From positions 768,001 to 832,000 of the forward strand of contig OY969763.1 in assembly GCA_963702845.1 (NCBI GenBank): a DNA stretch of 64,000 nt. The letters run 5' to 3'. Below, piece by piece: positions 1-64,000 of the stretch; the stretch's first letter is position 1; every line of letters starts with the position of its first letter. A model generated the notes under the pieces. It was given only the letters and a program-made list of their open reading frames with translations, searched no databases and was not told the DNA's origin. This DNA is from an uncultured Verrucomicrobiae bacterium. Its GTDB lineage: Bacteria > Verrucomicrobiota > Verrucomicrobiia > Limisphaerales > Palsa-1400. The position numbers and the translations under genes are program-made.

Positions 1-1162
1 GAATATCGAGCAGATCGCGGACGATCGGATGCTCGTTGTCGCCGTAGGTGAAATTTCCACCGGCATTCGTTTTCTCAATTGCACCGATGACCTCAACAAT
101 CAGCACGCTATGATGCGCGACAATGGCGCGTCCGCTTTCGCTGACGATTTGCGGGTGAGCAACTTTTTCCTGGTTGCAGACTTCGCCGATGTAAAAAACC
201 ACGTCGTTTGCGTATTCCTGCAAAGTATAATTAACCGAGCTATCGAAATTCGAGCGGCTGCCGTCGTAGTCAACACCGAGGCCACCGCCCACATCGAGGA
301 TTTCGATCGCGAAACCCATCTTGTAAAACTTCGCGTAAAACCGGGCCGCCTCCTGGACAGCCTTTTTGATCGTGAGAATGTCGGGAACTTGCGAGCCGAT
401 GTGGAAATGCAGCAGCTTGAAGCAATGCTCGAGTTTTTCGGCGCGAAGCATTTCAACCGCAGCGAGCAACTCGGCGGTGTTCAAACCGAACTTCGCATTT
501 TCCCCGCCGCTCTCAGCCCATTTACCAGCGCCTTTGCTCATCAAACGCGCGCGAAAACCAACACAAGGTTCAACGCCAAATTGCTTCGAAACCGTGATAA
601 TCGTTTTAAGCTCCTCGAGCTTTTCAACGACGAGGATGACTTTTTTGCCCAGCTTGATACCCATCAGCGCCATGCGGATAAAGGTCGTGTCCTTGTATCC
701 ATTGCAGATGATGATGCTGTTGGATTGGTTTTGCAGCGCCAACCCGGCGAGCAGCTCGGGTTTGCTGCCGACTTCCAATCCGAAATTAAAGGGCTTGCCG
801 GCATCGAGGATTTCTTCAACCACCTCGCGCAATTGATTCACCTTAATCGGGAACACGCCGCGATATGTGTTTTGATAACCGAATTCGGCAATCGCGCTAT
901 TGAACGCTTCGTTAATCGCGTTGACGCGATTGCGTAAGATGTCCTGAAACCGAATCAGCAAAGGAAAACGCAGACCGCGCCCGCGAGCTTCTTCGATGAC
1001 ATCAGTGAGATCAACCGTCGCGCCAGCGTCGCTCAAAGGAGTGGCGACGACGTGGCCGGCTTCGTTGATATCGTAATATTTGGCGCCCCATCTTTGGATA
1101 TTATAGAGAGAGCGCGCGGCCTCGATTTCCGGCGAGGATTTGGGGACAGCAGGATGACTCAT
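1..1162 (-). CDS. speA: Biosynthetic arginine decarboxylase (3' part runs off the window)
   Basis: Manual translation from ATG at 1162: YNIQRWGAKYYDINEAGHV, FPLLIRFQDIL, PLP-lysine motif GVFPIKVNQ, GLEVGSKPEL, LLHFHIGSQ, LDVGGGLGVDYDGS, SESGRAIVAHHSVL. Confidence 0.95.
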   Translation of the reverse strand, partial: MSHPAVPKSSPEIEAARSLYNIQRWGAKYYDINEAGHVVATPLSDAGATVDLTDVIEEARGRGLRFPLLIRFQDILRNRVNAINEAFNSAIAEFGYQNTYRGVFPIKVNQLREVVEEILDAGKPFNFGLEVGSKPELLAGLALQNQSNSIIICNGYKDTTFIRMALMGIKLGKKVILVVEKLEELKTIITVSKQFGVEPCVGFRARLMSKGAGKWAESGGENAKFGLNTAELLAAVEMLRAEKLEHCFKLLHFHIGSQVPDILTIKKAVQEAARFYAKFYKMGFAIEILDVGGGLGVDYDGSRSNFDSSVNYTLQEYANDVVFYIGEVCNQEKVAHPQIVSESGRAIVAHHSVLIVEVIGAIEKTNAGGNFTYGDNEHPIVRDLLDI

Positions 1163-1468
1163 TTAATTTTCACGCGCAACCGAACCGAACTATAAGAACG
1201 CGCCGAAAAAATTCAACAAGCCTTTCAAACTTTTTGCGGTTCATCTTTCGTCCTACTGCCTTCAACCATCAGCCTTTCTTGCGAACCCACTTGCCATCGT
1301 GCGTCTCTCTGTTAAGTTCCCCGCGCCAGGGCCCATGGAATGTGGACTTACAAACCCCGCCAGGGCAGGAATGCAGCAACGGTAGTCTGCTCCGCATCCG
1401 CCGTGGTCACCCTGGCATTTTCTTTTCTTTTAAGTCGTGCAACCAATAGATCAAAATTAGGTCATCGC

Positions 1469-1903
1469 ATGAAACATCTGCTCTGCCTGAGCCTGTTTAT
1501 CGCCGCAGCCTTTAGCGCGCTCGCCGCCGATTTGGGTGACGACGCCAAATCTGTTGAAGGAACGTGGATCCCCGCCGAAGCCGTCCTTGGTGGCAAACCG
1601 ATGCCCGAGGCTGTGCGGAAAAGCATCACCCTCAAATTGCATTCCGGTAAGTACGAAGTCCTCGTCGGCACCAATCCCGACAACGGAACGTATAAAATCG
1701 ATTCCACCAGCAAACCCAAAGCCATGACCATCGTTGGAACCGAAGGCCCGAACCACGGCAAAACATTCCCCGCAATTTACGAAATCAACCGCGATACCCT
1801 CCGCATCTGCTACGACTTGTCAGGCGCGAAACGCCCTGCCGAATTCAAAAGCATCGCCGGCACTCGACTGTATCTCGTCACATACAAACGCAAAAAGGAC
1901 TAA
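1469..1903 (+). CDS. TIGR03067 domain secreted protein
   Basis: Signal peptide, then EGTW...GTYKIDSTSKPKAMTI...GKTFPAIYEINRDTLRICYDLSGAKRPAEFKS, typical of this PVC-superphylum family. Confidence 0.85.
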   Translation: MKHLLCLSLFIAAAFSALAADLGDDAKSVEGTWIPAEAVLGGKPMPEAVRKSITLKLHSGKYEVLVGTNPDNGTYKIDSTSKPKAMTIVGTEGPNHGKTFPAIYEINRDTLRICYDLSGAKRPAEFKSIAGTRLYLVTYKRKKD

Positions 1904-1922
1904 GCTCGTCTATCCAAGCTTT

Positions 1923-1946
1923 GTAGGAGACGAGGTAACGAGTCTC
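1923..1946. repeat. GTAG-type REP-like palindrome
   Basis: GTAGGAGACGAGGTAACGAGTCTC between convergent genes; GAGAC/GTCTC arms. Confidence 0.5.
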
Positions 1947-1957
1947 TAGAATCTTGT

Positions 1958-2386
1958 TTATCCTTCAGCTCTCCGCTTCCCGGCCGCAAGCATCGCACAA
2001 GCTTTCTCGATCCGACGCCTATGCGCCTCCGGTTCTTTCGCTGAATCCATCCAACCAATCAAGTCCCGGCGCTCGTTCGGCGTGAGATCGCTCCACTGAG
2101 CCTTTGCCTTCGGCGTAGCCTTGAGTGCGTTGTGCATATCCAGTGACACGATTGAAAAACAACAGGGCCGCCGCTTCCCATCCGCAAGCATCGAGCAAGC
2201 CCTCTCGATCCGGCGTTTACGTGTCTCCGCTTGTTTAGCTGCGTCAATCCAAGTGATAAAATCCCGGCGCGCAATCGGCGTGAGATTACTCCACGCAGCC
2301 TTTGCCGTCGCGGCACCCGCGAGCGCTTTACCGAAATCCATTGGCACACTGGCCTCTGATGCTTCTTCAGCCGGCTGGGGACTCAT
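1958..2386 (-). CDS. YdeI/OmpD-associated (OmdA) family protein with two tandem domains
   Basis: Two repeats of ALxAxxxAKAxWSxLTPxxRRDxIxWxDxAKxxExxxRRIExACxMLAxG. Confidence 0.85.
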   Translation of the reverse strand: MSPQPAEEASEASVPMDFGKALAGAATAKAAWSNLTPIARRDFITWIDAAKQAETRKRRIERACSMLADGKRRPCCFSIVSLDMHNALKATPKAKAQWSDLTPNERRDLIGWMDSAKEPEAHRRRIEKACAMLAAGKRRAEG

Positions 2387-2390
2387 TTTA

Positions 2391-2705
2391 TTACGCGGCG
2401 ACATTCGAAGCTCCATCCTTCAAAATCGCCATGCCAGTCTTGATCTTGTAACGGATGGATAAATACCAAGGAAAAGCCACAACCCAAAGCAGCAGAAACC
2501 CAAAAAACAGAACGACCGGCGGATATGAAATGCCAGACCGATAACGCTGGAGCTGAATCCTGGACGAATCAATCGCCGCCCAAACTGCCGTGCCGAGAAT
2601 CAAAAAATAAATCAGAAACACATTCGTGGCACCGACCCTGAGACCGACAAACGATGTGAGCAAGAACAGTGCAATCGTCAGCAAAATAGCGTCACGTGTT
2701 TTCAT
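2391..2705 (-). CDS. Small hypothetical membrane protein
   Basis: ATG at 2705; about three hydrophobic segments; LLWVVAFPWYL; ends NVAA-stop. Confidence 0.65.
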   Translation of the reverse strand: MKTRDAILLTIALFLLTSFVGLRVGATNVFLIYFLILGTAVWAAIDSSRIQLQRYRSGISYPPVVLFFGFLLLWVVAFPWYLSIRYKIKTGMAILKDGASNVAA

Positions 2706-2715
2706 AATTATCAGG

Positions 2716-3033
2716 TCAGGGCCCATGGTCGCGCCCGTGTTCCTCAGGCACTCTATGGCGAAAATATTCCAGCTCCACGACCGTACGCCGAGCCACTCCG
2801 AGCAAATATCGACGAAACCAAACTCCCCTCGTCGCCTGCCGAGCGGCCAACGGATCTCGCCGCACCTGTTCGACGCGAGGCTTGAGCTCCGAGGCGTCGA
2901 GTCCATGCCCAACCCAGTTCTCGCGATCGCGCTGCAGGAGCCAGTTGCCAACTCGCCGCTGCTGCTTGAAGTAAAGGTAGAAAGCGCCCAACGCCAGAAC
3001 CGTCAATTCGATTATCAAGGTCAACCAAGACAT
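2716..3033 (-). CDS. Hypothetical protein with N-terminal membrane anchor
   Basis: 105-aa ORF, N-terminal hydrophobic helix, co-oriented with neighbours. Confidence 0.45.
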   Translation of the reverse strand: MSWLTLIIELTVLALGAFYLYFKQQRRVGNWLLQRDRENWVGHGLDASELKPRVEQVRRDPLAARQATRGVWFRRYLLGVARRTVVELEYFRHRVPEEHGRDHGP

Positions 3034-3159
3034 ACTGGCTCATGACATTGACCTCGGTCACAGCCCCGACTCTGAGTCGGCGGACGTAGCGGAAGTCACT
3101 GACAACACAATATTGGTATTTTCATGCGCGTGCAATAATTCCTCACCTTGGGGCTGAGC

Positions 3160-3366
3160 TCATGCTGAACGATGGTACTCAGGGTGACACGTCCCACACC
3201 AGACGGCATCCTCAACACTGAGCGCGTTGTCGTTGAAACTCAAAACTCCGCCCGGAGAAGTAAACCCAGTCATGAACCGCTGCGCTTGAATGTGTTCTTC
3301 GCACACGGCACGTCCGCAGAACTGACAGACCGCTCGCGCCTCTTTTTCACACTTGATGCATTTCAT
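3160..3366 (-). CDS. Small Cys/His-rich zinc-finger protein (B-box-like)
   Basis: MKCIKC-x7-CQFCGRAVCEEH...WCGTCH. Confidence 0.7.
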   Translation of the reverse strand: MKCIKCEKEARAVCQFCGRAVCEEHIQAQRFMTGFTSPGGVLSFNDNALSVEDAVWCGTCHPEYHRSA

Positions 3367-3445
3367 ATTTGAGTAATGCCGCCGAACATTCGCGGTGACT
3401 GGCGCCGACCCAGTCGTGTTTTTGTTTTACTTTAGCCTTTAGCAT

Positions 3446-4006
3446 TTAGCCTTCAGGCCTTTCTTTTGTCGCCTGCTGTCTGGCAAATACTTCTTCAAGA
3501 CGCCCTCGTACCGTCCGCACGTGTAAGATAGGGTAGACATTGAACAGTAGTTGAATCACGACAAACAGTGTCGCAACCACTACCTGCCGTTGCAGGCCGA
3601 TGAATACGATGTAAGGCGTGAACAACACCAATGCCCAAAAATGAATGGCTTCAGCCGATTCAACTTTTCGATAGAGCGCCCCCAGATCTGTTTTCCTGCT
3701 TTCGAGGTAGACCGAAGAGTTGAGATGGCGCAGTGGAGTATTCCGCAGAACCTTGCCAAAGCCATAGACACCCAGCTGGCCATACGTTGGGCCAGACATC
3801 TCCCATGCGCGAATCGCTCTCAACGTCTTGGGTATCCGAAGCCTGACGAGTGGTTGAGCGATCTTGGCCAAACCCATGAAATAGAACATTAACAGCAACC
3901 CAAGCCATGGTGACGCAAGGCCGATGACTCTTTGAAGCATGAAGAAGGAAATGCCGAAGCCGATGACGGTTGCGACCAATGCGATGATGCTGCGGAGAGT
4001 CTGCAC
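3446..4006 (-). CDS. Membrane protein resembling the CrtO-like (glycosyl-4,4'-diaponeurosporenoate acyltransferase) family
   Basis: LGVYGFGK, ESAEAIHF and NVYPILHVRTVRGRL resemble the E-x-x-H and N-x-YP-x-x-x-x-R motifs of that family; several TM segments. Confidence 0.55.
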   Translation of the reverse strand: MQTLRSIIALVATVIGFGISFFMLQRVIGLASPWLGLLLMFYFMGLAKIAQPLVRLRIPKTLRAIRAWEMSGPTYGQLGVYGFGKVLRNTPLRHLNSSVYLESRKTDLGALYRKVESAEAIHFWALVLFTPYIVFIGLQRQVVVATLFVVIQLLFNVYPILHVRTVRGRLEEVFARQQATKERPEG

Positions 4007-4135
4007 GATGTCTATTCGCGACGCTTAATCGTCAGCCAATCCACCTCAGCTCGTGTAACTTCCCATTGCAGCGCCCCGACCCACGAGTCGTGTCGGTTGC
4101 AACCTGCACGCGAGCGCCTGCCGTTACATCCTCGT

Positions 4136-4924
4136 TTATACATCATTCACCGTAAGCGGCTTTGGAGTTTTACCATCGATGTCGGGGAAGCCATACTCTT
4201 GAGCTAACTGCGCTGCAACCAAAACTCTCCCTGTTCTCTCCATCACCCCGGCATCAGACGCCAGCGCCACAACCGCGCGCCCAATAAACTGTGGGGATTC
4301 CGAATTGCTCAAGTTCAACCATTCGGCTGCCTGCATAACTTTTTCTGTCCGCACCAACCCGGGATACAGTGATACCGCCGCCACATTGTGCTCCCGTAAT
4401 TCTCGTGCCATATCCGCTGTCATCTTGTCCGTCGCGGCTTTGGAAACTCCATAAGCGACATTTCCAATATATTTCTGCGCGGCCCAGAACGAAATATTGA
4501 CGATCAGCCCTCTTCTCTGGGCGACCATCACTTGCGCCGCCATTTGACTGGCCGCGTAATGAGCACGCACACCGGCCTGAAACATCGCGTCCCATCGCCA
4601 GAGCGGCTGCTGCCAAAAAGGGCGAGACCACGTAAACTGCCCATCCTCCAACATGTTCTCATAGCCGCCCCAGACGTTATTGACCAGGATGTCCAACCGT
4701 CCTTGCTCATCCGCAATCCGGCGAAATGCGGCCCCGACTTGCCCATCATTGCGATGGTCGCATTCAATCGCCGTGCCTTTGCCGGAGATATACCGCATAT
4801 CTTCGACCGATCGACCGGTGATATAAACCGTTGCGCCCGCCTCAATCAGTTCAAGAGCAATTCCTTTTCCGACCCCGCGGCTAGCTCCGGTCACAAGAGC
4901 AACTTTTCCGTTCAGCTTTAGCAT
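4136..4924 (-). CDS. SDR family NAD(P)-dependent oxidoreductase
   Basis: TGASRGVG, LDILVNN, YGVSK (YxxxK), PGLVRTE. Confidence 0.92.
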   Translation of the reverse strand: MLKLNGKVALVTGASRGVGKGIALELIEAGATVYITGRSVEDMRYISGKGTAIECDHRNDGQVGAAFRRIADEQGRLDILVNNVWGGYENMLEDGQFTWSRPFWQQPLWRWDAMFQAGVRAHYAASQMAAQVMVAQRRGLIVNISFWAAQKYIGNVAYGVSKAATDKMTADMARELREHNVAAVSLYPGLVRTEKVMQAAEWLNLSNSESPQFIGRAVVALASDAGVMERTGRVLVAAQLAQEYGFPDIDGKTPKPLTVNDV

Positions 4925-4989
4925 AAAAATATTCTCTCTAAACTTACGCGCGCACAGCAGCAGCAAGCCAATCCTGTTTTTGATTTATT

Positions 4990-5778
4990 TCAGCATGGTT
5001 CGGACACGTTTGCTTTGCGCTGCTGACAGTGCGTCGTCAGATAAGTTGCCGTGGAGGAAATATAAAGGTCAGGGCGACTGTGCCACTCGTGTTTGATGCC
5101 ACGCATAAGCAACGCACAATCCACCTCAACTGATCCTGGTGGAAACCGCTGGCGGTCGTCGAAAAAGCAAGATTGCGCTTCCTCAATGGCGAGCGGCGAG
5201 ACGGTCCAATTGAGCGAGTGCAACTCCATACCGTGATAATGCCCCGGAGTCTCGGTAGCCGAGTAACCGGTAGCTCCGAGCGAAAAGAACCCGGCGGCGG
5301 CCTCTAGCGAGGGAAAGATACTTGTCGGCGGCAACTGGCCGGCGAGGCAGCCGGCGAAGGCGATCTCTGTGCCTCCATCCGCCCGCACGATGCGGAGCGA
5401 GACACGGGAATGCGATTCGTCTGACTCGAAGCGGCTACGCTGAAAGATGCCGGGGAAGAAGCGTCCACCGAGCGTCTTGTTGAACCACGAATTCGTGTCA
5501 CGACGGGGAATGATGACCCCCTCTCGCTGCACGCCATCCTGCTCCCACTGGACGGCAATACGATGGGCAGCATTCTCTGAACTGAGGCCGACCCATGCTG
5601 GGACGAGGTGAGGTCTCAATTGCTTGAAACGAATCATGCAAACACCACCCACGCCGTAACCATCATACAACTTCGGTTTGAATGCTGGGGGAAGAACCCG
5701 ACGAAGCGCCTCGGGGTCGATGCGGTAGTTCAGCAAAACCCGCCTGTCGATAATACCGTGGATAGTGTCGAGAAACAT
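4990..5778 (-). CDS. DUF2071-like protein
   Basis: RRVLLNYRIDPEALRRVLPPAFKP, GGVCMIRFKQLRP, SENAAHRIAVQW, GGRFFPG. Confidence 0.75.
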   Translation of the reverse strand: MFLDTIHGIIDRRVLLNYRIDPEALRRVLPPAFKPKLYDGYGVGGVCMIRFKQLRPHLVPAWVGLSSENAAHRIAVQWEQDGVQREGVIIPRRDTNSWFNKTLGGRFFPGIFQRSRFESDESHSRVSLRIVRADGGTEIAFAGCLAGQLPPTSIFPSLEAAAGFFSLGATGYSATETPGHYHGMELHSLNWTVSPLAIEEAQSCFFDDRQRFPPGSVEVDCALLMRGIKHEWHSRPDLYISSTATYLTTHCQQRKANVSEPC

Positions 5779-5849
5779 AAATGCAGGGCGACGCGCCCGA
5801 ACACCAAGCTCAGCGGCGGCCCGCCACTCGTGTTCTTGTTTTATTTTAG

Positions 5850-6092
5850 TTACTCATCTTCACCTTTAAACAAAAACTCCGCGACGCAGCGGCTCTGGCG
5901 GATGAGACATATGCCCAGCCCCACCAAAACCAAGGATGATATGGGATAAAACCAGTAGTCACCTGATGCGCCCATTCCTCTGGATCGCGCCATTGTGAAT
6001 AAACCTGAGATAATGGCTGGGATGCCGTGAATAACGACTGAAAGTCCCAGAATTTTGATCAACACATTGGCTAGCTGTTTTGTTTTCATCAT
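5850..6092 (-). CDS. Small two-TM hypothetical protein
   Basis: 80 aa with two hydrophobic segments. Confidence 0.65.
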   Translation of the reverse strand: MMKTKQLANVLIKILGLSVVIHGIPAIISGLFTMARSRGMGASGDYWFYPISSLVLVGLGICLIRQSRCVAEFLFKGEDE

Positions 6093-6129
6093 TAGTGCGA
6101 TTGGCTAGGCCACATCGTCATGGTTTTTC

Positions 6130-6543
6130 TCACTTCGCGTCGAACGTAAAAGCATAGTCTTGGGCTGACTCGCGAACACCAGCGGCTTTCGCGAGACGCT
6201 CAATCGCCTCCTCTAGAGTCACGTTCTTGAGAGCGAGCGTGATCTTCGAATTAGCCGCACCTGTGACTGGCCCGGTGATCACAAAATTGATTCCTTTGCT
6301 CTCAGGATCATTTTGCTTTGCGGCGGTCGATAGTCGCTGAAGCGCTTCTGCAAACGTAACGCCATCCAGATTGAACTCTGGCAGCACGATGCTCTTGGCC
6401 TTCGTGACAATCGCACGCTCCGATGTCTGTGCATTGGCTGCTTGTGACCGTGGCGGTATGGCGGAACTGCTCGGTGACTTCTTATCGCAGCCCGCTATCA
6501 AAACAGTGGCTGCCATAATTCCAGTGATAATTGGGTTTTTCAT
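6130..6543 (-). CDS. Lipoprotein with STN-like (secretin N-terminal-like) domain
   Basis: Lipobox LIAGC; IVLPEFNLDGVTFAEALQRL...GINFV...ITLALKNVTLEEAI. Confidence 0.7.
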   Translation of the reverse strand: MKNPIITGIMAATVLIAGCDKKSPSSSAIPPRSQAANAQTSERAIVTKAKSIVLPEFNLDGVTFAEALQRLSTAAKQNDPESKGINFVITGPVTGAANSKITLALKNVTLEEAIERLAKAAGVRESAQDYAFTFDAK

Positions 6544-6598
6544 AAAACGAAGTGTGGCCTAACGATAGGAAGCTGAGCCAGGCAACAAATATCTCATC

Positions 6599-6937
6599 TC
6601 AGTAATCAGGCTCAAACTGAATCTGGAGAGCTGGTAAAAGCGAGAAACCGCCCCGCTGCAACCTCTCTTTCGTGTCTTTCATAACCTGCTGAAACTCGGT
6701 GTCACCTAGCTCTAACTCGCCGATGCCCTCAACACCGAATACGCCAAGCTCACGTCCGACCAACAGCAAATAATACTCTCCGCCTTCCATCGAAAAATTG
6801 CCCCAGTAATGTTGGAGACCAACGCGCTTGGCGGCTTGTATGAGAGGATGTGTGCGCGCCTCCAACTGCTCAAGCTCGGACTCATCTGTCACGTGATAAC
6901 GCTCCCCGTAATAAACGACACATGAATCAGCGCCCAT
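6599..6937 (-). CDS. Hypothetical protein
   Basis: 112-aa ORF with ATG start, part of the co-oriented array. Confidence 0.6.
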   Translation of the reverse strand: MGADSCVVYYGERYHVTDESELEQLEARTHPLIQAAKRVGLQHYWGNFSMEGGEYYLLLVGRELGVFGVEGIGELELGDTEFQQVMKDTKERLQRGGFSLLPALQIQFEPDY

Positions 6938-7256
6938 AAAAGTATGTCATTCGAAGTCGCGTAAGCTCATTCGCAGCAAGCCTCTGACTCGAGGATTGGT
7001 TGCGACTTATTTCATCCTTCTGCGTTATCTGAACTACGCTAATCCTGAGCCATGGCCAATCAAGCGCAAATCCCGACCATCCCAGGCTCGTCGGACCAAT
7101 CCGCCACTTCCTGCAAAATACTTCGCGCTCTTGGCGTCCTTAGCGAGACCCTCTCCCACTTGGGGTCTTGGTGGTTTAATTACACTTTTGGTGATCACCT
7201 TGTAAGCGCAATTTTTTCCTTCAGCCTTCAGCCGTCAGCCTTTAGCCTTAACGTAG

Positions 7257-9074
7257 ATGTCTTATCAGGTCATAGCTCGAAAATATCGCCCGCAACGGTT
7301 TGAAGATGTCGTTGGCCAGGAGCACGTCAGCCAGACGCTCGCCAACGCCATCAAACAAAACCGTATCGCCCACGCGTACCTGTTCGTCGGCCCGCGCGGC
7401 ACTGGCAAGACAACCATTGCCCGTATTTTCGCCAAATGCCTCAACGCCACCAACGGCCCGCGCGTCGACTTTCCTGAAGACGATCCGAAAGCCAAAGAAA
7501 TCGCCGAAGGCCGCTCCCTCGACGTCCTCGAAATCGACGGCGCCAGCAACCGCGGCATTGACGAAATCCGCGATCTCCGCGAGACCGTGAAATACGCTCC
7601 GGCCTCTTCAAAGTTCAAAATTTACATTATCGACGAAGTCCACATGCTGACCAAAGAAGCGTTCAACGCGCTTCTCAAAACGCTCGAAGAACCGCCTGCG
7701 CATGTGAAGTTCATGTTCGCAACCACCGAGCCCGACAAAGTGCTCCCGACCATCCTGTCGCGTTGCCAACGTTTCGACCTGCGCCGTATTCCCAGCGCTT
7801 TGATCGTCAAACATCTCGGTGAAATTTCGAAAAAAGAAGGCGTCAAGATCGACGAACCCGCCTTGCTCGCGATCGCGCGCGGAGCCGACGGTGGCATGCG
7901 CGATGCCGAATCGACCTTGGATCAGCTTATCAGTTTTTGCGGTAATGAAATTGCCGAAGCCGATGTCCTCTCGATGTTCGGCCTCGCCGCCCAAAGCCAG
8001 ATCATCGCCCTCACCGACGCCATTCTCGCCGGCGATGCGGAAGACGCGTTGCGCCAGCTCAACGACCTGGCGCAACAGGGCAAAGACCTTGGTCGTCTCA
8101 TCACCGAGTTGCTTGGCCACTTTCGCAATTTGCTCATCTTCCAGGTCTCCAAGGGCGACATGCGTTTAGTCGAAGCCTCTGAATCGCAAGGCGCTTCTCT
8201 AAAACAACAATCGTCTGTCCTGACAGCAGACGCGCTCACCCGCATGCTCGACATTTTGACTGACTGCGAAGGCTCCTTGCGCGACACCACGTCGAAAAAG
8301 ATCCTCGTGGAAATCAGCGTGCTCAAAATGATCGAAGCCCGTAGCGCCGTCAGCCTCGACACCGTTTTGAAGCAAGTCCAGCAACTGCGCTCCGAAGGCG
8401 GCGGCGGAACATCAGGCGGAGGAGGCGCTCCGATTCGTTCGACCGCAACCGAACCTGTCCGTAAACCTGCTGCGCCCGCTCCAGCTAAAACGAGTGCGAT
8501 GACCGAAACGGCAACAGCCGCCGCTCCCGCTCCAGTCGCCACCGCTCCGACAGCTCCAGTAATTCCGGTTGCTGCTCCAGCGGGCCAGGACTTGGAAGGC
8601 CTTTGGGCTGCGCTTCTGATTCGAGTCACTGGGTTTGCCCGTGCTTATTTTGTCGAAGCGCATCCGGTTTCATTTAACGGAAAAGTTTTTGCAATCGGGT
8701 TCGGTGCCGAACATGTCGACAACATTTCCTTGGTCGATAACCCCAAGAATCAGGCTATGCTCCAAACCAAACTCGCCGAGCTCGGTCACCCGAACGTGCA
8801 AGTGAAGTTCGTCAAAGCCGAACCGCCGGCCAACCGACAACGTGTCGAGGCACCGGTAGAACCGGAACCCACGTCGGCTCCGGCTGCACCAGCGACGCCC
8901 GCCGCCGCGCCCGGGAAACCTGCAACCGTCGCTACCGCCAGAGCAGCCGCTCCAGCCGCTCCCGCTCCCGCTGCTGCGCCGAAAATGACGAAGGACGATT
9001 TCAAGAACGACCCGCTCATACAAAAGGCCCTTGAGATCTTCAAGGGCCAGATAGTTGACGTTCGACAGACCTAA
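7257..9074 (+). CDS. dnaX: DNA polymerase III subunit gamma/tau
   Basis: ARKYRPQRF, GPRGTGKT, EIDGASNRGIDEIR, IIDEVHML, TILSRCQRF; Pro/Ala-rich linker. Confidence 0.97.
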   Translation: MSYQVIARKYRPQRFEDVVGQEHVSQTLANAIKQNRIAHAYLFVGPRGTGKTTIARIFAKCLNATNGPRVDFPEDDPKAKEIAEGRSLDVLEIDGASNRGIDEIRDLRETVKYAPASSKFKIYIIDEVHMLTKEAFNALLKTLEEPPAHVKFMFATTEPDKVLPTILSRCQRFDLRRIPSALIVKHLGEISKKEGVKIDEPALLAIARGADGGMRDAESTLDQLISFCGNEIAEADVLSMFGLAAQSQIIALTDAILAGDAEDALRQLNDLAQQGKDLGRLITELLGHFRNLLIFQVSKGDMRLVEASESQGASLKQQSSVLTADALTRMLDILTDCEGSLRDTTSKKILVEISVLKMIEARSAVSLDTVLKQVQQLRSEGGGGTSGGGGAPIRSTATEPVRKPAAPAPAKTSAMTETATAAAPAPVATAPTAPVIPVAAPAGQDLEGLWAALLIRVTGFARAYFVEAHPVSFNGKVFAIGFGAEHVDNISLVDNPKNQAMLQTKLAELGHPNVQVKFVKAEPPANRQRVEAPVEPEPTSAPAAPATPAAAPGKPATVATARAAAPAAPAPAAAPKMTKDDFKNDPLIQKALEIFKGQIVDVRQT

Positions 9075-9075
9075 G

Positions 9076-9100
9076 GTAGGGTCGCCGCGTTGCGGCGACC
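9076..9100. repeat. GTAG-type REP-like hairpin between convergent genes
   Basis: GTAG-GGTCGCCGC-GTT-GCGGCGACC. Confidence 0.6.
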
Positions 9101-9113
9101 ATCCCCGGTCAAA

Positions 9114-11033
9114 TTACGGCAACGTAAACGTTCCCGAGGCAGTGCCGGTTCCACCAGCGGTGATCGTCGCGATAAACGTGCCACTTTGATTATCGGTGAA
9201 GTGCAGCAGCATGCGCATAACCGTCGTCTTGTTTTGGAGTGATCCGCCGATGATATTCAGTTCAGCAATGTTCGCCGAGAACGACGAATAGCTCGAGTAG
9301 TTATAGCTGGCGATGCCGAAGCTGTTGATGTCCGTCGTAACGGTCGTGTTGCCGATATTGATTGTGATGGTCCCGAGGTTGGCGAACACACCAGATTTCT
9401 TCTGGAGGTTCAACGTCAACACGCCGGTATTGATGTTGCCGGGGGCGTTCACGAAGAGATTGGTTCCGGCTGTCAGATCCTCGGCCATGTAGAATGAGCC
9501 GCTCACTCCAGAGTCGAGGAAGAATCCGCCGGACCAGTTTGTTTTCTGCAGGATAACTCCCTGCACCGTATCCTGTTGATGCGTGACTGGTCTTATCAAT
9601 GTACCGCGAAGCGTGCCTGATGACCCGACTTTGAACGTGAAGTCGTTGAAGTCAACGTTGATGGTATTGTTCGACGACCATGTGAGACCGCTGCTCACGG
9701 GGAGCGGCAGATTGTCTCCTGTAAACGTGGCGAACCCATCCGTCCACGCCATAATGGAGACGCCGGTCGGCGGTTGAATAAACAGCGAGCCGACGACGGG
9801 AGTGCGTAGCGAAAATTCGTTGCTATAAGCGCCGTGGGTCGATTGTGGATGAAACCAGTTGGCATTACCATTGAGGCTGCTTTGCGGAATATTGGTGATG
9901 TTGATCCAGCCGGTGAACGAGCCCTTGTTGCCGCTGAGAGAAACGAACATCGGCCACCAACCGGCTTTCGAAATGGTCGTCGATTGGCTGATAGGCGTGT
10001 TATCTGCGAGTGTGCCGGTCATGCGCAAGTTGCCCCCGGCGTCCACCGCGATGGTCGCGACACCTTGACCCTCTACAACGGCATTCGAAGACACGATCAT
10101 GGTATAATTGCCGGCGAACGGGCAGAGGTTCGTTTGCGAGTTGAACACATTGCGGTCACCCACGAGGGTTGCCGTGATCGGCGAGTTGATGTCGCCGGTG
10201 ACCTGGTCAGAAACGCCGGACAGATCGAGTTGTAACGTGCCGGTATAAGTGTTGCCGCCAGCGCGCGCGGTGAAGTTGGCTTGGCCGTTATTATCGATTT
10301 TGCCGGTGGCCGTGGCGTGAGTTCCACCAACAGTGAACGTGAGAACGTAAGTGTTGGGGTTATTGACCATCAACGTAAAAGCCCCGGAGCTATCGCGTTC
10401 GATATTGTTTAAATTCATGATCAGCCCGTTATACGTGCCACGGACAAAGTGCAGTGGATTCGGGGCGAAGTTCGCAGTGAGTTGGGCGTTGTCGGTCATG
10501 GTGAACGTCAAGTTCGCGTTCGTGGAATTCGTCGCGCCGGTCCAGCCGGTGAACGTCCAGTCGCTCGCGGGAATGGCCTGCATGTGTAACGTCCCGCCGT
10601 CGAGTTGAGTGGTGCCGTTCAGGTTTGGATTGACGCGGCCGTTGCCATTTGTCGTCACGGTCAAGGTGCTAAACACCTGGAGGGTGACATGGCGCGTTAC
10701 GGTCGCCGATTGCACATTACCGACGGTGGTGCTTTGGGCGGTGATGATGTTATCGCCGGGCGAGAGCGCCACGTTGGCTTGCCAGGCGATCGTGCCGTTG
10801 GCCGTTTGCGAATTGCCATTCACAAACACAGTGACGGACGCAATTGGATCATTCGTATCGGTCGACCTTGCCGTGCCTGTCACATTGACATCGGCATTCG
10901 TCGTGCGCAGGTTGTTATTGGGCGATGTAATCGCCACCGTTGGCGTCGCGCCGCGCGCGGCGCTCGTGATTAGTAATAAACCGATGGCGCAAGCAACGAT
11001 TGCCGCGCGGGATGATTGTAGCCAGTTCGTCAT
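9114..11033 (-). CDS. Secreted surface protein: Ig-like domain, InlB-B-repeat-like domain, conserved beta-rich C-terminal region
   Basis: GGAGG RBS before ATG 11033; signal peptide; PTVAITSP...VTGTA; LTVTTNGNGRV...AIPASDWTFTGW...LTANF. Confidence 0.75.
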   Translation of the reverse strand: MTNWLQSSRAAIVACAIGLLLITSAARGATPTVAITSPNNNLRTTNADVNVTGTARSTDTNDPIASVTVFVNGNSQTANGTIAWQANVALSPGDNIITAQSTTVGNVQSATVTRHVTLQVFSTLTVTTNGNGRVNPNLNGTTQLDGGTLHMQAIPASDWTFTGWTGATNSTNANLTFTMTDNAQLTANFAPNPLHFVRGTYNGLIMNLNNIERDSSGAFTLMVNNPNTYVLTFTVGGTHATATGKIDNNGQANFTARAGGNTYTGTLQLDLSGVSDQVTGDINSPITATLVGDRNVFNSQTNLCPFAGNYTMIVSSNAVVEGQGVATIAVDAGGNLRMTGTLADNTPISQSTTISKAGWWPMFVSLSGNKGSFTGWINITNIPQSSLNGNANWFHPQSTHGAYSNEFSLRTPVVGSLFIQPPTGVSIMAWTDGFATFTGDNLPLPVSSGLTWSSNNTINVDFNDFTFKVGSSGTLRGTLIRPVTHQQDTVQGVILQKTNWSGGFFLDSGVSGSFYMAEDLTAGTNLFVNAPGNINTGVLTLNLQKKSGVFANLGTITINIGNTTVTTDINSFGIASYNYSSYSSFSANIAELNIIGGSLQNKTTVMRMLLHFTDNQSGTFIATITAGGTGTASGTFTLP

Positions 11034-11189
11034 AGTTACCTCCGGGTGGAACGGGCCCCGTGCGTTTTGTCGCACGTTGTCGTAGGTCAGTTCCTTGCAA
11101 TTCATACAGAATTCCGTTGGTGCTGTTTTATCTGTTTGACTGGTTTGCGCCAATCGGGGCATGGAGCAATTTATAGCTGCAACAAGGCC

Positions 11190-11945
11190 TTAGCGGCAGT
11201 AAAGGAAAACACCAGTAGCGGCAGAGCAGGGGAGTTCAGAATCTACAGATAATGCGCTGTGCGACCATCGCCAGGTGCGCACGTTTAAAGGAGATCCGCT
11301 GACCGCAAGTGAAGCAGCGTATCCAAGCGCGGGCGATAGGCGAGTAATCGTAATATCATCGACGGGCAGCGGATATTCTTCGGTGATGCCCTGGCCGGTG
11401 CATTTGGAAATCGATTCCTTTTCTGTCCAGCATTTATAGAAAACCTGAACGCGATCTACGGGTGGTGTGGAAAGAAATTCAGCTCTCGCCCGATCAGCAA
11501 AAAATCTATGAGCGATCTCCGTCATCTCTGGCAGTTCGGACATGAGTTCAACATCAACGCCAATTTCGCGTCCCACCGAAACCGCGATCAAGGCGAGATC
11601 CCCCGAGTGCGAGATGTTGAAGTTAATATCGTGCGATGCGTTCGTCAGGAAAGGTTTGCCGGCATGTCCATAGGCGAATTGAACAGCGCCGGGATCGGTG
11701 TCGAGATAATCGGCCAAAATGTGCCGTAGCGAGCCGCGACCCGCGATAAACCGGTTTTGTTCGGAAATCAAAGGTGAACGTTCGCAGCGCAGAAGTTCAT
11801 CCGTCGAAAGGACGTTGCGCATCGCGTCTAACGTGAGTGGGTTAATTGAGAGTGAAGCGGACCACACGTGAACTTCGTTGGCGGACAGCGAAGGCTGCGT
11901 GCCCGGTGGAATCCACAGATGTTGAATTTCGCTATGCGACTGCAT
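11190..11945 (-). CDS. Sfp-type 4'-phosphopantetheinyl transferase
   Basis: GKPFL, FNISHSGD, IGVDVE, WTEKES; immediately downstream of the NRPS. Confidence 0.92.
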   Translation of the reverse strand: MQSHSEIQHLWIPPGTQPSLSANEVHVWSASLSINPLTLDAMRNVLSTDELLRCERSPLISEQNRFIAGRGSLRHILADYLDTDPGAVQFAYGHAGKPFLTNASHDINFNISHSGDLALIAVSVGREIGVDVELMSELPEMTEIAHRFFADRARAEFLSTPPVDRVQVFYKCWTEKESISKCTGQGITEEYPLPVDDITITRLSPALGYAASLAVSGSPLNVRTWRWSHSALSVDSELPCSAATGVFLYCR

Positions 11946-14136
11946 GCGCGCGTAGATTCCGTGGCGGGACCTGTTCGAGGCACTTGCTCAATTTGTTCGC
12001 GAGCTCATGGACGTATGGCGGTTCGAGGATTTGTTCGTGCGTGCCGGGAACGATTTGCACATCGACGCCGTTGCTCGCAAACATCTGCCAGATCACTTCC
12101 GGGTTCCATTTGAACACAGCTTGTTGGCGGACGCGGAACAGCGTCAGTTTTCCCTGGTATGGCTGCGGGACATAATGGAGCAGCGCCTCAAAATGGATTT
12201 GTGCGAAGTGACGATAGTCTTTCGGATACGCGGACATGTCGACGAGCTCATCCAACAATTTCGCAGATGTCGTCGGTGTGATGTCCGCCTTACGCCGGCT
12301 CGTGATGAATCGCCGGTGCAATGCAGAGACTTTTCGGCGAAAACGCTGCAAAAGATCCTTGGGCGCTCCAAGTAATTCGGCGCTCAACACGGGAAGTGAT
12401 TGTAGCAATTGCGTCGCGAAGGCTGCGCTGACCCGATTCGGCTGGCCAGCCACACCGTGCAATCCGGATTCAAGAAGGACGACCATGCCGACGTCGCCGC
12501 CTTGTTGTTTCAGTTGGCGCGCGACTTCAAATGCCACCACGCCACCGAAGCAATAACCGCCGAGGATATAAGGGCCCTCGGGCTGCACGGTTTTCATCGC
12601 CTGGATGTAGTGCTCCGCCATCAGCTCGATGCGATTGAACGGTTCGGCCGGCGCGGCGATTCCATAGGACGGCTGGTCGGGGCCGAGCAATTCTGCCAGC
12701 GCGCGATACGTGAATAATCCGCCACCACCGCCACCGCCCAGATTGTGCAGCCAGAAAATTGGAGGCTTTGTTCCAGTTGGTTTGATTTCGACAATGCTGG
12801 TCGACGGCGTGCGCCAGGTATTTTGACGAATGACCTTCGCCAATTCCTCGACTGTCGGCGCTTGAAAGAGCAGGGGCAGTGGAATTTTTTTGCCGAGCTT
12901 CTTTTCGATTTGCGCGAACAGCCGCACCGCGAGCAGCGAATGGCCGCCCATTTCAAAGAAGTTATCGCGAACCCCGACGCGTTTTGTCCCGAGGACTTCC
13001 TGAAAAACCTGCAGCAAGTCGCGTTCAAGATCGGATTGCGCCGTGACAACGACCGAGTCCTGTCGATCGAGGTCCATCGGCACTGGTAATGACGGACGAT
13101 CAATTTTGCCGTTTGCATTCAATGGCATCGACGGCAGCGGCACTAGTTGCGATGGCACCATGTAATCCGGCAAATTCTGTTTGAGATAGCGGCGCAATTC
13201 GTCGGCCGGGATTGTTCCACTTTTGCTGACGTAATATCCGACCAATCGCTTGTCCCCGGGCTGAGGCTGGCGGACAATTACAGCGGCTTCGCGCACCAGC
13301 GGATGACGGCAAAGGACCGTTTCAATTTCTCCAAGTTCGATTCGAAACCCTCGCAGTTTTATTTGGAAATCGGCGCGCCCGAGGAACTCGATATTTCCAT
13401 CCGGCAAAAAGCGAACGAGGTCGCCGGTCTTGTAGAGACGCGAAGACGGATCGTTGCTGAATGGATTGAGGATGAACCGTTGCGCCGTCAGTTCAGGAGA
13501 GTTGAGATAACCCCGAGCCAATCCGGGACCGCCGATATAAAGTTCGCCAGCAACGCCCACCGACACCGGTTGCATTGTTTGGTCGAGAACGTAAAGTTGC
13601 GTATTCGCAATCGGGCGGCCGATCGGCACGGATTTACCGTCGACAACTTTTTTGACTTCGTACCATGCCGCGAAAGTGGTTGTCTCCGTCGGCCCATACC
13701 CGTTGAGCAAACGTTTCGGGGGGCCGTGCTGCAGCACTTCGGTGATCCATTTTGGTTCGAGCGCATCGCCGCCAACCATCAGATCGCGCATGGTTGCGAA
13801 TGCGTCTGGAACTTCGGATGCGATTTGATTAAACAACGCAACCGTCAAAAACATCGTCGTGATTTCGCGTCTGCGTAGTTCACGGGCGAAGTCCTGCGGT
13901 GAGAGAACAATTTCTTTTGGAATATTGATGAGTTTTCCGCCATTGAGCAGTGCGCCCCAGATTTCAAATGTGGCAGCGTCAAACGCGACGTTTGAGACGT
14001 GTCCCATGCGCAAGGTTTCGTCGAACGGAACAAAATCCGCATTCACCACCAGCCGATTAATCGCGCGATGCGGAACGATGACACCTTTTGGCATTCCGGT
14101 TGAACCCGATGTGAACATCACGTAAGCGGGACTCAT
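11932..14136 (-). CDS. NRPS fragment: A-T-TE of module 2
   Basis: FTSGSTGMPKG, NGYGPTE, YKTGDL, FFEMGGHSLLA, GPYILGGYCFGG, PGTHEQIL. Confidence 0.85.
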   Translation of the reverse strand: MSPAYVMFTSGSTGMPKGVIVPHRAINRLVVNADFVPFDETLRMGHVSNVAFDAATFEIWGALLNGGKLINIPKEIVLSPQDFARELRRREITTMFLTVALFNQIASEVPDAFATMRDLMVGGDALEPKWITEVLQHGPPKRLLNGYGPTETTTFAAWYEVKKVVDGKSVPIGRPIANTQLYVLDQTMQPVSVGVAGELYIGGPGLARGYLNSPELTAQRFILNPFSNDPSSRLYKTGDLVRFLPDGNIEFLGRADFQIKLRGFRIELGEIETVLCRHPLVREAAVIVRQPQPGDKRLVGYYVSKSGTIPADELRRYLKQNLPDYMVPSQLVPLPSMPLNANGKIDRPSLPVPMDLDRQDSVVVTAQSDLERDLLQVFQEVLGTKRVGVRDNFFEMGGHSLLAVRLFAQIEKKLGKKIPLPLLFQAPTVEELAKVIRQNTWRTPSTSIVEIKPTGTKPPIFWLHNLGGGGGGGLFTYRALAELLGPDQPSYGIAAPAEPFNRIELMAEHYIQAMKTVQPEGPYILGGYCFGGVVAFEVARQLKQQGGDVGMVVLLESGLHGVAGQPNRVSAAFATQLLQSLPVLSAELLGAPKDLLQRFRRKVSALHRRFITSRRKADITPTTSAKLLDELVDMSAYPKDYRHFAQIHFEALLHYVPQPYQGKLTLFRVRQQAVFKWNPEVIWQMFASNGVDVQIVPGTHEQILEPPYVHELANKLSKCLEQVPPRNLRAHAVA

Positions 14137-15754
14137 CGCCGCTCACTTTCGTTGAAAACGGACTGGCGCTTTCCTGGGCGATCGCTTGAAGTTCCCGTTC
14201 GAATTCGATGACTTTCGAACCCAAATCCAGTGAGGCGAACGCAAACGCGTCGCGACTGCGCGTGATGAACACCGGCGTATCGATGTCTGCCAGCATCAGG
14301 CGCAATCGTTCGGCGGGTGTTGTCGGTTCCAGGGGGACGTAAGCGGCTCCTGCTTTCAGGATCGCCAGCGTTCCGATGATCATCTCGAGCGAGCGCTCCA
14401 TGCAAATTGGCACCAATGCACCTCGCGTGACACCGCGTTTGAGCAAGTAACTGGCGAACTGATTCGAGCGATGATCCAATTCGCGATACGTCAATTCCGT
14501 TTGCCCGAAAACGACTGCTATGTTTTCCGGCGTTTTTGCCACTTGTTCGAGAAATACTTCGTGAACGCCTTTGTCGGCAGGGAAGGGCCGATCCGTTGCG
14601 TTCCACTCGACGAGGATCTGGCGGCGATCTGCTTCGCTGACCAACGGCAACGAAGCGATTTTCTGATGCGGCTGATCTGCAATTGCTTTCAGCAGATTTT
14701 GAAAACTGCGCAGCAACCGTTCAATCGTGGCCTTCTCGTAAAGGTCAGCGTTGTATTCCACTGCCGCGGCGAAACCGGATGGGCTCTTTTTGATGACGAA
14801 CGTTAGATCAAATTTTGCGGTGGTGCTGGGCAGTTCGACAATTTCCCCGGTGACGTTGCCGATGCGGAAATTTTCCCACTCCGAATTCTGCAACGCGAAC
14901 ATTATGCGCACGAGCGCGGATTGAGTGGAACTGCGATCTGGTTGAAACATTTCGACCAGGCGCTCGAACGGAAGGTCCTGATTTGCGTAAGCGCCCAGAG
15001 CGACTTCGCGGACGCGCTGGAGAATTTCCCAGAACGTCGGCTCGCCCGCGAAGTTGGTTCGCAACACAAGCGTGTTTACAAAAAAGCCAATTAGCTCTTC
15101 GGTTTCCGCGCGATTACGCCCCGCGATTGGTGAACCGATGACAATGTCGTTTTGCCCGGTATATTTCGCGAGCAACGTTTGAAACGCCGCAAGCATCAGG
15201 ATGAACGGCGTCATACCTTCGCGTTTGCCGCGCGAAATGATCGCTTCGCAGGCATCCGTCGGCAGATCAGCGCGTGCATAACCGCCGCGTGAGGTCTGCG
15301 CTGCCGCACGACGGTAATCGCCGGGCAATTCCGTCATTTCAATTTTCCCGCCGAGTTGCGTTTTCCAATACGACAACTGATCTTCGAGCAGTTTTCCTTG
15401 CAGATAAGTTTTCTGCCACGTGGAGAAATCCGGGTATTGCATCGGCAACGGCGCAAGCTCGGCCGGCGTGCCGTTCACGTGCCCGCGGTAAAGAACGTCG
15501 AGCTCCTTGAGCAGCACATTGACCGACCATTCATCTGACGCGATGTGATGCATCACCAACAATAGCACGTGTTCTTCTGGCGCAAGTTGAACGAGCGTCG
15601 CGCGAATCATCAGGTCTGCCGCGAGATCAAAAGGCCGATTCCCATGTTCCAGCAGGAGCGATTGCAACGTCCTTTTCGACGCTGGAAACAACTTCCATCT
15701 TAACCGTCCGCGCGCCATCGACGACCTGCACCGGTTCGCCGCTCTCGGCAACAA
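14057..15754 (-). CDS. NRPS fragment: C domain and start of A domain of module 2
   Basis: RPFDL, MHHIASDEWS, LIGFFVNTL, LTYRELD, AILKAGAAYVPL. Confidence 0.75.
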   Translation of the reverse strand: MLPRAANRCRSSMARGRLRWKLFPASKRTLQSLLLEHGNRPFDLAADLMIRATLVQLAPEEHVLLLVMHHIASDEWSVNVLLKELDVLYRGHVNGTPAELAPLPMQYPDFSTWQKTYLQGKLLEDQLSYWKTQLGGKIEMTELPGDYRRAAAQTSRGGYARADLPTDACEAIISRGKREGMTPFILMLAAFQTLLAKYTGQNDIVIGSPIAGRNRAETEELIGFFVNTLVLRTNFAGEPTFWEILQRVREVALGAYANQDLPFERLVEMFQPDRSSTQSALVRIMFALQNSEWENFRIGNVTGEIVELPSTTAKFDLTFVIKKSPSGFAAAVEYNADLYEKATIERLLRSFQNLLKAIADQPHQKIASLPLVSEADRRQILVEWNATDRPFPADKGVHEVFLEQVAKTPENIAVVFGQTELTYRELDHRSNQFASYLLKRGVTRGALVPICMERSLEMIIGTLAILKAGAAYVPLEPTTPAERLRLMLADIDTPVFITRSRDAFAFASLDLGSKVIEFERELQAIAQESASPFSTKVSGDESRLRDVHIGFNRNAKRCHRSASRD

Positions 15755-18700
15755 ATCGCGTCCGCAGCGCTTCGTGTCGAGCGACGATGTCGTTTAAACT
15801 CTCGTGCAACGCCGGCACGTCGAGCGCTCCTCGCAAGCGCAATGCGAGCGGGATATTGTAAACGGACGATTTCATGTCCAGTTGCTGGATAAACCAAAGT
15901 CGTTGTTGCGGGAACGACAACGGCGCGGCTTTTGCCGTTGTCATCGGGCGCGATTGAATTTGGGTTGCGCCCGTCTCCGAGTTGTTTCGCCACGCCTGCA
16001 ACCGTCGGGGCTTCGAAAATCACGCGCAACGGGAGCTCAACCGAAAACGTTTTAGAAATGCGCGACATAATCTGCGTCGCGAGAAGCGAATGTCCACCGA
16101 GCTCGAAGAAATTTTCGGTCACACCAATTCGCTCCCGGCCCATGACGTCGCACCAGATTTTTGCGACCTTCTCTTCAACGTCGTTGCGTGGCGCGATAAA
16201 TTCAGCTGCTTGCGCTTGCGGCGCGGGAAGTTTCGCCCGATCAATTTTGCCATTGGTCGTCAGCGGCATTTCCGGCACGCGCACGAAGTAGCCTGGAACC
16301 ATGAACGGCGGCAATTTGTCAGCGACAAACTGCTGCAGTTCTTCAGTCGAACGCGCCTCGTCGGAAACGTAATAGGCCACAAGCGCCTTGCCGCCGGGCA
16401 TGTCAGAACGAGCGAGCACGACCGTGGCACTGATGTTCGGATGTTGTGCGAGCCGTCCTTCGATTTCACCGAGTTCGATGCGGAACCCGCGGATTTTTAC
16501 CTGATGATCCGCGCGGCCAACAAATTCCAACGTTCCATCGGACAAGTATCGAACAAGATCACCCGTGCGATAAAGCCGCCCTTGGCCAAACGGATTCGCG
16601 ACAAACTTCGCCCCAGTCGTTTCCGGTGCGTTCAAGTAACCACGCGCCAAACCATCGCCGCCCGTAAAAAGGTCGCCGACGGCTCCCTGTGGCACCGGTT
16701 GCATATGGCGATCGAGAACGTAAGCCGTGGTGTTGCTGACAGGCTTCCCGATCGGCACCGGCCGTTTTCCATCCCAGTCCTGCGGAATCAAATGGCACGC
16801 TGTGAACGTGGTATTTTCCGTCGGCCCATAGCCATTGATCAGTTTCGTTTTCGGTAATTGCTTCAGCGCCGTGAGCACATGCGAAACGGACAAAACATCG
16901 CCACCAGCCAGCAACTGACGGACACCTTTCAGAGAATCAATCTGATGCTCGACCATCTGATGGAACAGACCAGACGTGAGCCACAGTGTGGTAACGCCAG
17001 TTTGTTTGATGACCTTGGCCAAATCCTCAAGACTCGCTGCTTGCGGCGGGAAAATCACCAGCTTGCCGCCGTTCAGCAACGGTCCCCAAATCTCAAGAGT
17101 CGACGCATCAAAAGAAATCGGGGCAAATGCAAGGAACACGTCGTTCTCAGTCAGCGAAGCAAAATTCGTATTCTTCACCAATCGCACCACCGCCCGATGC
17201 GGCACCGCAACGCCTTTCGGTTCACCCGTTGAACCGGACGTGTACAACACGTACGCCAGACTTTCCGCAGTCGCTCTCGTATCCGATTTTGGATTTCCAA
17301 CCGCCGCCGTCGGATGCTCGTCTTCGAAACAGATAATCGGTGCGTTTGCCTCAATCTGGCGCACCTTCTCCAATAACTTCTTCTGTGTCAGTATCACGCG
17401 CGGTTTTGCATCGGCCACCATCTGAGCCACGCGCTCCTTCGGAAAATCCATATCCAACGGCACGTAAGCCCCACCAGCCTTGAGAATGGCGAGCACTCCA
17501 ATAATCAAATCCGGCGAACGCCCTGCGGAAATTCCAACCAACGAATCGGCGGTCACGCCGCAAGCGCGCAGATGATTCGCAATCGCGTTGGCGCGCTCGT
17601 TCAGTTCGCGATACGAAATGGTTTTCTCACCCGACACCAACGCCACCGCATCCGGGACGCGCCGAACCTGCTCTTCGAAAAGCTGATCAATCGTCGCGTC
17701 GCGAGGGTAATCGGTTTGCGTGCGATTTCGCTCAACCAGCAAATGGTGTCGCTCTTGCTCAGTCAAAATCGCCAGCTTCGAAACCTGCTCGTCAGGATTC
17801 GCCACGATACTTTCCAGTAACGTTTTGAAATGGCCGAGAATCCGTTCCGCATCGGCGCCATCGAAAATGTCCGTGTTAAACTCGAGATCACCGCAATAAC
17901 CCTCGTCGTTATCGGCGAGCGTCAGGATCAAATCGAATTTGGCCGTACCCGTTTCAAACGGCAGCGATTCCGCACGAATGTCCGCCAGCCGCAAAGGCGT
18001 GAGCGGCGTCGCCTGAAATTGAAACATCACCTGAAACAGCGGATGCAACGCGCCCTCGCGTTTCACACGCAAGGCGTGCGCAACCATGTCTAGTGGCACT
18101 TCCTGATTATTGAGCGCGCCCAGCACCGATTCTTTCGCTCGCGCCACCACCTGTCGAAAGGTTGGCTCGCCCGAGAAATCTGTCTTCAACGCAACGGAAT
18201 TTACAAAATAACCAATCAGCCGTTCCGTTTCCTGTCGAGTCCGACCGCCAATAGGCGCGCCGACGATGACGTTTTCTTGTCCCGAACATCGATGAAGCAA
18301 CGTCTGGAACGCAGCCGTCAGGAATGTAAACACAGTCACATTTTCAGCCTGGCTCAGTTTGCGAATCGATTCGCACAAAGTCGCTGGCAACCGCACTGGC
18401 ACACGCGCGCCGTTACCGGTCGGGACCGCCGGACGCGACCGACTACCGGGCAGTTCCAAAATCGGCAATTCACCCGCAAGCTGCTCCTTCCACCACGCGA
18501 GTTGCTGGTCGAGCGATCCATCGACCCGCTCGCGCTGCGTCACCGCATAATCCGCATACTGCGCCGGCAGCGCTGGAAGTTGCGGTTCACTCCCAGCTGC
18601 GAACGCCTTGTAAAACTCCTCAAGCTCACGATACAGCAGGAAAAACGACCAATGATCCGCCGCGATGTGATGCATCGTTATGAGCAACACATGCTCCTGC

Positions 18701-19191
18701 GCGCCGGCGCGGATTAATTTCGCGCGCATCATTAAATCTGTTCCCAGATCGAACGGCTTCCGCGCTTCCTGGCTGATCAACGTGCGAATGATTGCCTCGC
18801 GCTGTTGCGTTGGCAAAACCGACACGTCCTCCACCGGCACGTCCAACTGCGCCGACGGGCGAATATATTGCATCGGCTTACCGTCCGTGGCGGTGAAGCG
18901 CGTGCGCAAAATATCATGGCGATCAATCACCGCTTGCAAACTCCGTTGCAACGCGCCGACGTTAAGAGAACCCGCGAGTTTGAGCGCACTCGGGATGTTG
19001 TAAGCGGCGCTATTTGGCTGCAGTTGTTCCACAAACCAGAGGCTCTGCTGCGAGTAAGACAGCGGCGCGGATTCGCGACGGCTCGGCGTCGCGGCTGCGT
19101 TCTGTCTGGTCGCCAATGTTTGTAGTAACCGCTGTTCCAACAACGCCCGGCTCTCTGGACTCAGCAGGGAAATGTCGTTCTGCTCGGTCAT
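15700..19191 (-). CDS. NRPS module 1 (C-A-T) fragment
   Basis: PLSYSQQSLWF, MHHIAADHWS, YTSGSTGEPKG, NGYGPTE, YRTGDL, FFELGGHSLLA. Confidence 0.85.
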   Translation of the reverse strand: MTEQNDISLLSPESRALLEQRLLQTLATRQNAAATPSRRESAPLSYSQQSLWFVEQLQPNSAAYNIPSALKLAGSLNVGALQRSLQAVIDRHDILRTRFTATDGKPMQYIRPSAQLDVPVEDVSVLPTQQREAIIRTLISQEARKPFDLGTDLMMRAKLIRAGAQEHVLLITMHHIAADHWSFFLLYRELEEFYKAFAAGSEPQLPALPAQYADYAVTQRERVDGSLDQQLAWWKEQLAGELPILELPGSRSRPAVPTGNGARVPVRLPATLCESIRKLSQAENVTVFTFLTAAFQTLLHRCSGQENVIVGAPIGGRTRQETERLIGYFVNSVALKTDFSGEPTFRQVVARAKESVLGALNNQEVPLDMVAHALRVKREGALHPLFQVMFQFQATPLTPLRLADIRAESLPFETGTAKFDLILTLADNDEGYCGDLEFNTDIFDGADAERILGHFKTLLESIVANPDEQVSKLAILTEQERHHLLVERNRTQTDYPRDATIDQLFEEQVRRVPDAVALVSGEKTISYRELNERANAIANHLRACGVTADSLVGISAGRSPDLIIGVLAILKAGGAYVPLDMDFPKERVAQMVADAKPRVILTQKKLLEKVRQIEANAPIICFEDEHPTAAVGNPKSDTRATAESLAYVLYTSGSTGEPKGVAVPHRAVVRLVKNTNFASLTENDVFLAFAPISFDASTLEIWGPLLNGGKLVIFPPQAASLEDLAKVIKQTGVTTLWLTSGLFHQMVEHQIDSLKGVRQLLAGGDVLSVSHVLTALKQLPKTKLINGYGPTENTTFTACHLIPQDWDGKRPVPIGKPVSNTTAYVLDRHMQPVPQGAVGDLFTGGDGLARGYLNAPETTGAKFVANPFGQGRLYRTGDLVRYLSDGTLEFVGRADHQVKIRGFRIELGEIEGRLAQHPNISATVVLARSDMPGGKALVAYYVSDEARSTEELQQFVADKLPPFMVPGYFVRVPEMPLTTNGKIDRAKLPAPQAQAAEFIAPRNDVEEKVAKIWCDVMGRERIGVTENFFELGGHSLLATQIMSRISKTFSVELPLRVIFEAPTVAGVAKQLGDGRNPNSIAPDDNGKSRAVVVPATTTLVYPATGHEIVRLQYPARIALARSARRAGVAREFKRHRRSTRSAADAICCRERRTGAGRRWRADG

Positions 19192-19369
19192 CCACTTAGC
19201 ATAGCGACCTCAATTCTGCTTTTAATCAGGGTAGATACGCTCGATGCCTCAGCAGAACTGCCGAAAAAACCTCAACAAAACGCTGACAAACGCAGTCAAT
19301 TAAACTTGATGATTGGCACGACTATGGTTTTATTCGCCACGCAGTTTTTCCTGATCCAAACGCACAACC

Positions 19370-21505
19370 ATGAAGCGATTATTCGTAACAACCATTTTCG
19401 CGTGCGCGACCGCAGCGCACCTTTTCGCCCAATCAAACGTCCAGTCCCAGATCCTCGCGCCCGTGACCATCACCGGCACTCCGGTGAGCGACATTCCCCA
19501 GGTCGAGTCCATCGCTGCCACTGCTGTTTCCGGGATAGAAATCGAGAAAGCTGAAATCAACAACACCCGCGATCTGACTGCGCGCGCGCCGAATCTCGCC
19601 GTGTTCGATGCCAACAACGATCGCTCTCCACGCTTCTCATTGCGCGGGTTTCGCGAAAATAACTTCGCCGCCGGTTCGCCGGTCGTTGGCATGTATATCG
19701 ACGATGTTCCTTACTTCGATCTCTACTCGCGCGGCGTCCCGCTGTTCGACGTCGAACGCGTCGAAATTTTGCGCGGTTCACAAGCCACGTTATATGGCGC
19801 CAGCGGCATCGCAGGCGTCGTGAACGTGGCGACCACGCAAGCGAACAACCAATGGCACGGCCACGCTGAAGCGGGTTACGGCAACTACGATAACCAGGAC
19901 TATCGCACCGGATTTTTCGGCCCGATCGTCAAAGATAAATTGTTCATCGGCGTTTCTGGTCTGTACGATTTGCGCGATGGTTTTGTTTTCAACAATACGA
20001 CCAAGTCCCACCCCGATTACCAGGATACGCTTGCTGGCAAACTGATGTTGAAATGGACACCGAGCGATCCATGGAGCTTCACTGCAATCGTCGACGCCGA
20101 ACGGTTCAATGACGGTTTCGTTCCGACGTTCGTCCCCGGTACCCCTGCAAACAGCAATTCCGTTTCTTTTAGGCCCGCTGACAAAGGCCCATTCTCAGTC
20201 TTCCGCAATCTGAACGGTTTTGTTGACACCGACGCCGTTAACGAAGCCTTCAAGATCGCCTACACTTCACCCGACTTCACCGTCTCGTCGGTCACTTCCC
20301 ATCGCGATTGGCGCCAAACCTTGTTGCAAGACTTTGACTTTTCGGCATTGCCGCTAGTCAACGGATTTTCAAATCCCCAACTTGAACAATGGGGTGAAGA
20401 ACTGCACATCCAATCTCCGGCCGACGCCGATAAACTCCATTGGTTGGCCGGCCTTTATTGGCTGAACCAGGACAACCATACTGACACGGGCTCATCCGGA
20501 ATTACGGCGCTCGACCTCGGCGCGGGGCCTGTGCCTGTGCCGTTCTTCCAGCAAACACAAGCCCGTATGGAGAACAACACCTATGCGGCATTCGCCCAGG
20601 CTACTTATAATGTTTGGTGTCAACTGGACCTGACCGCGGGCGTTCGCCTCACCTACGATGATCGTCAAATGCAACGTCAGTCGGCCGCAACCGTCGCTGG
20701 CTTCCCAACGGGCCCGGCGATTGTAAACAGCATTCACGACCACTTCTCCGCGGTGCAGCCCAAAGTCGCAGCCACCTGGCATTTCACACCCGAACTCGAA
20801 ACCTACGCCAGCGTGACCCTTGGCCACCAAAGCGGCGGCTTCAACGCCTCCCAGGACGATCCGGCCAAGCAGGAATACGGCGCAACCCGCTCGTGGCAAT
20901 TTGAACTCGGAGCAAAATCATCATGGCTCGAGAATCGCGTGCATGCCGATGCGGCATTGTTCTATACCGAAACGCATGGCTACCAGGTCTTCGCCTTCAA
21001 CCCGGCCAATCCAGCCGAAGCCTTTGTTCTCAACGCCCAACGCGCCTCCAGCTACGGCGCCGAACTCGGCCTCACTGCCAACCTCTGTGATCCTTTGACA
21101 TTGACCCTCGACCTCGGCTACACCCACGCCATCTTCGACCGTTTCACCGATCCAAACAGCGGCTTGGTCCTCGACGGCAACACTATCAGTTTCGTCCCCG
21201 AGTTCACCGCGAGTTTTTCCGCCAGATACCGTTTGCCCGCACATTTTTACATTCAGGGCGAAGTGCTGGCACTTGGAAGCTACTTTCTGGATGAAACCGA
21301 CAGCCAGCGCCAGCAAGCATTCCCGCTCGTCAACGCGCAACTTGGATATGACATCAAAAACGTTGAGGTCTACGTTTACGCGAAAAACATCTTCAACCAA
21401 TACTACGCCAACAACGCCCTCGACCTGAGCTCCGGCGGTCTCGGCATCGTCCAACAACCCGGCGACCCCCTGACCTTCGGCTTCGCCGTCAACGCGAAAT
21501 TCTAA
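19370..21505 (+). CDS. TonB-dependent receptor
   Basis: Signal peptide; plug motif VGMYIDDVP...DVERVEILRGSQATLYG...GVVNV; C-terminal F. Confidence 0.93.
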   Translation: MKRLFVTTIFACATAAHLFAQSNVQSQILAPVTITGTPVSDIPQVESIAATAVSGIEIEKAEINNTRDLTARAPNLAVFDANNDRSPRFSLRGFRENNFAAGSPVVGMYIDDVPYFDLYSRGVPLFDVERVEILRGSQATLYGASGIAGVVNVATTQANNQWHGHAEAGYGNYDNQDYRTGFFGPIVKDKLFIGVSGLYDLRDGFVFNNTTKSHPDYQDTLAGKLMLKWTPSDPWSFTAIVDAERFNDGFVPTFVPGTPANSNSVSFRPADKGPFSVFRNLNGFVDTDAVNEAFKIAYTSPDFTVSSVTSHRDWRQTLLQDFDFSALPLVNGFSNPQLEQWGEELHIQSPADADKLHWLAGLYWLNQDNHTDTGSSGITALDLGAGPVPVPFFQQTQARMENNTYAAFAQATYNVWCQLDLTAGVRLTYDDRQMQRQSAATVAGFPTGPAIVNSIHDHFSAVQPKVAATWHFTPELETYASVTLGHQSGGFNASQDDPAKQEYGATRSWQFELGAKSSWLENRVHADAALFYTETHGYQVFAFNPANPAEAFVLNAQRASSYGAELGLTANLCDPLTLTLDLGYTHAIFDRFTDPNSGLVLDGNTISFVPEFTASFSARYRLPAHFYIQGEVLALGSYFLDETDSQRQQAFPLVNAQLGYDIKNVEVYVYAKNIFNQYYANNALDLSSGGLGIVQQPGDPLTFGFAVNAKF

Positions 21506-21523
21506 GTAAGCCGTGCGCCGTTC

Positions 21524-21572
21524 GTATCGCAGACTTCCAAGTCTGCCGTATCGCCGATTTCCAAATCGGCAG
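21524..21572. repeat. Tandem REP-like double hairpin
   Basis: GTATCGCAGACTTCCAAGTCTGC followed by GTATCGCCGATTTCCAAATCGGC. Confidence 0.6.
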
Positions 21573-21684
21573 CCATCAAAACGCCAACGACATAAAAATC
21601 ACAACCCATCGCCAAAGAAACAATTTCCCCTCTTTGTGCTCTTTGCGATCTCTGCGGTAAAATAATCCCCACCCAGTACACAAC

Positions 21685-21714
21685 AAAAGCGCGGACACCT
21701 AAGTCCGCGCTTTT
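21685..21714. terminator. Bidirectional intrinsic terminator downstream of rpmB
   Basis: AAAA-GCGCGGAC-loop-GTCCGCGC-TTTT. Confidence 0.75.
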
Positions 21715-21755
21715 CGCGTAAAATGATTGCGCGACAAATCGCGCTCGATCAAAGC

Positions 21756-22025
21756 CTAAGCAGCCTTGGCTGCTGCCTTGGTCCAAGTGCGCTTAGGCGC
21801 TTTGGTAACGAGGCCCTTTTTGATCGCTTTGGCGGTCACGCGCATAAAACGCACTTCGCCGTCAGGGGTGACGACTTTGACGCGCTGCAGATTGGGCATA
21901 AAACGGCGCTTGGTGATAGCGGTCACGTGCGTGCCGATACCGCCTTTTTTCTTGGCTTTACCACTGCGCCAGATATGACTGCCCTTAATCGGGCCTTTAC
22001 CGGTTATTTCACAAATTCTTGCCAT
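21756..22025 (-). CDS. rpmB: 50S ribosomal protein L28
   Basis: [15 protein letters not shown]...[10 protein letters not shown]...MRVTAKAIK. Confidence 0.95.
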
Positions 22026-22241
22026 AAATTCTCCAACTGAAAGTCGTTTAAACTAGCGGGGATTCCCAGTAGTTCAAGCACGAAAAACAAACCTTTGTAA
22101 CAACCATCGCAAGCGGTTTCTTCTCCCTCTCCTCCTCAGGAAGAGGGCTGGCCTGTCCACCGTAGCTTTAGCGAAGGTGGAGGAAAGGAGGCCTTATCTT
22201 CGTTTCCTCATTCTTATCTGACATCCCTTTTTCTGACTTTC

Positions 22242-22279
22242 GTAAGGTTTATTCTTGACGCTGTAAGGTAATCCCTCAC
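22242..22279. promoter_or_regulatory. Tandem imperfect operator-like boxes (possibly LuxR/FixJ-type)
   Basis: GTAAGGTTTATTCTTGAC and GTAAGGTAATCCCTCAC upstream of 22311. Confidence 0.3.
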
Positions 22280-22310
22280 AATGTGCGCACACCGATAGTA
22301 AAAAAGCACT

Positions 22311-22541
22311 ATGCGAGTCCTTATTCAAAATGCAGCTACGGAGGCCTATTACACGGGGCAGGGTTGGGCCAAAGATGTCAATTCAGCAATGAATTTTGAC
22401 AGTACCGTCAAAGCCGATGCCTACTGTTACCAACACAACATTGGCGACGCTCTCATCGTCGTGAAGTTCAAAGACGAGAGCGGCGACATCAAGTTTACCT
22501 CTGGCGCAGGCAGCAGCCTGATGAGCTCGAGGTCACGTTAA
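22311..22541 (+). CDS. Small hypothetical protein
   Basis: 76 aa, MRVLIQNAATEAYY-GQGW...AMNF; followed by a strong hairpin. Confidence 0.7.
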   Translation: MRVLIQNAATEAYYTGQGWAKDVNSAMNFDSTVKADAYCYQHNIGDALIVVKFKDESGDIKFTSGAGSSLMSSRSR

Positions 22542-22572
22542 ACTCAACAATTGTAGTAGGCCGGTGAGTCCA

Positions 22573-22602
22573 GAATCCGGCGGCAGCAATGCCGCCGGAT
22601 TC
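22573..22602 (+). terminator. Strong hairpin, probable terminator
   Basis: GAATCCGGCGGCA-GCAA-TGCCGCCGGATTC. Confidence 0.6.
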
Positions 22603-23077
22603 AGTATTTATTCCTGCGCTGACTGTGCCGAAGCACCCCTGAAACTAGCCGGCAGTTCAGTGCCCAGTCCCTGTCGCCACGAACCATTAGGTCCCGAATG
22701 GAACGACTGACCTCATCGCTCCGATGTCATCCTTGTTCCGTCCGCATTCCATTTTTGCGATCTCTGCGTTCTCTGCGGTTAAATAATCTTCTCCCTAAAT
22801 CCGTGTTTCATCAGTGGCTGAAAATCCGCTCAGCAACCTTTGTGCCCTGGTGGCTTGATCGTTACATTTAGTGCAGAAAAAGTGCTGTTTCTTTCCCTGC
22901 CTTCCCTCGTTTTCCTACAGTTTTTGACGCGTAGTCACTTTATGGCATCATCGTTTGCGTTATGCGATACATGCAACATAAAGACAACGCGGGGATTCTG
23001 ATTCCCGCACCGAACCACGCGAGCCACGACAATGCTTTGTCGCTGGTGACTCCGACGTGCTTGCTATCAACGCCTGT

Positions 23078-23173
23078 CCACTTTCGTCCATTTTCAACCA
23101 AAATGGGTGCCCACTTTCGCCCATTAACATCCACTTTCGCCCAACAACGACCACTTGCGTCCGCTAAAGCCCA
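23078..23173. repeat. Degenerate 10-bp-period tandem repeat (CCACTTTCGC-like)
   Basis: CCA at 23078, 23088, 23098, then 23111, 23121, 23131, 23141, 23151, 23171. Confidence 0.7.
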
Positions 23174-23295
23174 AAAAAATATTTTTACCAAACGCTATGA
23201 ACCAAAACCAAAACAATACCTCAATTCCTCGCGGCTCGATATTTCGATTGACGCTTGCAACACACCTCTTTAGTTGTGAACCTTTGCGCGCCCAT

Positions 23296-24657
23296 ATGAA
23301 ACTAACTCGCTTCTTCGCGGTGCCAGTTCTGGCCCTCGCCCTGACAACTGCACACGCCCAACGCGGCACCCTTACGCAATCCAGCTCAAGCTCCGACGCC
23401 GGCTTCGTCTCGCTCTTTGACGGTAAGACTCTCACCGGTTGGACCGAAGTCAACGGAACCACCGCCGGCTATCGTGTCGAAAACGGTTCGATCATTTGCA
23501 CGAAGGAGTCAGCCGCCAATCTGTTCTCCGAAAAGGACTACGCCAATTTCATTCTGCGGCTCGACTTCAAGCTCAGCTCAAACGCCAACAACGGTATCGC
23601 CATTCACGCCCCATTTGAAAAAGGCCAGATCGCCTACATCGGCAACGAAATCCAGGTCCTCGACGACCCGACGTACCCCAATTTGTTACCCAGTCAGTAT
23701 TGCGGTTCTCACTACAAAATCACCGCCGCCAAACGCGGCGCACTCAAGCCGACTGGCCAATGGAATCATTACGAAATCACCGTCACAGGCCGCCACATCA
23801 AAGTCGCGCTGAATGGAAAACTAATCACCGATTCTGACCCCAACGCAGTCAGCAACCCTGAAGTCATCCGCGCGCACCCCGGCATGTTCCGAACCAAAGG
23901 CCGCATCGGCTTCCTCGGCCATCACAGCCGCGTCGAATTCAAAAACATCAGCATCAAAGAATTACCCTCGACCGCCCATGAAAACACCGCGCCCGCAGGC
24001 TTCACTGCGTTGTACAATGGCAAAGACCTGACCGGCTGGAAAGGTCTCGTCAAAGACCCGCCGCACCGCGCGAAAATGTCTCCGGAAGAACTCGCGGCCG
24101 AGCAAAAGAAAGCCGACGAAATCGCCTTCAGTCATTGGCACGCCAAGGACGGAGAGATCGTGTTCGACGGCGATTGGAAAGGCCAGAATCTCTGCACCAT
24201 CAAGAATTACGGCGACTTCGAAATGCTGGTCGATTGGAAAATTCCGCCGCGCGGTGATAGCGGTATTTATTTGCGCGGCAGTCCTCAGGTCCAGATTTGG
24301 GCAACGAACAGCCCCGGCCAATTCAATCCGCCCGATGGTTCGGGCGGCCTGTACAATAACGAGAAGAATCCGCGTCATCCGTTGAAATACGCCGACCATC
24401 CCGTTGGCGAATGGAACACCTTTCGTATCATCATGATTGGCGACAAGGCCCACGTGTATCTGAACGAAGTGCTCGTGGTGAACAACACCACGCTCGAAAA
24501 CTATTGGGAACGCAACAAGCCGATGTATCCGACCGGCTCGCTCGAACTTCAGAACCATGGTGGCCCGTTGTGGTTTAAGAACATTTACGTCCGAGAGATC
24601 AAACAGACCGAGTTGCTTGACTCGCCGGTTTCCAAACCAGGTACAGAAGTGCGATAA
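23296..24657 (+). CDS. Two-domain DUF1080 (3-keto-disaccharide hydrolase-like) protein
   Basis: GFVSLFDGKTLTGW and GFTALYNGKDLTGW; EIQVLD; G.IGFLGH / LELQNH; FKNI. Confidence 0.92.
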   Translation: MKLTRFFAVPVLALALTTAHAQRGTLTQSSSSSDAGFVSLFDGKTLTGWTEVNGTTAGYRVENGSIICTKESAANLFSEKDYANFILRLDFKLSSNANNGIAIHAPFEKGQIAYIGNEIQVLDDPTYPNLLPSQYCGSHYKITAAKRGALKPTGQWNHYEITVTGRHIKVALNGKLITDSDPNAVSNPEVIRAHPGMFRTKGRIGFLGHHSRVEFKNISIKELPSTAHENTAPAGFTALYNGKDLTGWKGLVKDPPHRAKMSPEELAAEQKKADEIAFSHWHAKDGEIVFDGDWKGQNLCTIKNYGDFEMLVDWKIPPRGDSGIYLRGSPQVQIWATNSPGQFNPPDGSGGLYNNEKNPRHPLKYADHPVGEWNTFRIIMIGDKAHVYLNEVLVVNNTTLENYWERNKPMYPTGSLELQNHGGPLWFKNIYVREIKQTELLDSPVSKPGTEVR

Positions 24658-24663
24658 ACCTTT

Positions 24664-25989
24664 ATGAACAATTTAACTAGCCGCCGCAATTTCATCAAAC
24701 AATCGACCATCACCAGCGCTGGTGTGTTTTGGATCGCGAAGACTTCCTGGGCCAAAATCTCTCCCAACGAAAAGCTCAACGTCGGCGTCATCGGCACTGC
24801 CAATCGCGCCATGGACAACATGAACGAGATGGGCCGCGAGAGCACGCATCAGGGCGCGAGCGAAAATATCGTGGCACTTTGTGACGTTGATAAAAATTAT
24901 CTCGGCGTCGCTAAAGCGAAGTTTCCCGAAGCGAAGACCTACACCGATTTTCGTCGCTTGCTTGACCAAAAAAATATCGACGCAGTCCTCGTCGCCACTC
25001 CCGACCATACGCATGCCATCGCCACGATGTCCGCGCTCAAGAGCAGTCGCCACGTATATTGCGAGAAGCCGCTGACCCACACCGTCTCTGAAGCGCGCGC
25101 CATTCGCGAAGCCGCGAAAAAGTACAAGCTCGTTACGCAGTTGGGCACGCAAATTCATTCGCTCGATAATTATCGCCGCGTGGTTGAAGCGCTGCAGAGT
25201 GGCGTCATCGGACCTGTTCGCGAAGTCCATGTCACCATCGATGTCATTTACACCGCAGGCGCGCGTCCTCCCGCCGCTCCCGTGCCCGCTGGTTTTGATT
25301 GGGACCTCTGGCTCGGCCCTGTTGAATCTCGCCCTTACAGCCCTGAATACGCTCCGCGCAATTGGCGCAATTGGTGGGCGTTCGGCGGCGGCACACTTTC
25401 GGATTTCGGCTGCCATTACATCGACCTGGCATTCTGGGCGCTCGGCATTCGCGTGCCCACTTCCGTCACAACCGAAGGTCCGCCGGTCATGGAAGAAGGC
25501 ACTCCGGAATGGTTAATTGCTCATTACGATTTCCCGGCGCGTGACACGCAGCCGCCCGTCAAATTGTCATGGTACCATGGCAAGAAAAACGGCGTGGCCG
25601 TCCGTCCGCCGCAATACTCCGAACCCGGCGCGCCGCAAGGCCTCGGCAACGGCCTGTTGTTCATCGGTGACAAAGGAAGAATGTTCGCCGATTACGGCCA
25701 TTACTTTTTGTATCCCGAAGCCGATTTCAAAGGCTTTGTTCCGCCGCCGAAAACGATTCCCTCTTCGCCCGGCCAGCACGCCGAGTGGATTCGCGCGATC
25801 AAATATGGCGGCACACCGCTGTGCAATTTCGAATACGGTGGCCTCCTGACCGAAACCGCATTGTTGGGCAACGCCGCCTATCGTAGCGGACAAAAAATCG
25901 TATGGGACGCGAAAAATATGAAAGCCGTCGGTAATCCCGCAGCGGACAATTTCATCCAGCACCATTATCGCCAGGGCTGGAGCCTTTAG
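24664..25989 (+). CDS. Gfo/Idh/MocA family oxidoreductase (Tat-exported)
   Basis: SRRNFIK Tat motif; ATPDHTH; YCEKPL; WDLWLGP; DFGCHYID. Confidence 0.93.
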   Translation: MNNLTSRRNFIKQSTITSAGVFWIAKTSWAKISPNEKLNVGVIGTANRAMDNMNEMGRESTHQGASENIVALCDVDKNYLGVAKAKFPEAKTYTDFRRLLDQKNIDAVLVATPDHTHAIATMSALKSSRHVYCEKPLTHTVSEARAIREAAKKYKLVTQLGTQIHSLDNYRRVVEALQSGVIGPVREVHVTIDVIYTAGARPPAAPVPAGFDWDLWLGPVESRPYSPEYAPRNWRNWWAFGGGTLSDFGCHYIDLAFWALGIRVPTSVTTEGPPVMEEGTPEWLIAHYDFPARDTQPPVKLSWYHGKKNGVAVRPPQYSEPGAPQGLGNGLLFIGDKGRMFADYGHYFLYPEADFKGFVPPPKTIPSSPGQHAEWIRAIKYGGTPLCNFEYGGLLTETALLGNAAYRSGQKIVWDAKNMKAVGNPAADNFIQHHYRQGWSL

Positions 25990-26396
25990 CGTTTAGACCA
26001 GAGTTCGTCCGCCCCGCGCAAGTGTTCCAGCAAGCGCGCGTCGGCCGCCGGGAATTGGTAATTGGAAAGTTCGTCACGAGTAATCCAAACGAGCGCATCG
26101 CAGTGAATTGGTCGCGGCTCGCCGGACGTTAGTTCGCACCGAAAAAATTTCAGGTGTACCGTGCGCTCCGGATATTCGTGCACAATCTCTTCAATGAGTT
26201 CGTGGACGGATGTTTCAATCCCGAGCTCCTCACGGAGTTCGCGTTGAAGACATTGTTCGAACGTTTCGCCAGACTCGCGTTTGCCGCCGGGAAATTCCCA
26301 GAGCCCGGCCAGGTGCGTTCCAGTCGGTCGCTGGGTAATGAGAAGTTTGCCTCTGTGGAAGAGCAGGGCAGCGGAGACTTCCAGATTCGAGCGCAT
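25986..26396 (-). CDS. mutT: 8-oxo-dGTP diphosphatase (Nudix)
   Basis: HLAGLWEFPGGKRESGET...RELREELGI; FPAAD. Confidence 0.85.
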   Translation of the reverse strand: MRSNLEVSAALLFHRGKLLITQRPTGTHLAGLWEFPGGKRESGETFEQCLQRELREELGIETSVHELIEEIVHEYPERTVHLKFFRCELTSGEPRPIHCDALVWITRDELSNYQFPAADARLLEHLRGADELWSKR

Positions 26397-27688
26397 CAAC
26401 GGCGGCCGATGCTCTTGTAGATAAAACCGAGATGTTCCATCTCGCGCGGATCGAAAAGATTTCGTCCATCGAACATGATCGGATGGGTCAGCGCTTTGCG
26501 AACGCGGTCGAGATCGAGTTGCTTGAACTGCGGCCATTCGGTTGCAATCGCCAGGGCGTCGCAGCCGTCGGCGATTTCGTTCATGTCGTTAACGTAAGTA
26601 ACGTCTTTGAGAACGGCTTTGGCTTTTTCCATCGCCTGCGGGTCATAGACGCGCAGCTGCGCGCCTTCTTTCTGCAAACGCTGGCAGAGATCAATGGCCG
26701 GCGACATGCGGACGTCATCGGTGTTCTGTTTGAACGCAAGACCGAGCACGCCGATTTTTTTGCCCTTCAGGACCCAGAGAGTATCGACAATTTTTTTGAC
26801 GAACCGATCCATCTGCTCGGCATTGATCCGCTGGACTTCTTTCAGCAACCCGAACTGATAACCGAGTTGTTCGGAAATGGTAATGAACGCGCTCAAGTCT
26901 TTGGGAAAACAACTGCCGCCGAACCCGAGCGACGCGTCGAGGAACTTGCGGCCAATACGGACGTCCATGCCCATGCCATTGGCAACTTCCTGGACATTGG
27001 CACCGCTCAGTTCGCAAATATTTGAAATCGCGTTGATGTAGGAAATCTTCAGCGCCAGGAATGAGTTCGCGGCATGTTTGATCAACTCGGCGGAATTGAT
27101 GTCGGTGACAATGATCGGCGCATTGTAGGGCGCATAGACCTCTTTCATCGCTGCGACCGGACGTTCCGAAGCGACGCCGATGACGACGCGGTCGGGTTTC
27201 ATGAAGTCTTCGACTGCGAAACCTTCGCGCAAAAATTCGGGATTGCTGACGACGTCAAAATCAACCTTCGCCTTGCAATAACGCTTAATCGTCTCCGCCA
27301 CCTTTTCGCCCGTCTTGACCGGCACGGTGCTTTTGTCCACGACGATCTTGTAGCTGGTCATGGCCGCGGCGATTTCGCGAGAGACCCCTTCAATAAAGCT
27401 CAGGTCGACGGAGCCGTCGGCGTTCGGCGGCGTCGGAACGGCGATGAAGATGACATCAGAATTGTCGACGCCTTCTTTGGTGTCGTTGGTGAAATGGAGG
27501 CGACCGGCTTCGACATTGATGCGGACGAGTTCGTCGAGGCCGGGCTCGTAAATCGGCATGCCGCCGGATTTGAGCAGCTTGACCTTGTTGGGATCGTTGT
27601 CGACACAGATGACGTTGTGGCCGGCCTGCGCGAAGCAGGTGCCGGTCACGAGGCCAACATAGCCAGTCCCGATGATGCTCAGTTTCAT
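26396..27688 (-). CDS. ugd: UDP-glucose 6-dehydrogenase
   Basis: IIGTGYVGL, KSTVPV, SNPEFLREG, GFGGSCFPKD, GLAFKQNTDD. Confidence 0.93.
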   Translation of the reverse strand: MKLSIIGTGYVGLVTGTCFAQAGHNVICVDNDPNKVKLLKSGGMPIYEPGLDELVRINVEAGRLHFTNDTKEGVDNSDVIFIAVPTPPNADGSVDLSFIEGVSREIAAAMTSYKIVVDKSTVPVKTGEKVAETIKRYCKAKVDFDVVSNPEFLREGFAVEDFMKPDRVVIGVASERPVAAMKEVYAPYNAPIIVTDINSAELIKHAANSFLALKISYINAISNICELSGANVQEVANGMGMDVRIGRKFLDASLGFGGSCFPKDLSAFITISEQLGYQFGLLKEVQRINAEQMDRFVKKIVDTLWVLKGKKIGVLGLAFKQNTDDVRMSPAIDLCQRLQKEGAQLRVYDPQAMEKAKAVLKDVTYVNDMNEIADGCDALAIATEWPQFKQLDLDRVRKALTHPIMFDGRNLFDPREMEHLGFIYKSIGRR

Positions 27689-27724
27689 GTCACGTCAACT
27701 ATATCACGCCGCGTCCAAAACCGC

Positions 27725-28453
27725 TTACTTGACTGCAACAGGAGCAGTAGCGGGGCGAGCGGCGGCAATCGTTGCCGGGGTTTCAATCCGCGTTTCCGGC
27801 CGGATTAGGAAACGTCCATAAATCACGCCAGCCAGTAAACCACCCAGCAACGGACCAACCCAGTAAACGATGTGATTGCTCCAATTGCCACTGATGAAAG
27901 CAGGGCCAAACGTCCGCGCAGGATTCATCGATGCGCCAGTCAATGGGCCGGCGACGAGAATGTCCAGGGCCACGGTCAGGCCGATAGCAAGGCCACCAAT
28001 TTTCGGAGCGCGGCCATCCACAGCAGAGCCGTAGACGACAAAAACCAAAAAGAACGTCAGAACAGCTTCGAGGATGATACCATTGGCAACACTGACGTGT
28101 GGTCCCAGAACCGGTGTCCCGTCAAACACAACTTTGGCGCCGGCAACATTCATCATGATCCCTGCCGCGACGATACCGCCGAACAGTTGGGAAACCCAGT
28201 AGGCCAAGGCACGCGATGCAGGAATTTTACCACCAACCAAAAGGCCGAAGGTGACGGCTGGATTGAGATGACCACCGGAAATTGCGCCTGTGGCTGAAAC
28301 CATCACCGCGATGGTGAGTCCATGCGCCAATGCAATTCCGACCAGACCCGCATGGTCGCCGCCGAGATTGGCAATGGCGCCAACGCCGACAAAGATTAGG
28401 GCGAACGTTCCGACAAATTCAGCGACGCACGCTTTAATCAACTCTCGCTTCAT
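27725..28453 (-). CDS. Aquaporin (MIP family)
   Basis: SGGHLNPAVT and GASMNPAR (two NPA motifs). Confidence 0.95.
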   Translation of the reverse strand: MKRELIKACVAEFVGTFALIFVGVGAIANLGGDHAGLVGIALAHGLTIAVMVSATGAISGGHLNPAVTFGLLVGGKIPASRALAYWVSQLFGGIVAAGIMMNVAGAKVVFDGTPVLGPHVSVANGIILEAVLTFFLVFVVYGSAVDGRAPKIGGLAIGLTVALDILVAGPLTGASMNPARTFGPAFISGNWSNHIVYWVGPLLGGLLAGVIYGRFLIRPETRIETPATIAAARPATAPVAVK

Positions 28454-28459
28454 GAGTTG

Positions 28460-29257
28460 TTATTTCTTGGCGGGCGCGGATGGCTGCGGGATCTGGAGAA
28501 CTTTCGGCTGGGTGCTGCCACCTTGAGCGGGTGCCGCCGTTGTTCCAGGCACGGTCATGCTCGTGGAAGGGGCTGGCTTGTTCAGTTCCGGATGTTTAGC
28601 CAAAAGTTGATCGCGGCGGTCGCGTGCTTCGCTAGCCCAAGGGTCATATTGGGAAGGGTTACGGGTCAGTTCTTCGTAATAACGCAAGGCCTGGTCCGGT
28701 TTGTTTTGTTCTTCAAGCAAACGCGCGAGCGTCAGCTTGGCGGGATTGATGATGTAGGCGTCGCTCGGATAGTGAGCGATCACGTCCTGATATTTGGCGA
28801 TGGCGTCGGAAGCTTTGCCTTCCGCTTCGAGCGAAGCCGCGACACCGAGGCTGGCTTGGGGAACGAGCGGGCTGTTGCTGTGGTCGGTGATGAACTTTTT
28901 AAAGGCTTGCTCAGCGTCGCTATATTTGGCGTCGGTGAAAAGAACACTGGCAGCGAGAACTTCAGCGTGCTCACCGGCGGGAGTGCCGGGGTAGTCCTTG
29001 GCGATCTGGTCGAGGCCGGACGCGGTCGGATGCATGTAATTCGGGTTCGCGCCGAAGGTCGAGGGCAGCGCCATGATCGCGGCGTTGGCGTCGGATTCAG
29101 TCTTGTCGTTGTGCCAGAAGACGATCGCGATGATCGCCCCAATGACAAACGCGATGAGCGCGCCGATGACCAACCGTTTGCGATTGTTATTAAACCAGTT
29201 AGCGATGTGATAAAAATCCATCGATTGCGACGGCGCTTGTGACGATTCAACTTCCAT
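28460..29257 (-). CDS. Membrane-anchored TPR protein (YfgM-like)
   Basis: N-terminal TM then TPR-like repeats with YP turns. Confidence 0.8.
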   Translation of the reverse strand: MEVESSQAPSQSMDFYHIANWFNNNRKRLVIGALIAFVIGAIIAIVFWHNDKTESDANAAIMALPSTFGANPNYMHPTASGLDQIAKDYPGTPAGEHAEVLAASVLFTDAKYSDAEQAFKKFITDHSNSPLVPQASLGVAASLEAEGKASDAIAKYQDVIAHYPSDAYIINPAKLTLARLLEEQNKPDQALRYYEELTRNPSQYDPWASEARDRRDQLLAKHPELNKPAPSTSMTVPGTTAAPAQGGSTQPKVLQIPQPSAPAKK

Positions 29258-29360
29258 ATAGAAAAGCGGAAAATTCTGGTTGGCCTGCCACAAAAGGCAA
29301 GCCTATTTCCAAACTGCGGCGGACAATATAGGGCAAATGGGTTGGGGCGCAATGACTCGT

Positions 29361-29708
29361 TTAGGAAGGATAACTGAGGCGGACACCGACGTAGTCTGCT
29401 TCCGGGATGATGAACTTCTTGATTTCGACCTGGATGGATTTGAGCCGGTATTCGCGAGTAATCGTTTCGGCGATTTCGTAGGCGAGCGTCTCGATGAGTT
29501 TCCAACTGCGGCGCTCACCCAAGCGAAGGAGGCGCTGGGTCACGAGTGAATAATCGACGGTGCCGCGAATATCGTCTTTCTTGGCGGCAGCGATGAAATC
29601 GTAATCCATCACCAGCGTGATGAGGAGCTTTTGCGGGAGCTCCCGTTCCGCATCGGGAACGCCGACGTGATATTGCACAGCAAGGTCTTTGACGATGATC
29701 TGGTTCAT
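29361..29708 (-). CDS. folB: Dihydroneopterin aldolase
   Basis: HVGVPDAERELPQKL, DDIRGTVDYS, LIETLA. Confidence 0.9.
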   Translation of the reverse strand: MNQIIVKDLAVQYHVGVPDAERELPQKLLITLVMDYDFIAAAKKDDIRGTVDYSLVTQRLLRLGERRSWKLIETLAYEIAETITREYRLKSIQVEIKKFIIPEADYVGVRLSYPS

Positions 29709-30778
29709 CGGCGGTTTTTGATGGCTTCGAGAAGGATGCGCGTCGGTTGATTGAGGTCTATTTTCAGCGCTTCATCGAGCGTCATCCATTTAAATTCTTC
29801 GGCCTCTTCGTTCAACTTCACATCGATCGGGCCTTCGACGCGGCATATGTAATTGAGCAGGACAAAATGGGCCTCACGATAAAACTCTTTGGAGTGGATG
29901 CAGTCCTGCACCAATACAAATTCGATATCGCGGACGTCGAGATTGGTTTCTTCTTTGATCTCGCGTGTGAGGGCGTCGGGCGAAGGTTCGCCGAATTTAA
30001 TTTTGCCGCCGGGAATGCCCCAAAGGTTTGACCACTTTTGCGTGCGGATCATCAGGACATTGTTTTCGCGGTCGAAAATCGCCGCGCCGACGGTGCAGAT
30101 CGGGTGTGCGATCGGTTCGGTTTCAAATCCGTGACGGCGATGGCGCAGGTCGAATTGGTTTTGCTCCAGAATTTGTTTCAGTTCGCCGAGGTGTTCGACA
30201 ATCACGTCCGGCTCGCTGGCACGGAGTTGTTCGAGGCGATTGTAACCGGTCAAAACGCCGCACGAATGGACGCCGCCGTATTTGGCGGTATCGACGTCGT
30301 GCTGCATGTCGCCAATAAAAAGCGTTTCGTTGGCGGCAAGTTGGTTTTCGTCGAGGATTTGGCGGATGACGGCACGCTTGTCCCAGACACCGAGATAGGG
30401 CTTGTCGATAAACTGCGCGAAATCGGCGACTTCGGCCTGCGTTTTGAAATACGGCGGCTGCACCGTGCTTAATATGTAAGTGCGGATTTTGTGAGCGCGG
30501 CAAAATTCGAGAAACTCGCGCGCGTGCGGGAGCGGTTCGATGTCGTGCTGGATGTCTTTGAAGTGACCGTGAAAGTGTTGTTCCAACTGCGCAATCGGCA
30601 CGTTTGGAACGAAGCGGTCATAGAAATGTTTGAACGGCAGACAGAATTCCTGGCGGAATTTGTCGCGCGACATGGTTTCCACGCCGCATTGTTCCAGGAC
30701 GTAATTGGTTGCTTTCAGGACGGCCGGTAGATCGTCCACGAGCGTTCCGGACCAGTCGAAAATGATGTTACGGATCAC
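29705..30778 (-). CDS. HAD phosphatase - Nudix hydrolase fusion
   Basis: N-terminal FDWSGTL...FIGDMQHD...GVLTG; C-terminal WGIPGGKIKFGE...REIKEETNL. Confidence 0.9.
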   Translation of the reverse strand: MIRNIIFDWSGTLVDDLPAVLKATNYVLEQCGVETMSRDKFRQEFCLPFKHFYDRFVPNVPIAQLEQHFHGHFKDIQHDIEPLPHAREFLEFCRAHKIRTYILSTVQPPYFKTQAEVADFAQFIDKPYLGVWDKRAVIRQILDENQLAANETLFIGDMQHDVDTAKYGGVHSCGVLTGYNRLEQLRASEPDVIVEHLGELKQILEQNQFDLRHRRHGFETEPIAHPICTVGAAIFDRENNVLMIRTQKWSNLWGIPGGKIKFGEPSPDALTREIKEETNLDVRDIEFVLVQDCIHSKEFYREAHFVLLNYICRVEGPIDVKLNEEAEEFKWMTLDEALKIDLNQPTRILLEAIKNRR

Positions 30779-30786
30779 AGCTTATG

Positions 30787-31995
30787 TTACTTGGGTTTTT
30801 CGTCGGTGGCAGGCTTCTTCTTGAACGCAGACCTCAGGAGCCAATGGTTTTTGAGGCCTTGCACCAGCTCGTCGGTGTGTGCAATTGCCGTATCAATATA
30901 GCCGACGATGTGGCTGTTTGACTGCACTTGCGCGTTCAAGTTGCTCGTCATGTTCGCGAGGTTGATTAACGATTTTTCAAGTTCGGTCGCCAAAACCGTC
31001 AGATTCGTGTCGGTGTTGTGCAACGTGGAGTGTGCCACCATTAAAGTCTGTTCTGCGTTGCTGACGGTGCTGGTCAGGCGATCGCGCAATTCTGTTCCCA
31101 GAATCCAGGTGCCGAGCGAGCCGTTGGGATCACGAAGATTGGAGCTGATCACGGTCAAATTCGTGATAAGAGGATGCGTGTCGGCAAGGGTTGCGTCGAG
31201 TCGAGCGACAGCGTTGCCGGCGTTCGTCAGCACGCGCGTGAGTTCGTTGGTGAGATTCAGGATGTTCGGCAAGGCAACTTCCAAACCGTTTACCAAAGTT
31301 TCCAAACGGTCGGTTAGGGCAGGGGACTCCAATGGCTCAAGCCAGTAATTCGTGGCTACATCTATATTTGTGTAATACTGGCCGGGATTTGCCGCAATCA
31401 GTTTTCGCAACTCGTTCGTGGCCTCGTAGGCAATCGCGTGGTCGCTGTAATTGGTGTAGTCGGGGCTGGCTTTGAATTTCTTTGTCAGATCCTTGAACGT
31501 GTCGTTCACGGTCGGAAAGAAAAGCACTTGGACGGGTTTATTTGTATCAATTACCGTCGGCGGCACGGTGGCTTCGACATCGTAATCTGAGGTTCCCTTC
31601 AGAACTTCCAAATAGCGATTGCCAAGAAAATCCGACGGGGCCACGCGCACCTTTGAATTGAGCCAGATATAGCCGTAGTACGGGTCCTTGACCCGAAAAT
31701 CGATGGTCACTCCGTAGTAGTCGTCGGGACGGTTCGCTTCGATACGCGTGATTTGGCCGATATCAAAACCCATCAGCTTCACCGGATCACCCACCTTTAG
31801 TCCCGCGGCATTATTGAGCGAAGTGCGGTAATTCACCTTCGTCAAAAACCAACCTTTCACTTCGGCGCGGTGATAAATGTAATATCCCAAAGCAGCGAGC
31901 AACGCGATTACCGCGATGGTGATAAACCAGCCGACCGCACGTTCGACTCGACTCAATCGGGTGCGCAGTTGCGGTGTTAAATCCTGGAGCGGCAT
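30787..31995 (-). CDS. MlaD/MCE family protein
   Basis: N-terminal TM; AAGLKVGDPVKLMGFDIGQI; DFLGNRYLEV; coiled-coil tail. Confidence 0.88.
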   Translation of the reverse strand: MPLQDLTPQLRTRLSRVERAVGWFITIAVIALLAALGYYIYHRAEVKGWFLTKVNYRTSLNNAAGLKVGDPVKLMGFDIGQITRIEANRPDDYYGVTIDFRVKDPYYGYIWLNSKVRVAPSDFLGNRYLEVLKGTSDYDVEATVPPTVIDTNKPVQVLFFPTVNDTFKDLTKKFKASPDYTNYSDHAIAYEATNELRKLIAANPGQYYTNIDVATNYWLEPLESPALTDRLETLVNGLEVALPNILNLTNELTRVLTNAGNAVARLDATLADTHPLITNLTVISSNLRDPNGSLGTWILGTELRDRLTSTVSNAEQTLMVAHSTLHNTDTNLTVLATELEKSLINLANMTSNLNAQVQSNSHIVGYIDTAIAHTDELVQGLKNHWLLRSAFKKKPATDEKPK

Positions 31996-31998
31996 CGG

Positions 31999-32748
31999 TT
32001 AAACCTCGGGAACACTGGTTTCGAGCATGGCATCTTTTAAAGCGTCACGCCCGCTGAACGCAAGCCAGCGCTTGTTCTTGAGAATTCCGAATCGCGTGCC
32101 GTGCTCGAGCCACGGTTCGTAGTTGTTCGTTCCAATAACAACTGTCGTCGGATTTTTTGCGGTTTGATTCGACAGCGTTTGCAAAAACTCGATGAGCCAA
32201 CGTTGGGCGGGAACGTCCAGCCCGGACAAGGGTTCGTCGAGCAAGAGAACCTCGGGATTCAACGCCAGCGCGCGAGCGAGGCCGATTCGTTGCCGGAGGT
32301 TGGGGCCAAGTGTGCTCGCGATGCGGGTGGCAACTTGAGTCAGGCCGGTGACGTTAAGCACGGATTCGACCTTTTTCGCAGCGTCCACGGGACCGAGATT
32401 TTCATGGTAACGGACGGCGAGCGCGACATTTTCCAGCACGGTGAAATTGGCGAACATCCTGCCGCCATGTTTGAAGACCAAACCAATACGCCGTCGCAAC
32501 TGGGCCAACTCGTGCTCGGGCACTTGCGCGATGTCGTTGCCAAAAAGCAGCACGCATCCGGCATCGGGACGTTGTAGTCCAGTGGCGGTGGAGAGCAGGT
32601 CCGTTTTGCCAGAGCCGTATCCGCCGCCGACTATCCAAAACTCGCCGGCAGCGATGGTCCAATTGACCTCGTGAACGACACTTGCGCCGCTGTGTGACGA
32701 AATAACATCAGCGTTTTGCAGTTCAATTAATGAGTTCGTTGTCGGCAT
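31999..32748 (-). CDS. ABC transporter ATP-binding protein (MlaF-like)
   Basis: GGYGSGKT, RQRIGLARALALNPEVLLLDEP. Confidence 0.88.
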   Translation of the reverse strand: MPTTNSLIELQNADVISSHSGASVVHEVNWTIAAGEFWIVGGGYGSGKTDLLSTATGLQRPDAGCVLLFGNDIAQVPEHELAQLRRRIGLVFKHGGRMFANFTVLENVALAVRYHENLGPVDAAKKVESVLNVTGLTQVATRIASTLGPNLRQRIGLARALALNPEVLLLDEPLSGLDVPAQRWLIEFLQTLSNQTAKNPTTVVIGTNNYEPWLEHGTRFGILKNKRWLAFSGRDALKDAMLETSVPEV

Positions 32749-33596
32749 CAGATTACGAGGTAAATGACGATGAACAACGCGTCGAGCAGAACGATGGCGA
32801 CAACGCACTTTGCCACCGCGCCGTTAGTCGCGCTCGAGACATCTTCTAGACGCAATGGTTGCGCCAGTCCTTCATAGGAGGTGACCACTGCAATCAGAAT
32901 TCCGAACCAGAGAGTCTTGAGTGCGAGCAAGACGAAGTCCTGCCAGATCAAACCACCGGCCAGTTGTTGCACGTATTGAGCGGGCGTTAGCGGCACATCT
33001 TGTAAAAATGCGAAGAGATAGCCGCTCATCAAAGTGATCAGGATTAAATAGACGGTCAGCGCAAAGACCGATAAGGCCAACCCGATGACGCGCGGAACAA
33101 CGAGGTAATGAATTGGATCAATGACCAAAGCCTCAAGCGCCTCAACTTCGTTTTGTGCGCGAGCGGTTCCGAGTTCCACGACGTTTGCTGTTCCCGAACG
33201 CGCCAGCACCAAAAGGGCCGCCAGCATGGGGCCGAGTTCGCGCACGACAACTGTATCCATCACCGTGCCGATATAATTTTCCGCACCGAACCGGGTCATC
33301 AGAAACACCGTTTGTCCGACGACCACCAGGCCAAGTGCGCACGCTAGAAAGCTGACCATTGGAAGGATTCCCAGGCCGGCTTTGGCAATTTGCGCGCGAA
33401 TCATCGGATGAATCACGTTGCGTGACCGGTCGAACTTCATAACCGTTACGCCCAGTGTAATAAGGAGAAATGCAACTAGGCCGTGGACCGTGCGAAAACC
33501 ACTGAGCAACTTGCGCCCGGCGATATCGACCATTGCGCCCGGTGAGAAATGGAAGCCTGGCGCAGCCGGCAAGTTCGCTGGTGGCGTTTGGCTCAT
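32748..33596 (-). CDS. MlaE family ABC permease
   Basis: VRELGPMLAALLVLARSG, ELG...EVEALE...IDPIHYLVVPR. Confidence 0.9.
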   Translation of the reverse strand: MSQTPPANLPAAPGFHFSPGAMVDIAGRKLLSGFRTVHGLVAFLLITLGVTVMKFDRSRNVIHPMIRAQIAKAGLGILPMVSFLACALGLVVVGQTVFLMTRFGAENYIGTVMDTVVVRELGPMLAALLVLARSGTANVVELGTARAQNEVEALEALVIDPIHYLVVPRVIGLALSVFALTVYLILITLMSGYLFAFLQDVPLTPAQYVQQLAGGLIWQDFVLLALKTLWFGILIAVVTSYEGLAQPLRLEDVSSATNGAVAKCVVAIVLLDALFIVIYLVI

Positions 33597-33719
33597 TGGC
33601 GCGATGTTGTAACAGATGCCGCGCGGCGGCAAGAGGGTTTGGACCGGTTGATTGGTAATCCGCATTGCGGAATGCGCGTGGTTGGCATAAGCTGCGCGCT
33701 CGTTTTTCTCAGAAATAAT

Positions 33720-34619
33720 ATGAGTATTCTTGTTGTTGGTTCGACCGCTCTGGATTCCATCCGCACGCCTAACGCGAAAAATCCGCGTTTGCTCGGTGGT
33801 TCTGCCAGTCATGCCGCCGTCGCGGCCAGTTTCTTCGCTCCGGTAAAGTTGGTGGGAATCGTTGGTGAAGATTTCCCGAAGCGCTACGTGTCGCTCTATA
33901 AGAAACACAAGATTGACCTCGAAGGTTTGCAGATCGCCGCCGGCAAAACGTTTCATTGGGCCGGCGAATACGAAGTGAACATGAACAACCGCCGCACGCT
34001 CGAAACTGAGCTCGGCGTTTTCGAAACGTTCACCCCGCGATTGCCCCAGAATTATCGGCAAAGCCAATTCGTGTTGCTCGCCAACATCGCGCCCTCGCTC
34101 CAGCACCATGTCTTGGACCAGATGAGCCGGCCGAAGCTGGTCGTCGCCGACACGATGGATCTATGGCTCAATATTGCGTTGCCCGACTTGTTGAAATTGC
34201 TGCGACGTGTCGATGGCTTCGTTCTCAATGAATCGGAAGCGCAACAGCTCACTCAGGAACACAACCTCGTCAAAGCCGCGCGCAAAATCCACAAGCTCGG
34301 ACCTAAATACGTTATCGTCAAAAAGGGCGAGCATGGCGCGATTCTTTCGGTCAATGGAACGTTGTTTGTCGCGCCGGCTTTTCCGCTGGAGCATGTGGTG
34401 GACCCCACTGGCGCCGGCGACTCGTTCGTCGGAGGCATGATGGGTTATCTCTCGACAGCGCGCGGCAGCGTTGATTCCAATCTGCGCCGCGCGATGATTC
34501 ACGGCAGTGTCGTGGCATCGTTCTGCTGCGAAGGATTCGGATTGATGGCGACCACCCGTGTGACCAAAGACAGGATTCAGAAGCGCGTAGCGGAGTTGGA
34601 AAAGCTGGTTCGATTCTAA
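33720..34619 (+). CDS. PfkB family carbohydrate/nucleoside kinase
   Basis: LGGSA, VKKGEHGA, VDPTGAGDSFVGG. Confidence 0.92.
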   Translation: MSILVVGSTALDSIRTPNAKNPRLLGGSASHAAVAASFFAPVKLVGIVGEDFPKRYVSLYKKHKIDLEGLQIAAGKTFHWAGEYEVNMNNRRTLETELGVFETFTPRLPQNYRQSQFVLLANIAPSLQHHVLDQMSRPKLVVADTMDLWLNIALPDLLKLLRRVDGFVLNESEAQQLTQEHNLVKAARKIHKLGPKYVIVKKGEHGAILSVNGTLFVAPAFPLEHVVDPTGAGDSFVGGMMGYLSTARGSVDSNLRRAMIHGSVVASFCCEGFGLMATTRVTKDRIQKRVAELEKLVRF

Positions 34620-34733
34620 CTACTGAACTGAACTGAACAACGCAGCGCAGATGACAGGCGCGCAACTGACTTTGTCTTTATAGGATGTTGGATAACCCGA
34701 AGCGCCAGTTAGCTCGATCTGGCTGGTTCGGCT

Positions 34734-35540
34734 TCACAGTTTCTCCCGATGCGGTTGGTGATCCCGATTCCAGCGGCGTAAGGCGTCGTCGCTGCTGTCT
34801 TCAAAAAGATATTGCAACGTCGGTGATTCAACGTGGCCATCGCAAAACACTACATCGGCTTTGCTTTGGTGGCGTGCAAACGTATTCCCTTCATTGTGAT
34901 GTTTTACATCAGATCAACTCGCCCGATCAATTACTGGGTTGCCGGTAAAGCCATCACCGATCGCAATCATGTCACCTGGATCAACTATTCCCGATTCGCC
35001 GACGGGAGGTGCAAGCGGGCCGTTTGCTGTAGCAGTTGTGCCGCCTAGGCCCAGCGCGCTATATTTTCCGGGGGAACTTAAGCCGACAAAGTTGTAGCCG
35101 TAAGAAAACCATGTCCTCAATGTATTTGGCGCAGGGTCGTTATTATACCAGCGGGCTGAAGGGCAGTTCCATACGCCATTTGTAAAAAAGGGCGTTTTAG
35201 ATTTTGGAACACCCAATTCTTCATAACTTAATGCTTCAGCCCAAGACCTGTAATGCTCCGAATACCCACTCCTTGAAATGTCTACATTTACGTACAAAGG
35301 GTAAAGATGGTTTTCTTGCACAAATCCATGCAAAGCGAGACCTAACTGCCGCACATTGTTGACGCATTGAATTTGCTGCGCTTTGCCTTTTGCTCGAGAG
35401 AACACGGCGAGTAATAGCGCTGCCAAAATCCCAATTATGGCAATAACGACTAAAAGTTCAATGAGCGTGAAGGCGGCACTACTCTGAAATTCTGGCCTTT
35501 GCTTTGTACCGGGTGATTGATGATCGGTAACCTTCGACAT
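34734..35540 (-). pseudogene. Prepilin-type N-terminal / H-X9-DG protein with one in-frame TGA
   Basis: [17 protein letters not shown] at 34914-34916; the same frame continues RHQSKADVVFCDGHVE...RRWNRDHQPH to a stop at 34734. Confidence 0.8.
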
Positions 35541-35717
35541 CTTTATCGCCTTCGCCCTAAAATTGCGCTGTCACCACTTCGATGTCAACGGGCTTCGAAC
35601 ATTCGTCGGCTTGTTCTGGGCCTTTGCCAGTTCACACCCTTCTCGCTCGGGCGATTGTTTATGTGCCGCCGCATGCGGTCAACGGAGCGGGACGAAACCA
35701 GCAGCGTCGCGAACTGA

Positions 35718-35754
35718 ACTGATAGGAAATTGCTTTTTGACGCTGGCGCGGTTA
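35718..35754 (+). repeat. 38-bp junction repeat, copy 1 (37 bp match)
   Basis: ACTGATAGGAAATTGCTTTTTGACGCTGGCGCGGTTA, preceded by ACTGA. Confidence 0.95.
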
Positions 35755-35755
35755 G

Positions 35756-36436
<681 letters not shown>

Positions 36437-36442
36437 ACTCCA

Positions 36443-39172
36443 TCAACGTAAATAAATCGCGCCGGTATTTGTCTTGCCCGTCCCGTCGTTGTTGCCAATA
36501 AAGGCGCCATACGCTGCGTTGCTGCTTTGCAAAACAACACCAACACCATTTCTAAGCCCTTTGATATTTGTCGGCTTGAAGTGGACGTTGAACAAACCCG
36601 TCGCTGTTATGACCGAACCTTGTAACGCGTTTGTCGGAGTATTCGACGTCTTCTGGAGGAGGTTATTGCCGCTGAACTGCGCATTGTAGGTCAATGGCAG
36701 ATTTAAACCCGAACCATCCGTGATCTGTAGCGTGCCCACGGCAACGGTCATCGCTGGCATGCTCGGCGCGTAAACTGAGCCGAAGACAGCAACAGTGTTC
36801 GTAAATCCGCCGAGATAGGTGGTCAAAGCAACGCCGCTCGGGTTCGCCGGTTTGATCCAGGTAAGTTGACCGGCGGGCGCGCCGCTGCTGAAATCGAGCC
36901 AGCCTTCTAACAGTCCCTGATGGTTATACAGGTCTACATACACCGGCCAGCGTCCGTCTTTCGAAATCGGCACCGTTTGGTTGATCGCACCCGACTCGGC
37001 GAGGGCTCCCGACAACGTCACCTTGCCAAGCGCATTGATGGACACCAGACCATAGCCGAAGCCACCCGGGGAACTTGCGGGCGCGTCGGCTGCTGGCGCA
37101 ATCGCCATCGTGTAACGAGCGAGTGCGTGTTGATTGTTTATATTGTAAATTCCGAAGTCGGCTAGCAATGGCGCGGACCATCCTTCGCTCGGACATGACA
37201 CCGTGCCGGTGATTTGTTTCGTTGCACCGGTCCAGTCCAAATACATAGCAACGTTCACAGGTGGTAAAACAACACCGCGTGCGATAGAAACTGTGCTGTT
37301 GCCCAAGGGATCAAACTGACCCTTCAATGGATATTTTGCGCCCGCTAAAAACAATCCGCCCGAATAAGTGCGGTTGAGTTGCACATTCAAATTGAACACG
37401 CCGCCCGCGCTTTGTTCTTTGATTAGCGGTTCACCCATTCCATTCGTCTCATAAAATAATCCGTTGCAGGTTCCCACGACGTCGGCAGAGTTGCCGAAGA
37501 AGAACATCCGGGTTGAAATGAGCGACGCGTCTCCAATATAGTCGAACGCCTGCACACTGAACGTATTCCAACCGGGCTGCAATGTGATCGGCGCGGTCCA
37601 TGTTATAAAGTTTTGTCCCAGTGGGGTCGTAACGCCATGTTGATCGCCGCCATTGAGTGAGTACAAAACCAATCCATCATTGCCCACGTTTGGATTCTGA
37701 TTGATATGGGCCGTCCCGGAAACAGTAATTGCCGGTGAGTTAAATACTTTGTTAGGCAGCGGTCCAACGATCGCGACACTGGGACGGTAGACGCCTGCGG
37801 GAGGACGGTATGGATTAACAACCACACTGTAAGTAGCAGTTCCGGTACAACCATTGGCATCCGTCGCAGTTACGGTGAATAAGTTGGTGCCGAGCGCGCA
37901 AGGAATACCGGTCCATGTCCCGTTACCGTGGAGCGTCAAGCCTGCGGGGATCGAACCGGCAGTCACTGAGAATGTATACGGCGGGACTCCGCTGCTGGCG
38001 CTAAGGTCGGCTGTCGGGTAAACTTCAGCCGTAGCATCACCGCCACCACACACTAAAACACTGCCATCATGAAGGAGCACTTGTCGGTGAAAACTGCGGG
38101 CGAAGGTCATAGGGCCAGTCGGTCGCCAGTTGTTCGATTCAGGATCGTAAAGTTCGGCGGTGTTGCGTTGGAATTGCCAGGCCCCGCCTGAAACCAGGAC
38201 CTTTCCACTGGGCAACAAGGTCGCTTGATGATCGACGTGTGTCCCAACCATCGGTCCAGTTTCTGTCCATGTGTCAGTGGTCGAGTCATAGACTTCCGCT
38301 CCGCCACCAGTGGCTAAAACTTTTCCATTCGGCAACAAGTTCAGTATTTGAAACAAAGCACCGGGCGTAGCGACTTCTGCGCGGGTTCGAGCTATAGGAT
38401 CATACATGTCTGCGAACGTTGGGCTCCATCGGCCACCTGCGAAAAAAACGTTTCCATTAGGCATTAACACCGCGCCGATGTCCCGCTGAGGACGGGTCAA
38501 GGAGCTCCAGAACTGCCACGTACCTGAGGATGGATCGTATACCTGTATGTCGGAAATCGGGAAATAGCCGGAATGTGGCGGCACGCCATTGAACACTTCA
38601 CCCCCTGCCACCATCACTCTTCCGTCTGATAGCAAGGTCGCCGCCGAAAAGGCGCAGCCTTCAATCAATGGATTAGTTGGCGTCCAACTGCCCGTCGCCG
38701 GATCAAAAAGTTCTGCGCTCGCCAGGTAGTGATCGTGCTCGTTGTTAGCGTCTAAATTGAAACCGCCCGCAACGAGGACTTTTCCATCCTGAAGCAATGT
38801 CGCGGTGTGATGAGCTCGTTTGGCAGACATTGGAGCAGTGGAACGCCATGTGCCGGTCGCCGGGTCATAGATCTCTGCACTAGACACGTAACGATCGACA
38901 ACGGGTATCGGCTGAACGTTGGAATATCCGCCCGTGACGAGAACCCTGCCATCGTTCAAGACAGTCGCAGTATGATTCACGCGGGGAATAGTCATTGAGC
39001 CAGTGACATTCCAAGCAGGGGTGGATTCACCCAAATTGTCACTGGGCAAAGTCGCCGGACTGATTGTGATCGTTGGACAGGCGTCCGCGTAAGACAACTC
39101 AGGAGCGCCGAGCGCAATGAGTAAAAGAGCAACCGCTGATCGCGTAGCGGTACCGAGAATGTTAGAATTCAT
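36443..39172 (-). CDS. Secreted Kelch/galactose-oxidase-like beta-propeller protein with Ig-like domains and conserved C-terminal region
   Basis: Repeats of R..HTATLL.DG.VLV.GG...AE.YDP.TGTW; He_PIG-like PYTFSVTAGSIPAGLTL. Confidence 0.85.
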   Translation of the reverse strand: MNSNILGTATRSAVALLLIALGAPELSYADACPTITISPATLPSDNLGESTPAWNVTGSMTIPRVNHTATVLNDGRVLVTGGYSNVQPIPVVDRYVSSAEIYDPATGTWRSTAPMSAKRAHHTATLLQDGKVLVAGGFNLDANNEHDHYLASAELFDPATGSWTPTNPLIEGCAFSAATLLSDGRVMVAGGEVFNGVPPHSGYFPISDIQVYDPSSGTWQFWSSLTRPQRDIGAVLMPNGNVFFAGGRWSPTFADMYDPIARTRAEVATPGALFQILNLLPNGKVLATGGGAEVYDSTTDTWTETGPMVGTHVDHQATLLPSGKVLVSGGAWQFQRNTAELYDPESNNWRPTGPMTFARSFHRQVLLHDGSVLVCGGGDATAEVYPTADLSASSGVPPYTFSVTAGSIPAGLTLHGNGTWTGIPCALGTNLFTVTATDANGCTGTATYSVVVNPYRPPAGVYRPSVAIVGPLPNKVFNSPAITVSGTAHINQNPNVGNDGLVLYSLNGGDQHGVTTPLGQNFITWTAPITLQPGWNTFSVQAFDYIGDASLISTRMFFFGNSADVVGTCNGLFYETNGMGEPLIKEQSAGGVFNLNVQLNRTYSGGLFLAGAKYPLKGQFDPLGNSTVSIARGVVLPPVNVAMYLDWTGATKQITGTVSCPSEGWSAPLLADFGIYNINNQHALARYTMAIAPAADAPASSPGGFGYGLVSINALGKVTLSGALAESGAINQTVPISKDGRWPVYVDLYNHQGLLEGWLDFSSGAPAGQLTWIKPANPSGVALTTYLGGFTNTVAVFGSVYAPSMPAMTVAVGTLQITDGSGLNLPLTYNAQFSGNNLLQKTSNTPTNALQGSVITATGLFNVHFKPTNIKGLRNGVGVVLQSSNAAYGAFIGNNDGTGKTNTGAIYLR

Positions 39173-39347
39173 AAGGAAAGCGATAAACGTACCGAAGCGT
39201 TGATTTGCATGACCCGTCCGACAAGATTCCCAACCCGTTCGTCATACGGCCGAGAGTCCACCTGCTGAAAAGTAATGTCAAGCATATGCGAGTGTGCAAT
39301 GTGGAAAAACAGGTGGGTCCGAAAAGATCGTAGGATATCGGCCGAAA

Positions 39348-39560
39348 CTATTCTGAAACCATGAGCCGGTAACCGATTCCAGCTTCGGTCATGAACATTT
39401 TTGGATGCGTTGGGTCCTCTTCCAGTTTGTCCCGCAGATGACCGAGGTAGACTCGCAAGTAATGCGTTTGCGTGACGTAATTGGGCCCCCACACCTCGCG
39501 CAGAATCTGCTGATGCGTCAACACCTTGCCGGCGTGCTGCACAAATAGTCGCAATAGCGA
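39348..39560 (-). pseudogene. kdpE: 3' fragment of KdpE-type response regulator (winged helix only)
   Basis: SLLRLFVQHAGKVLTHQQILREVWGP...THYLRVYLGHLRDKLEEDP...TEAGIGYRL; cut exactly at the ACTGAT stutter. Confidence 0.85.
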
Positions 39561-39575
39561 ACTGATACTGATAGG

Positions 39576-39613
39576 ACTGATAGGAAATTGCTTTTTGACG
39601 CTGGCGCGGTTAA
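39576..39613 (+). repeat. 38-bp junction repeat, copy 2
   Basis: Exact copy preceded by ACTGAT and ACTGATAGG. Confidence 0.95.
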
Positions 39614-39617
39614 GGCG

Positions 39618-40037
39618 TCACTTAGAATCCTCCAGTCGCCTCGCCCGCAATGTCTCGTCATCATGGTTGACGCTGGCTACCAACAGAAAGGGGCTGCGAC
39701 GACCTACAACACGGAATTCGAAACCAAAATTCTGGCCCGTGAATTTTACAAGAAATGCAGAATTGGAAGGAGAAAGCTGCCATGTGCCGGTGCCGGAAAC
39801 TTCTCCGATCGCACCGGAAGACGGCGACACGGGGAAATGCGCGACCATGAAGGTGTGGTCACCATTTAATCGGAGGTATTCCGTCGGCGGGCGAGTGTGG
39901 TGTACTGCGGGCACCCAAGTCCCAGCTAACGTTGATATGTCTGGCTGTTTGTCGGGATCAGCGTAGAGCAGGTGTCTCAAGACGGCGATCGCGAGCAGCG
40001 TAGCGCCAAAGATCAGAATCCTAACGTGCATTTTCAT
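39618..40037 (-). CDS. Hypothetical exported/membrane-anchored protein (cassette-like)
   Basis: N-terminal hydrophobic helix; LAGTW...L.LNGDHTF...GTW; GTTAGGC 21 bp before the start. Confidence 0.65.
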   Translation of the reverse strand: MKMHVRILIFGATLLAIAVLRHLLYADPDKQPDISTLAGTWVPAVHHTRPPTEYLRLNGDHTFMVAHFPVSPSSGAIGEVSGTGTWQLSPSNSAFLVKFTGQNFGFEFRVVGRRSPFLLVASVNHDDETLRARRLEDSK

Positions 40038-40421
40038 AATGGGTTCTATTTGATCGGCGCCTAACAGTTAATACACGACAACTGTTCGCAGATTTTTAAT
40101 AGGCGAACAAGGGTTTTTGAGGTTCAAGATTCAGATTTCCGACCTTGGAATCACCGAGAGCGGACGGCTGCGGCGTAGGAGCGTTGCGACAGCATCGCGA
40201 CGGAGCCGCTGCCGGACGCGGACGTCGTAAGCGTGCAGCACGGAAAAATGAGCAAAGTTCGCGTGGTTTCGCATAGGTTCGCTTTGCTTCTGTAGATGTG
40301 AATGCTGCGGTTTGCGAAACTGCGTGCGTGCCAGTCAATACGACGCATCCTGATTACGCCGCGAACCAAGCTGCATGGCTTCGCGCTCGCGATGTTTTGG
40401 CTGGCGAAGAACTGAACTGAT

Positions 40422-40459
40422 ACTGATAGGAAATTGCTTTTTGACGCTGGCGCGGTTAA
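40422..40459 (+). repeat. 38-bp junction repeat, copy 3
   Basis: Exact copy preceded by ACTGA and ACTGAT. Confidence 0.95.
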
Positions 40460-40674
40460 TTCGAAAGTTTCCCCGCTTTCCTGACGCGAAGCGGACTGAA
40501 GTCCGCGCTCCTTTGGTTCGAACGTTTTAAGCGCTGATCGGATGCGTAAATCTCTGAGCCGGACGTGCGCCTGATGCTCATTGCAAAAAACAGTGGTGGC
40601 TCGAGGGTTTCCTCGTTGGTGAGTTTGCCGCCCGGCAAGGGGCGACCAGACCACGCACGAAAGGATAACGGGCC

Positions 40675-41973
40675 ATGAATAGTAAACACACCCTCTTCCC
40701 GCTGGCCATCGGACTGGCGCTGAGTGTCACGATGCCTTCCATATTTGCTCAAGCCACCGCCCCTCCCACATCCACCGGGACGGCTTCCGTGGCGCCAGCG
40801 GAACCACCATCGGCAGGACATAAGCTTAGCACCGCCGAGCTTGATAAATTGGTTGCACCGATCGCGCTTTATCCTGACCCGCTCGTCGCAACGATCCTGC
40901 CGGCGTCCGCATACCCGCTGGAAATTGTCGATGCGGCGCGCTTTGTCAAAGATACGAACAATATCGCCAAGCTGGATGAACAACCTTGGGATAAAAACGT
41001 CAAAGAAGTCGCCCGCATTCCTAAAGTCCTCGACCAGTTGAACGAGAATATCAACTGGACCACCGCCCTGGGCGACGCGTTCGTCAAAGAACCGAAACAG
41101 ATCATGGAGGCGATCCAAACGATGCGCGACAAGGCAAAACAAACGGGCGCTCTCAAATCGACACCGCAGCAAACGGTCAACGTCGTCCAGCAGGCCGGCA
41201 CACAAGTCATCCAGATCGAACCGGCACAGCCGAACGTTGTGTATGTTCCGCAATACAATCCAACCGTAGTCTTCGCGGGCATGCCGGTTGCGTATCCCGG
41301 TTATTATTATCCACCCGCGGCGTATTATCCGGGAGCCGCTGCTGCGCTCTCGTTCGGTGCTGGCGTGGCAGTGGGGGCATGGGCCGGCAACAGCTGCAAC
41401 TGGCACGGCGGCACTGTGAATGTGAACAACTACAATAATTACGCTCACTACAACGGTGCCAATATTAACAATGCAAATATCAACAATGCTCGGATCAACA
41501 ACGCAAACATCAACTCGGCCAAGATCAATTCCGCCAACACTTCAACATGGCATGCGGACCAAAGCCGTCTGAACGCCTCCGGGGCAAGCGTGGCTACTGC
41601 CCAAAGCCGCGCAGACAGTGGTTGGGGCTCGAGCGCAAGCAAGGCTAATTGGTCGCAACAGGTCGACAACGCCAGCAAGCAATTCAGTGCGGAAAATAAA
41701 ACCTTGGAATCGCACCAGGGCGAGGCAGGACAATTTGGCAGTCACGGTTTTTCGGAAGCTTCCGGCGCCGATCGTTTTTCAGGAGCGCAATCCGCTGATC
41801 GATTCAGCGGCGCAGACAGGAGCGCCTTCGACAGTTCGCACGGTTCTTTCGCTGATCGCGACGCAAGCTTTCGAGGCGACATGAGTCGCGGTGGTTTCGG
41901 CGGCGGATTCCACGGAGGCGGCGGCTTTGGCGGGTTCCACGGAGGAGGCGGATTTCATGGAGGCCGCCGTTAA
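40675..41973 (+). CDS. DUF3300 domain protein
   Basis: LDKLVAPIALYPDPLV..ILPASAYPLEIV, LKSTPQQTV, VYVPQYNP; Gly-rich tail. Confidence 0.92.
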   Translation: MNSKHTLFPLAIGLALSVTMPSIFAQATAPPTSTGTASVAPAEPPSAGHKLSTAELDKLVAPIALYPDPLVATILPASAYPLEIVDAARFVKDTNNIAKLDEQPWDKNVKEVARIPKVLDQLNENINWTTALGDAFVKEPKQIMEAIQTMRDKAKQTGALKSTPQQTVNVVQQAGTQVIQIEPAQPNVVYVPQYNPTVVFAGMPVAYPGYYYPPAAYYPGAAAALSFGAGVAVGAWAGNSCNWHGGTVNVNNYNNYAHYNGANINNANINNARINNANINSAKINSANTSTWHADQSRLNASGASVATAQSRADSGWGSSASKANWSQQVDNASKQFSAENKTLESHQGEAGQFGSHGFSEASGADRFSGAQSADRFSGADRSAFDSSHGSFADRDASFRGDMSRGGFGGGFHGGGGFGGFHGGGGFHGGRR

Positions 41974-41988
41974 ACCTAAACCACGGAT

Positions 41989-42933
41989 ATGTCTATGAAC
42001 TCTATTTCTCGCTCTTTGCTTAAACAGGTATTGATCTTAGCCGCCGTGCTGTGCATCACGCCGATGATGTGCCTGAAGGCCGCAACCGCCGGTAAGACAT
42101 TCGCTTCGCCGGAAGATGCAGTGAAGGCATTTTCAAACGCAGTAAACAATAATGACACCAACGCTCTGATAGTCATCTTTGGTTCGGACTTCGACCAAAT
42201 TCAGTCTCCAAACCCGGCCAGGAGACAGGAAGATATGGCAACCATCGCCAAACGCCTGAAGGAAGGCACGCAACTCGAACCTTACGCCAGCAACCGGGTT
42301 GTGGTCGACATCGGCAAAGACCGTTGGCCGTTTGCCGTCCCCATCGTTCAGACAAACGGTTCGTGGCAATTCGACACCGACGCCGGCAAGGACGAACTCC
42401 AAAGCCGCCGCGTTGGCGGCAATGAACGGGACGCGCTTAGAAGTGTCCGGGCTTACGCAGTGGCCCAGCGCGTATACGCGAGCAAAGATCGAAACGGCGA
42501 TCAGGTGCCGGAATACGCCCAGAAATTCATCAGTTCGCCCGGCCAACAAGACGGACTCTATTGGTCAGCGGACGCCGGCGGTGAAACCAGTCCACTCGGT
42601 CCACTTTACGCCCAGGCCCAAAGCGCAGCGCAGGCGACCGCAAATGGAAACGGCTCGACCGGGGCACAACCGTTCTACGGTTACTATTTCAAGATTCTCG
42701 ATCGCCAGGGCAAGAACGCTCAAGGAGGCGCTAAAGATTACGTGAACAATGGCCACATGACCGATGGTTTCGCCCTCGTTGCCTGGCCTGCGGATTACGG
42801 CAAATCAGGCGTCATGACCTTCATCATCAATCAACAGGGCAAGGTTTATCAAAAGGACCTTGGGAAAAACACGGCGGACATCGCCCAAAAGATGCAGGCC
42901 TACGATCCGGATCGAAGTTGGAACGCGGACTGA
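41989..42933 (+). CDS. DUF2950 domain protein
   Basis: WPFAVPIV, FDTDAG, RRVGGNE, YAQKFISSPG..DGLYW, PFYGYYFKIL, FALVAWPADYG.SGVMTF; usual partner of DUF3300. Confidence 0.92.
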   Translation: MSMNSISRSLLKQVLILAAVLCITPMMCLKAATAGKTFASPEDAVKAFSNAVNNNDTNALIVIFGSDFDQIQSPNPARRQEDMATIAKRLKEGTQLEPYASNRVVVDIGKDRWPFAVPIVQTNGSWQFDTDAGKDELQSRRVGGNERDALRSVRAYAVAQRVYASKDRNGDQVPEYAQKFISSPGQQDGLYWSADAGGETSPLGPLYAQAQSAAQATANGNGSTGAQPFYGYYFKILDRQGKNAQGGAKDYVNNGHMTDGFALVAWPADYGKSGVMTFIINQQGKVYQKDLGKNTADIAQKMQAYDPDRSWNAD

Positions 42934-42959
42934 TACTGATAACTGATAGGAAATCGCTT

Positions 42960-42997
42960 ACTGATAGGAAATTGCTTTTTGACGCTGGCGCGGTTAA
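42960..42997 (+). repeat. 38-bp junction repeat, copy 4
   Basis: Exact copy preceded by ACTGAT, ACTGATA and ACTGATAGGAAATCGCTT. Confidence 0.95.
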
Positions 42998-43268
42998 GGG
43001 AGAATTGCTTTTCACAATGTCTCATTTTTTGAGGATGCTGCGCCCGTAGAAGCGTTCAGTCAAGTGACCTTGCGCATTCCGGTGCATCGTCTTCAGTCCT
43101 GGCAGTCCCGGCGGATGCCTTAGAATGCGCTAAATCCAAGGCCCGATGGCGCTCTCAACACTTGGCATTTACGACCGGCGCGCTATTATATTGTCACAAG
43201 CGCCGGCGACATTCTCTACCTTTAAGTCGGCGCGATGGTTGAGGCGAAACGAAAGGAAACCAATTGCG

Positions 43269-44039
43269 ATGAAAAAATTGCTGGTTCTGTTTGTGTTGTG
43301 GGCGGGACTTCCGGCCCATGTTGTAGCGGATCTCGTAACATACCGTTTTGCCGGCGTTGTGATTGGGCAAAACAATACTGGCGTCTTCACCGGCGGTCAC
43401 CCTTACACGCTCACGATTGTAATTAACACTGCCGCCCACGGCAATTCTACCGTGCCGGAAAGAACTGATTACACCAACGCGATCACATCCTCGTATTTCA
43501 ATTACGATTCAGGCAACTACGTCGCACAAGGAACGAATGGAGGCACAGTGAGTGTGGAAAACGATGATCGTGGTCTTTACGATCACTTTCTAATACTCGG
43601 ACTTCCTGGGTTTTCTTCACTCGCGGGGCAGCCACTTACTTCTTGCGAAATTCACCTCATCGACACCAATCACATTGTATTTTCGAACAATGACCTGCCG
43701 CAGATTCTGCCAGTTGACGCGTTTCAGCAGCGCTATTTTAACATTGGCTGGGGAATTGATTGGGACACCCGTGGACTGGACCTAAGCATTGACTCAATTA
43801 CAGTTATTCAGCGTCGACCAGCCATCACAAGTTGGACTCGGACGATCGATTCACTTGCGTTCAATATAGAGTTCGCCGGCCAATCCTGCACAAACTTGTT
43901 GGAACGATCGTTTGCAATCGGTAGTTCTGCACAATGGGAGGTTGTCAGTTCCTGTGTTGCATCTGGCGGAAACACGAATTGGACCGTGCCACTGCAGATG
44001 GACCAACCCTCAGTGTTTTATCGTGTGAAAGGCCAATGA
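43269..44039 (+). CDS. Secreted hypothetical protein with C-terminal FYRV-type domain
   Basis: Signal peptide MKKLLVLF...; ends LERS...W...VFYRVKGQ. Confidence 0.75.
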   Translation: MKKLLVLFVLWAGLPAHVVADLVTYRFAGVVIGQNNTGVFTGGHPYTLTIVINTAAHGNSTVPERTDYTNAITSSYFNYDSGNYVAQGTNGGTVSVENDDRGLYDHFLILGLPGFSSLAGQPLTSCEIHLIDTNHIVFSNNDLPQILPVDAFQQRYFNIGWGIDWDTRGLDLSIDSITVIQRRPAITSWTRTIDSLAFNIEFAGQSCTNLLERSFAIGSSAQWEVVSSCVASGGNTNWTVPLQMDQPSVFYRVKGQ

Positions 44040-44063
44040 ACTGTTCCCGCTGATAAGTCATGC

Positions 44064-44101
44064 TTAACCGCGCCAGCGTTAAAAAGCAATTTCCTATCAG
44101 T
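44064..44101 (-). repeat. 38-bp junction repeat, copy 5 (inverted, one mismatch, no stutter)
   Basis: TTAACCGCGCCAGCGTTAAAAAGCAATTTCCTATCAGT. Confidence 0.93.
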
Positions 44102-44790
44102 TGGTTTTGTGAACAAGTTTGCCTGCCAATGCCGACAAGCTACTCGTCGAAATATGTGTCAACGCTTTCTTGCTGTCGAAATTTGCAGCGGGATGCAGCG
44201 GCACGTATACCAGACGCAACTCCCCGCAACTGTTTGACCGACCGTCAGAAATTTTTTCAAAACCCTGTGATACGTTCGCCACATGAAAACACGAATTGCA
44301 CAGTTTGAACCGACACTGGTTTGCGACCACCCACAGCGCAACCGAAATCGTGTCAAAACTTTTTTGCATAGAAAAATGGCGCGTTGCGGCGTGGTAAGGC
44401 GTGTCAGTGCATGCAGGTGCATGATGGGAAACGGGCTTCGGAAAAATTCAGAAAAACATGTGATAGAAATGTGCGCATGAGCGAGAGCCATCAGTTTATC
44501 AATGAGCCGGCGAAGCCGGTGCCGCATCCGTTGTCGAATAAGCAGGCTGCCGATGTTCAACGCAAACGTGCCGCGCAGAAGAGAGTGCCAGTCGGCCAGT
44601 GTGAGCCATCTTCAGAAATCTGCCCAAATGTCGCTTTGTTTCGCTTTGTGTCGCGTTGCTTCGCTAGACGCCTGGCGACGAAACTCTCACCATATATGCA
44701 AATGACAGAGACATCGCGTTCGCCCAACTACCTGTCGCGCCGAAGTCAGACGCAGGCGGATCAACCCTCAACCCTCAACATGTTTTAACC

Positions 44791-45162
44791 ATGCATTCTA
44801 CAGACACAAAATCAAAGTTCCTCGAGTTCCGCGGCAAAGGCTGGAGCCTTGCCCGCATCGCAAAACAAATCGATGTCAGCGTCCGCACCTTGGCCGACTG
44901 GAACCAGCAACACCGCCAGGAAATACGCACGCTCCGCGCCATCGATATCGAAGCTCTTCAGGAAAAGTTTCTCGCCACCCACGAGCAGGAGCTCAGTTCT
45001 CTCACCGCCCAACTCCAGCGCATCGAGCAAGCGATCGGCGACAGCAAACTCCAATTCGTCGAAACTAAAGACTTATTCCGACTGGCTGCCGTGACCCGCG
45101 CCGAAATCCGCAAAGTCATCATACCCACGGAGCCGGATGATAAATCGCATGCACAAAACTAA
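44791..45162 (+). CDS. Helix-turn-helix plus coiled-coil protein
   Basis: FRGKGWSLARIAKQIDVSVRTLADW (HTH) followed by heptad-rich helix. Confidence 0.8.
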   Translation: MHSTDTKSKFLEFRGKGWSLARIAKQIDVSVRTLADWNQQHRQEIRTLRAIDIEALQEKFLATHEQELSSLTAQLQRIEQAIGDSKLQFVETKDLFRLAAVTRAEIRKVIIPTEPDDKSHAQN

Positions 45163-45164
45163 AA

Positions 45165-45830
45165 TTGCATCGTTTCTGCATCATTTTTGCATCATTTCCC
45201 AAATGGAGGCCGTTACAAAATCCAGCGGCGGTCACGTTTGGTCACGTTCGGTCATGTTCAGTCATCTTTGGTCACGTCTACCATCGGCTCGCCTCCTTCC
45301 TGTCGGGCCAAAGCGCCCCGCGAAGGCAGACGCGCCCTTCGAGCGAAATGCTTTACCGGTCAAAATTCGGTAAAGAAACGGTAAAGAAACGGTAAAGTTT
45401 TACCCCTTGTAAAATGAACACGGTTCAAACGAAAAAACGTACAGAAAATGTACAGAAAGGTTCAGTTTTCGGTCCACGCCTGAAAAACCGGGAAAAAGGT
45501 AACGGGAGGTAATCAGAAGTAATCGGAGGTAATCTCATTATGCAATCTCTGTCACGTTTGGTCATCTTTGGTCACGTCTGGTCATCGGAGGTAATCCCAA
45601 TGCACCACCCGTCGTCGCCATTCATGCAAAACTGCACCATTTCTGCCTCGTTTCTGCCTCATCTTTTTTGCGCACCGGATGTTCCGGTCGGTCAAATTCG
45701 GTAAAGAAACGGTAAAGAAACGTAAAGTTTTTTAAATGTGCCGCCGTGCCGTCGGACGTTCCGGTCCTGAATTGATCAGATCTCGGCAAAAAACAAAATC
45801 GACTGACTTTCAGTGACCTTTACGGAAATT
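45165..45830. repeat. Mosaic of 10-11-bp tandem repeat blocks
   Basis: TGCATCATTT x3, GGTCACGTTT x5, CGGTAAAGAAA x4, GTACAGAAA x2, AGGTAATCGG x4, then second copies of three of these blocks. Confidence 0.85.
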
Positions 45831-45980
45831 GTTTGCTGCCTGTCACCAAATGTAGCCTGTTCGGCGTTCCGGAGAATTCAATAAAATTGTAGCTTCCCTT
45901 TTGGCGAATCGATACAATAAGCTACTTTTCACAACGAAAAATAAAAACTCCCGGCATGCGGTCGGGAATGCAATATTAAT

Positions 45981-47444
45981 ATGGCACTGAGTCCAAAACT
46001 GGGGCCCGAACAAGCGGCAGCCAACATGGCTGACATTGCCCCCCGCTTTACACCACAAGAAGCTGTTATCGAAGCGAATCGTTGTCTGTTTTGTTTTGAT
46101 GCGCCCTGCATCCAGGCATGCCCGACCGGCATCGATATCCCGAGCTTCATTCAAAAAATTGCCAACGGTAACCTGACGGGTTCCGCGCGAACAATTTTAA
46201 GCGCCAACATTCTCGGCGCCAGTTGCGCGCGGGTTTGCCCCACGTCCGTCCTTTGCGAAGGCGCGTGCGTCGTGCTCGATCGCGAAGGCAAAGCTGTCCA
46301 GATCGGACGATTGCAGCGTTACTCGACGGATCACGTTTACGACAACAAAATCCAGGTCCTCAAGCCTGCCGCGAAAAAGTCTGGCAAAAAAGTTGCCGTG
46401 CTCGGCGGTGGTCCTGCCGGCCTTGGTTGCGCGGCGGAGTTGGCTCAACTCGGCCACGACGTCACTGTTTTCGAAAAGAAACCGCAAGCCGGGGGTCTCA
46501 ACACCTACGGCATCGCTTATTACAAGATGCCGCCGCAGGTGAGCCTTGAAGAAGTCGAGCTGGTCAAGAGCCTCGGAGTTCAATTCAAATTCGGCGTCGA
46601 AATCGGCAAAGACATTCAGGTCGCCGACCTCGAAAAGCAATTCGACGCGATTTTCGTAGGCCTCGGCCTTGGCCGCGGTCATCAGATGAATATTCCCGGC
46701 GAGAATTTGCCGGAAGTTATTCAGGCCCTCGATTTCATCGAAAAACTTCACACCACGCCGTTGCACAAAGTGCCGGTCGGCGCGCGTGTCGCTGTTATCG
46801 GCGGCGGCAACACCGCCATCGACGCGGTGACCCAGGCCAAGCGCCTCGGTGCCGAAAAAGCGATGCTCATTTATCGCCGCACTCAGGCTGAAATGTCGGC
46901 TTATGATTTCGAGCAGGACCTCGCCAAAACTGATGGCGCTGAATTCGTTTTCAATGCTGCACCCATCGAAGTTATCGCCGATTGCAACGGGCACGTGGCC
47001 GGCCTGAAACTCGCCCGCACGCAGTTGGTTAACGGCAAAGCCGAAATTATTCCCGGCCAGGAATGGGTCGAGCCCGTCGACATGGTTATCAAAGCGATTG
47101 GCGAACCTAAACAAGTCGAACTGCTCAAGCGCCTCTTTCCGAAAATCGAACTCGATAAGCGCGGCGCGATTGTTTACGACCGCGCAACCGGCGCAACGAA
47201 TCTCCCGAAAGTTTTTGCTGGTGGCGATTGCGCCAACGGTGGACGCGAAGTTGTTAATGCTGTCGGCGAAGGCAAGAAAGCCGCGCGCGGCATGCACGCG
47301 ATGTTCGTAAACCAGAAGGTTGTCGGCCCGGTTCAGCAATCTCGACTGGGTGTGAAGTCAGCGCCGGTGGGTTCTGGTTTGGAAAATCCGATCCGTGTGC
47401 CCGAACTGGAAAAAGAATACGCGAAGCAAGCGGCCGCACACTAA
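45981..47444 (+). CDS. preT: Dihydropyrimidine dehydrogenase, NAD(P)/FAD subunit (GltD-like)
   Basis: EANRCLFCFDAPCIQACP, CARVCP, GGGPAG, GGGNTAID; adjacent to preA. Confidence 0.85.
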   Translation: MALSPKLGPEQAAANMADIAPRFTPQEAVIEANRCLFCFDAPCIQACPTGIDIPSFIQKIANGNLTGSARTILSANILGASCARVCPTSVLCEGACVVLDREGKAVQIGRLQRYSTDHVYDNKIQVLKPAAKKSGKKVAVLGGGPAGLGCAAELAQLGHDVTVFEKKPQAGGLNTYGIAYYKMPPQVSLEEVELVKSLGVQFKFGVEIGKDIQVADLEKQFDAIFVGLGLGRGHQMNIPGENLPEVIQALDFIEKLHTTPLHKVPVGARVAVIGGGNTAIDAVTQAKRLGAEKAMLIYRRTQAEMSAYDFEQDLAKTDGAEFVFNAAPIEVIADCNGHVAGLKLARTQLVNGKAEIIPGQEWVEPVDMVIKAIGEPKQVELLKRLFPKIELDKRGAIVYDRATGATNLPKVFAGGDCANGGREVVNAVGEGKKAARGMHAMFVNQKVVGPVQQSRLGVKSAPVGSGLENPIRVPELEKEYAKQAAAH

Positions 47445-47469
47445 TTTCTAACCTCAACCGAAAACCGTT

Positions 47470-48780
47470 ATGGCAGATCTCTCCATTAACATCGCCGGAA
47501 TCAAATCCCCTAATCCGTTCTGGGTCGCAAGCGGCCCACCGGCCAACACCGCTTACCAGGCAAACCGCGCATTCGAAATGGGCTGGGGCGGCGTCGTGTG
47601 GAAAACAATTGGTGACCCGGTCGTCAACGTTTCTTCGCGTTACTCTGCCCTGAATTCGGGCACGACGCGGATGATCGGCTTGAACAACATCGAGTTGATC
47701 AGCGATCGCTCGCCCGAGACGAATTTTCGCGAAATCGCCGAAGTCAAAAAGAACTGGCCCAATCACGCCGTCATCGCCTCGTTGATGGTCGATACGCGTG
47801 AACGCTGGCATGAATTCGTGAAGCGCTCCGCCGACGCTGGCGCGGACGGCATCGAACTGAATTTCGGTTGCCCGCACGGTATGTGCGAACGCGGTATGGG
47901 TTCGGCCGTCGGTCAGCAACCTGCGGTTGCTGAGAAGATTGTGAGTTGGGTAATGGAAGCCGCAACGATTCCTGTGATCGTCAAGCTGACGCCGAACATC
48001 ACGGACGTGACCTTCGCCGGTCGCGCAGCCAAAAAGAGCGGTGCAAACGCAATTTCGTTGATCAACACGATCAACAGCATCACGCAAGTCAACCTGGACA
48101 ATCTTTGCCCCGAACCATACGTCGACGGATTGAGCAGCCACGGCGGTTACTGCGGACCTGCAGTGAAGCCGATCGCTTTGAACATGGTTCAAAGCTGCGC
48201 GGCTGATCCAGAAATCGGCCTTCCGATTTCAGGAATCGGCGGCGTGCAAAGCTGGCGCGACGCCGCAGAATTCATCGCGCTTGGTTCGACTAGCGTTCAA
48301 GTCTGCACCGCTATCATGCATTACGGCTTCCGAATCGTCGCCGACATGAAAGAGGGCCTGAGCGATTACCTCGATTCCAAAGGCATGAAGAGCGTGATGG
48401 AGTTGGTCGGCAAAGCCGTTCCTACATTGCAAAAGTGGGAAAAGCTCGACCTGCATTACAAACGCATCGCGAAGATCGATTACAACAAATGCATTGGCTG
48501 CAACCTGTGCTACATCGCCTGCGAAGACGGCGCCCATCAAGCGATCGCATTGATTCCGCCGAACGGCCATGGGCTCGGCCCCGGTCGCGTTCCCGGCAAA
48601 CCCATTCCGGAAATCAAAGAAGAGGAATGCGTCGGCTGTAATCTTTGCTCACTGGTCTGCCCGGTGGACAATTGCATTAACATGGCGTCGATTCCGACCG
48701 GCCGCGAGCGCATGAGTTGGAGTGATTACCAGACCAAGCTTAGCCGTGGCGAAATGCAGCCGATACCGCCGCATCCATGA
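47470..48780 (+). CDS. preA: Dihydropyrimidine dehydrogenase subunit PreA
   Basis: NPFWVASGPP, GLNNIELIS, ELNFGCPHGM.ERGMG, VKLTPN, two C-terminal 4Fe-4S motifs. Confidence 0.93.
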   Translation: MADLSINIAGIKSPNPFWVASGPPANTAYQANRAFEMGWGGVVWKTIGDPVVNVSSRYSALNSGTTRMIGLNNIELISDRSPETNFREIAEVKKNWPNHAVIASLMVDTRERWHEFVKRSADAGADGIELNFGCPHGMCERGMGSAVGQQPAVAEKIVSWVMEAATIPVIVKLTPNITDVTFAGRAAKKSGANAISLINTINSITQVNLDNLCPEPYVDGLSSHGGYCGPAVKPIALNMVQSCAADPEIGLPISGIGGVQSWRDAAEFIALGSTSVQVCTAIMHYGFRIVADMKEGLSDYLDSKGMKSVMELVGKAVPTLQKWEKLDLHYKRIAKIDYNKCIGCNLCYIACEDGAHQAIALIPPNGHGLGPGRVPGKPIPEIKEEECVGCNLCSLVCPVDNCINMASIPTGRERMSWSDYQTKLSRGEMQPIPPHP

Positions 48781-48865
48781 TCAAATCCCAAGCACTAAAC
48801 ACCAGAGCTTCTCTGGAAGATTGGTGTTTGGAGTTTGAAGCTTTTATAATTTCCACATTGTATTT

Positions 48866-50365
48866 ATGACGAAGACCCTGACCCCTTGCCCCGTTTTCAT
48901 CGGCGGGGAATGGCGCAACCTTAAGACGAGCGCCTACAATCCCGTTTACAACCCGTCGACTGGCGATGTCATTGCGGAAACGCCCATGGGCAGTGCCAAA
49001 GATGTCGATGAAGCTGTGCAAGCTGCGGCAGACGCATTTCCCGGTTGGTGGGAAACGCCCGCTATCGACCGTGCGCGCATTTTATTCCGCTTCCGCGGAT
49101 TGGTAGAAGACAACTTCGAAGAGCTCGTGCGTTGCAACACTCGCGAACACGGCAAGACTTTGGCCGAGTCGCGCGGTGACGTTAAGCGCGGCATGGAAAT
49201 GATCGAGTTCGCTTGCGGCGCTCCTTCCCTGTTGATGGGCGAAAGTCTGGAGAACGTCGCCAAAGGCATCGATTGCGACACCATTCGCCAACCGCTCGGT
49301 GTTTGCGCTGGTATCACGCCGTTCAATTTTCCGGCGATGGTTCCACTCTGGATGTATCCAGTCGCCCTTGCTTGCGGAAATACGTTCGTTCTCAAGCCAA
49401 GCGAAAAAGTTCCGCTCACGGCGATCAAGGTCATTCAACTGCTTGAGAAAGCCGGTTTGCCCAAAGGTGTTTTGAACATCGTCCACGGCGGACGTGATGT
49501 CGTTGATGCGTTGCTGACGCATCCGAAAGTGAGAGCGGTTTCGTTCGTCGGCTCGACGCCGATTGCACGCCACGTTTTCGAACTCGGGACCAAACATGGC
49601 AAGCGCGTGCAATCGAATGGTGGCGCGAAGAATTATGTTTTCCTCATGCCCGATGCCGATGTGGACAATTCGTCACGCGGTTTGATCGAGGCGGCATTCG
49701 GTTGCGCGGGCGAACGTTGCATGGCCGGTTCAACCGCTGTTGTGATCGGCGGCGCGAGCAAGACAGTTTTGCCTGCGTTGGTTGAAGCCACGCGCGCCAT
49801 CAAAGTCGGTCCGACCGATCGCGAAAAACAACCGAACATGGGCCCTGTGATTTCGCGCCAGCACAAAGAGCGCGTGGAACAGCTTCTCGAAGCTGGTGTT
49901 AAAGAAGGCGCAAACGTCTCCGTCGACGGCCGTGGCGTGAAAAATTCGGATGAGCCCAACGGATTTTTCGTTGGTGCCAGTATTCTCGACAACGTCCAGA
50001 ACGGAATGACCGTCGCGAAAGAAGAAATCTTCGGCCCGGTCCTGAACGTGATGCGCTTCGACGACCTCGATGCCGCCATCGAAATGGCCAACAAATCGCC
50101 ATACGGAAACGGCGCATCGATTTTCACCAACAACGGCAAAGCCGCCCGGGAATTCAAGCATCGCATCAAAGCCGGCATGGTCGGAATCAACATCGGTGTT
50201 CCTGCATCCGTGCCGTGGTTCCCATTTAACGGTTGGGACGAATCGTTCTTTGGCGACCTACATATGCAGGGCAAAGAAGGTATCCAATTTTTCACGCAGC
50301 AAAAAGTGACGACGTCGCGCTGGTTCAATTACGGGGAAGGCGATATCTGGCATCGGGAAAAATAA
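48866..50365 (+). CDS. mmsA: CoA-acylating (methyl)malonate-semialdehyde dehydrogenase
   Basis: ITPFNFPAMVPLWM, LKPSEKVP, SFVGST, GGAKN, AAFGCAGERCMA, EEIFGP. Confidence 0.92.
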   Translation: MTKTLTPCPVFIGGEWRNLKTSAYNPVYNPSTGDVIAETPMGSAKDVDEAVQAAADAFPGWWETPAIDRARILFRFRGLVEDNFEELVRCNTREHGKTLAESRGDVKRGMEMIEFACGAPSLLMGESLENVAKGIDCDTIRQPLGVCAGITPFNFPAMVPLWMYPVALACGNTFVLKPSEKVPLTAIKVIQLLEKAGLPKGVLNIVHGGRDVVDALLTHPKVRAVSFVGSTPIARHVFELGTKHGKRVQSNGGAKNYVFLMPDADVDNSSRGLIEAAFGCAGERCMAGSTAVVIGGASKTVLPALVEATRAIKVGPTDREKQPNMGPVISRQHKERVEQLLEAGVKEGANVSVDGRGVKNSDEPNGFFVGASILDNVQNGMTVAKEEIFGPVLNVMRFDDLDAAIEMANKSPYGNGASIFTNNGKAAREFKHRIKAGMVGINIGVPASVPWFPFNGWDESFFGDLHMQGKEGIQFFTQQKVTTSRWFNYGEGDIWHREK

Positions 50366-50410
50366 TCGGGTTCCTTGACTGTGATGCGGTGGTGTGGTAG
50401 CATCAGATGT

Positions 50411-50650
50411 ATGAGGACGACGTTAGACATCGAGGATGACGTGCTTCAAGCTGCGAAGGAACTGGCGCACAGCGAAGGTACTAGCGCAGGGAAGATGTTA
50501 TCGAAACTCGCACGCCGAGGGTTGTCAGCAGCGCAAGAGCCACAATCATCGAAGTTGACCATTCGTAACGGGGTCCCCATTTTTCCTCCTAGTGGGCAGG
50601 TTGTGACACTCGAAAAGGTCCGCAAGATTATGGACGAGGAAGGCATCTAA
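50411..50650 (+). CDS. VapB-like antitoxin (RHH/CopG)
   Basis: MRTTLDIEDDVLQAAKELA...G..LS.LARRGL...RNGVP.F. Confidence 0.85.
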   Translation: MRTTLDIEDDVLQAAKELAHSEGTSAGKMLSKLARRGLSAAQEPQSSKLTIRNGVPIFPPSGQVVTLEKVRKIMDEEGI

Positions 50651-50652
50651 GA

Positions 50653-51087
50653 GTGCGTTCACTGTTTGACGTAAATGTGCTCATCGCGTTGCTGGACCCG
50701 GATCATGCTTTTCACGAACGTGCTCATTTTTGGTGGGACAAGAATGCTGCAGCGGGATGGGCAAGTTGTCCTATCACGGAAAATGGCGTTGTCCGTATTA
50801 TGTCAAACCCCGCGTTTCGAACAAATCGCCGACTGAGCTCCACAGACGTGATTTGTGGATTGCAGGAATTCGTTTCAAGAACGGATCACCAATTTTGGGC
50901 TGACGACATTTCGTTGCGCGACTCTGCTGTTTTTAGCAGCGAGCACATTCACGGTCCCAAGCAATTAACAGATTTTTATTTACTGGCGTTGGCAAAGACA
51001 CGCCAGGCGCGTTTTGCTACGTTTGACACCAACATTGCATTGTCGGCAATAAAATCAGCCACGGGCAACAATCTGTGCGCAATTTGA
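50653..51087 (+). CDS. VapC family PIN-domain ribonuclease toxin
   Basis: LFDVNVLIALLD..H.FH, CPITENG.VRI, TD.YLLALA, ATFD. Confidence 0.9.
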   Translation: MRSLFDVNVLIALLDPDHAFHERAHFWWDKNAAAGWASCPITENGVVRIMSNPAFRTNRRLSSTDVICGLQEFVSRTDHQFWADDISLRDSAVFSSEHIHGPKQLTDFYLLALAKTRQARFATFDTNIALSAIKSATGNNLCAI

Positions 51088-51114
51088 CCTGAACCAATCA
51101 GAAAGAAATATCCT

Positions 51115-52494
51115 ATGCCCCTCCTCATAAAGAACGGTGAGATTATTACGGCGAGCGAACGCTACGTCGCGGATATTTATTGCGAAAACGAAACCATCAC
51201 CCGCATTGACAAAAACATTTCTGCGCCTGCCGGTGCTGATGTGATTGATGCGACGGGTAAGTTTGTTTTCCCCGGGTTCATTGATCCGCATGTGCATATT
51301 TATTTGCCGTTCATGGGGACGTTGGCAAAGGACACTCACGAAACGGCAAGCAAGGCCGCGCTTGTCGGTGGAACGACGACGTTTATCGAAATGATTTGTC
51401 CAAGTCGCGCGGATAAGCCGATGGAAGCTTTCGATCTTTGGCTCGGCAAAGCGCAAGGCAACAGCGCGTGCGATTTCACATTTCACATGGGCGTCACTCG
51501 GTACGATGCCGAAGCTGAAAAAGATTTTCGCGACATCGTCAAACGCGGTTGCAGTAGTTTTAAAATCTTCCTGGCATACAAAGGCGCGTTCGGCGTGACG
51601 GACGACGAACTTTACAACACGCTAAAGCTGGCGAAAGAACTCGGCGTCATTGTCACGGCGCACTGTGAAAATGCGGAACTCGTCGCTGAGTTGCAGAAGA
51701 AACTTTTGGCCGAAGGCAAGACGGGTCCTGAATACCATTATTGGAGCCGGCCACCTGTGGTTGAAGCGGAAGGCGTTCATCACCTGATGACTTTTGCCGA
51801 AATGACCGGTGCGCATGTTTACATCGTTCACACCAGTTGCGGCGAAGCGTTGCAGGAAGCGATGCACGGTTCCGCGCGGGGCGTAAAGGTTTGGGTGGAA
51901 ACGCTCATTCAATATTTGCTTTGCGATAAGACCGACGCGGAGAGGCCAAATTTTGAAGGTGCAAATTTTGTGATGTCGCCGCCACTTCGCGAAAAACACA
52001 ACCAGGACATCTTTTGGAACGCATTGCAGAAAGGTTTTGCTTCGACGCTCGCAACCGACCACGCGCCGTTCGATACGACGCAGAAGAAAATGGGCAAAGA
52101 CGATTTCACAAAGATCCCAAACGGCATTCCGTCACTGGAAGATCGCGTCAATCTTTACTACACCCACGGTGTGAAAACCGGACGCATCGACCTGCATCAA
52201 TTCGTCGCCACAGCGAGCACCAATACGGCGAAAATTTTCGGTCTGTTCCCGCGTAAAGGCACCATTCAAATGGGCGCGGACGCAGATCTCGTCGTTTACG
52301 ACCCCAACTACAGGGGTAAAATTTCTGCGAAGACCCATTCGATGAATCTCGATTACAATGCGTTCGAAGGAATGGAAATCGAGGGGCGTCCGAGCGCGGT
52401 CACTGTTCGCGGTCAGATTGCCGCGCGCGATGGTAAATTCGTCGGCAAAGTCGGCCGCGGCAAATTCCTCCAGCGCGAGCCGAATCATTTTTAG
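51115..52494 (+). CDS. hydA: Dihydropyrimidinase
   Basis: PGFIDPHVH, GGTTT, SFKIFLAYKG, AHCEN, VMSPPLR, TDHAPF, IPNGIP. Confidence 0.93.
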   Translation: MPLLIKNGEIITASERYVADIYCENETITRIDKNISAPAGADVIDATGKFVFPGFIDPHVHIYLPFMGTLAKDTHETASKAALVGGTTTFIEMICPSRADKPMEAFDLWLGKAQGNSACDFTFHMGVTRYDAEAEKDFRDIVKRGCSSFKIFLAYKGAFGVTDDELYNTLKLAKELGVIVTAHCENAELVAELQKKLLAEGKTGPEYHYWSRPPVVEAEGVHHLMTFAEMTGAHVYIVHTSCGEALQEAMHGSARGVKVWVETLIQYLLCDKTDAERPNFEGANFVMSPPLREKHNQDIFWNALQKGFASTLATDHAPFDTTQKKMGKDDFTKIPNGIPSLEDRVNLYYTHGVKTGRIDLHQFVATASTNTAKIFGLFPRKGTIQMGADADLVVYDPNYRGKISAKTHSMNLDYNAFEGMEIEGRPSAVTVRGQIAARDGKFVGKVGRGKFLQREPNHF

Positions 52495-52561
52495 TCTCGC
52501 CGCTGACTGCGCCGGTTCTCGAGTTGGGATAGATTGTTGACACTCGCACACGCGAGCGGGT

Positions 52562-53302
52562 GTGAACAAGAGAACGGCATTTACTTTGATTGAGCTTCTG
52601 GTCGTCGTCGCGATCATCGCTATTCTCGCCGCATTACTTCTGCCCACACTCGCGATGTCCAAGGAAAAAGCCAAGCGCGCGAGCTGTAAGAATAGTGAGC
52701 GGCAGTTCCTTTTGGCCCTGCACATGTACGGCGGCGACAACCTGCAACGCCTCCCGCCGGGAGCATCAGACGTCAGCGCCGAAGATGACCATCTGCCGGT
52801 ATTGTGTAGCATCACGAGCAACGCGGTAATCCGTTACAGCGGCAATCGCTCGATTCATTGCCCGAACTACCAGGATTATTTTATCACGCAGCAGGCCAAG
52901 CGCCCGGCAATAGAAGCGACTTACGGTTACGTCATCGGATACAATTATCACGGCGGCCATATCAACACGCCGTGGCCGGCAATTTCGGTATACACGAATC
53001 AGTGGGTTTCACCGATGAAGCTGACCGATTCACCTTTGTTAGTGTTGGTGTCAGAGATGAACGACTGGTCACCCGGATATCAGCAAACATTCGCTCCGCA
53101 TGGGAAAAACGGAGCTGTGATTTCAACCGGCGACTACGCAAACAATCCAAGTGCCGCCGGAGTTTCTTCGCGCGATGCTGGAGCTTTGGGCGGAAACATT
53201 GGGTTGCTCGATGGTTCGGTTTCGTGGAAGCGCGTTGACGACATGGTGATCTATCGTGGGTCGCAGGCATGGGACACCGACGGCTGTTGGGCGATGTGGT
53301 GA
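52562..53302 (+). CDS. Prepilin-type N-terminal cleavage/methylation domain protein
   Basis: [24 protein letters not shown]-terminal [11 protein letters not shown]. Confidence 0.9.
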
Positions 53303-53348
53303 CGCCCTGCGCTTGACGTCGGTGGCGTGAAGTTTATTGTTCGGCTAT

Positions 53349-53717
53349 ATGCAACATTCGTCTGGATTTCTGAAGGTCGTTAACGAAGCTCGCGTCAAAA
53401 TCAAAGAGGTCAGCGTCGCGGAAGCGCGCGCACGGATTGAGCAAAATCCCAAAGCTATTCTTGTCGATATTCGCGAAGATTCCGAATGGGCTAACGGCCA
53501 CGCGGCGCAGGCGATCCATCTCGGCAAAGGAATTCTGGAACGTGACATCGAAGAGACGATTACGGATAAAGACGCGGAGATTATATTGTATTGCGGCGGT
53601 GGGTATCGTTCCGCGTTGTCGGCAGAAATGGCGCAGCGGATGGGTTACAAGAATGTCGCGTCAATGATGGGTGGTTACAAAGGAATGGTTGTCGCTGGTT
53701 GGCCGATGACGAAGTAG
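53349..53717 (+). CDS. Rhodanese-like sulfurtransferase
   Basis: LVDIREDSEW..GH, LYCGGGYRSAL. Confidence 0.92.
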   Translation: MQHSSGFLKVVNEARVKIKEVSVAEARARIEQNPKAILVDIREDSEWANGHAAQAIHLGKGILERDIEETITDKDAEIILYCGGGYRSALSAEMAQRMGYKNVASMMGGYKGMVVAGWPMTK

Positions 53718-53794
53718 CGGCATTACGAAACTGTCATACAAACACCGTTGCGCGCTCGGGACGGTGCGGTAGTTTTGCAGCGAAAGGAAAATTT

Positions 53795-54808
53795 ATGTCT
53801 GCACGATTTTTTAAACCGATCTTCACTATCGCAATTGCTTCGGCTCTCGTCGCCAGCGCCGCACCGAAGCAGTATCACAAAATCACGGAGATTTCCGTCG
53901 GTGGTGAGGGTGGCTGGGATTATTTGGCGGTCGATGAAGCGGCGCGTCGGCTTTACGTGTCGCATGGCAATGTTGCTGTGGTCATCGACGTGGACAGCAA
54001 TAAACTGGTCGGACAAATCGAAGACACGCCGGGAATTCATGGCATTGCTATCGCGCCCAAGTTGGGACGTGTTTTTACAAGCAATGGACGCGAGAACAAG
54101 GTCAGTGTCGTTGATGCGAAAACGTTGAAGACGTTGTCGAAAGTGGAGACTGGCGAGAATCCGGACGCGATCATGTTTGAACCGGGCAAGTCTGAGGTCT
54201 ACGCGTTCAATGGCCGTGGTAAATCCGCGACGGTAATCGATGCGAAATCCGGCAAGGTTGTCGCGACTATTCCGCTGTCGGGCAAACCGGAATTTGCGGT
54301 GGCAGATCCGAAGGCGCATCAGGTTTACTGCAATCTTGAAGATAAGAGTGAGGTCGCGGTGATTGATACGAAATCGCACACCGTGAAAACGACATGGCCG
54401 GTCGCGCCGGGGGAGGAACCTTCAGGCATGGCATTTGATTCTGCGAATCATCGGTTGTTCCTGGGTTGCGGAAATAAGATGATGGTGATGATGGATAGCT
54501 CGAACGGGAAGGTGCTCGCGCATGTGCCGATCGGTGATGGTGTCGACGCGAATAAATTTGATCGCAAGAACGGTTATGCCTTTGCTTCCTGCCGCGACGG
54601 CACGGTGACAATCGCGAAGGAGAATGGAGACATGCTGGAGGTGTTACAAACTTTGAAGACTCAACAGGGGTCTCGAACGATGGCGTTGGATACGACCACC
54701 CATCGTATTTATTTAGCCGCGGCGGAGTTTGGTGAGCGGAAACCTGGAGAGCGTCGTCCTCCGATGAAGCCGGGGTCATTTAAGGTGTTGGTCTTCGGGA
54801 TGGACTAA
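53795..54808 (+). CDS. YncE-like secreted beta-propeller protein
   Basis: GGEGGWDYL.VD...RRLYVSH, HGIAIA, GSRTMALD. Confidence 0.88.
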   Translation: MSARFFKPIFTIAIASALVASAAPKQYHKITEISVGGEGGWDYLAVDEAARRLYVSHGNVAVVIDVDSNKLVGQIEDTPGIHGIAIAPKLGRVFTSNGRENKVSVVDAKTLKTLSKVETGENPDAIMFEPGKSEVYAFNGRGKSATVIDAKSGKVVATIPLSGKPEFAVADPKAHQVYCNLEDKSEVAVIDTKSHTVKTTWPVAPGEEPSGMAFDSANHRLFLGCGNKMMVMMDSSNGKVLAHVPIGDGVDANKFDRKNGYAFASCRDGTVTIAKENGDMLEVLQTLKTQQGSRTMALDTTTHRIYLAAAEFGERKPGERRPPMKPGSFKVLVFGMD

Positions 54809-55599
54809 GCCGATTTGTCGAACCTGAAAAACGCCTGTGCGGTGCGGCACGTTTGCTCGCTTAATTCTTCGAGCGAGCAATTTCTAACTTGTGCGGCGAG
54901 ATCGGCGATTTCTTTGACGTATGCGGGTTCGCAGCGCTTTCCTCGATAGGGCACCGGAGCAAGGAATGGGCAGTCGGTCTCCAGCATGAAGCGATCGGTT
55001 GGAGCGGCGGCTAAAGCGTCGCGAGCGCTTTGTGCGGTTTTGAATGTTAGCAGACCGGTGAAGCTGACCAGTGAGCCGAGTTCGAGAACGCGATTGAGAG
55101 AGGGGATGGGCTCAGAAAAACAGTGAAAGACGCCGCGCACTTTTTCACGGAATGGCTCCATTTGAGTGATGACGTCGTCGAAGGAATTGCGTTGGTGAAT
55201 GACGCAGTTGAGACCGAGTTGGGTGGCAACTTCCATTTGCTGACGAAAGATGCTGGCTTGTTTGGCCTTATACCCGTCGTGATTGCCTTCAGGCATGCGA
55301 TGGTAATCGAGACCAGTTTCGCCAATGGCGACCACTTTTGGGTGTTTCGCTAAATCGCGCAGGGCAGGGCGGATGTCTTCAGGCGCTTCCAAAACGTGCG
55401 TGGGATGCCAGCCCACGACGGCAAACACGTTTGGAAACTTTTCAGCGATAGCGATCGCACGTTTGCTGCCTTCGAGGTCGGTTCCGATCGAGATAATGCG
55501 CTCAATTCCCACCGCGTGCGCGCGAGCTACCACAGCGTCGACATCGACTTTGAAATCGGGGAAATCGAGATGGGCGTGCGTGTCGTAAAAAACTGCCAT
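54805..55599 (-). CDS. tatD: TatD family DNase
   Basis: DTHAHL, GWHP, AIGETGLDY, GVFHCF, ETDCPFLAP. Confidence 0.9.
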   Translation of the reverse strand: MAVFYDTHAHLDFPDFKVDVDAVVARAHAVGIERIISIGTDLEGSKRAIAIAEKFPNVFAVVGWHPTHVLEAPEDIRPALRDLAKHPKVVAIGETGLDYHRMPEGNHDGYKAKQASIFRQQMEVATQLGLNCVIHQRNSFDDVITQMEPFREKVRGVFHCFSEPIPSLNRVLELGSLVSFTGLLTFKTAQSARDALAAAPTDRFMLETDCPFLAPVPYRGKRCEPAYVKEIADLAAQVRNCSLEELSEQTCRTAQAFFRFDKSA

Positions 55600-55616
55600 G
55601 CGCACAGTGTGGCTTG

Positions 55617-57848
55617 CTACTGAAACCCAAGCAAGTGCCCGCCGTGGTAAACGACGAATGCGAATGTCCACGCGAGAACGCCCATATAGATCCATTGGAA
55701 TAACGGCCATTTCCAGGAATTGGTTTCGCGACGGACGACGGCGACGGTGCTGATGCATTGCATGGCGAGGACGTAGAAGACCATCAATGAAAGGCAGGTC
55801 AGCGTCGTGTAAACGGCGGTGCCGTCGGGACGTTTTTCATCGCGCAGGACCTGTGCAAGGTCGCGGGTGTGAGCGCCCTCGTCGGTATTTTCGGCGACGT
55901 TGTAGACGATGGACATGGTGCTGACGAAGACTTCACGCGCGGCGAAGGAGGAGACGAGGCCGATCCCGATTTTCCAATCGAAACCGAGCGGCCTGATGAT
56001 GGGTTCGAGAGCGCGGCCTGCCATACCGGCAAAGCTGTTGCGAACGCGTTCGCTACTGGCGGTCGTGGCTGATGCGGCCTGAGTTTGCAACGACGACGCG
56101 ACGTTTGTTGTTTGGTTCGTCGTTGTGTGACGCGGATAGCTGGCGAGGAACCAGAGCAAAATGTTGATGCCGAGAATGACGGTGCCGGCTTTGCGGAGGA
56201 ACAGTTTTGAACGGTCCCACATGTGACGAGCGACGATGCGCGCGAGCGGGCGTTTGTAGGGCGGCAGTTCCATCACCAGCATCGGTGTCTCGCCTTTGAG
56301 CAACGTTTTCTTGAAGAGCCATGCCATCAAGAGTGCGACGACGATGCCGAGGAGATACATCGAGAGCATGGTGAGACTGGCCATGAGTTGTCGGCCGGGA
56401 AACATGGCGGCGATGATCAAAATATAAACCGGTAATCGCGCGGAGCAGCTCATCAATGGCGCGACGAGGATTGTGACGAGCCGATCTTTTGGAGTTTCGA
56501 TGGTGCGCGTGGCCATGATGCCGGGGATGGCGCACGCGAAGGAGCTGAGCATCGGGATGAAACTTTTTCCGTGCAGCCCGACTTTGCTCATCAACCGGTC
56601 CATTAAAAATGCGGCGCGTGCCATGTAGCCAGTGTCTTCGAGCAGGCCGATGAAGAAGAAGAGTAAACAAATTTGCGGTAGAAAAACGACGACAGCGCCG
56701 ACGCCTTGAATGACACCGTTGACGAGGAGATCGCGCAGGTCTCCGGGTGGCATGGCGTTTCCAACCGCGTCACCGGCTAACTTGAAACCGGTTTTTAGCA
56801 GTTCCATCGGAATGGGCGCCAGAGTGAAGATGCTGAGGAACATCACAGCCATGATGGCGACGAAAATGAGCATTCCCCAAAACCGATGCGTCACGACACG
56901 GTCGAGTTTGTCGCTGAAATTTTCACCGCTCAAACCACTGTCGCTCGTGACTAATTGCTGGATTGCGGAGATGCGGAGGTAGCGCGCTTCGATCGTCGCA
57001 CTACGCCAATCCAGTCCGGTGGCTTCAATGCGTGCGCGCGCGGCTTCGACCGACTGAACGACACTCGCAGAATAATGTGAGGCGCTGCCCCGCAGGAATT
57101 TCTCGTCCGACAAGATCAACACCGCTTCCGCGTGCGCGGACGTATGGCGTTGGTGAAATGCGTTAGCGAGGAGGTCTGACAGAGGCTCGATCTCTTTGGC
57201 TATCGCGGCGGGTAATTCGTAAAAGGGTTTTGGCGTCGTGCGTTTTGGCGCGCGCACGAGTTCAACGATGCCCTTGCGCAACTCGGGAATTCCTTCGCCT
57301 GTGTTGGCGATAAGGGGAAGCACAGGGATGCCAAGTTGATTTGAAAGCTTTTCGGCGTCGATGGCATGACCATTTCCGGCGGCGACATCGACCATGTTCA
57401 ACCCGATGATCGTCGGATAGCCAAGTTCGACGACTTGTGTGGCGAAATACAAATTGCGTTCCAGGTTAGACGCATCGACGACGACAATGACAAGGCAAGG
57501 CGCCGGCACTTCAGACAAACGATGAAAGAGAACATCGCGCGCGACCTGTTCGTCGAGCGATTGCGGACTGAGACTGTAGGTCCCAGGCAGATCCAGGATT
57601 GTGATGGGCAGCTCATTGGGGGAGCCTTGGAGTTTCCCCTCTTTGCGTTCCACGGTGACACCGGCGTAATTGCCGACGCGCGCACGCAAACCAGTGAGCG
57701 CATTGAAGACAGTGGTTTTGCCGGAATTCGGATTACCGGTCAGGACAACGTATGCCGGTTGCGTGCGCGGTGAGGCACTGCCTCGTTGAGACTGAGTCTC
57801 AATAGGCGATTTTGCTGCGCTCGGTTGTGTTTTATCCTGTGTTAACAT
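55617..57848 (-). CDS. feoB: Ferrous iron transporter B
   Basis: GNPNSGKTT, VGNYAGVTVE, DLPGTYSL, LEDTGYMARAAF, FAAREV. Confidence 0.96.
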   Translation of the reverse strand: MLTQDKTQPSAAKSPIETQSQRGSASPRTQPAYVVLTGNPNSGKTTVFNALTGLRARVGNYAGVTVERKEGKLQGSPNELPITILDLPGTYSLSPQSLDEQVARDVLFHRLSEVPAPCLVIVVVDASNLERNLYFATQVVELGYPTIIGLNMVDVAAGNGHAIDAEKLSNQLGIPVLPLIANTGEGIPELRKGIVELVRAPKRTTPKPFYELPAAIAKEIEPLSDLLANAFHQRHTSAHAEAVLILSDEKFLRGSASHYSASVVQSVEAARARIEATGLDWRSATIEARYLRISAIQQLVTSDSGLSGENFSDKLDRVVTHRFWGMLIFVAIMAVMFLSIFTLAPIPMELLKTGFKLAGDAVGNAMPPGDLRDLLVNGVIQGVGAVVVFLPQICLLFFFIGLLEDTGYMARAAFLMDRLMSKVGLHGKSFIPMLSSFACAIPGIMATRTIETPKDRLVTILVAPLMSCSARLPVYILIIAAMFPGRQLMASLTMLSMYLLGIVVALLMAWLFKKTLLKGETPMLVMELPPYKRPLARIVARHMWDRSKLFLRKAGTVILGINILLWFLASYPRHTTTNQTTNVASSLQTQAASATTASSERVRNSFAGMAGRALEPIIRPLGFDWKIGIGLVSSFAAREVFVSTMSIVYNVAENTDEGAHTRDLAQVLRDEKRPDGTAVYTTLTCLSLMVFYVLAMQCISTVAVVRRETNSWKWPLFQWIYMGVLAWTFAFVVYHGGHLLGFQ
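57786..57802. promoter_or_regulatory. Palindromic Fur-like box at the 5' end of feoB
   Basis: TTGAGACT-G-AGTCTCAA, perfect 8-1-8 palindrome; near-copy at 58440. Confidence 0.55.
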
Positions 57849-57879
57849 TCGAAGGGATTTGCCGATTAGGGCGCCTGCC

Positions 57880-58113
57880 TCATTTCGATTCTACAAAAAT
57901 TTGCTCAGCGTCTGCCCGTCGTAACGTCAGATGATAGCCACGCACTTTGATTTCAACGGGATCGCCTAACGGCGCGAAGCGAACCAATTGCACCGGTGTG
58001 CCGACGAGCAGTCCCATTTCAAGCAAACGTCCCCGGCTTTGCGGTGGCACTTTGATTTCCGTGACCGTTGCAGCGCTTCCCATGGTCAATGAAGTCAGTG
58101 GCTGGCTTGGCAT
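57880..58113 (-). CDS. feoA: FeoA family protein
   Basis: RLLEMGLLVGT...RFAPLGDPVEIKVRGYHLTLR. Confidence 0.92.
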   Translation of the reverse strand: MPSQPLTSLTMGSAATVTEIKVPPQSRGRLLEMGLLVGTPVQLVRFAPLGDPVEIKVRGYHLTLRRADAEQIFVESK

Positions 58114-58114
58114 A

Positions 58115-58420
58115 TCACGCTGCCTTGCGCGACACTGTGATGGGAGATACGGGCTCAACCAAAATCTTATCGGCCAGTCGCGTGCTGATCCCGAGGCGCG
58201 CATTACAGACCTGGCAAATGATCGTGTTTTCGCGGGTCAAAACTTTGATCTGTTGCTCTTCGCCCAAGCCCATCTCACGCAGTCGTTTGGCCAGATCGTC
58301 GTCACACGCCAAGTGCTTGATGCGCACCGAGGAGCCGTCGCGCAGATGGCTCAGCGGGCACAGTTCAGGCTGCGGACAAACTTTATCATCGCAAGCCGTA
58401 TGCACTGGCACTTCATTCAC
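58115..58420 (-). CDS. feoA: FeoA family protein (second copy)
   Basis: RLREMGL.E...ICQVCNARLGIS..LA..ILV. Confidence 0.85.
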   Translation of the reverse strand: MNEVPVHTACDDKVCPQPELCPLSHLRDGSSVRIKHLACDDDLAKRLREMGLGEEQQIKVLTRENTIICQVCNARLGISTRLADKILVEPVSPITVSRKAA

Positions 58421-58439
58421 GCGAACGAGGGTAAGCTAA

Positions 58440-58456
58440 TTGAGACTGAGTTGCAA
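58440..58456. promoter_or_regulatory. Fur-like box upstream of feoAAB
   Basis: TTGAGACTGAGTTGCAA, about 20 bp upstream of the first feoA. Confidence 0.6.
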
Positions 58457-58547
58457 GTGGAGTTGGAGGGCAGAAATTGGTTTTTTGACACCATTTTTTG
58501 GCTTTCGGGTCGCAAGAGAACTTCGGTATGCTCGTTTAATGGTTCCC

Positions 58548-59528
58548 ATGTCTCGACTAATCATCGGCCTTTTACTGGCCGTCGGTGTTCTCGCCGTGTC
58601 CGCGGCTGACCAGAAATATACGATTGCGGTGATTCCGAAAGGCACGACGCATGAGTTTTGGAAAGCGATCCACGCCGGTGCGCTGAAGGCGCAGCAGGAA
58701 CTCAAGACACGTGGAATCAACGTCGACATCATTTGGAAAGGGCCACTACGTGAGGACGATCGGGACCAGCAAATCCAGGTCGTCGAGAATTTTGTCGCGC
58801 GACATGTGAATGGGATTGTGCTCGCCCCGTTGGATTCGCAAGCGTTAGTGCGTCCGGTGGTCACGGCAGCGGCTGCGAAGGTGCCGGTCGTGATCATCGA
58901 CTCGGGACTAAAGACGGACAAATACCAGAGCTTTGTTGCGACGGATAACTTTAAGGGTGGCATTCTCGCCGGTGAGGAGTTGGGCCGATTGCTCGGTGGA
59001 AAAGGCGATGTGATTTTGTTGCGTTATGCCGTTGGTTCGGCGAGTACGGAGCAACGCGAGGCTGGGTTTCTCGACGCAATCAAAAAGTTTCCAGATATAA
59101 AAATTCTGTCGTCCGATCAGCATGCGGGCGCGACGCGTGAGTTGGCTTATCAGACTTCGCAAAATTTGTTGAACCGTTATGGCCGCGAGGTGAACGGGAT
59201 TTTCGTGCCGAACGAATCCGTTACTGTCGGGATGGCCAAGGCATTGCGCGACATAGGCAAGGCCGGCGGCAAAGTGAAGCTCATCGGTTTTGATTCGGGT
59301 TCGCTGTCGGTGCAGGATTTGAAAAACGGGGATGTGCAGGCATTGATCGTTCAAAATCCGGTCAAGATGTCGTATGTAGGAGTGATGACGGTGGTCGATG
59401 TGCTCACTGGCAAAACTGTACCGAAACGGATTGATACGGGTGTGGCGTTGATAACGCGCGAGAACATGAATCAGCCGGAAATGCAGGAACTGCTGTATCC
59501 ACCGCTCAAGAAATATTTGAATGAGTGA
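58548..59528 (+). CDS. Sugar ABC transporter substrate-binding protein (RbsB-like)
   Basis: IAVIPKGTTHEFWK, GIVLAP, VATDN..GG, IGFD, VQNP..M. Confidence 0.92.
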   Translation: MSRLIIGLLLAVGVLAVSAADQKYTIAVIPKGTTHEFWKAIHAGALKAQQELKTRGINVDIIWKGPLREDDRDQQIQVVENFVARHVNGIVLAPLDSQALVRPVVTAAAAKVPVVIIDSGLKTDKYQSFVATDNFKGGILAGEELGRLLGGKGDVILLRYAVGSASTEQREAGFLDAIKKFPDIKILSSDQHAGATRELAYQTSQNLLNRYGREVNGIFVPNESVTVGMAKALRDIGKAGGKVKLIGFDSGSLSVQDLKNGDVQALIVQNPVKMSYVGVMTVVDVLTGKTVPKRIDTGVALITRENMNQPEMQELLYPPLKKYLNE

Positions 59529-60570
59529 CGGTGTTTCAACTGGGTTGAGTAGCGCCAGCGTCATAAAGCGAGGCCGTTTGGGAACTGGCGCTCTGGTGAG
59601 AATGCTTTCTGGTTTGAGCAATGTTTTCGGACCATTGCTGGGATTGGCTTTCGTTATCGGCCTGTTCTGCCTCAGTTCGGAGGTGCGGCCATATTTTCTA
59701 ACCGGCGGGAACTTTAAGATTATTTTCACGCAAGCGGTTGTCGTTTCCATCGCCGCACTTGGAATGACGATGGTCATCATCAGCGGCGGAATCGATTTGA
59801 GTGCAGGGGCCTCCATTGCGTTGACCAGTGTGATTGGGGCGATTGCGTTGGCGAACAATCTTGGACCGGTTGCTGCGTTGGCCGGAGCACTTATCGTTGG
59901 CGCTTTGGTTGGTTTGATAAACGGCGCGGTTATTTCAGGATTCAAAATGATGCCTTTCATCGTGACGCTTGGCACGATGGGCATTGCGCGGGGCGTGGCA
60001 CTTTGGGTTTCCGGTAGTCAAACCGTGATGGTTCCTGACACTTGGGTCAACAAGTTGATGGAGCAGCAATCGCCGGATCAATTGCTACCGGTGCCGATGG
60101 GTGTATGGGTGACAGTTGCAATGGCCGTCGTGGTTGCGCTGGTGATGCGCGAGACAGTTTTCGGCCGTTACATTTTTGCAATGGGCGGCAACGAGTTAGC
60201 TGCGCGTCTTTCGGGGGTGCGAGTCCGATTTCAGAAGACGTGTGTTTACGCGTGCGCTGGGGTTCTTTTTGGATTGGCCGGAGTGATGCAACTCTCGCGG
60301 TTGACCCAGGGCGATCCTTCGACGGCAAACGGCTTGGAACTCGACATCATCGCCGCTGTGGTGATTGGTGGCGCGAGCTTGAATGGTGGCATAGGCAGCA
60401 TACCCGGGGCGTTGATTGGGGCGCTGATCATGGCCGTGCTGCGAAATGGCTCGAGCCAGATGGGCTGGCCTACCTATGTGCAGCAAATCATAATTGGCGG
60501 AGTTATCATTATCGCGGTGGGGTTGGACAGGTTACGACGCACCAGCCGAGCGAAACATTTGTCCCCTTGA
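59521..60570 (+). CDS. Sugar ABC transporter permease (RbsC-like)
   Basis: IISGGIDLS.G, PFIVTLG, GGNE.AARLSG, ELDIIAAVVIGGASL.GG. Confidence 0.93.
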   Translation: MSDGVSTGLSSASVIKRGRLGTGALVRMLSGLSNVFGPLLGLAFVIGLFCLSSEVRPYFLTGGNFKIIFTQAVVVSIAALGMTMVIISGGIDLSAGASIALTSVIGAIALANNLGPVAALAGALIVGALVGLINGAVISGFKMMPFIVTLGTMGIARGVALWVSGSQTVMVPDTWVNKLMEQQSPDQLLPVPMGVWVTVAMAVVVALVMRETVFGRYIFAMGGNELAARLSGVRVRFQKTCVYACAGVLFGLAGVMQLSRLTQGDPSTANGLELDIIAAVVIGGASLNGGIGSIPGALIGALIMAVLRNGSSQMGWPTYVQQIIIGGVIIIAVGLDRLRRTSRAKHLSP

Positions 60571-60608
60571 ATTTCCCGTCGACGAGTCCAATCTATTGAC
60601 ACAGCTGC

Positions 60609-61499
60609 ATGAATAGCCGCGAAAACATCTCTGCCGATTCGGCGCCTCTCGCCAACCTCGATGAATGGGAGGATTTTCTGAAGGAGCGCTATCCCGAGAA
60701 GCCGTTCCAAACTGTCGATCCAAACAAGAAGAAGGAACAGTTCCGCAATTATGAGGCTGATGCACGCCCGACTGTCCGTGAATTTTATCGGTTGAATCAT
60801 CGTTATCAGACGCGCGATTTTGTGCAGCAGAAGAGACGTGAATTCCTGGCGCTGAATCGTAAACAAATGGGAATTTGGGAAGCGCTCGAGTTTCTTAATC
60901 AACTGGTCGATGACAGTGATCCGGATACGAACCTGACGCAGTTGGATCACTTGGTGCAGACGGCTGAACAAATTCGAAAAGATGGACATCCACGTTGGTT
61001 CATTTTAACGGGTTTGATCCATGATCTCGGCAAGATCCTGTGCTTGTTCGGGGAGCCACAATGGGCGGTGGTTGGCGATACGTTCCCGGTCGGTTGCGCA
61101 TATTCCGACAAGATCATTTTCCACGATTTTTTTGCGGACAATCCAGACAGCAAAAACCCGCAATATCAGACGCGCCTTGGCGTCTATGACCAGAACCGCG
61201 GGCTCGACACTGTGCAGATGTCATGGGGGCACGACGAATATTTATATAACGTGGTCAAAGATTACCTTCCGATGGAAGCGCTCTACATGATTCGTTATCA
61301 CTCGTTTTATCCCGCGCATCGCGAGTGCGAATACGATTACCTGATGAACGATCAGGACCGCAAAATGTTGAAATGGGTACAGGCGTTCAATCCTTACGAC
61401 CTCTACACAAAGAGCCAGCAGCCGCCGAATGTGAAAGAATTGCGGCCGTTTTACGACGATTTGATTGGGGAATTTTTCCCGCCGGTGATGAAGTGGTGA
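60609..61499 (+). CDS. myo-Inositol oxygenase (MIOX family)
   Basis: [59 protein letters not shown]. Confidence 0.92.
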
Positions 61500-61500
61500 T

Positions 61501-63117
61501 GTGAAAACCGCTACGCTCAAACCAAAGCAGGTTTATTTAATATCGAATGGCGACCTCCGCCTTTCCGCTAATCAAAAATGCTGGCCCGAACAGGCGAAAA
61601 TGGAAGTGGCATTGGGTTGGGCGCTAAAAGCCGAGGGATGGACAGTTGTGCGGGCGCATCCGTATGACGAACAAAAGAAGCACGGATTTATCGATTCGCA
61701 GAAGATGGGGTTGGAAGTATTTCGCAAACTCGACCCAACTGCGCCACTCATCGTCGCCGAGTCCGTCTGGCAATACAGTCAACATTTACTCGGAGGATTG
61801 TTCACACACCGCGGCCCAATTTTGACCGTTGCGAATTGGAGCGGCACCTGGCCCGGGCTGGTTGGCATGCTGAACTTGAATGCTTCGATGACGAAGGCGG
61901 GCATTAGATATAGCTCGTTGTGGAGTGAAGATTTTAGCGACAAGTTTTTCACAAGTGGCTTACGCCAGTGGCTCAATGCCGGCGTGGTTACTCATGATGA
62001 AAACCATGTTCGAGATTTTTCGGCTGTAAAAATTCCGAAGTCGGACGAACAACTGGGCCGTCGTTTCGCGCGCAGGTTCAAGCAGCAAAAAGCGATCATG
62101 GGCGTTTTTGACGAGGGCTGCATGGGAATGTTTAATGCCATCATTCCCGACGAATTGCTTCATCAGACGGGACTGTTCAAAGAACGGCTCAGCCAATCTG
62201 CGCTTTATGCCGCGATGCAACGGGTAAGCGATGACGAGGCGGATGCCGTGTTGCGATGGCTGCTTAAAAAGGGAATGACTTTCCACTGGGGCAAGGATGA
62301 GTCAACCGAGCTGACACAAGCGCAGACCTTGTTGCAGTGCAAAATGTATATCGCCGCAGTCAGGATCGCTGATGAATTTGGCTGTTCGACCATCGGCATC
62401 CAATATCAGCAGGGCTTGAAAGATCTCGCGCCTGCCAGTGATTTAGTGGAGGGATTGTTGAACAATGTCGACCGTCCGCCAGTGAAGTGCATAAAAACTG
62501 GCCGCACGTTATTCGACAACGAAGCGGTGCCGCACTTCAACGAAGTGGACGAGTGCGCGGGACTCGATGGACTTGTGACTTATCGCTTATGGCGTGAGCT
62601 TGGGTTTGCGCCGGAGAACACGCTCCATGATTTGCGGTGGGCCCAGCATTTTAACGACGCTTATGTTTGGGTGCTGTTGATTTCCGGCGCAGCGCCGCCT
62701 GCACATTTTATCGGTGGTTATAAAGGAACCTCGAGCGAGCGTCAGCCGCCAATGTATTTCCGGCTCGGTGGTGGAACGGTAAAAGGAATTTCCAAGCCTG
62801 GTTCGGTTGTTTGGAGCCGCATTTTTGTAATGGGTGGGAAACTTCACTGCGATCTCGGCGTGTGCGACGTGGTAAAACTCCCGCATGCCGAAACGGAACG
62901 GCGTTGGAATGAAACAACTCCACAATGGCCGATCATGCACGCGGTATTTAAAGGCATATCTCGCGACCAGATGATGGCGCGCCACAAGTCCAATCACATC
63001 CAAGTGGTTTATGCGCCCAATTCAGCACAGGCCAATCGAGCCGCGCGCATCAAGGCGGCGGCGCTTGATGAGCTTGGGATAGAGGTGCATTTCTGCGGTG
63101 ATCTCCGGCTCAAGTAA
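61501..63117 (+). CDS. L-fucose/arabinose isomerase-like protein
   Basis: PLIVAESVWQYS, ANWSGTWPGLVG, FDEGCMGM, IGIQYQQGL, PHFNEVDE, SNHIQV; family assignment from recall. Confidence 0.65.
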   Translation: MKTATLKPKQVYLISNGDLRLSANQKCWPEQAKMEVALGWALKAEGWTVVRAHPYDEQKKHGFIDSQKMGLEVFRKLDPTAPLIVAESVWQYSQHLLGGLFTHRGPILTVANWSGTWPGLVGMLNLNASMTKAGIRYSSLWSEDFSDKFFTSGLRQWLNAGVVTHDENHVRDFSAVKIPKSDEQLGRRFARRFKQQKAIMGVFDEGCMGMFNAIIPDELLHQTGLFKERLSQSALYAAMQRVSDDEADAVLRWLLKKGMTFHWGKDESTELTQAQTLLQCKMYIAAVRIADEFGCSTIGIQYQQGLKDLAPASDLVEGLLNNVDRPPVKCIKTGRTLFDNEAVPHFNEVDECAGLDGLVTYRLWRELGFAPENTLHDLRWAQHFNDAYVWVLLISGAAPPAHFIGGYKGTSSERQPPMYFRLGGGTVKGISKPGSVVWSRIFVMGGKLHCDLGVCDVVKLPHAETERRWNETTPQWPIMHAVFKGISRDQMMARHKSNHIQVVYAPNSAQANRAARIKAAALDELGIEVHFCGDLRLK

Positions 63118-63146
63118 TTGCGTAGAGAATGTTTGCTGCGGGAAAG

Positions 63147-63220
63147 TGGCTGTCCGACATGGATTCGAACCATGACTAAAGCCTCCAAAGGGCTCTGTGC
63201 TACCATTACACCATCGGACA
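63147..63220 (-). tRNA. tRNA-Gln (TTG)
   Basis: TGTCCGA...TCGGACAG-CCA acceptor; anticodon arm GAGCC-CT-TTG-GA-GGCTT; GTTCGAATC T-loop; follows ispE as is common. Confidence 0.95.
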
Positions 63221-63279
63221 AGTCGTGGTTAAGGTAACGTTTTGAAACCAGACTGCAAATAAATTTCGATTGAGAGCGG

Positions 63280-64000
63280 CTAGGCGGTGAGTGGAACTGC
63301 CGTTAACCACATCTTCTCGCCAAAATGGGATTTGAATTTTTCCAGAATTTGGTCGGCAACCGATTGCGAATCGACGATGGCAAATGTCGCGGAACCGCTG
63401 CCGGACATCAAAGTAGTCAGGGCACCCTGTTCGCGAAAAAACTCCTGGAAGAGAACGAGCAGGGGATACTTCTTGAGTGCTGGTGCTTCGAGCGAGTTGT
63501 AAAATTCTTTACTGGCGTCAGCCATGTCCCCTTTGGCTAAAAGCCCCGCGAGTTTTTCAGCGCGACCGGGTTTTCCATTTTGAGCTTCGGGGAACTTTGA
63601 CATCTGCTGATAAGCCCATGGCGTGGAAATACCAAAGCCAGGATGAACCACAATAATGCTCTTGCCGCGCAAACAGGAAAACGAATCCAGCGGCCTGATT
63701 TGTTCGCCCCGGCCGACACCGATCGCAGGCCGGTTTTGAAGGAAGAACGGGATATCCGACCCGAGGGAAGCGGCAAGTTCGAACAGTTTATCGTTTGGCA
63801 ACGCCGTGCCAAAAACTTCGTTCATGCCCAGTAGCGTCACGGCTGCGTCACCGCTGCCGCCGCCAAGACCTGCGGCTGTTGGCACGTGCTTGTCTAGATG
63901 AATACGAACGCCGTCGCGAATACCAGCGGAGTTGCGGAAAAGGTCAGCCGCGCGATAGACGAGATTCTTTGAATCGACTGGGAGAGTGGGGTCGCTGCAC
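63280..64000 (-). CDS. ispE: 4-diphosphocytidyl-2-C-methyl-D-erythritol kinase (5' part off the window)
   Basis: PTAAGLGGGSGDAA, LGSDIPFF, GRGE, ISTPWAY, NSLE, MSGSGS. Confidence 0.93.
   Translation of the reverse strand, partial: CSDPTLPVDSKNLVYRAADLFRNSAGIRDGVRIHLDKHVPTAAGLGGGSGDAAVTLLGMNEVFGTALPNDKLFELAASLGSDIPFFLQNRPAIGVGRGEQIRPLDSFSCLRGKSIIVVHPGFGISTPWAYQQMSKFPEAQNGKPGRAEKLAGLLAKGDMADASKEFYNSLEAPALKKYPLLVLFQEFFREQGALTTLMSGSGSATFAIVDSQSVADQILEKFKSHFGEKMWLTAVPLTA

Follow-up and report, generated by a model that had tools for sequence, protein, structure and literature searches.

Ladders of partial copies at oriIS ends of an IS91/ISCR-type transposon in a Verrucomicrobiae genome probably record repeated aborted transposition

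Introduction

What process leaves a stack of truncated copies of its own first bases in front of a short DNA repeat? This question is raised by an island in the 64,000-nt stretch of DNA analyzed here (the window; positions 768,001-832,000 of contig OY969763.1, assembly GCA_963702845.1), which stems from the genome of an uncultured Verrucomicrobiae bacterium (G000; completeness 89.8%). An earlier note on this DNA had suggested either abortive synthesis with re-priming on one template end or repeated partial duplication during failed insertions. How transposons of the IS91/ISCR type start, stop and choose their targets is, going by the available text of PMC13181058, still only partly known. Our analysis indicates that the repeats represent oriIS copies of such a transposon, and that ladders and cargo array were likely built by a transposase that acted in trans and re-cut a resident oriIS junction; we hold this reading to be correct with a probability of roughly 80%.

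Results

Organization of the island

All ladder fragments listed previously are present in the window exactly as given, and the inverted copy at the right border indeed lacks any rung, as we term a partial copy (Table 1). The stop codon of the pfkB-family kinase gene overlaps base 1 of the ladder at 34619. In the same-genus genome G001, the stop codon of the pfkB ortholog is followed by another gene without a ladder; as pfkB has different neighbors in G001 and G002, these genomes do not demonstrate that the ladder pairs with an island insertion. Of 19 hits in the genome, a number that includes hits at modules, the ladder at 34619 is the sole triple rung without a module, and it presumably marks where a unit was lost or excised. 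Two-rung orphan ladders occurred genome-wide within the control range (0-70), so that only this triple was counted.

Table 1. Features of the island; modules are named after the oriIS assignment proposed in the text.
Feature	Position	Strand	Basis
pfkB-family kinase gene, left border of the island	33549..34619	+	Pfam PF00294
Orphan ladder, 3+5+5+5 nt (ACT, ACTGA x3), without oriIS module	34619..34636	+	sequence inspection
Passenger 1; starts inside dispersed repeat; prepilin-type N-methylation ORF 34914-35540 (-)	34637..35712	.	
Rung, 5 nt (ACTGA)	35713..35717	+	
oriIS module, 37 nt	35718..35754	+	
Passenger 2, three gene parts	35755..39560	.	Pfam; paralog comparison
Passenger 2 part: 3' portion of alpha-L-arabinofuranosidase gene			
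Passenger 2 part: kelch-repeat gene	36443-39172	-	
Passenger 2 part: response regulator C-terminal stub	39348-39560	-	
Ladder, 6+9 nt	39561..39575	+	
oriIS module, 38 nt	39576..39613	+	
Passenger 3	39614..40410	.	ORFs, repeat and paralog comparison
Passenger 3 part: small ORF	39618-40037	-	
Passenger 3 part: dispersed repeat, 43 copies	40057-40124		
Passenger 3 part: initial codons of a gene with a 544-codon paralogous frame			
Ladder, 5+6 nt	40411..40421	+	
oriIS module, 38 nt	40422..40459	+	
Passenger 4: DUF3300 and DUF2950 genes	40460..42928	+	Pfam
Ladder, 6+7+18 nt	42929..42959	+	
Long prefix of oriIS (142 nt or more), comprising module, parent continuation, and second inner-motif copy	42960..43101	+	
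Passenger 5: single 297-aa ORF with neither a Pfam family nor a paralog	43102..44063	+	
oriIS module in inverted orientation with one mismatch; array ends here on the right	44064..44101	-	

The similarity of passenger 2 to paralogs starts or stops at the junctions, in the middle of genes, and the DUF2950 gene of passenger 4 is cut near its end, its stop codon being supplied by the first rung of the next ladder. At position 14, the 18-nt rung of this ladder (at 42942) reads C and the adjacent copy T; the C allele is also found in the G000 copies at 6007284 and 6015672. What had been taken for a full copy is itself a prefix: the copy at 42960 extends for at least 142 nt into a longer parent sequence and is 95.8% identical to G000:6007074-6007215. 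Longer copies, in line with the master locus that the earlier note proposed to look for, are present elsewhere in the genome.

The ladders are prefix-only and exceed chance

The 13-mer at the start of the repeat occurs seven times in the window when up to two mismatches are allowed, compared to a mean of 0.66 in shuffled sequences. Rungs of at least 5 nt precede 5 of 21 copies in G000 (0.0 expected) and 13 of 154 unselected copies in other genomes (0.2 expected); overall, 37 of 248 ends bear a rung. The fixed start with variable ends was borne out. Prefix rungs of at least 5 nt were found at 12 of 112 modules and suffix repeats of this size at none of them, and the island contains no suffix fragments of 8-12 nt outside full copies. 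That rungs never become shorter toward the copy holds within the window but fails elsewhere: four of eight multi-rung ladders include a decrease, and on plasmid pMSHV a 45-nt rung is followed by one of 11 nt. A loose scan of viral contigs for the ladder pattern gave 85 hits, only three of them with a loosely matching end, and was left unused.

Since rungs are short tandem duplications, polymerase slippage or a sequencing or assembly artefact might be considered. In a public run that may be the source sample, a contig of 262 nt spans positions 35541-35802 with one mismatch and no gap; it crosses the rung junction at 35713, which is therefore not an assembly error. This is the only junction so bridged, as no contig among the matches listed from public runs spans any of the other ladder junctions; at most 9% of the words matched in these runs, which show neither the habitat nor the coverage of the island. 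Slippage or artefact is nevertheless hardly credible as an explanation: ladder and module units vary from 3 to 58 nt (modules, 37-58 nt), share a single anchor base, have no counterpart at the module's opposite end, and recur in many assemblies and complete plasmid records.

The repeat is the oriIS end of an IS91/ISCR-type transposon

Several lines of evidence identify the 38-bp repeat as oriIS, the start end, of an HUH transposon of the IS91/ISCR type. A matching end lies 210-294 nt behind an IS91-family transposase gene in 12 of 18 loci of other genomes, several of which are near-identical and hence not independent; three more of these loci show the end in a further scan, and three stop too early. 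The transposases beside linked ends match PF04986 and PF14319, two of three pass the NF033538 cut-off (L124 and L179; the partial L106 falls below it), and the HUH motif could be aligned among the parent transposases. The subtype present in the window lies behind transposase sequence in L218, L239, and L345, with about 110 nt alignable. Its first 14 nt match the annotated end of ISPps1 at 13 positions, although the parent transposases share no more than 27-32% identity with that of ISPps1 and group with the enzymes of plasmid pIAE1. The position of the first tyrosine is occupied by K, R, Q, or S in eight in-frame relatives, as in ISPps1, after 5 of 15 alignment rows that were out of frame or misaligned had been dropped.

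The module folds at only -2.6 kcal/mol and lacks the subterminal hairpin or palindrome of IS91 proper. No specific tetranucleotide was found beside the end, the commonest 4-mer occurring in 8 of 189 flanks. As a target, the flanks show only a weak A/T and GTT bias, but the single base preceding the end is strongly selected: it is A in 104 and C in 7 of the 189 flanks (50.7 expected), and GTT precedes the end 16 times (2.7 expected). We assign the repeat to the non-autonomous oriIS derivatives of the IS91 family in its broad sense, ISCR elements included.

Our first idea had been that the repeats are copies of an integron attI site recombined at secondary sites by an integrase. G000 does have cassette arrays with attC-like sites, some modules lie inside them, and the reversed end gives GT at the joint. 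This idea was dropped because no integron integrase in G000 passed the cut-off (best TIGR02249 score 85.9 bits; cut-off 265), the long tyrosine recombinases adjoin tRNA/tmRNA-like sequence as judged by eye, and GTTRRRY stands at the joint in just 7 of 189 cases (2.2 expected). The link of the sequence to IS91-family transposases largely refutes it, and we consider it very improbable.

No cognate transposase was detected in G000

About 24 oriIS ends are present in G000, without a detected cognate transposase. Profile searches of this genome with PF04986 (a weak test, as its positive control remained silent), PF14319, and NF033538 (G544 and G027 matched as positive controls) found no transposase, and tblastn with four relatives revealed no IS91-family enzyme, nor did two genomes of the same genus (73% and 67% complete) contain one. 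ORFs adjoining two 248-bp units were considered as transposases and rejected, since they correspond to nuo and cargo genes. G000 thus appears to carry no autonomous IS91 element, as no transposase was recognized within the element or the 89.8% complete genome; either the enzyme does not exist there, or it has been lost or missed by the assembly, and its activity in G000 is inferred.

The fixed start with variable ends would also fit a reverse transcriptase (RT) jumping between templates, a telomerase-like enzyme, or a primase that re-primes at the end of an RNA or DNA template, the reading that the earlier note had placed first. This proposal is not supported by the sequences and is scarcely tenable. 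The RT profile PF00078 had no match in G000 (positive control matched in 3 of 14), and neither had PF09250 for a primase-polymerase, whose positive controls matched; neither enzyme is among the 55 ORFs of the window that were scanned, no Rfam family matched in 33500-46500, the sequence corresponds to an IS91-family oriIS, and like ladders sit at intact IS91-family elements.

These intact elements reside on plasmids. On pIAE1, prefix ladders stand directly before intact elements at 3 of 11 ends (22; 13+28; 37 nt), and their rungs match the neighboring copy exactly; its 90-kb array contains an intact transposase together with reductive dehalogenase and cobalamin genes. A 45+11-nt ladder directly precedes an intact IS91-family element on pMSHV, pAKD34 carries an orphan ladder similar to that at 34619, and ISPps1-type ends on both of these plasmids bear like prefix ladders. 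The long oriIS end had no blastn match in plasmids.

Inner stops, joints, and rungs across genomes

In an automatic classification of 253 copies, 136 had no anchor; of the 117 anchored ones, 80 end at the inner site, whereas 37 run on into the parent sequence. A second inner motif 33 nt downstream was considered as setting the inner stop and rejected, since motif-free subtypes stop at the same G-rich site. Neighboring copies share their orientation in 43 of 49 pairs. The joints connect unrelated DNA and cut genes in the middle; where paralogs exist, each flank follows a locus of its own as far as the joint. No target duplication was detected in 57 modules, with overlap lengths equal to those of the shuffled control, a test limited by the flanks not being the original target halves. 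No empty site was found for 15 tested junctions, the search giving only self matches.

Among 18 rungs of at least 6 nt, 13 match the adjacent copy and 5 differ from it. The rung at 42942 and the mixed ladder of L335 also differ from their neighbors, and letters of another subtype occur in rungs at 42942, L117, L169, L335, and L040. L124 shows an inverted module with an 18-nt prefix attached. AC precedes the end in 1 of 189 flanks (9.5 expected); two-base rungs are therefore absent.

Discussion

A model for the origin of ladders and cargo arrays

The stacked partial copies were probably left behind by transposition that was started and aborted repeatedly at the end, which lends support to the second idea of the earlier note, repeated abortive events at one site. 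Our model combines the identity of the end, the prefix-only rungs, the sharp inner stop, the direct orientation, and the mid-gene joints without target duplication with steps taken from the IS91 rolling-circle model. The transposase would nick at oriIS and keep hold of the 5' end, so that all transferred strands share their first base. Termination would be loose: strands ended after 3-18 nt would give rungs, a preferred inner site would end others as 37-58-nt modules, later stops inside the element would produce prefixes of 142-210 nt, and stops kilobases into neighboring DNA would yield a module plus passenger. A nick at a resident oriIS would be the favored acceptor, so that short and long units stack head to tail. 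A module might first insert in some DNA and later move the DNA behind it elsewhere, which would explain its unrelated flanks; as no lone-module empty site was found, this first capture step is inferred. The ladder at 34619 may mark a site whose oriIS unit was lost later. The ordered rungs in the window are left unexplained.

For the rungs themselves, we favor, at about even odds, the insertion at the resident nick of prematurely ended strands that may derive from any copy. A purely local route, unlikely though worth serious attention, would have the host polymerase extend the donor 3' end by a few bases before the transposase reseals it, so that each rung would replicate the end next to it. 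According to the accessible portion of PMC5714925, the nick can be reversed and synthesis is primed by the 3'-OH. No free oligonucleotide is required, the rungs on pIAE1 are exact, and the 13 matching longer rungs are explained equally well by local copying. The other-subtype letters, the prefix attached to an inverted module, and the absence of two-base rungs speak against it, although the mismatches between rung and neighbor could be later mutations.

Alternatively, replication from an upstream module might stop a few bases beyond the nick at the next oriIS, so that every unit mobilized again would bear a prefix at its tail and acquire one rung per round. This would account for rungs unlike their present neighbor and for rungs at passenger ends, and ISCR28 offers a precedent in its capture of DNA between two sequential oriIS (PMC12772301, as far as its available text goes). 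However, most ends are rungless, and the gene in front of the ladder at 34619 is a resident of the chromosome and no moved passenger. We regard carry-over of this kind as improbable.

Significance

We tentatively suggest, at somewhat less than even odds, that a single-tyrosine IS91/ISCR-type clade performs an integron-like gene capture without integrase, in which oriIS modules seed themselves, capture the DNA to their rear, dock site-specifically at a resident oriIS, and grow ordered cargo arrays, with the ladders as a base-resolution record of aborted rounds. If so, the 37-58-nt modules would be among the smallest non-autonomous mobile DNAs, and the arrays of the window and, with an intact transposase, of pIAE1 would be examples. 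The ladders offer a readable trace of how such transposition proceeds, with a 5' end that is fixed, 3' ends that are chosen, and the element's own origin as hot spot. The 38-nt modules are gene-free and go unannotated; nevertheless, capture joints are marked by them in many members of the Verrucomicrobiota and in other phyla, and the ladder signature extends to the catabolic plasmids pMSHV, pAKD34, and pIAE1. The signature offers a means of recognizing gene capture by rolling-circle transposition even where a genome has since lost the transposase.

Comparison with known systems

In integron cassette arrays, short sites in direct orientation stand between unrelated cargo that is apparently added at one site. 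The island shares such direct short sites separating unrelated cargo, but it has no IntI and no GTTRRRY core, its cargo is cut mid-gene, and its site is an oriIS. With Helitrons it shares HUH rolling-circle transposition, head-to-tail arrays, and the capture of gene fragments, whereas these are eukaryotic, helicase-fused, and have other ends (PMC5876387, in its available text). Among ISCR-like elements, ISPps1 is similar in its terminal nucleotides, single-tyrosine motif, and varied flanks and differs in the distant transposase described above; ISCR28, in the available part of PMC12772301, captures DNA as a 'sandwich', as opposed to the 38-nt modules and multi-unit arrays seen here.

IS91, IS801, and IS1294 have in common with the present system the HUH transposase family (NF033538, PF04986, PF14319), an oriIS behind the gene (PMC13181058 and PMC5714925, both in part), the lack of terminal inverted repeats and of target duplication, and variable termination. 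They differ, as far as these sources describe them, in their tetranucleotide target and strong hairpin, neither of which the module has, and in a Y249/Y253 pair four residues apart where the relatives here have one tyrosine; G000, moreover, is without a detected transposase.

One-ended transposition without target duplication is described for the IS91 family in the available portions of PMC13181058 and of a preprint. IS801 of Pseudomonas syringae gives rise by one-ended transposition to miniatures (PMC3189936, PMC6354349, each in part), among them oriIS-anchored fragments of 229, 360, and 679 nt with the transposase acting in trans; like the module, the miniatures have no subterminal palindrome (PMC3189936). 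Like the modules of the window, these miniatures are continuous from oriIS and stop early at preferred inner sites; as in our model, they are moved in trans and able to carry adjoining DNA. They are larger (229-679 nt) than the 37-58-nt modules and 3-18-nt rungs found here and end at a consensus tetranucleotide that our modules lack, and the available parts of PMC3189936 and PMC6354349 do not mention stacking at a resident oriIS or cargo arrays. No description of oriIS prefix ladders was found in the IS91/ISCR literature searched, in part as excerpts, and classic papers or supplements may mention such duplications. In our analysis, the ladders thus appear to extend the known one-ended transposition of IS91 elements, as exemplified by the IS801 miniatures, with short stacked prefixes.

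Truncated copies of a transposon end punctuate an island in the window

The island that begins at the pfkB stop codon extends over 9.5 kb and is punctuated by copies of oriIS, the start end of an IS91/ISCR-type rolling-circle HUH transposon. We call short prefixes of this end rungs, stacked rungs before a copy a ladder, copies that stop at an inner site modules, and the DNA pieces between modules passengers. Re-reading of the window bore out all the ladder positions claimed in the earlier note; the rungs are 3-18-nt prefixes of the repeat, and no suffix of 8, 10 or 12 nt was found outside the full copies in the island. The junction at 35713 is bridged by a public contig with one mismatch. The ladder phenomenon is real. 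The further claim that rungs never shorten towards the copy holds in the window but not elsewhere, where lengths decrease in four of eight multi-rung ladders. Two further ladders in the source genome (G000) comprise one rising and one falling; taken with these, the ordered rungs in the window may reflect chance. The rung at 42942 differs from its adjacent copy, and the long copy at 42960 aligns over about 110 nt with transposase-linked ends at three other loci (L218, L239, L345).

Repeats, passengers and further features of the window
Feature	Position	Strand or orientation	Remarks
Repeat, 37-38 bp	35718, 39576, 40422, 42960	+	
Repeat, inverted copy	44064-44101	Inverted relative to the other four	
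Passenger: arabinofuranosidase 3' part	Between island repeats		
Passenger: response-regulator C-terminal stub	Between island repeats		
Passenger: first codons of a long frame	Between island repeats		
Passenger: DUF2950	Between island repeats		Stop codon supplied by a rung
Imperfect inverted repeat, ~60 bp	40057-40124		43 matches in genome; usually just before a small-ORF start on the opposite strand; family separate from the oriIS module
Second dispersed repeat	34637-34680		9 genome matches, often ~100 nt from the 60-bp family
Multi-copy unit	44345-45732		Contains a 123-aa ORF and 10-11-bp repeats in runs; lies to the right of the inverted module; has many paralogs in genome
NRPS cluster	11190-19191		Condensation, adenylation, thioesterase, phosphopantetheinyl transferase; the second module is divided between two frames, near 14057-14136

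The passengers are mutually unrelated and often cut mid-gene. Where paralogs exist, they match as far as the joint, and the flanks on either side of a module map to separate loci; an empty site was sought for 15 junctions and found for none. The window corresponds to G000:C1:768001-832000. Its source genome (6.03 Mb, 89.8% complete), probably verrucomicrobial to judge by which named genomes have the end in common with it, contains about 24 recognisable ends as well as decayed ones, and at two loci a 210-nt prefix is followed by a second variant end. An island between nuoI and nuoH (G000:6002300-6015750; L001 3320-16750) carries two 248-bp double-oriIS units together with genes for a terminase-like and a collagen/peptidase S74 protein; cargo ORFs there begin within ~10 nt of the oriIS end, so the end may contain outward promoters.

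The end belongs to an IS91-family transposon

One genome per species was scanned for exact matches, which gave at least 134 stretches with the end; those listed belong to Verrucomicrobiota, Lentisphaerae, Nitrospirota and other groups. An IS91-family transposase was among the recurring neighbour proteins, with the end just behind its gene: 210-294 nt after it in 12 of 18 transposase loci, some of them near-identical. A looser pattern located the end in three more, and the sequences of the remaining three stop too soon. At L218, L239 and L345 it is the window's own subtype that follows transposase sequence. Thirteen of the first 14 nt of this subtype match the annotated ISPps1 end, and two full parent proteins (L124, L179) exceed the NCBIfam cut-off for IS91. 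The modules derive from a member of the broad IS91 family.

Transposase relatives occur in 45 of 151 genomes of the order; the same search found none in the source genome, nor was an IS91-family transposase gene found at its 89.8% completeness. The window array is therefore relict, unless its assembly took place in trans or in a donor. Among the origins suggested in the earlier note was RT template-jumping; neither an RT nor a Prim-Pol gene was found in the source genome, and that origin was rejected. So was an integron product; no integron integrase scored over the cut-off in this genome. The genome nevertheless has an array of cassettes in which attC-like sites occur and several junction sequences recur (G000:174500-185500; L003 2500-13500), and which two oriIS modules interrupt.

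Ladders and modules in other genomes and plasmids

Ladders are general and extend beyond the window. Rungs of at least 5 nt precede 13 of 154 copies in an unselected set (expected 0.2) and 5 of 21 in the source genome (expected 0.0); of the 112 modules whose inner end is defined, a prefix rung this long is present in 12 and a suffix repeat this long in none. The complete plasmid pIAE1 has identical IS91-family copies whose ends are co-oriented across ~90 kb of captured genes; rungs occur at 3 of the 11 ends that were parsed (22; 13+28; 37 nt). This Trichlorobacter lovleyi array (NZ_CP058410.1, about 162000-253000; L357/L358), on which a literature search found no paper, has nested shared passengers, and each transposase copy is followed by pieces of captured genes (reductive dehalogenase, cobalamin, tat, selA, gmk/nadD). 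A 45+11-nt ladder stands at ISPps1-type ends on pMSHV (127241-127314, among the L367 and L371 ends), and on pAKD34 the same ladder lacks a full copy behind it, as does the orphan ladder at 34619. The ISPps1 end and the pIAE1 end each exist side by side in two 5'-end variants. At L124 (3727-3801) and L194 (2933-3032) a prefix, 18 nt long in L124, is attached to an inverted module at the module's inner end, and the two make up a small palindrome-like unit.

A G-rich inner anchor is present in 117 of 253 copies; 80 of these stop at it, mostly at 37-58 nt by subtype, and 37 run on into parent sequence. One end (L337 84; G002:C431) has lost by deletion the segment that separates the two inner motifs, which lie 33 nt apart. 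Outside the source genome 43 of 49 pairs of neighbouring copies, some of the pairs related, are co-oriented; within it, 9 of 12 are. No target duplication was found at modules.

Origin of the rungs

In the IS91 model, as set out in PMC5714925, a nick made by the transposase at oriIS frees a 3' end, from which replication is primed through the element. On this model, the plus strand of the window copies would be the transferred strand and their fixed start the nick. A single series with a common start comprises rungs, modules, prefixes of 142-210 nt and module-plus-passenger units. Its simplest cause would be a transposase that begins at oriIS, terminates loosely, so that strand ends vary, and probably prefers a resident oriIS nick as acceptor; the making of few-base rungs is a step we infer. 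For IS801, PMC3189936 shows early stopping and action in trans, with right-end fragments of 229, 360 and 679 nt making up 26% of insertions.

Rungs could also be made locally, by nicking, extending along the adjacent end and resealing, and the 13 of 18 rungs of at least 6 nt that match their neighbour fit this equally well. The other five differ from the adjacent copy, mostly in letters that other copies have, and three distinct variants are stacked at L335. The bases before the end are also chosen: of 189 cases 104 have A and 7 have C, with AC once (expected 9.5) and GTT 16 times (expected 2.7), with no fixed tetranucleotide. Mixed-allele rungs and chosen 3' bases favour an origin of rungs as enzyme-cut strands that any copy could supply; late termination is a possible alternative.

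Comparison with known systems

Prefix ladders of oriIS, 37-58-nt modules and module arrays were not found described in the literature passages covered. The module system works like the one-ended transposition of IS91/ISCR elements. IS91 proper differs in its tetranucleotide, two tyrosines and hairpin, none of which these elements share. The parent enzymes resemble ISPps1 in combining an HUH motif with a single tyrosine, as aligned with five out-of-frame or misaligned rows left out.
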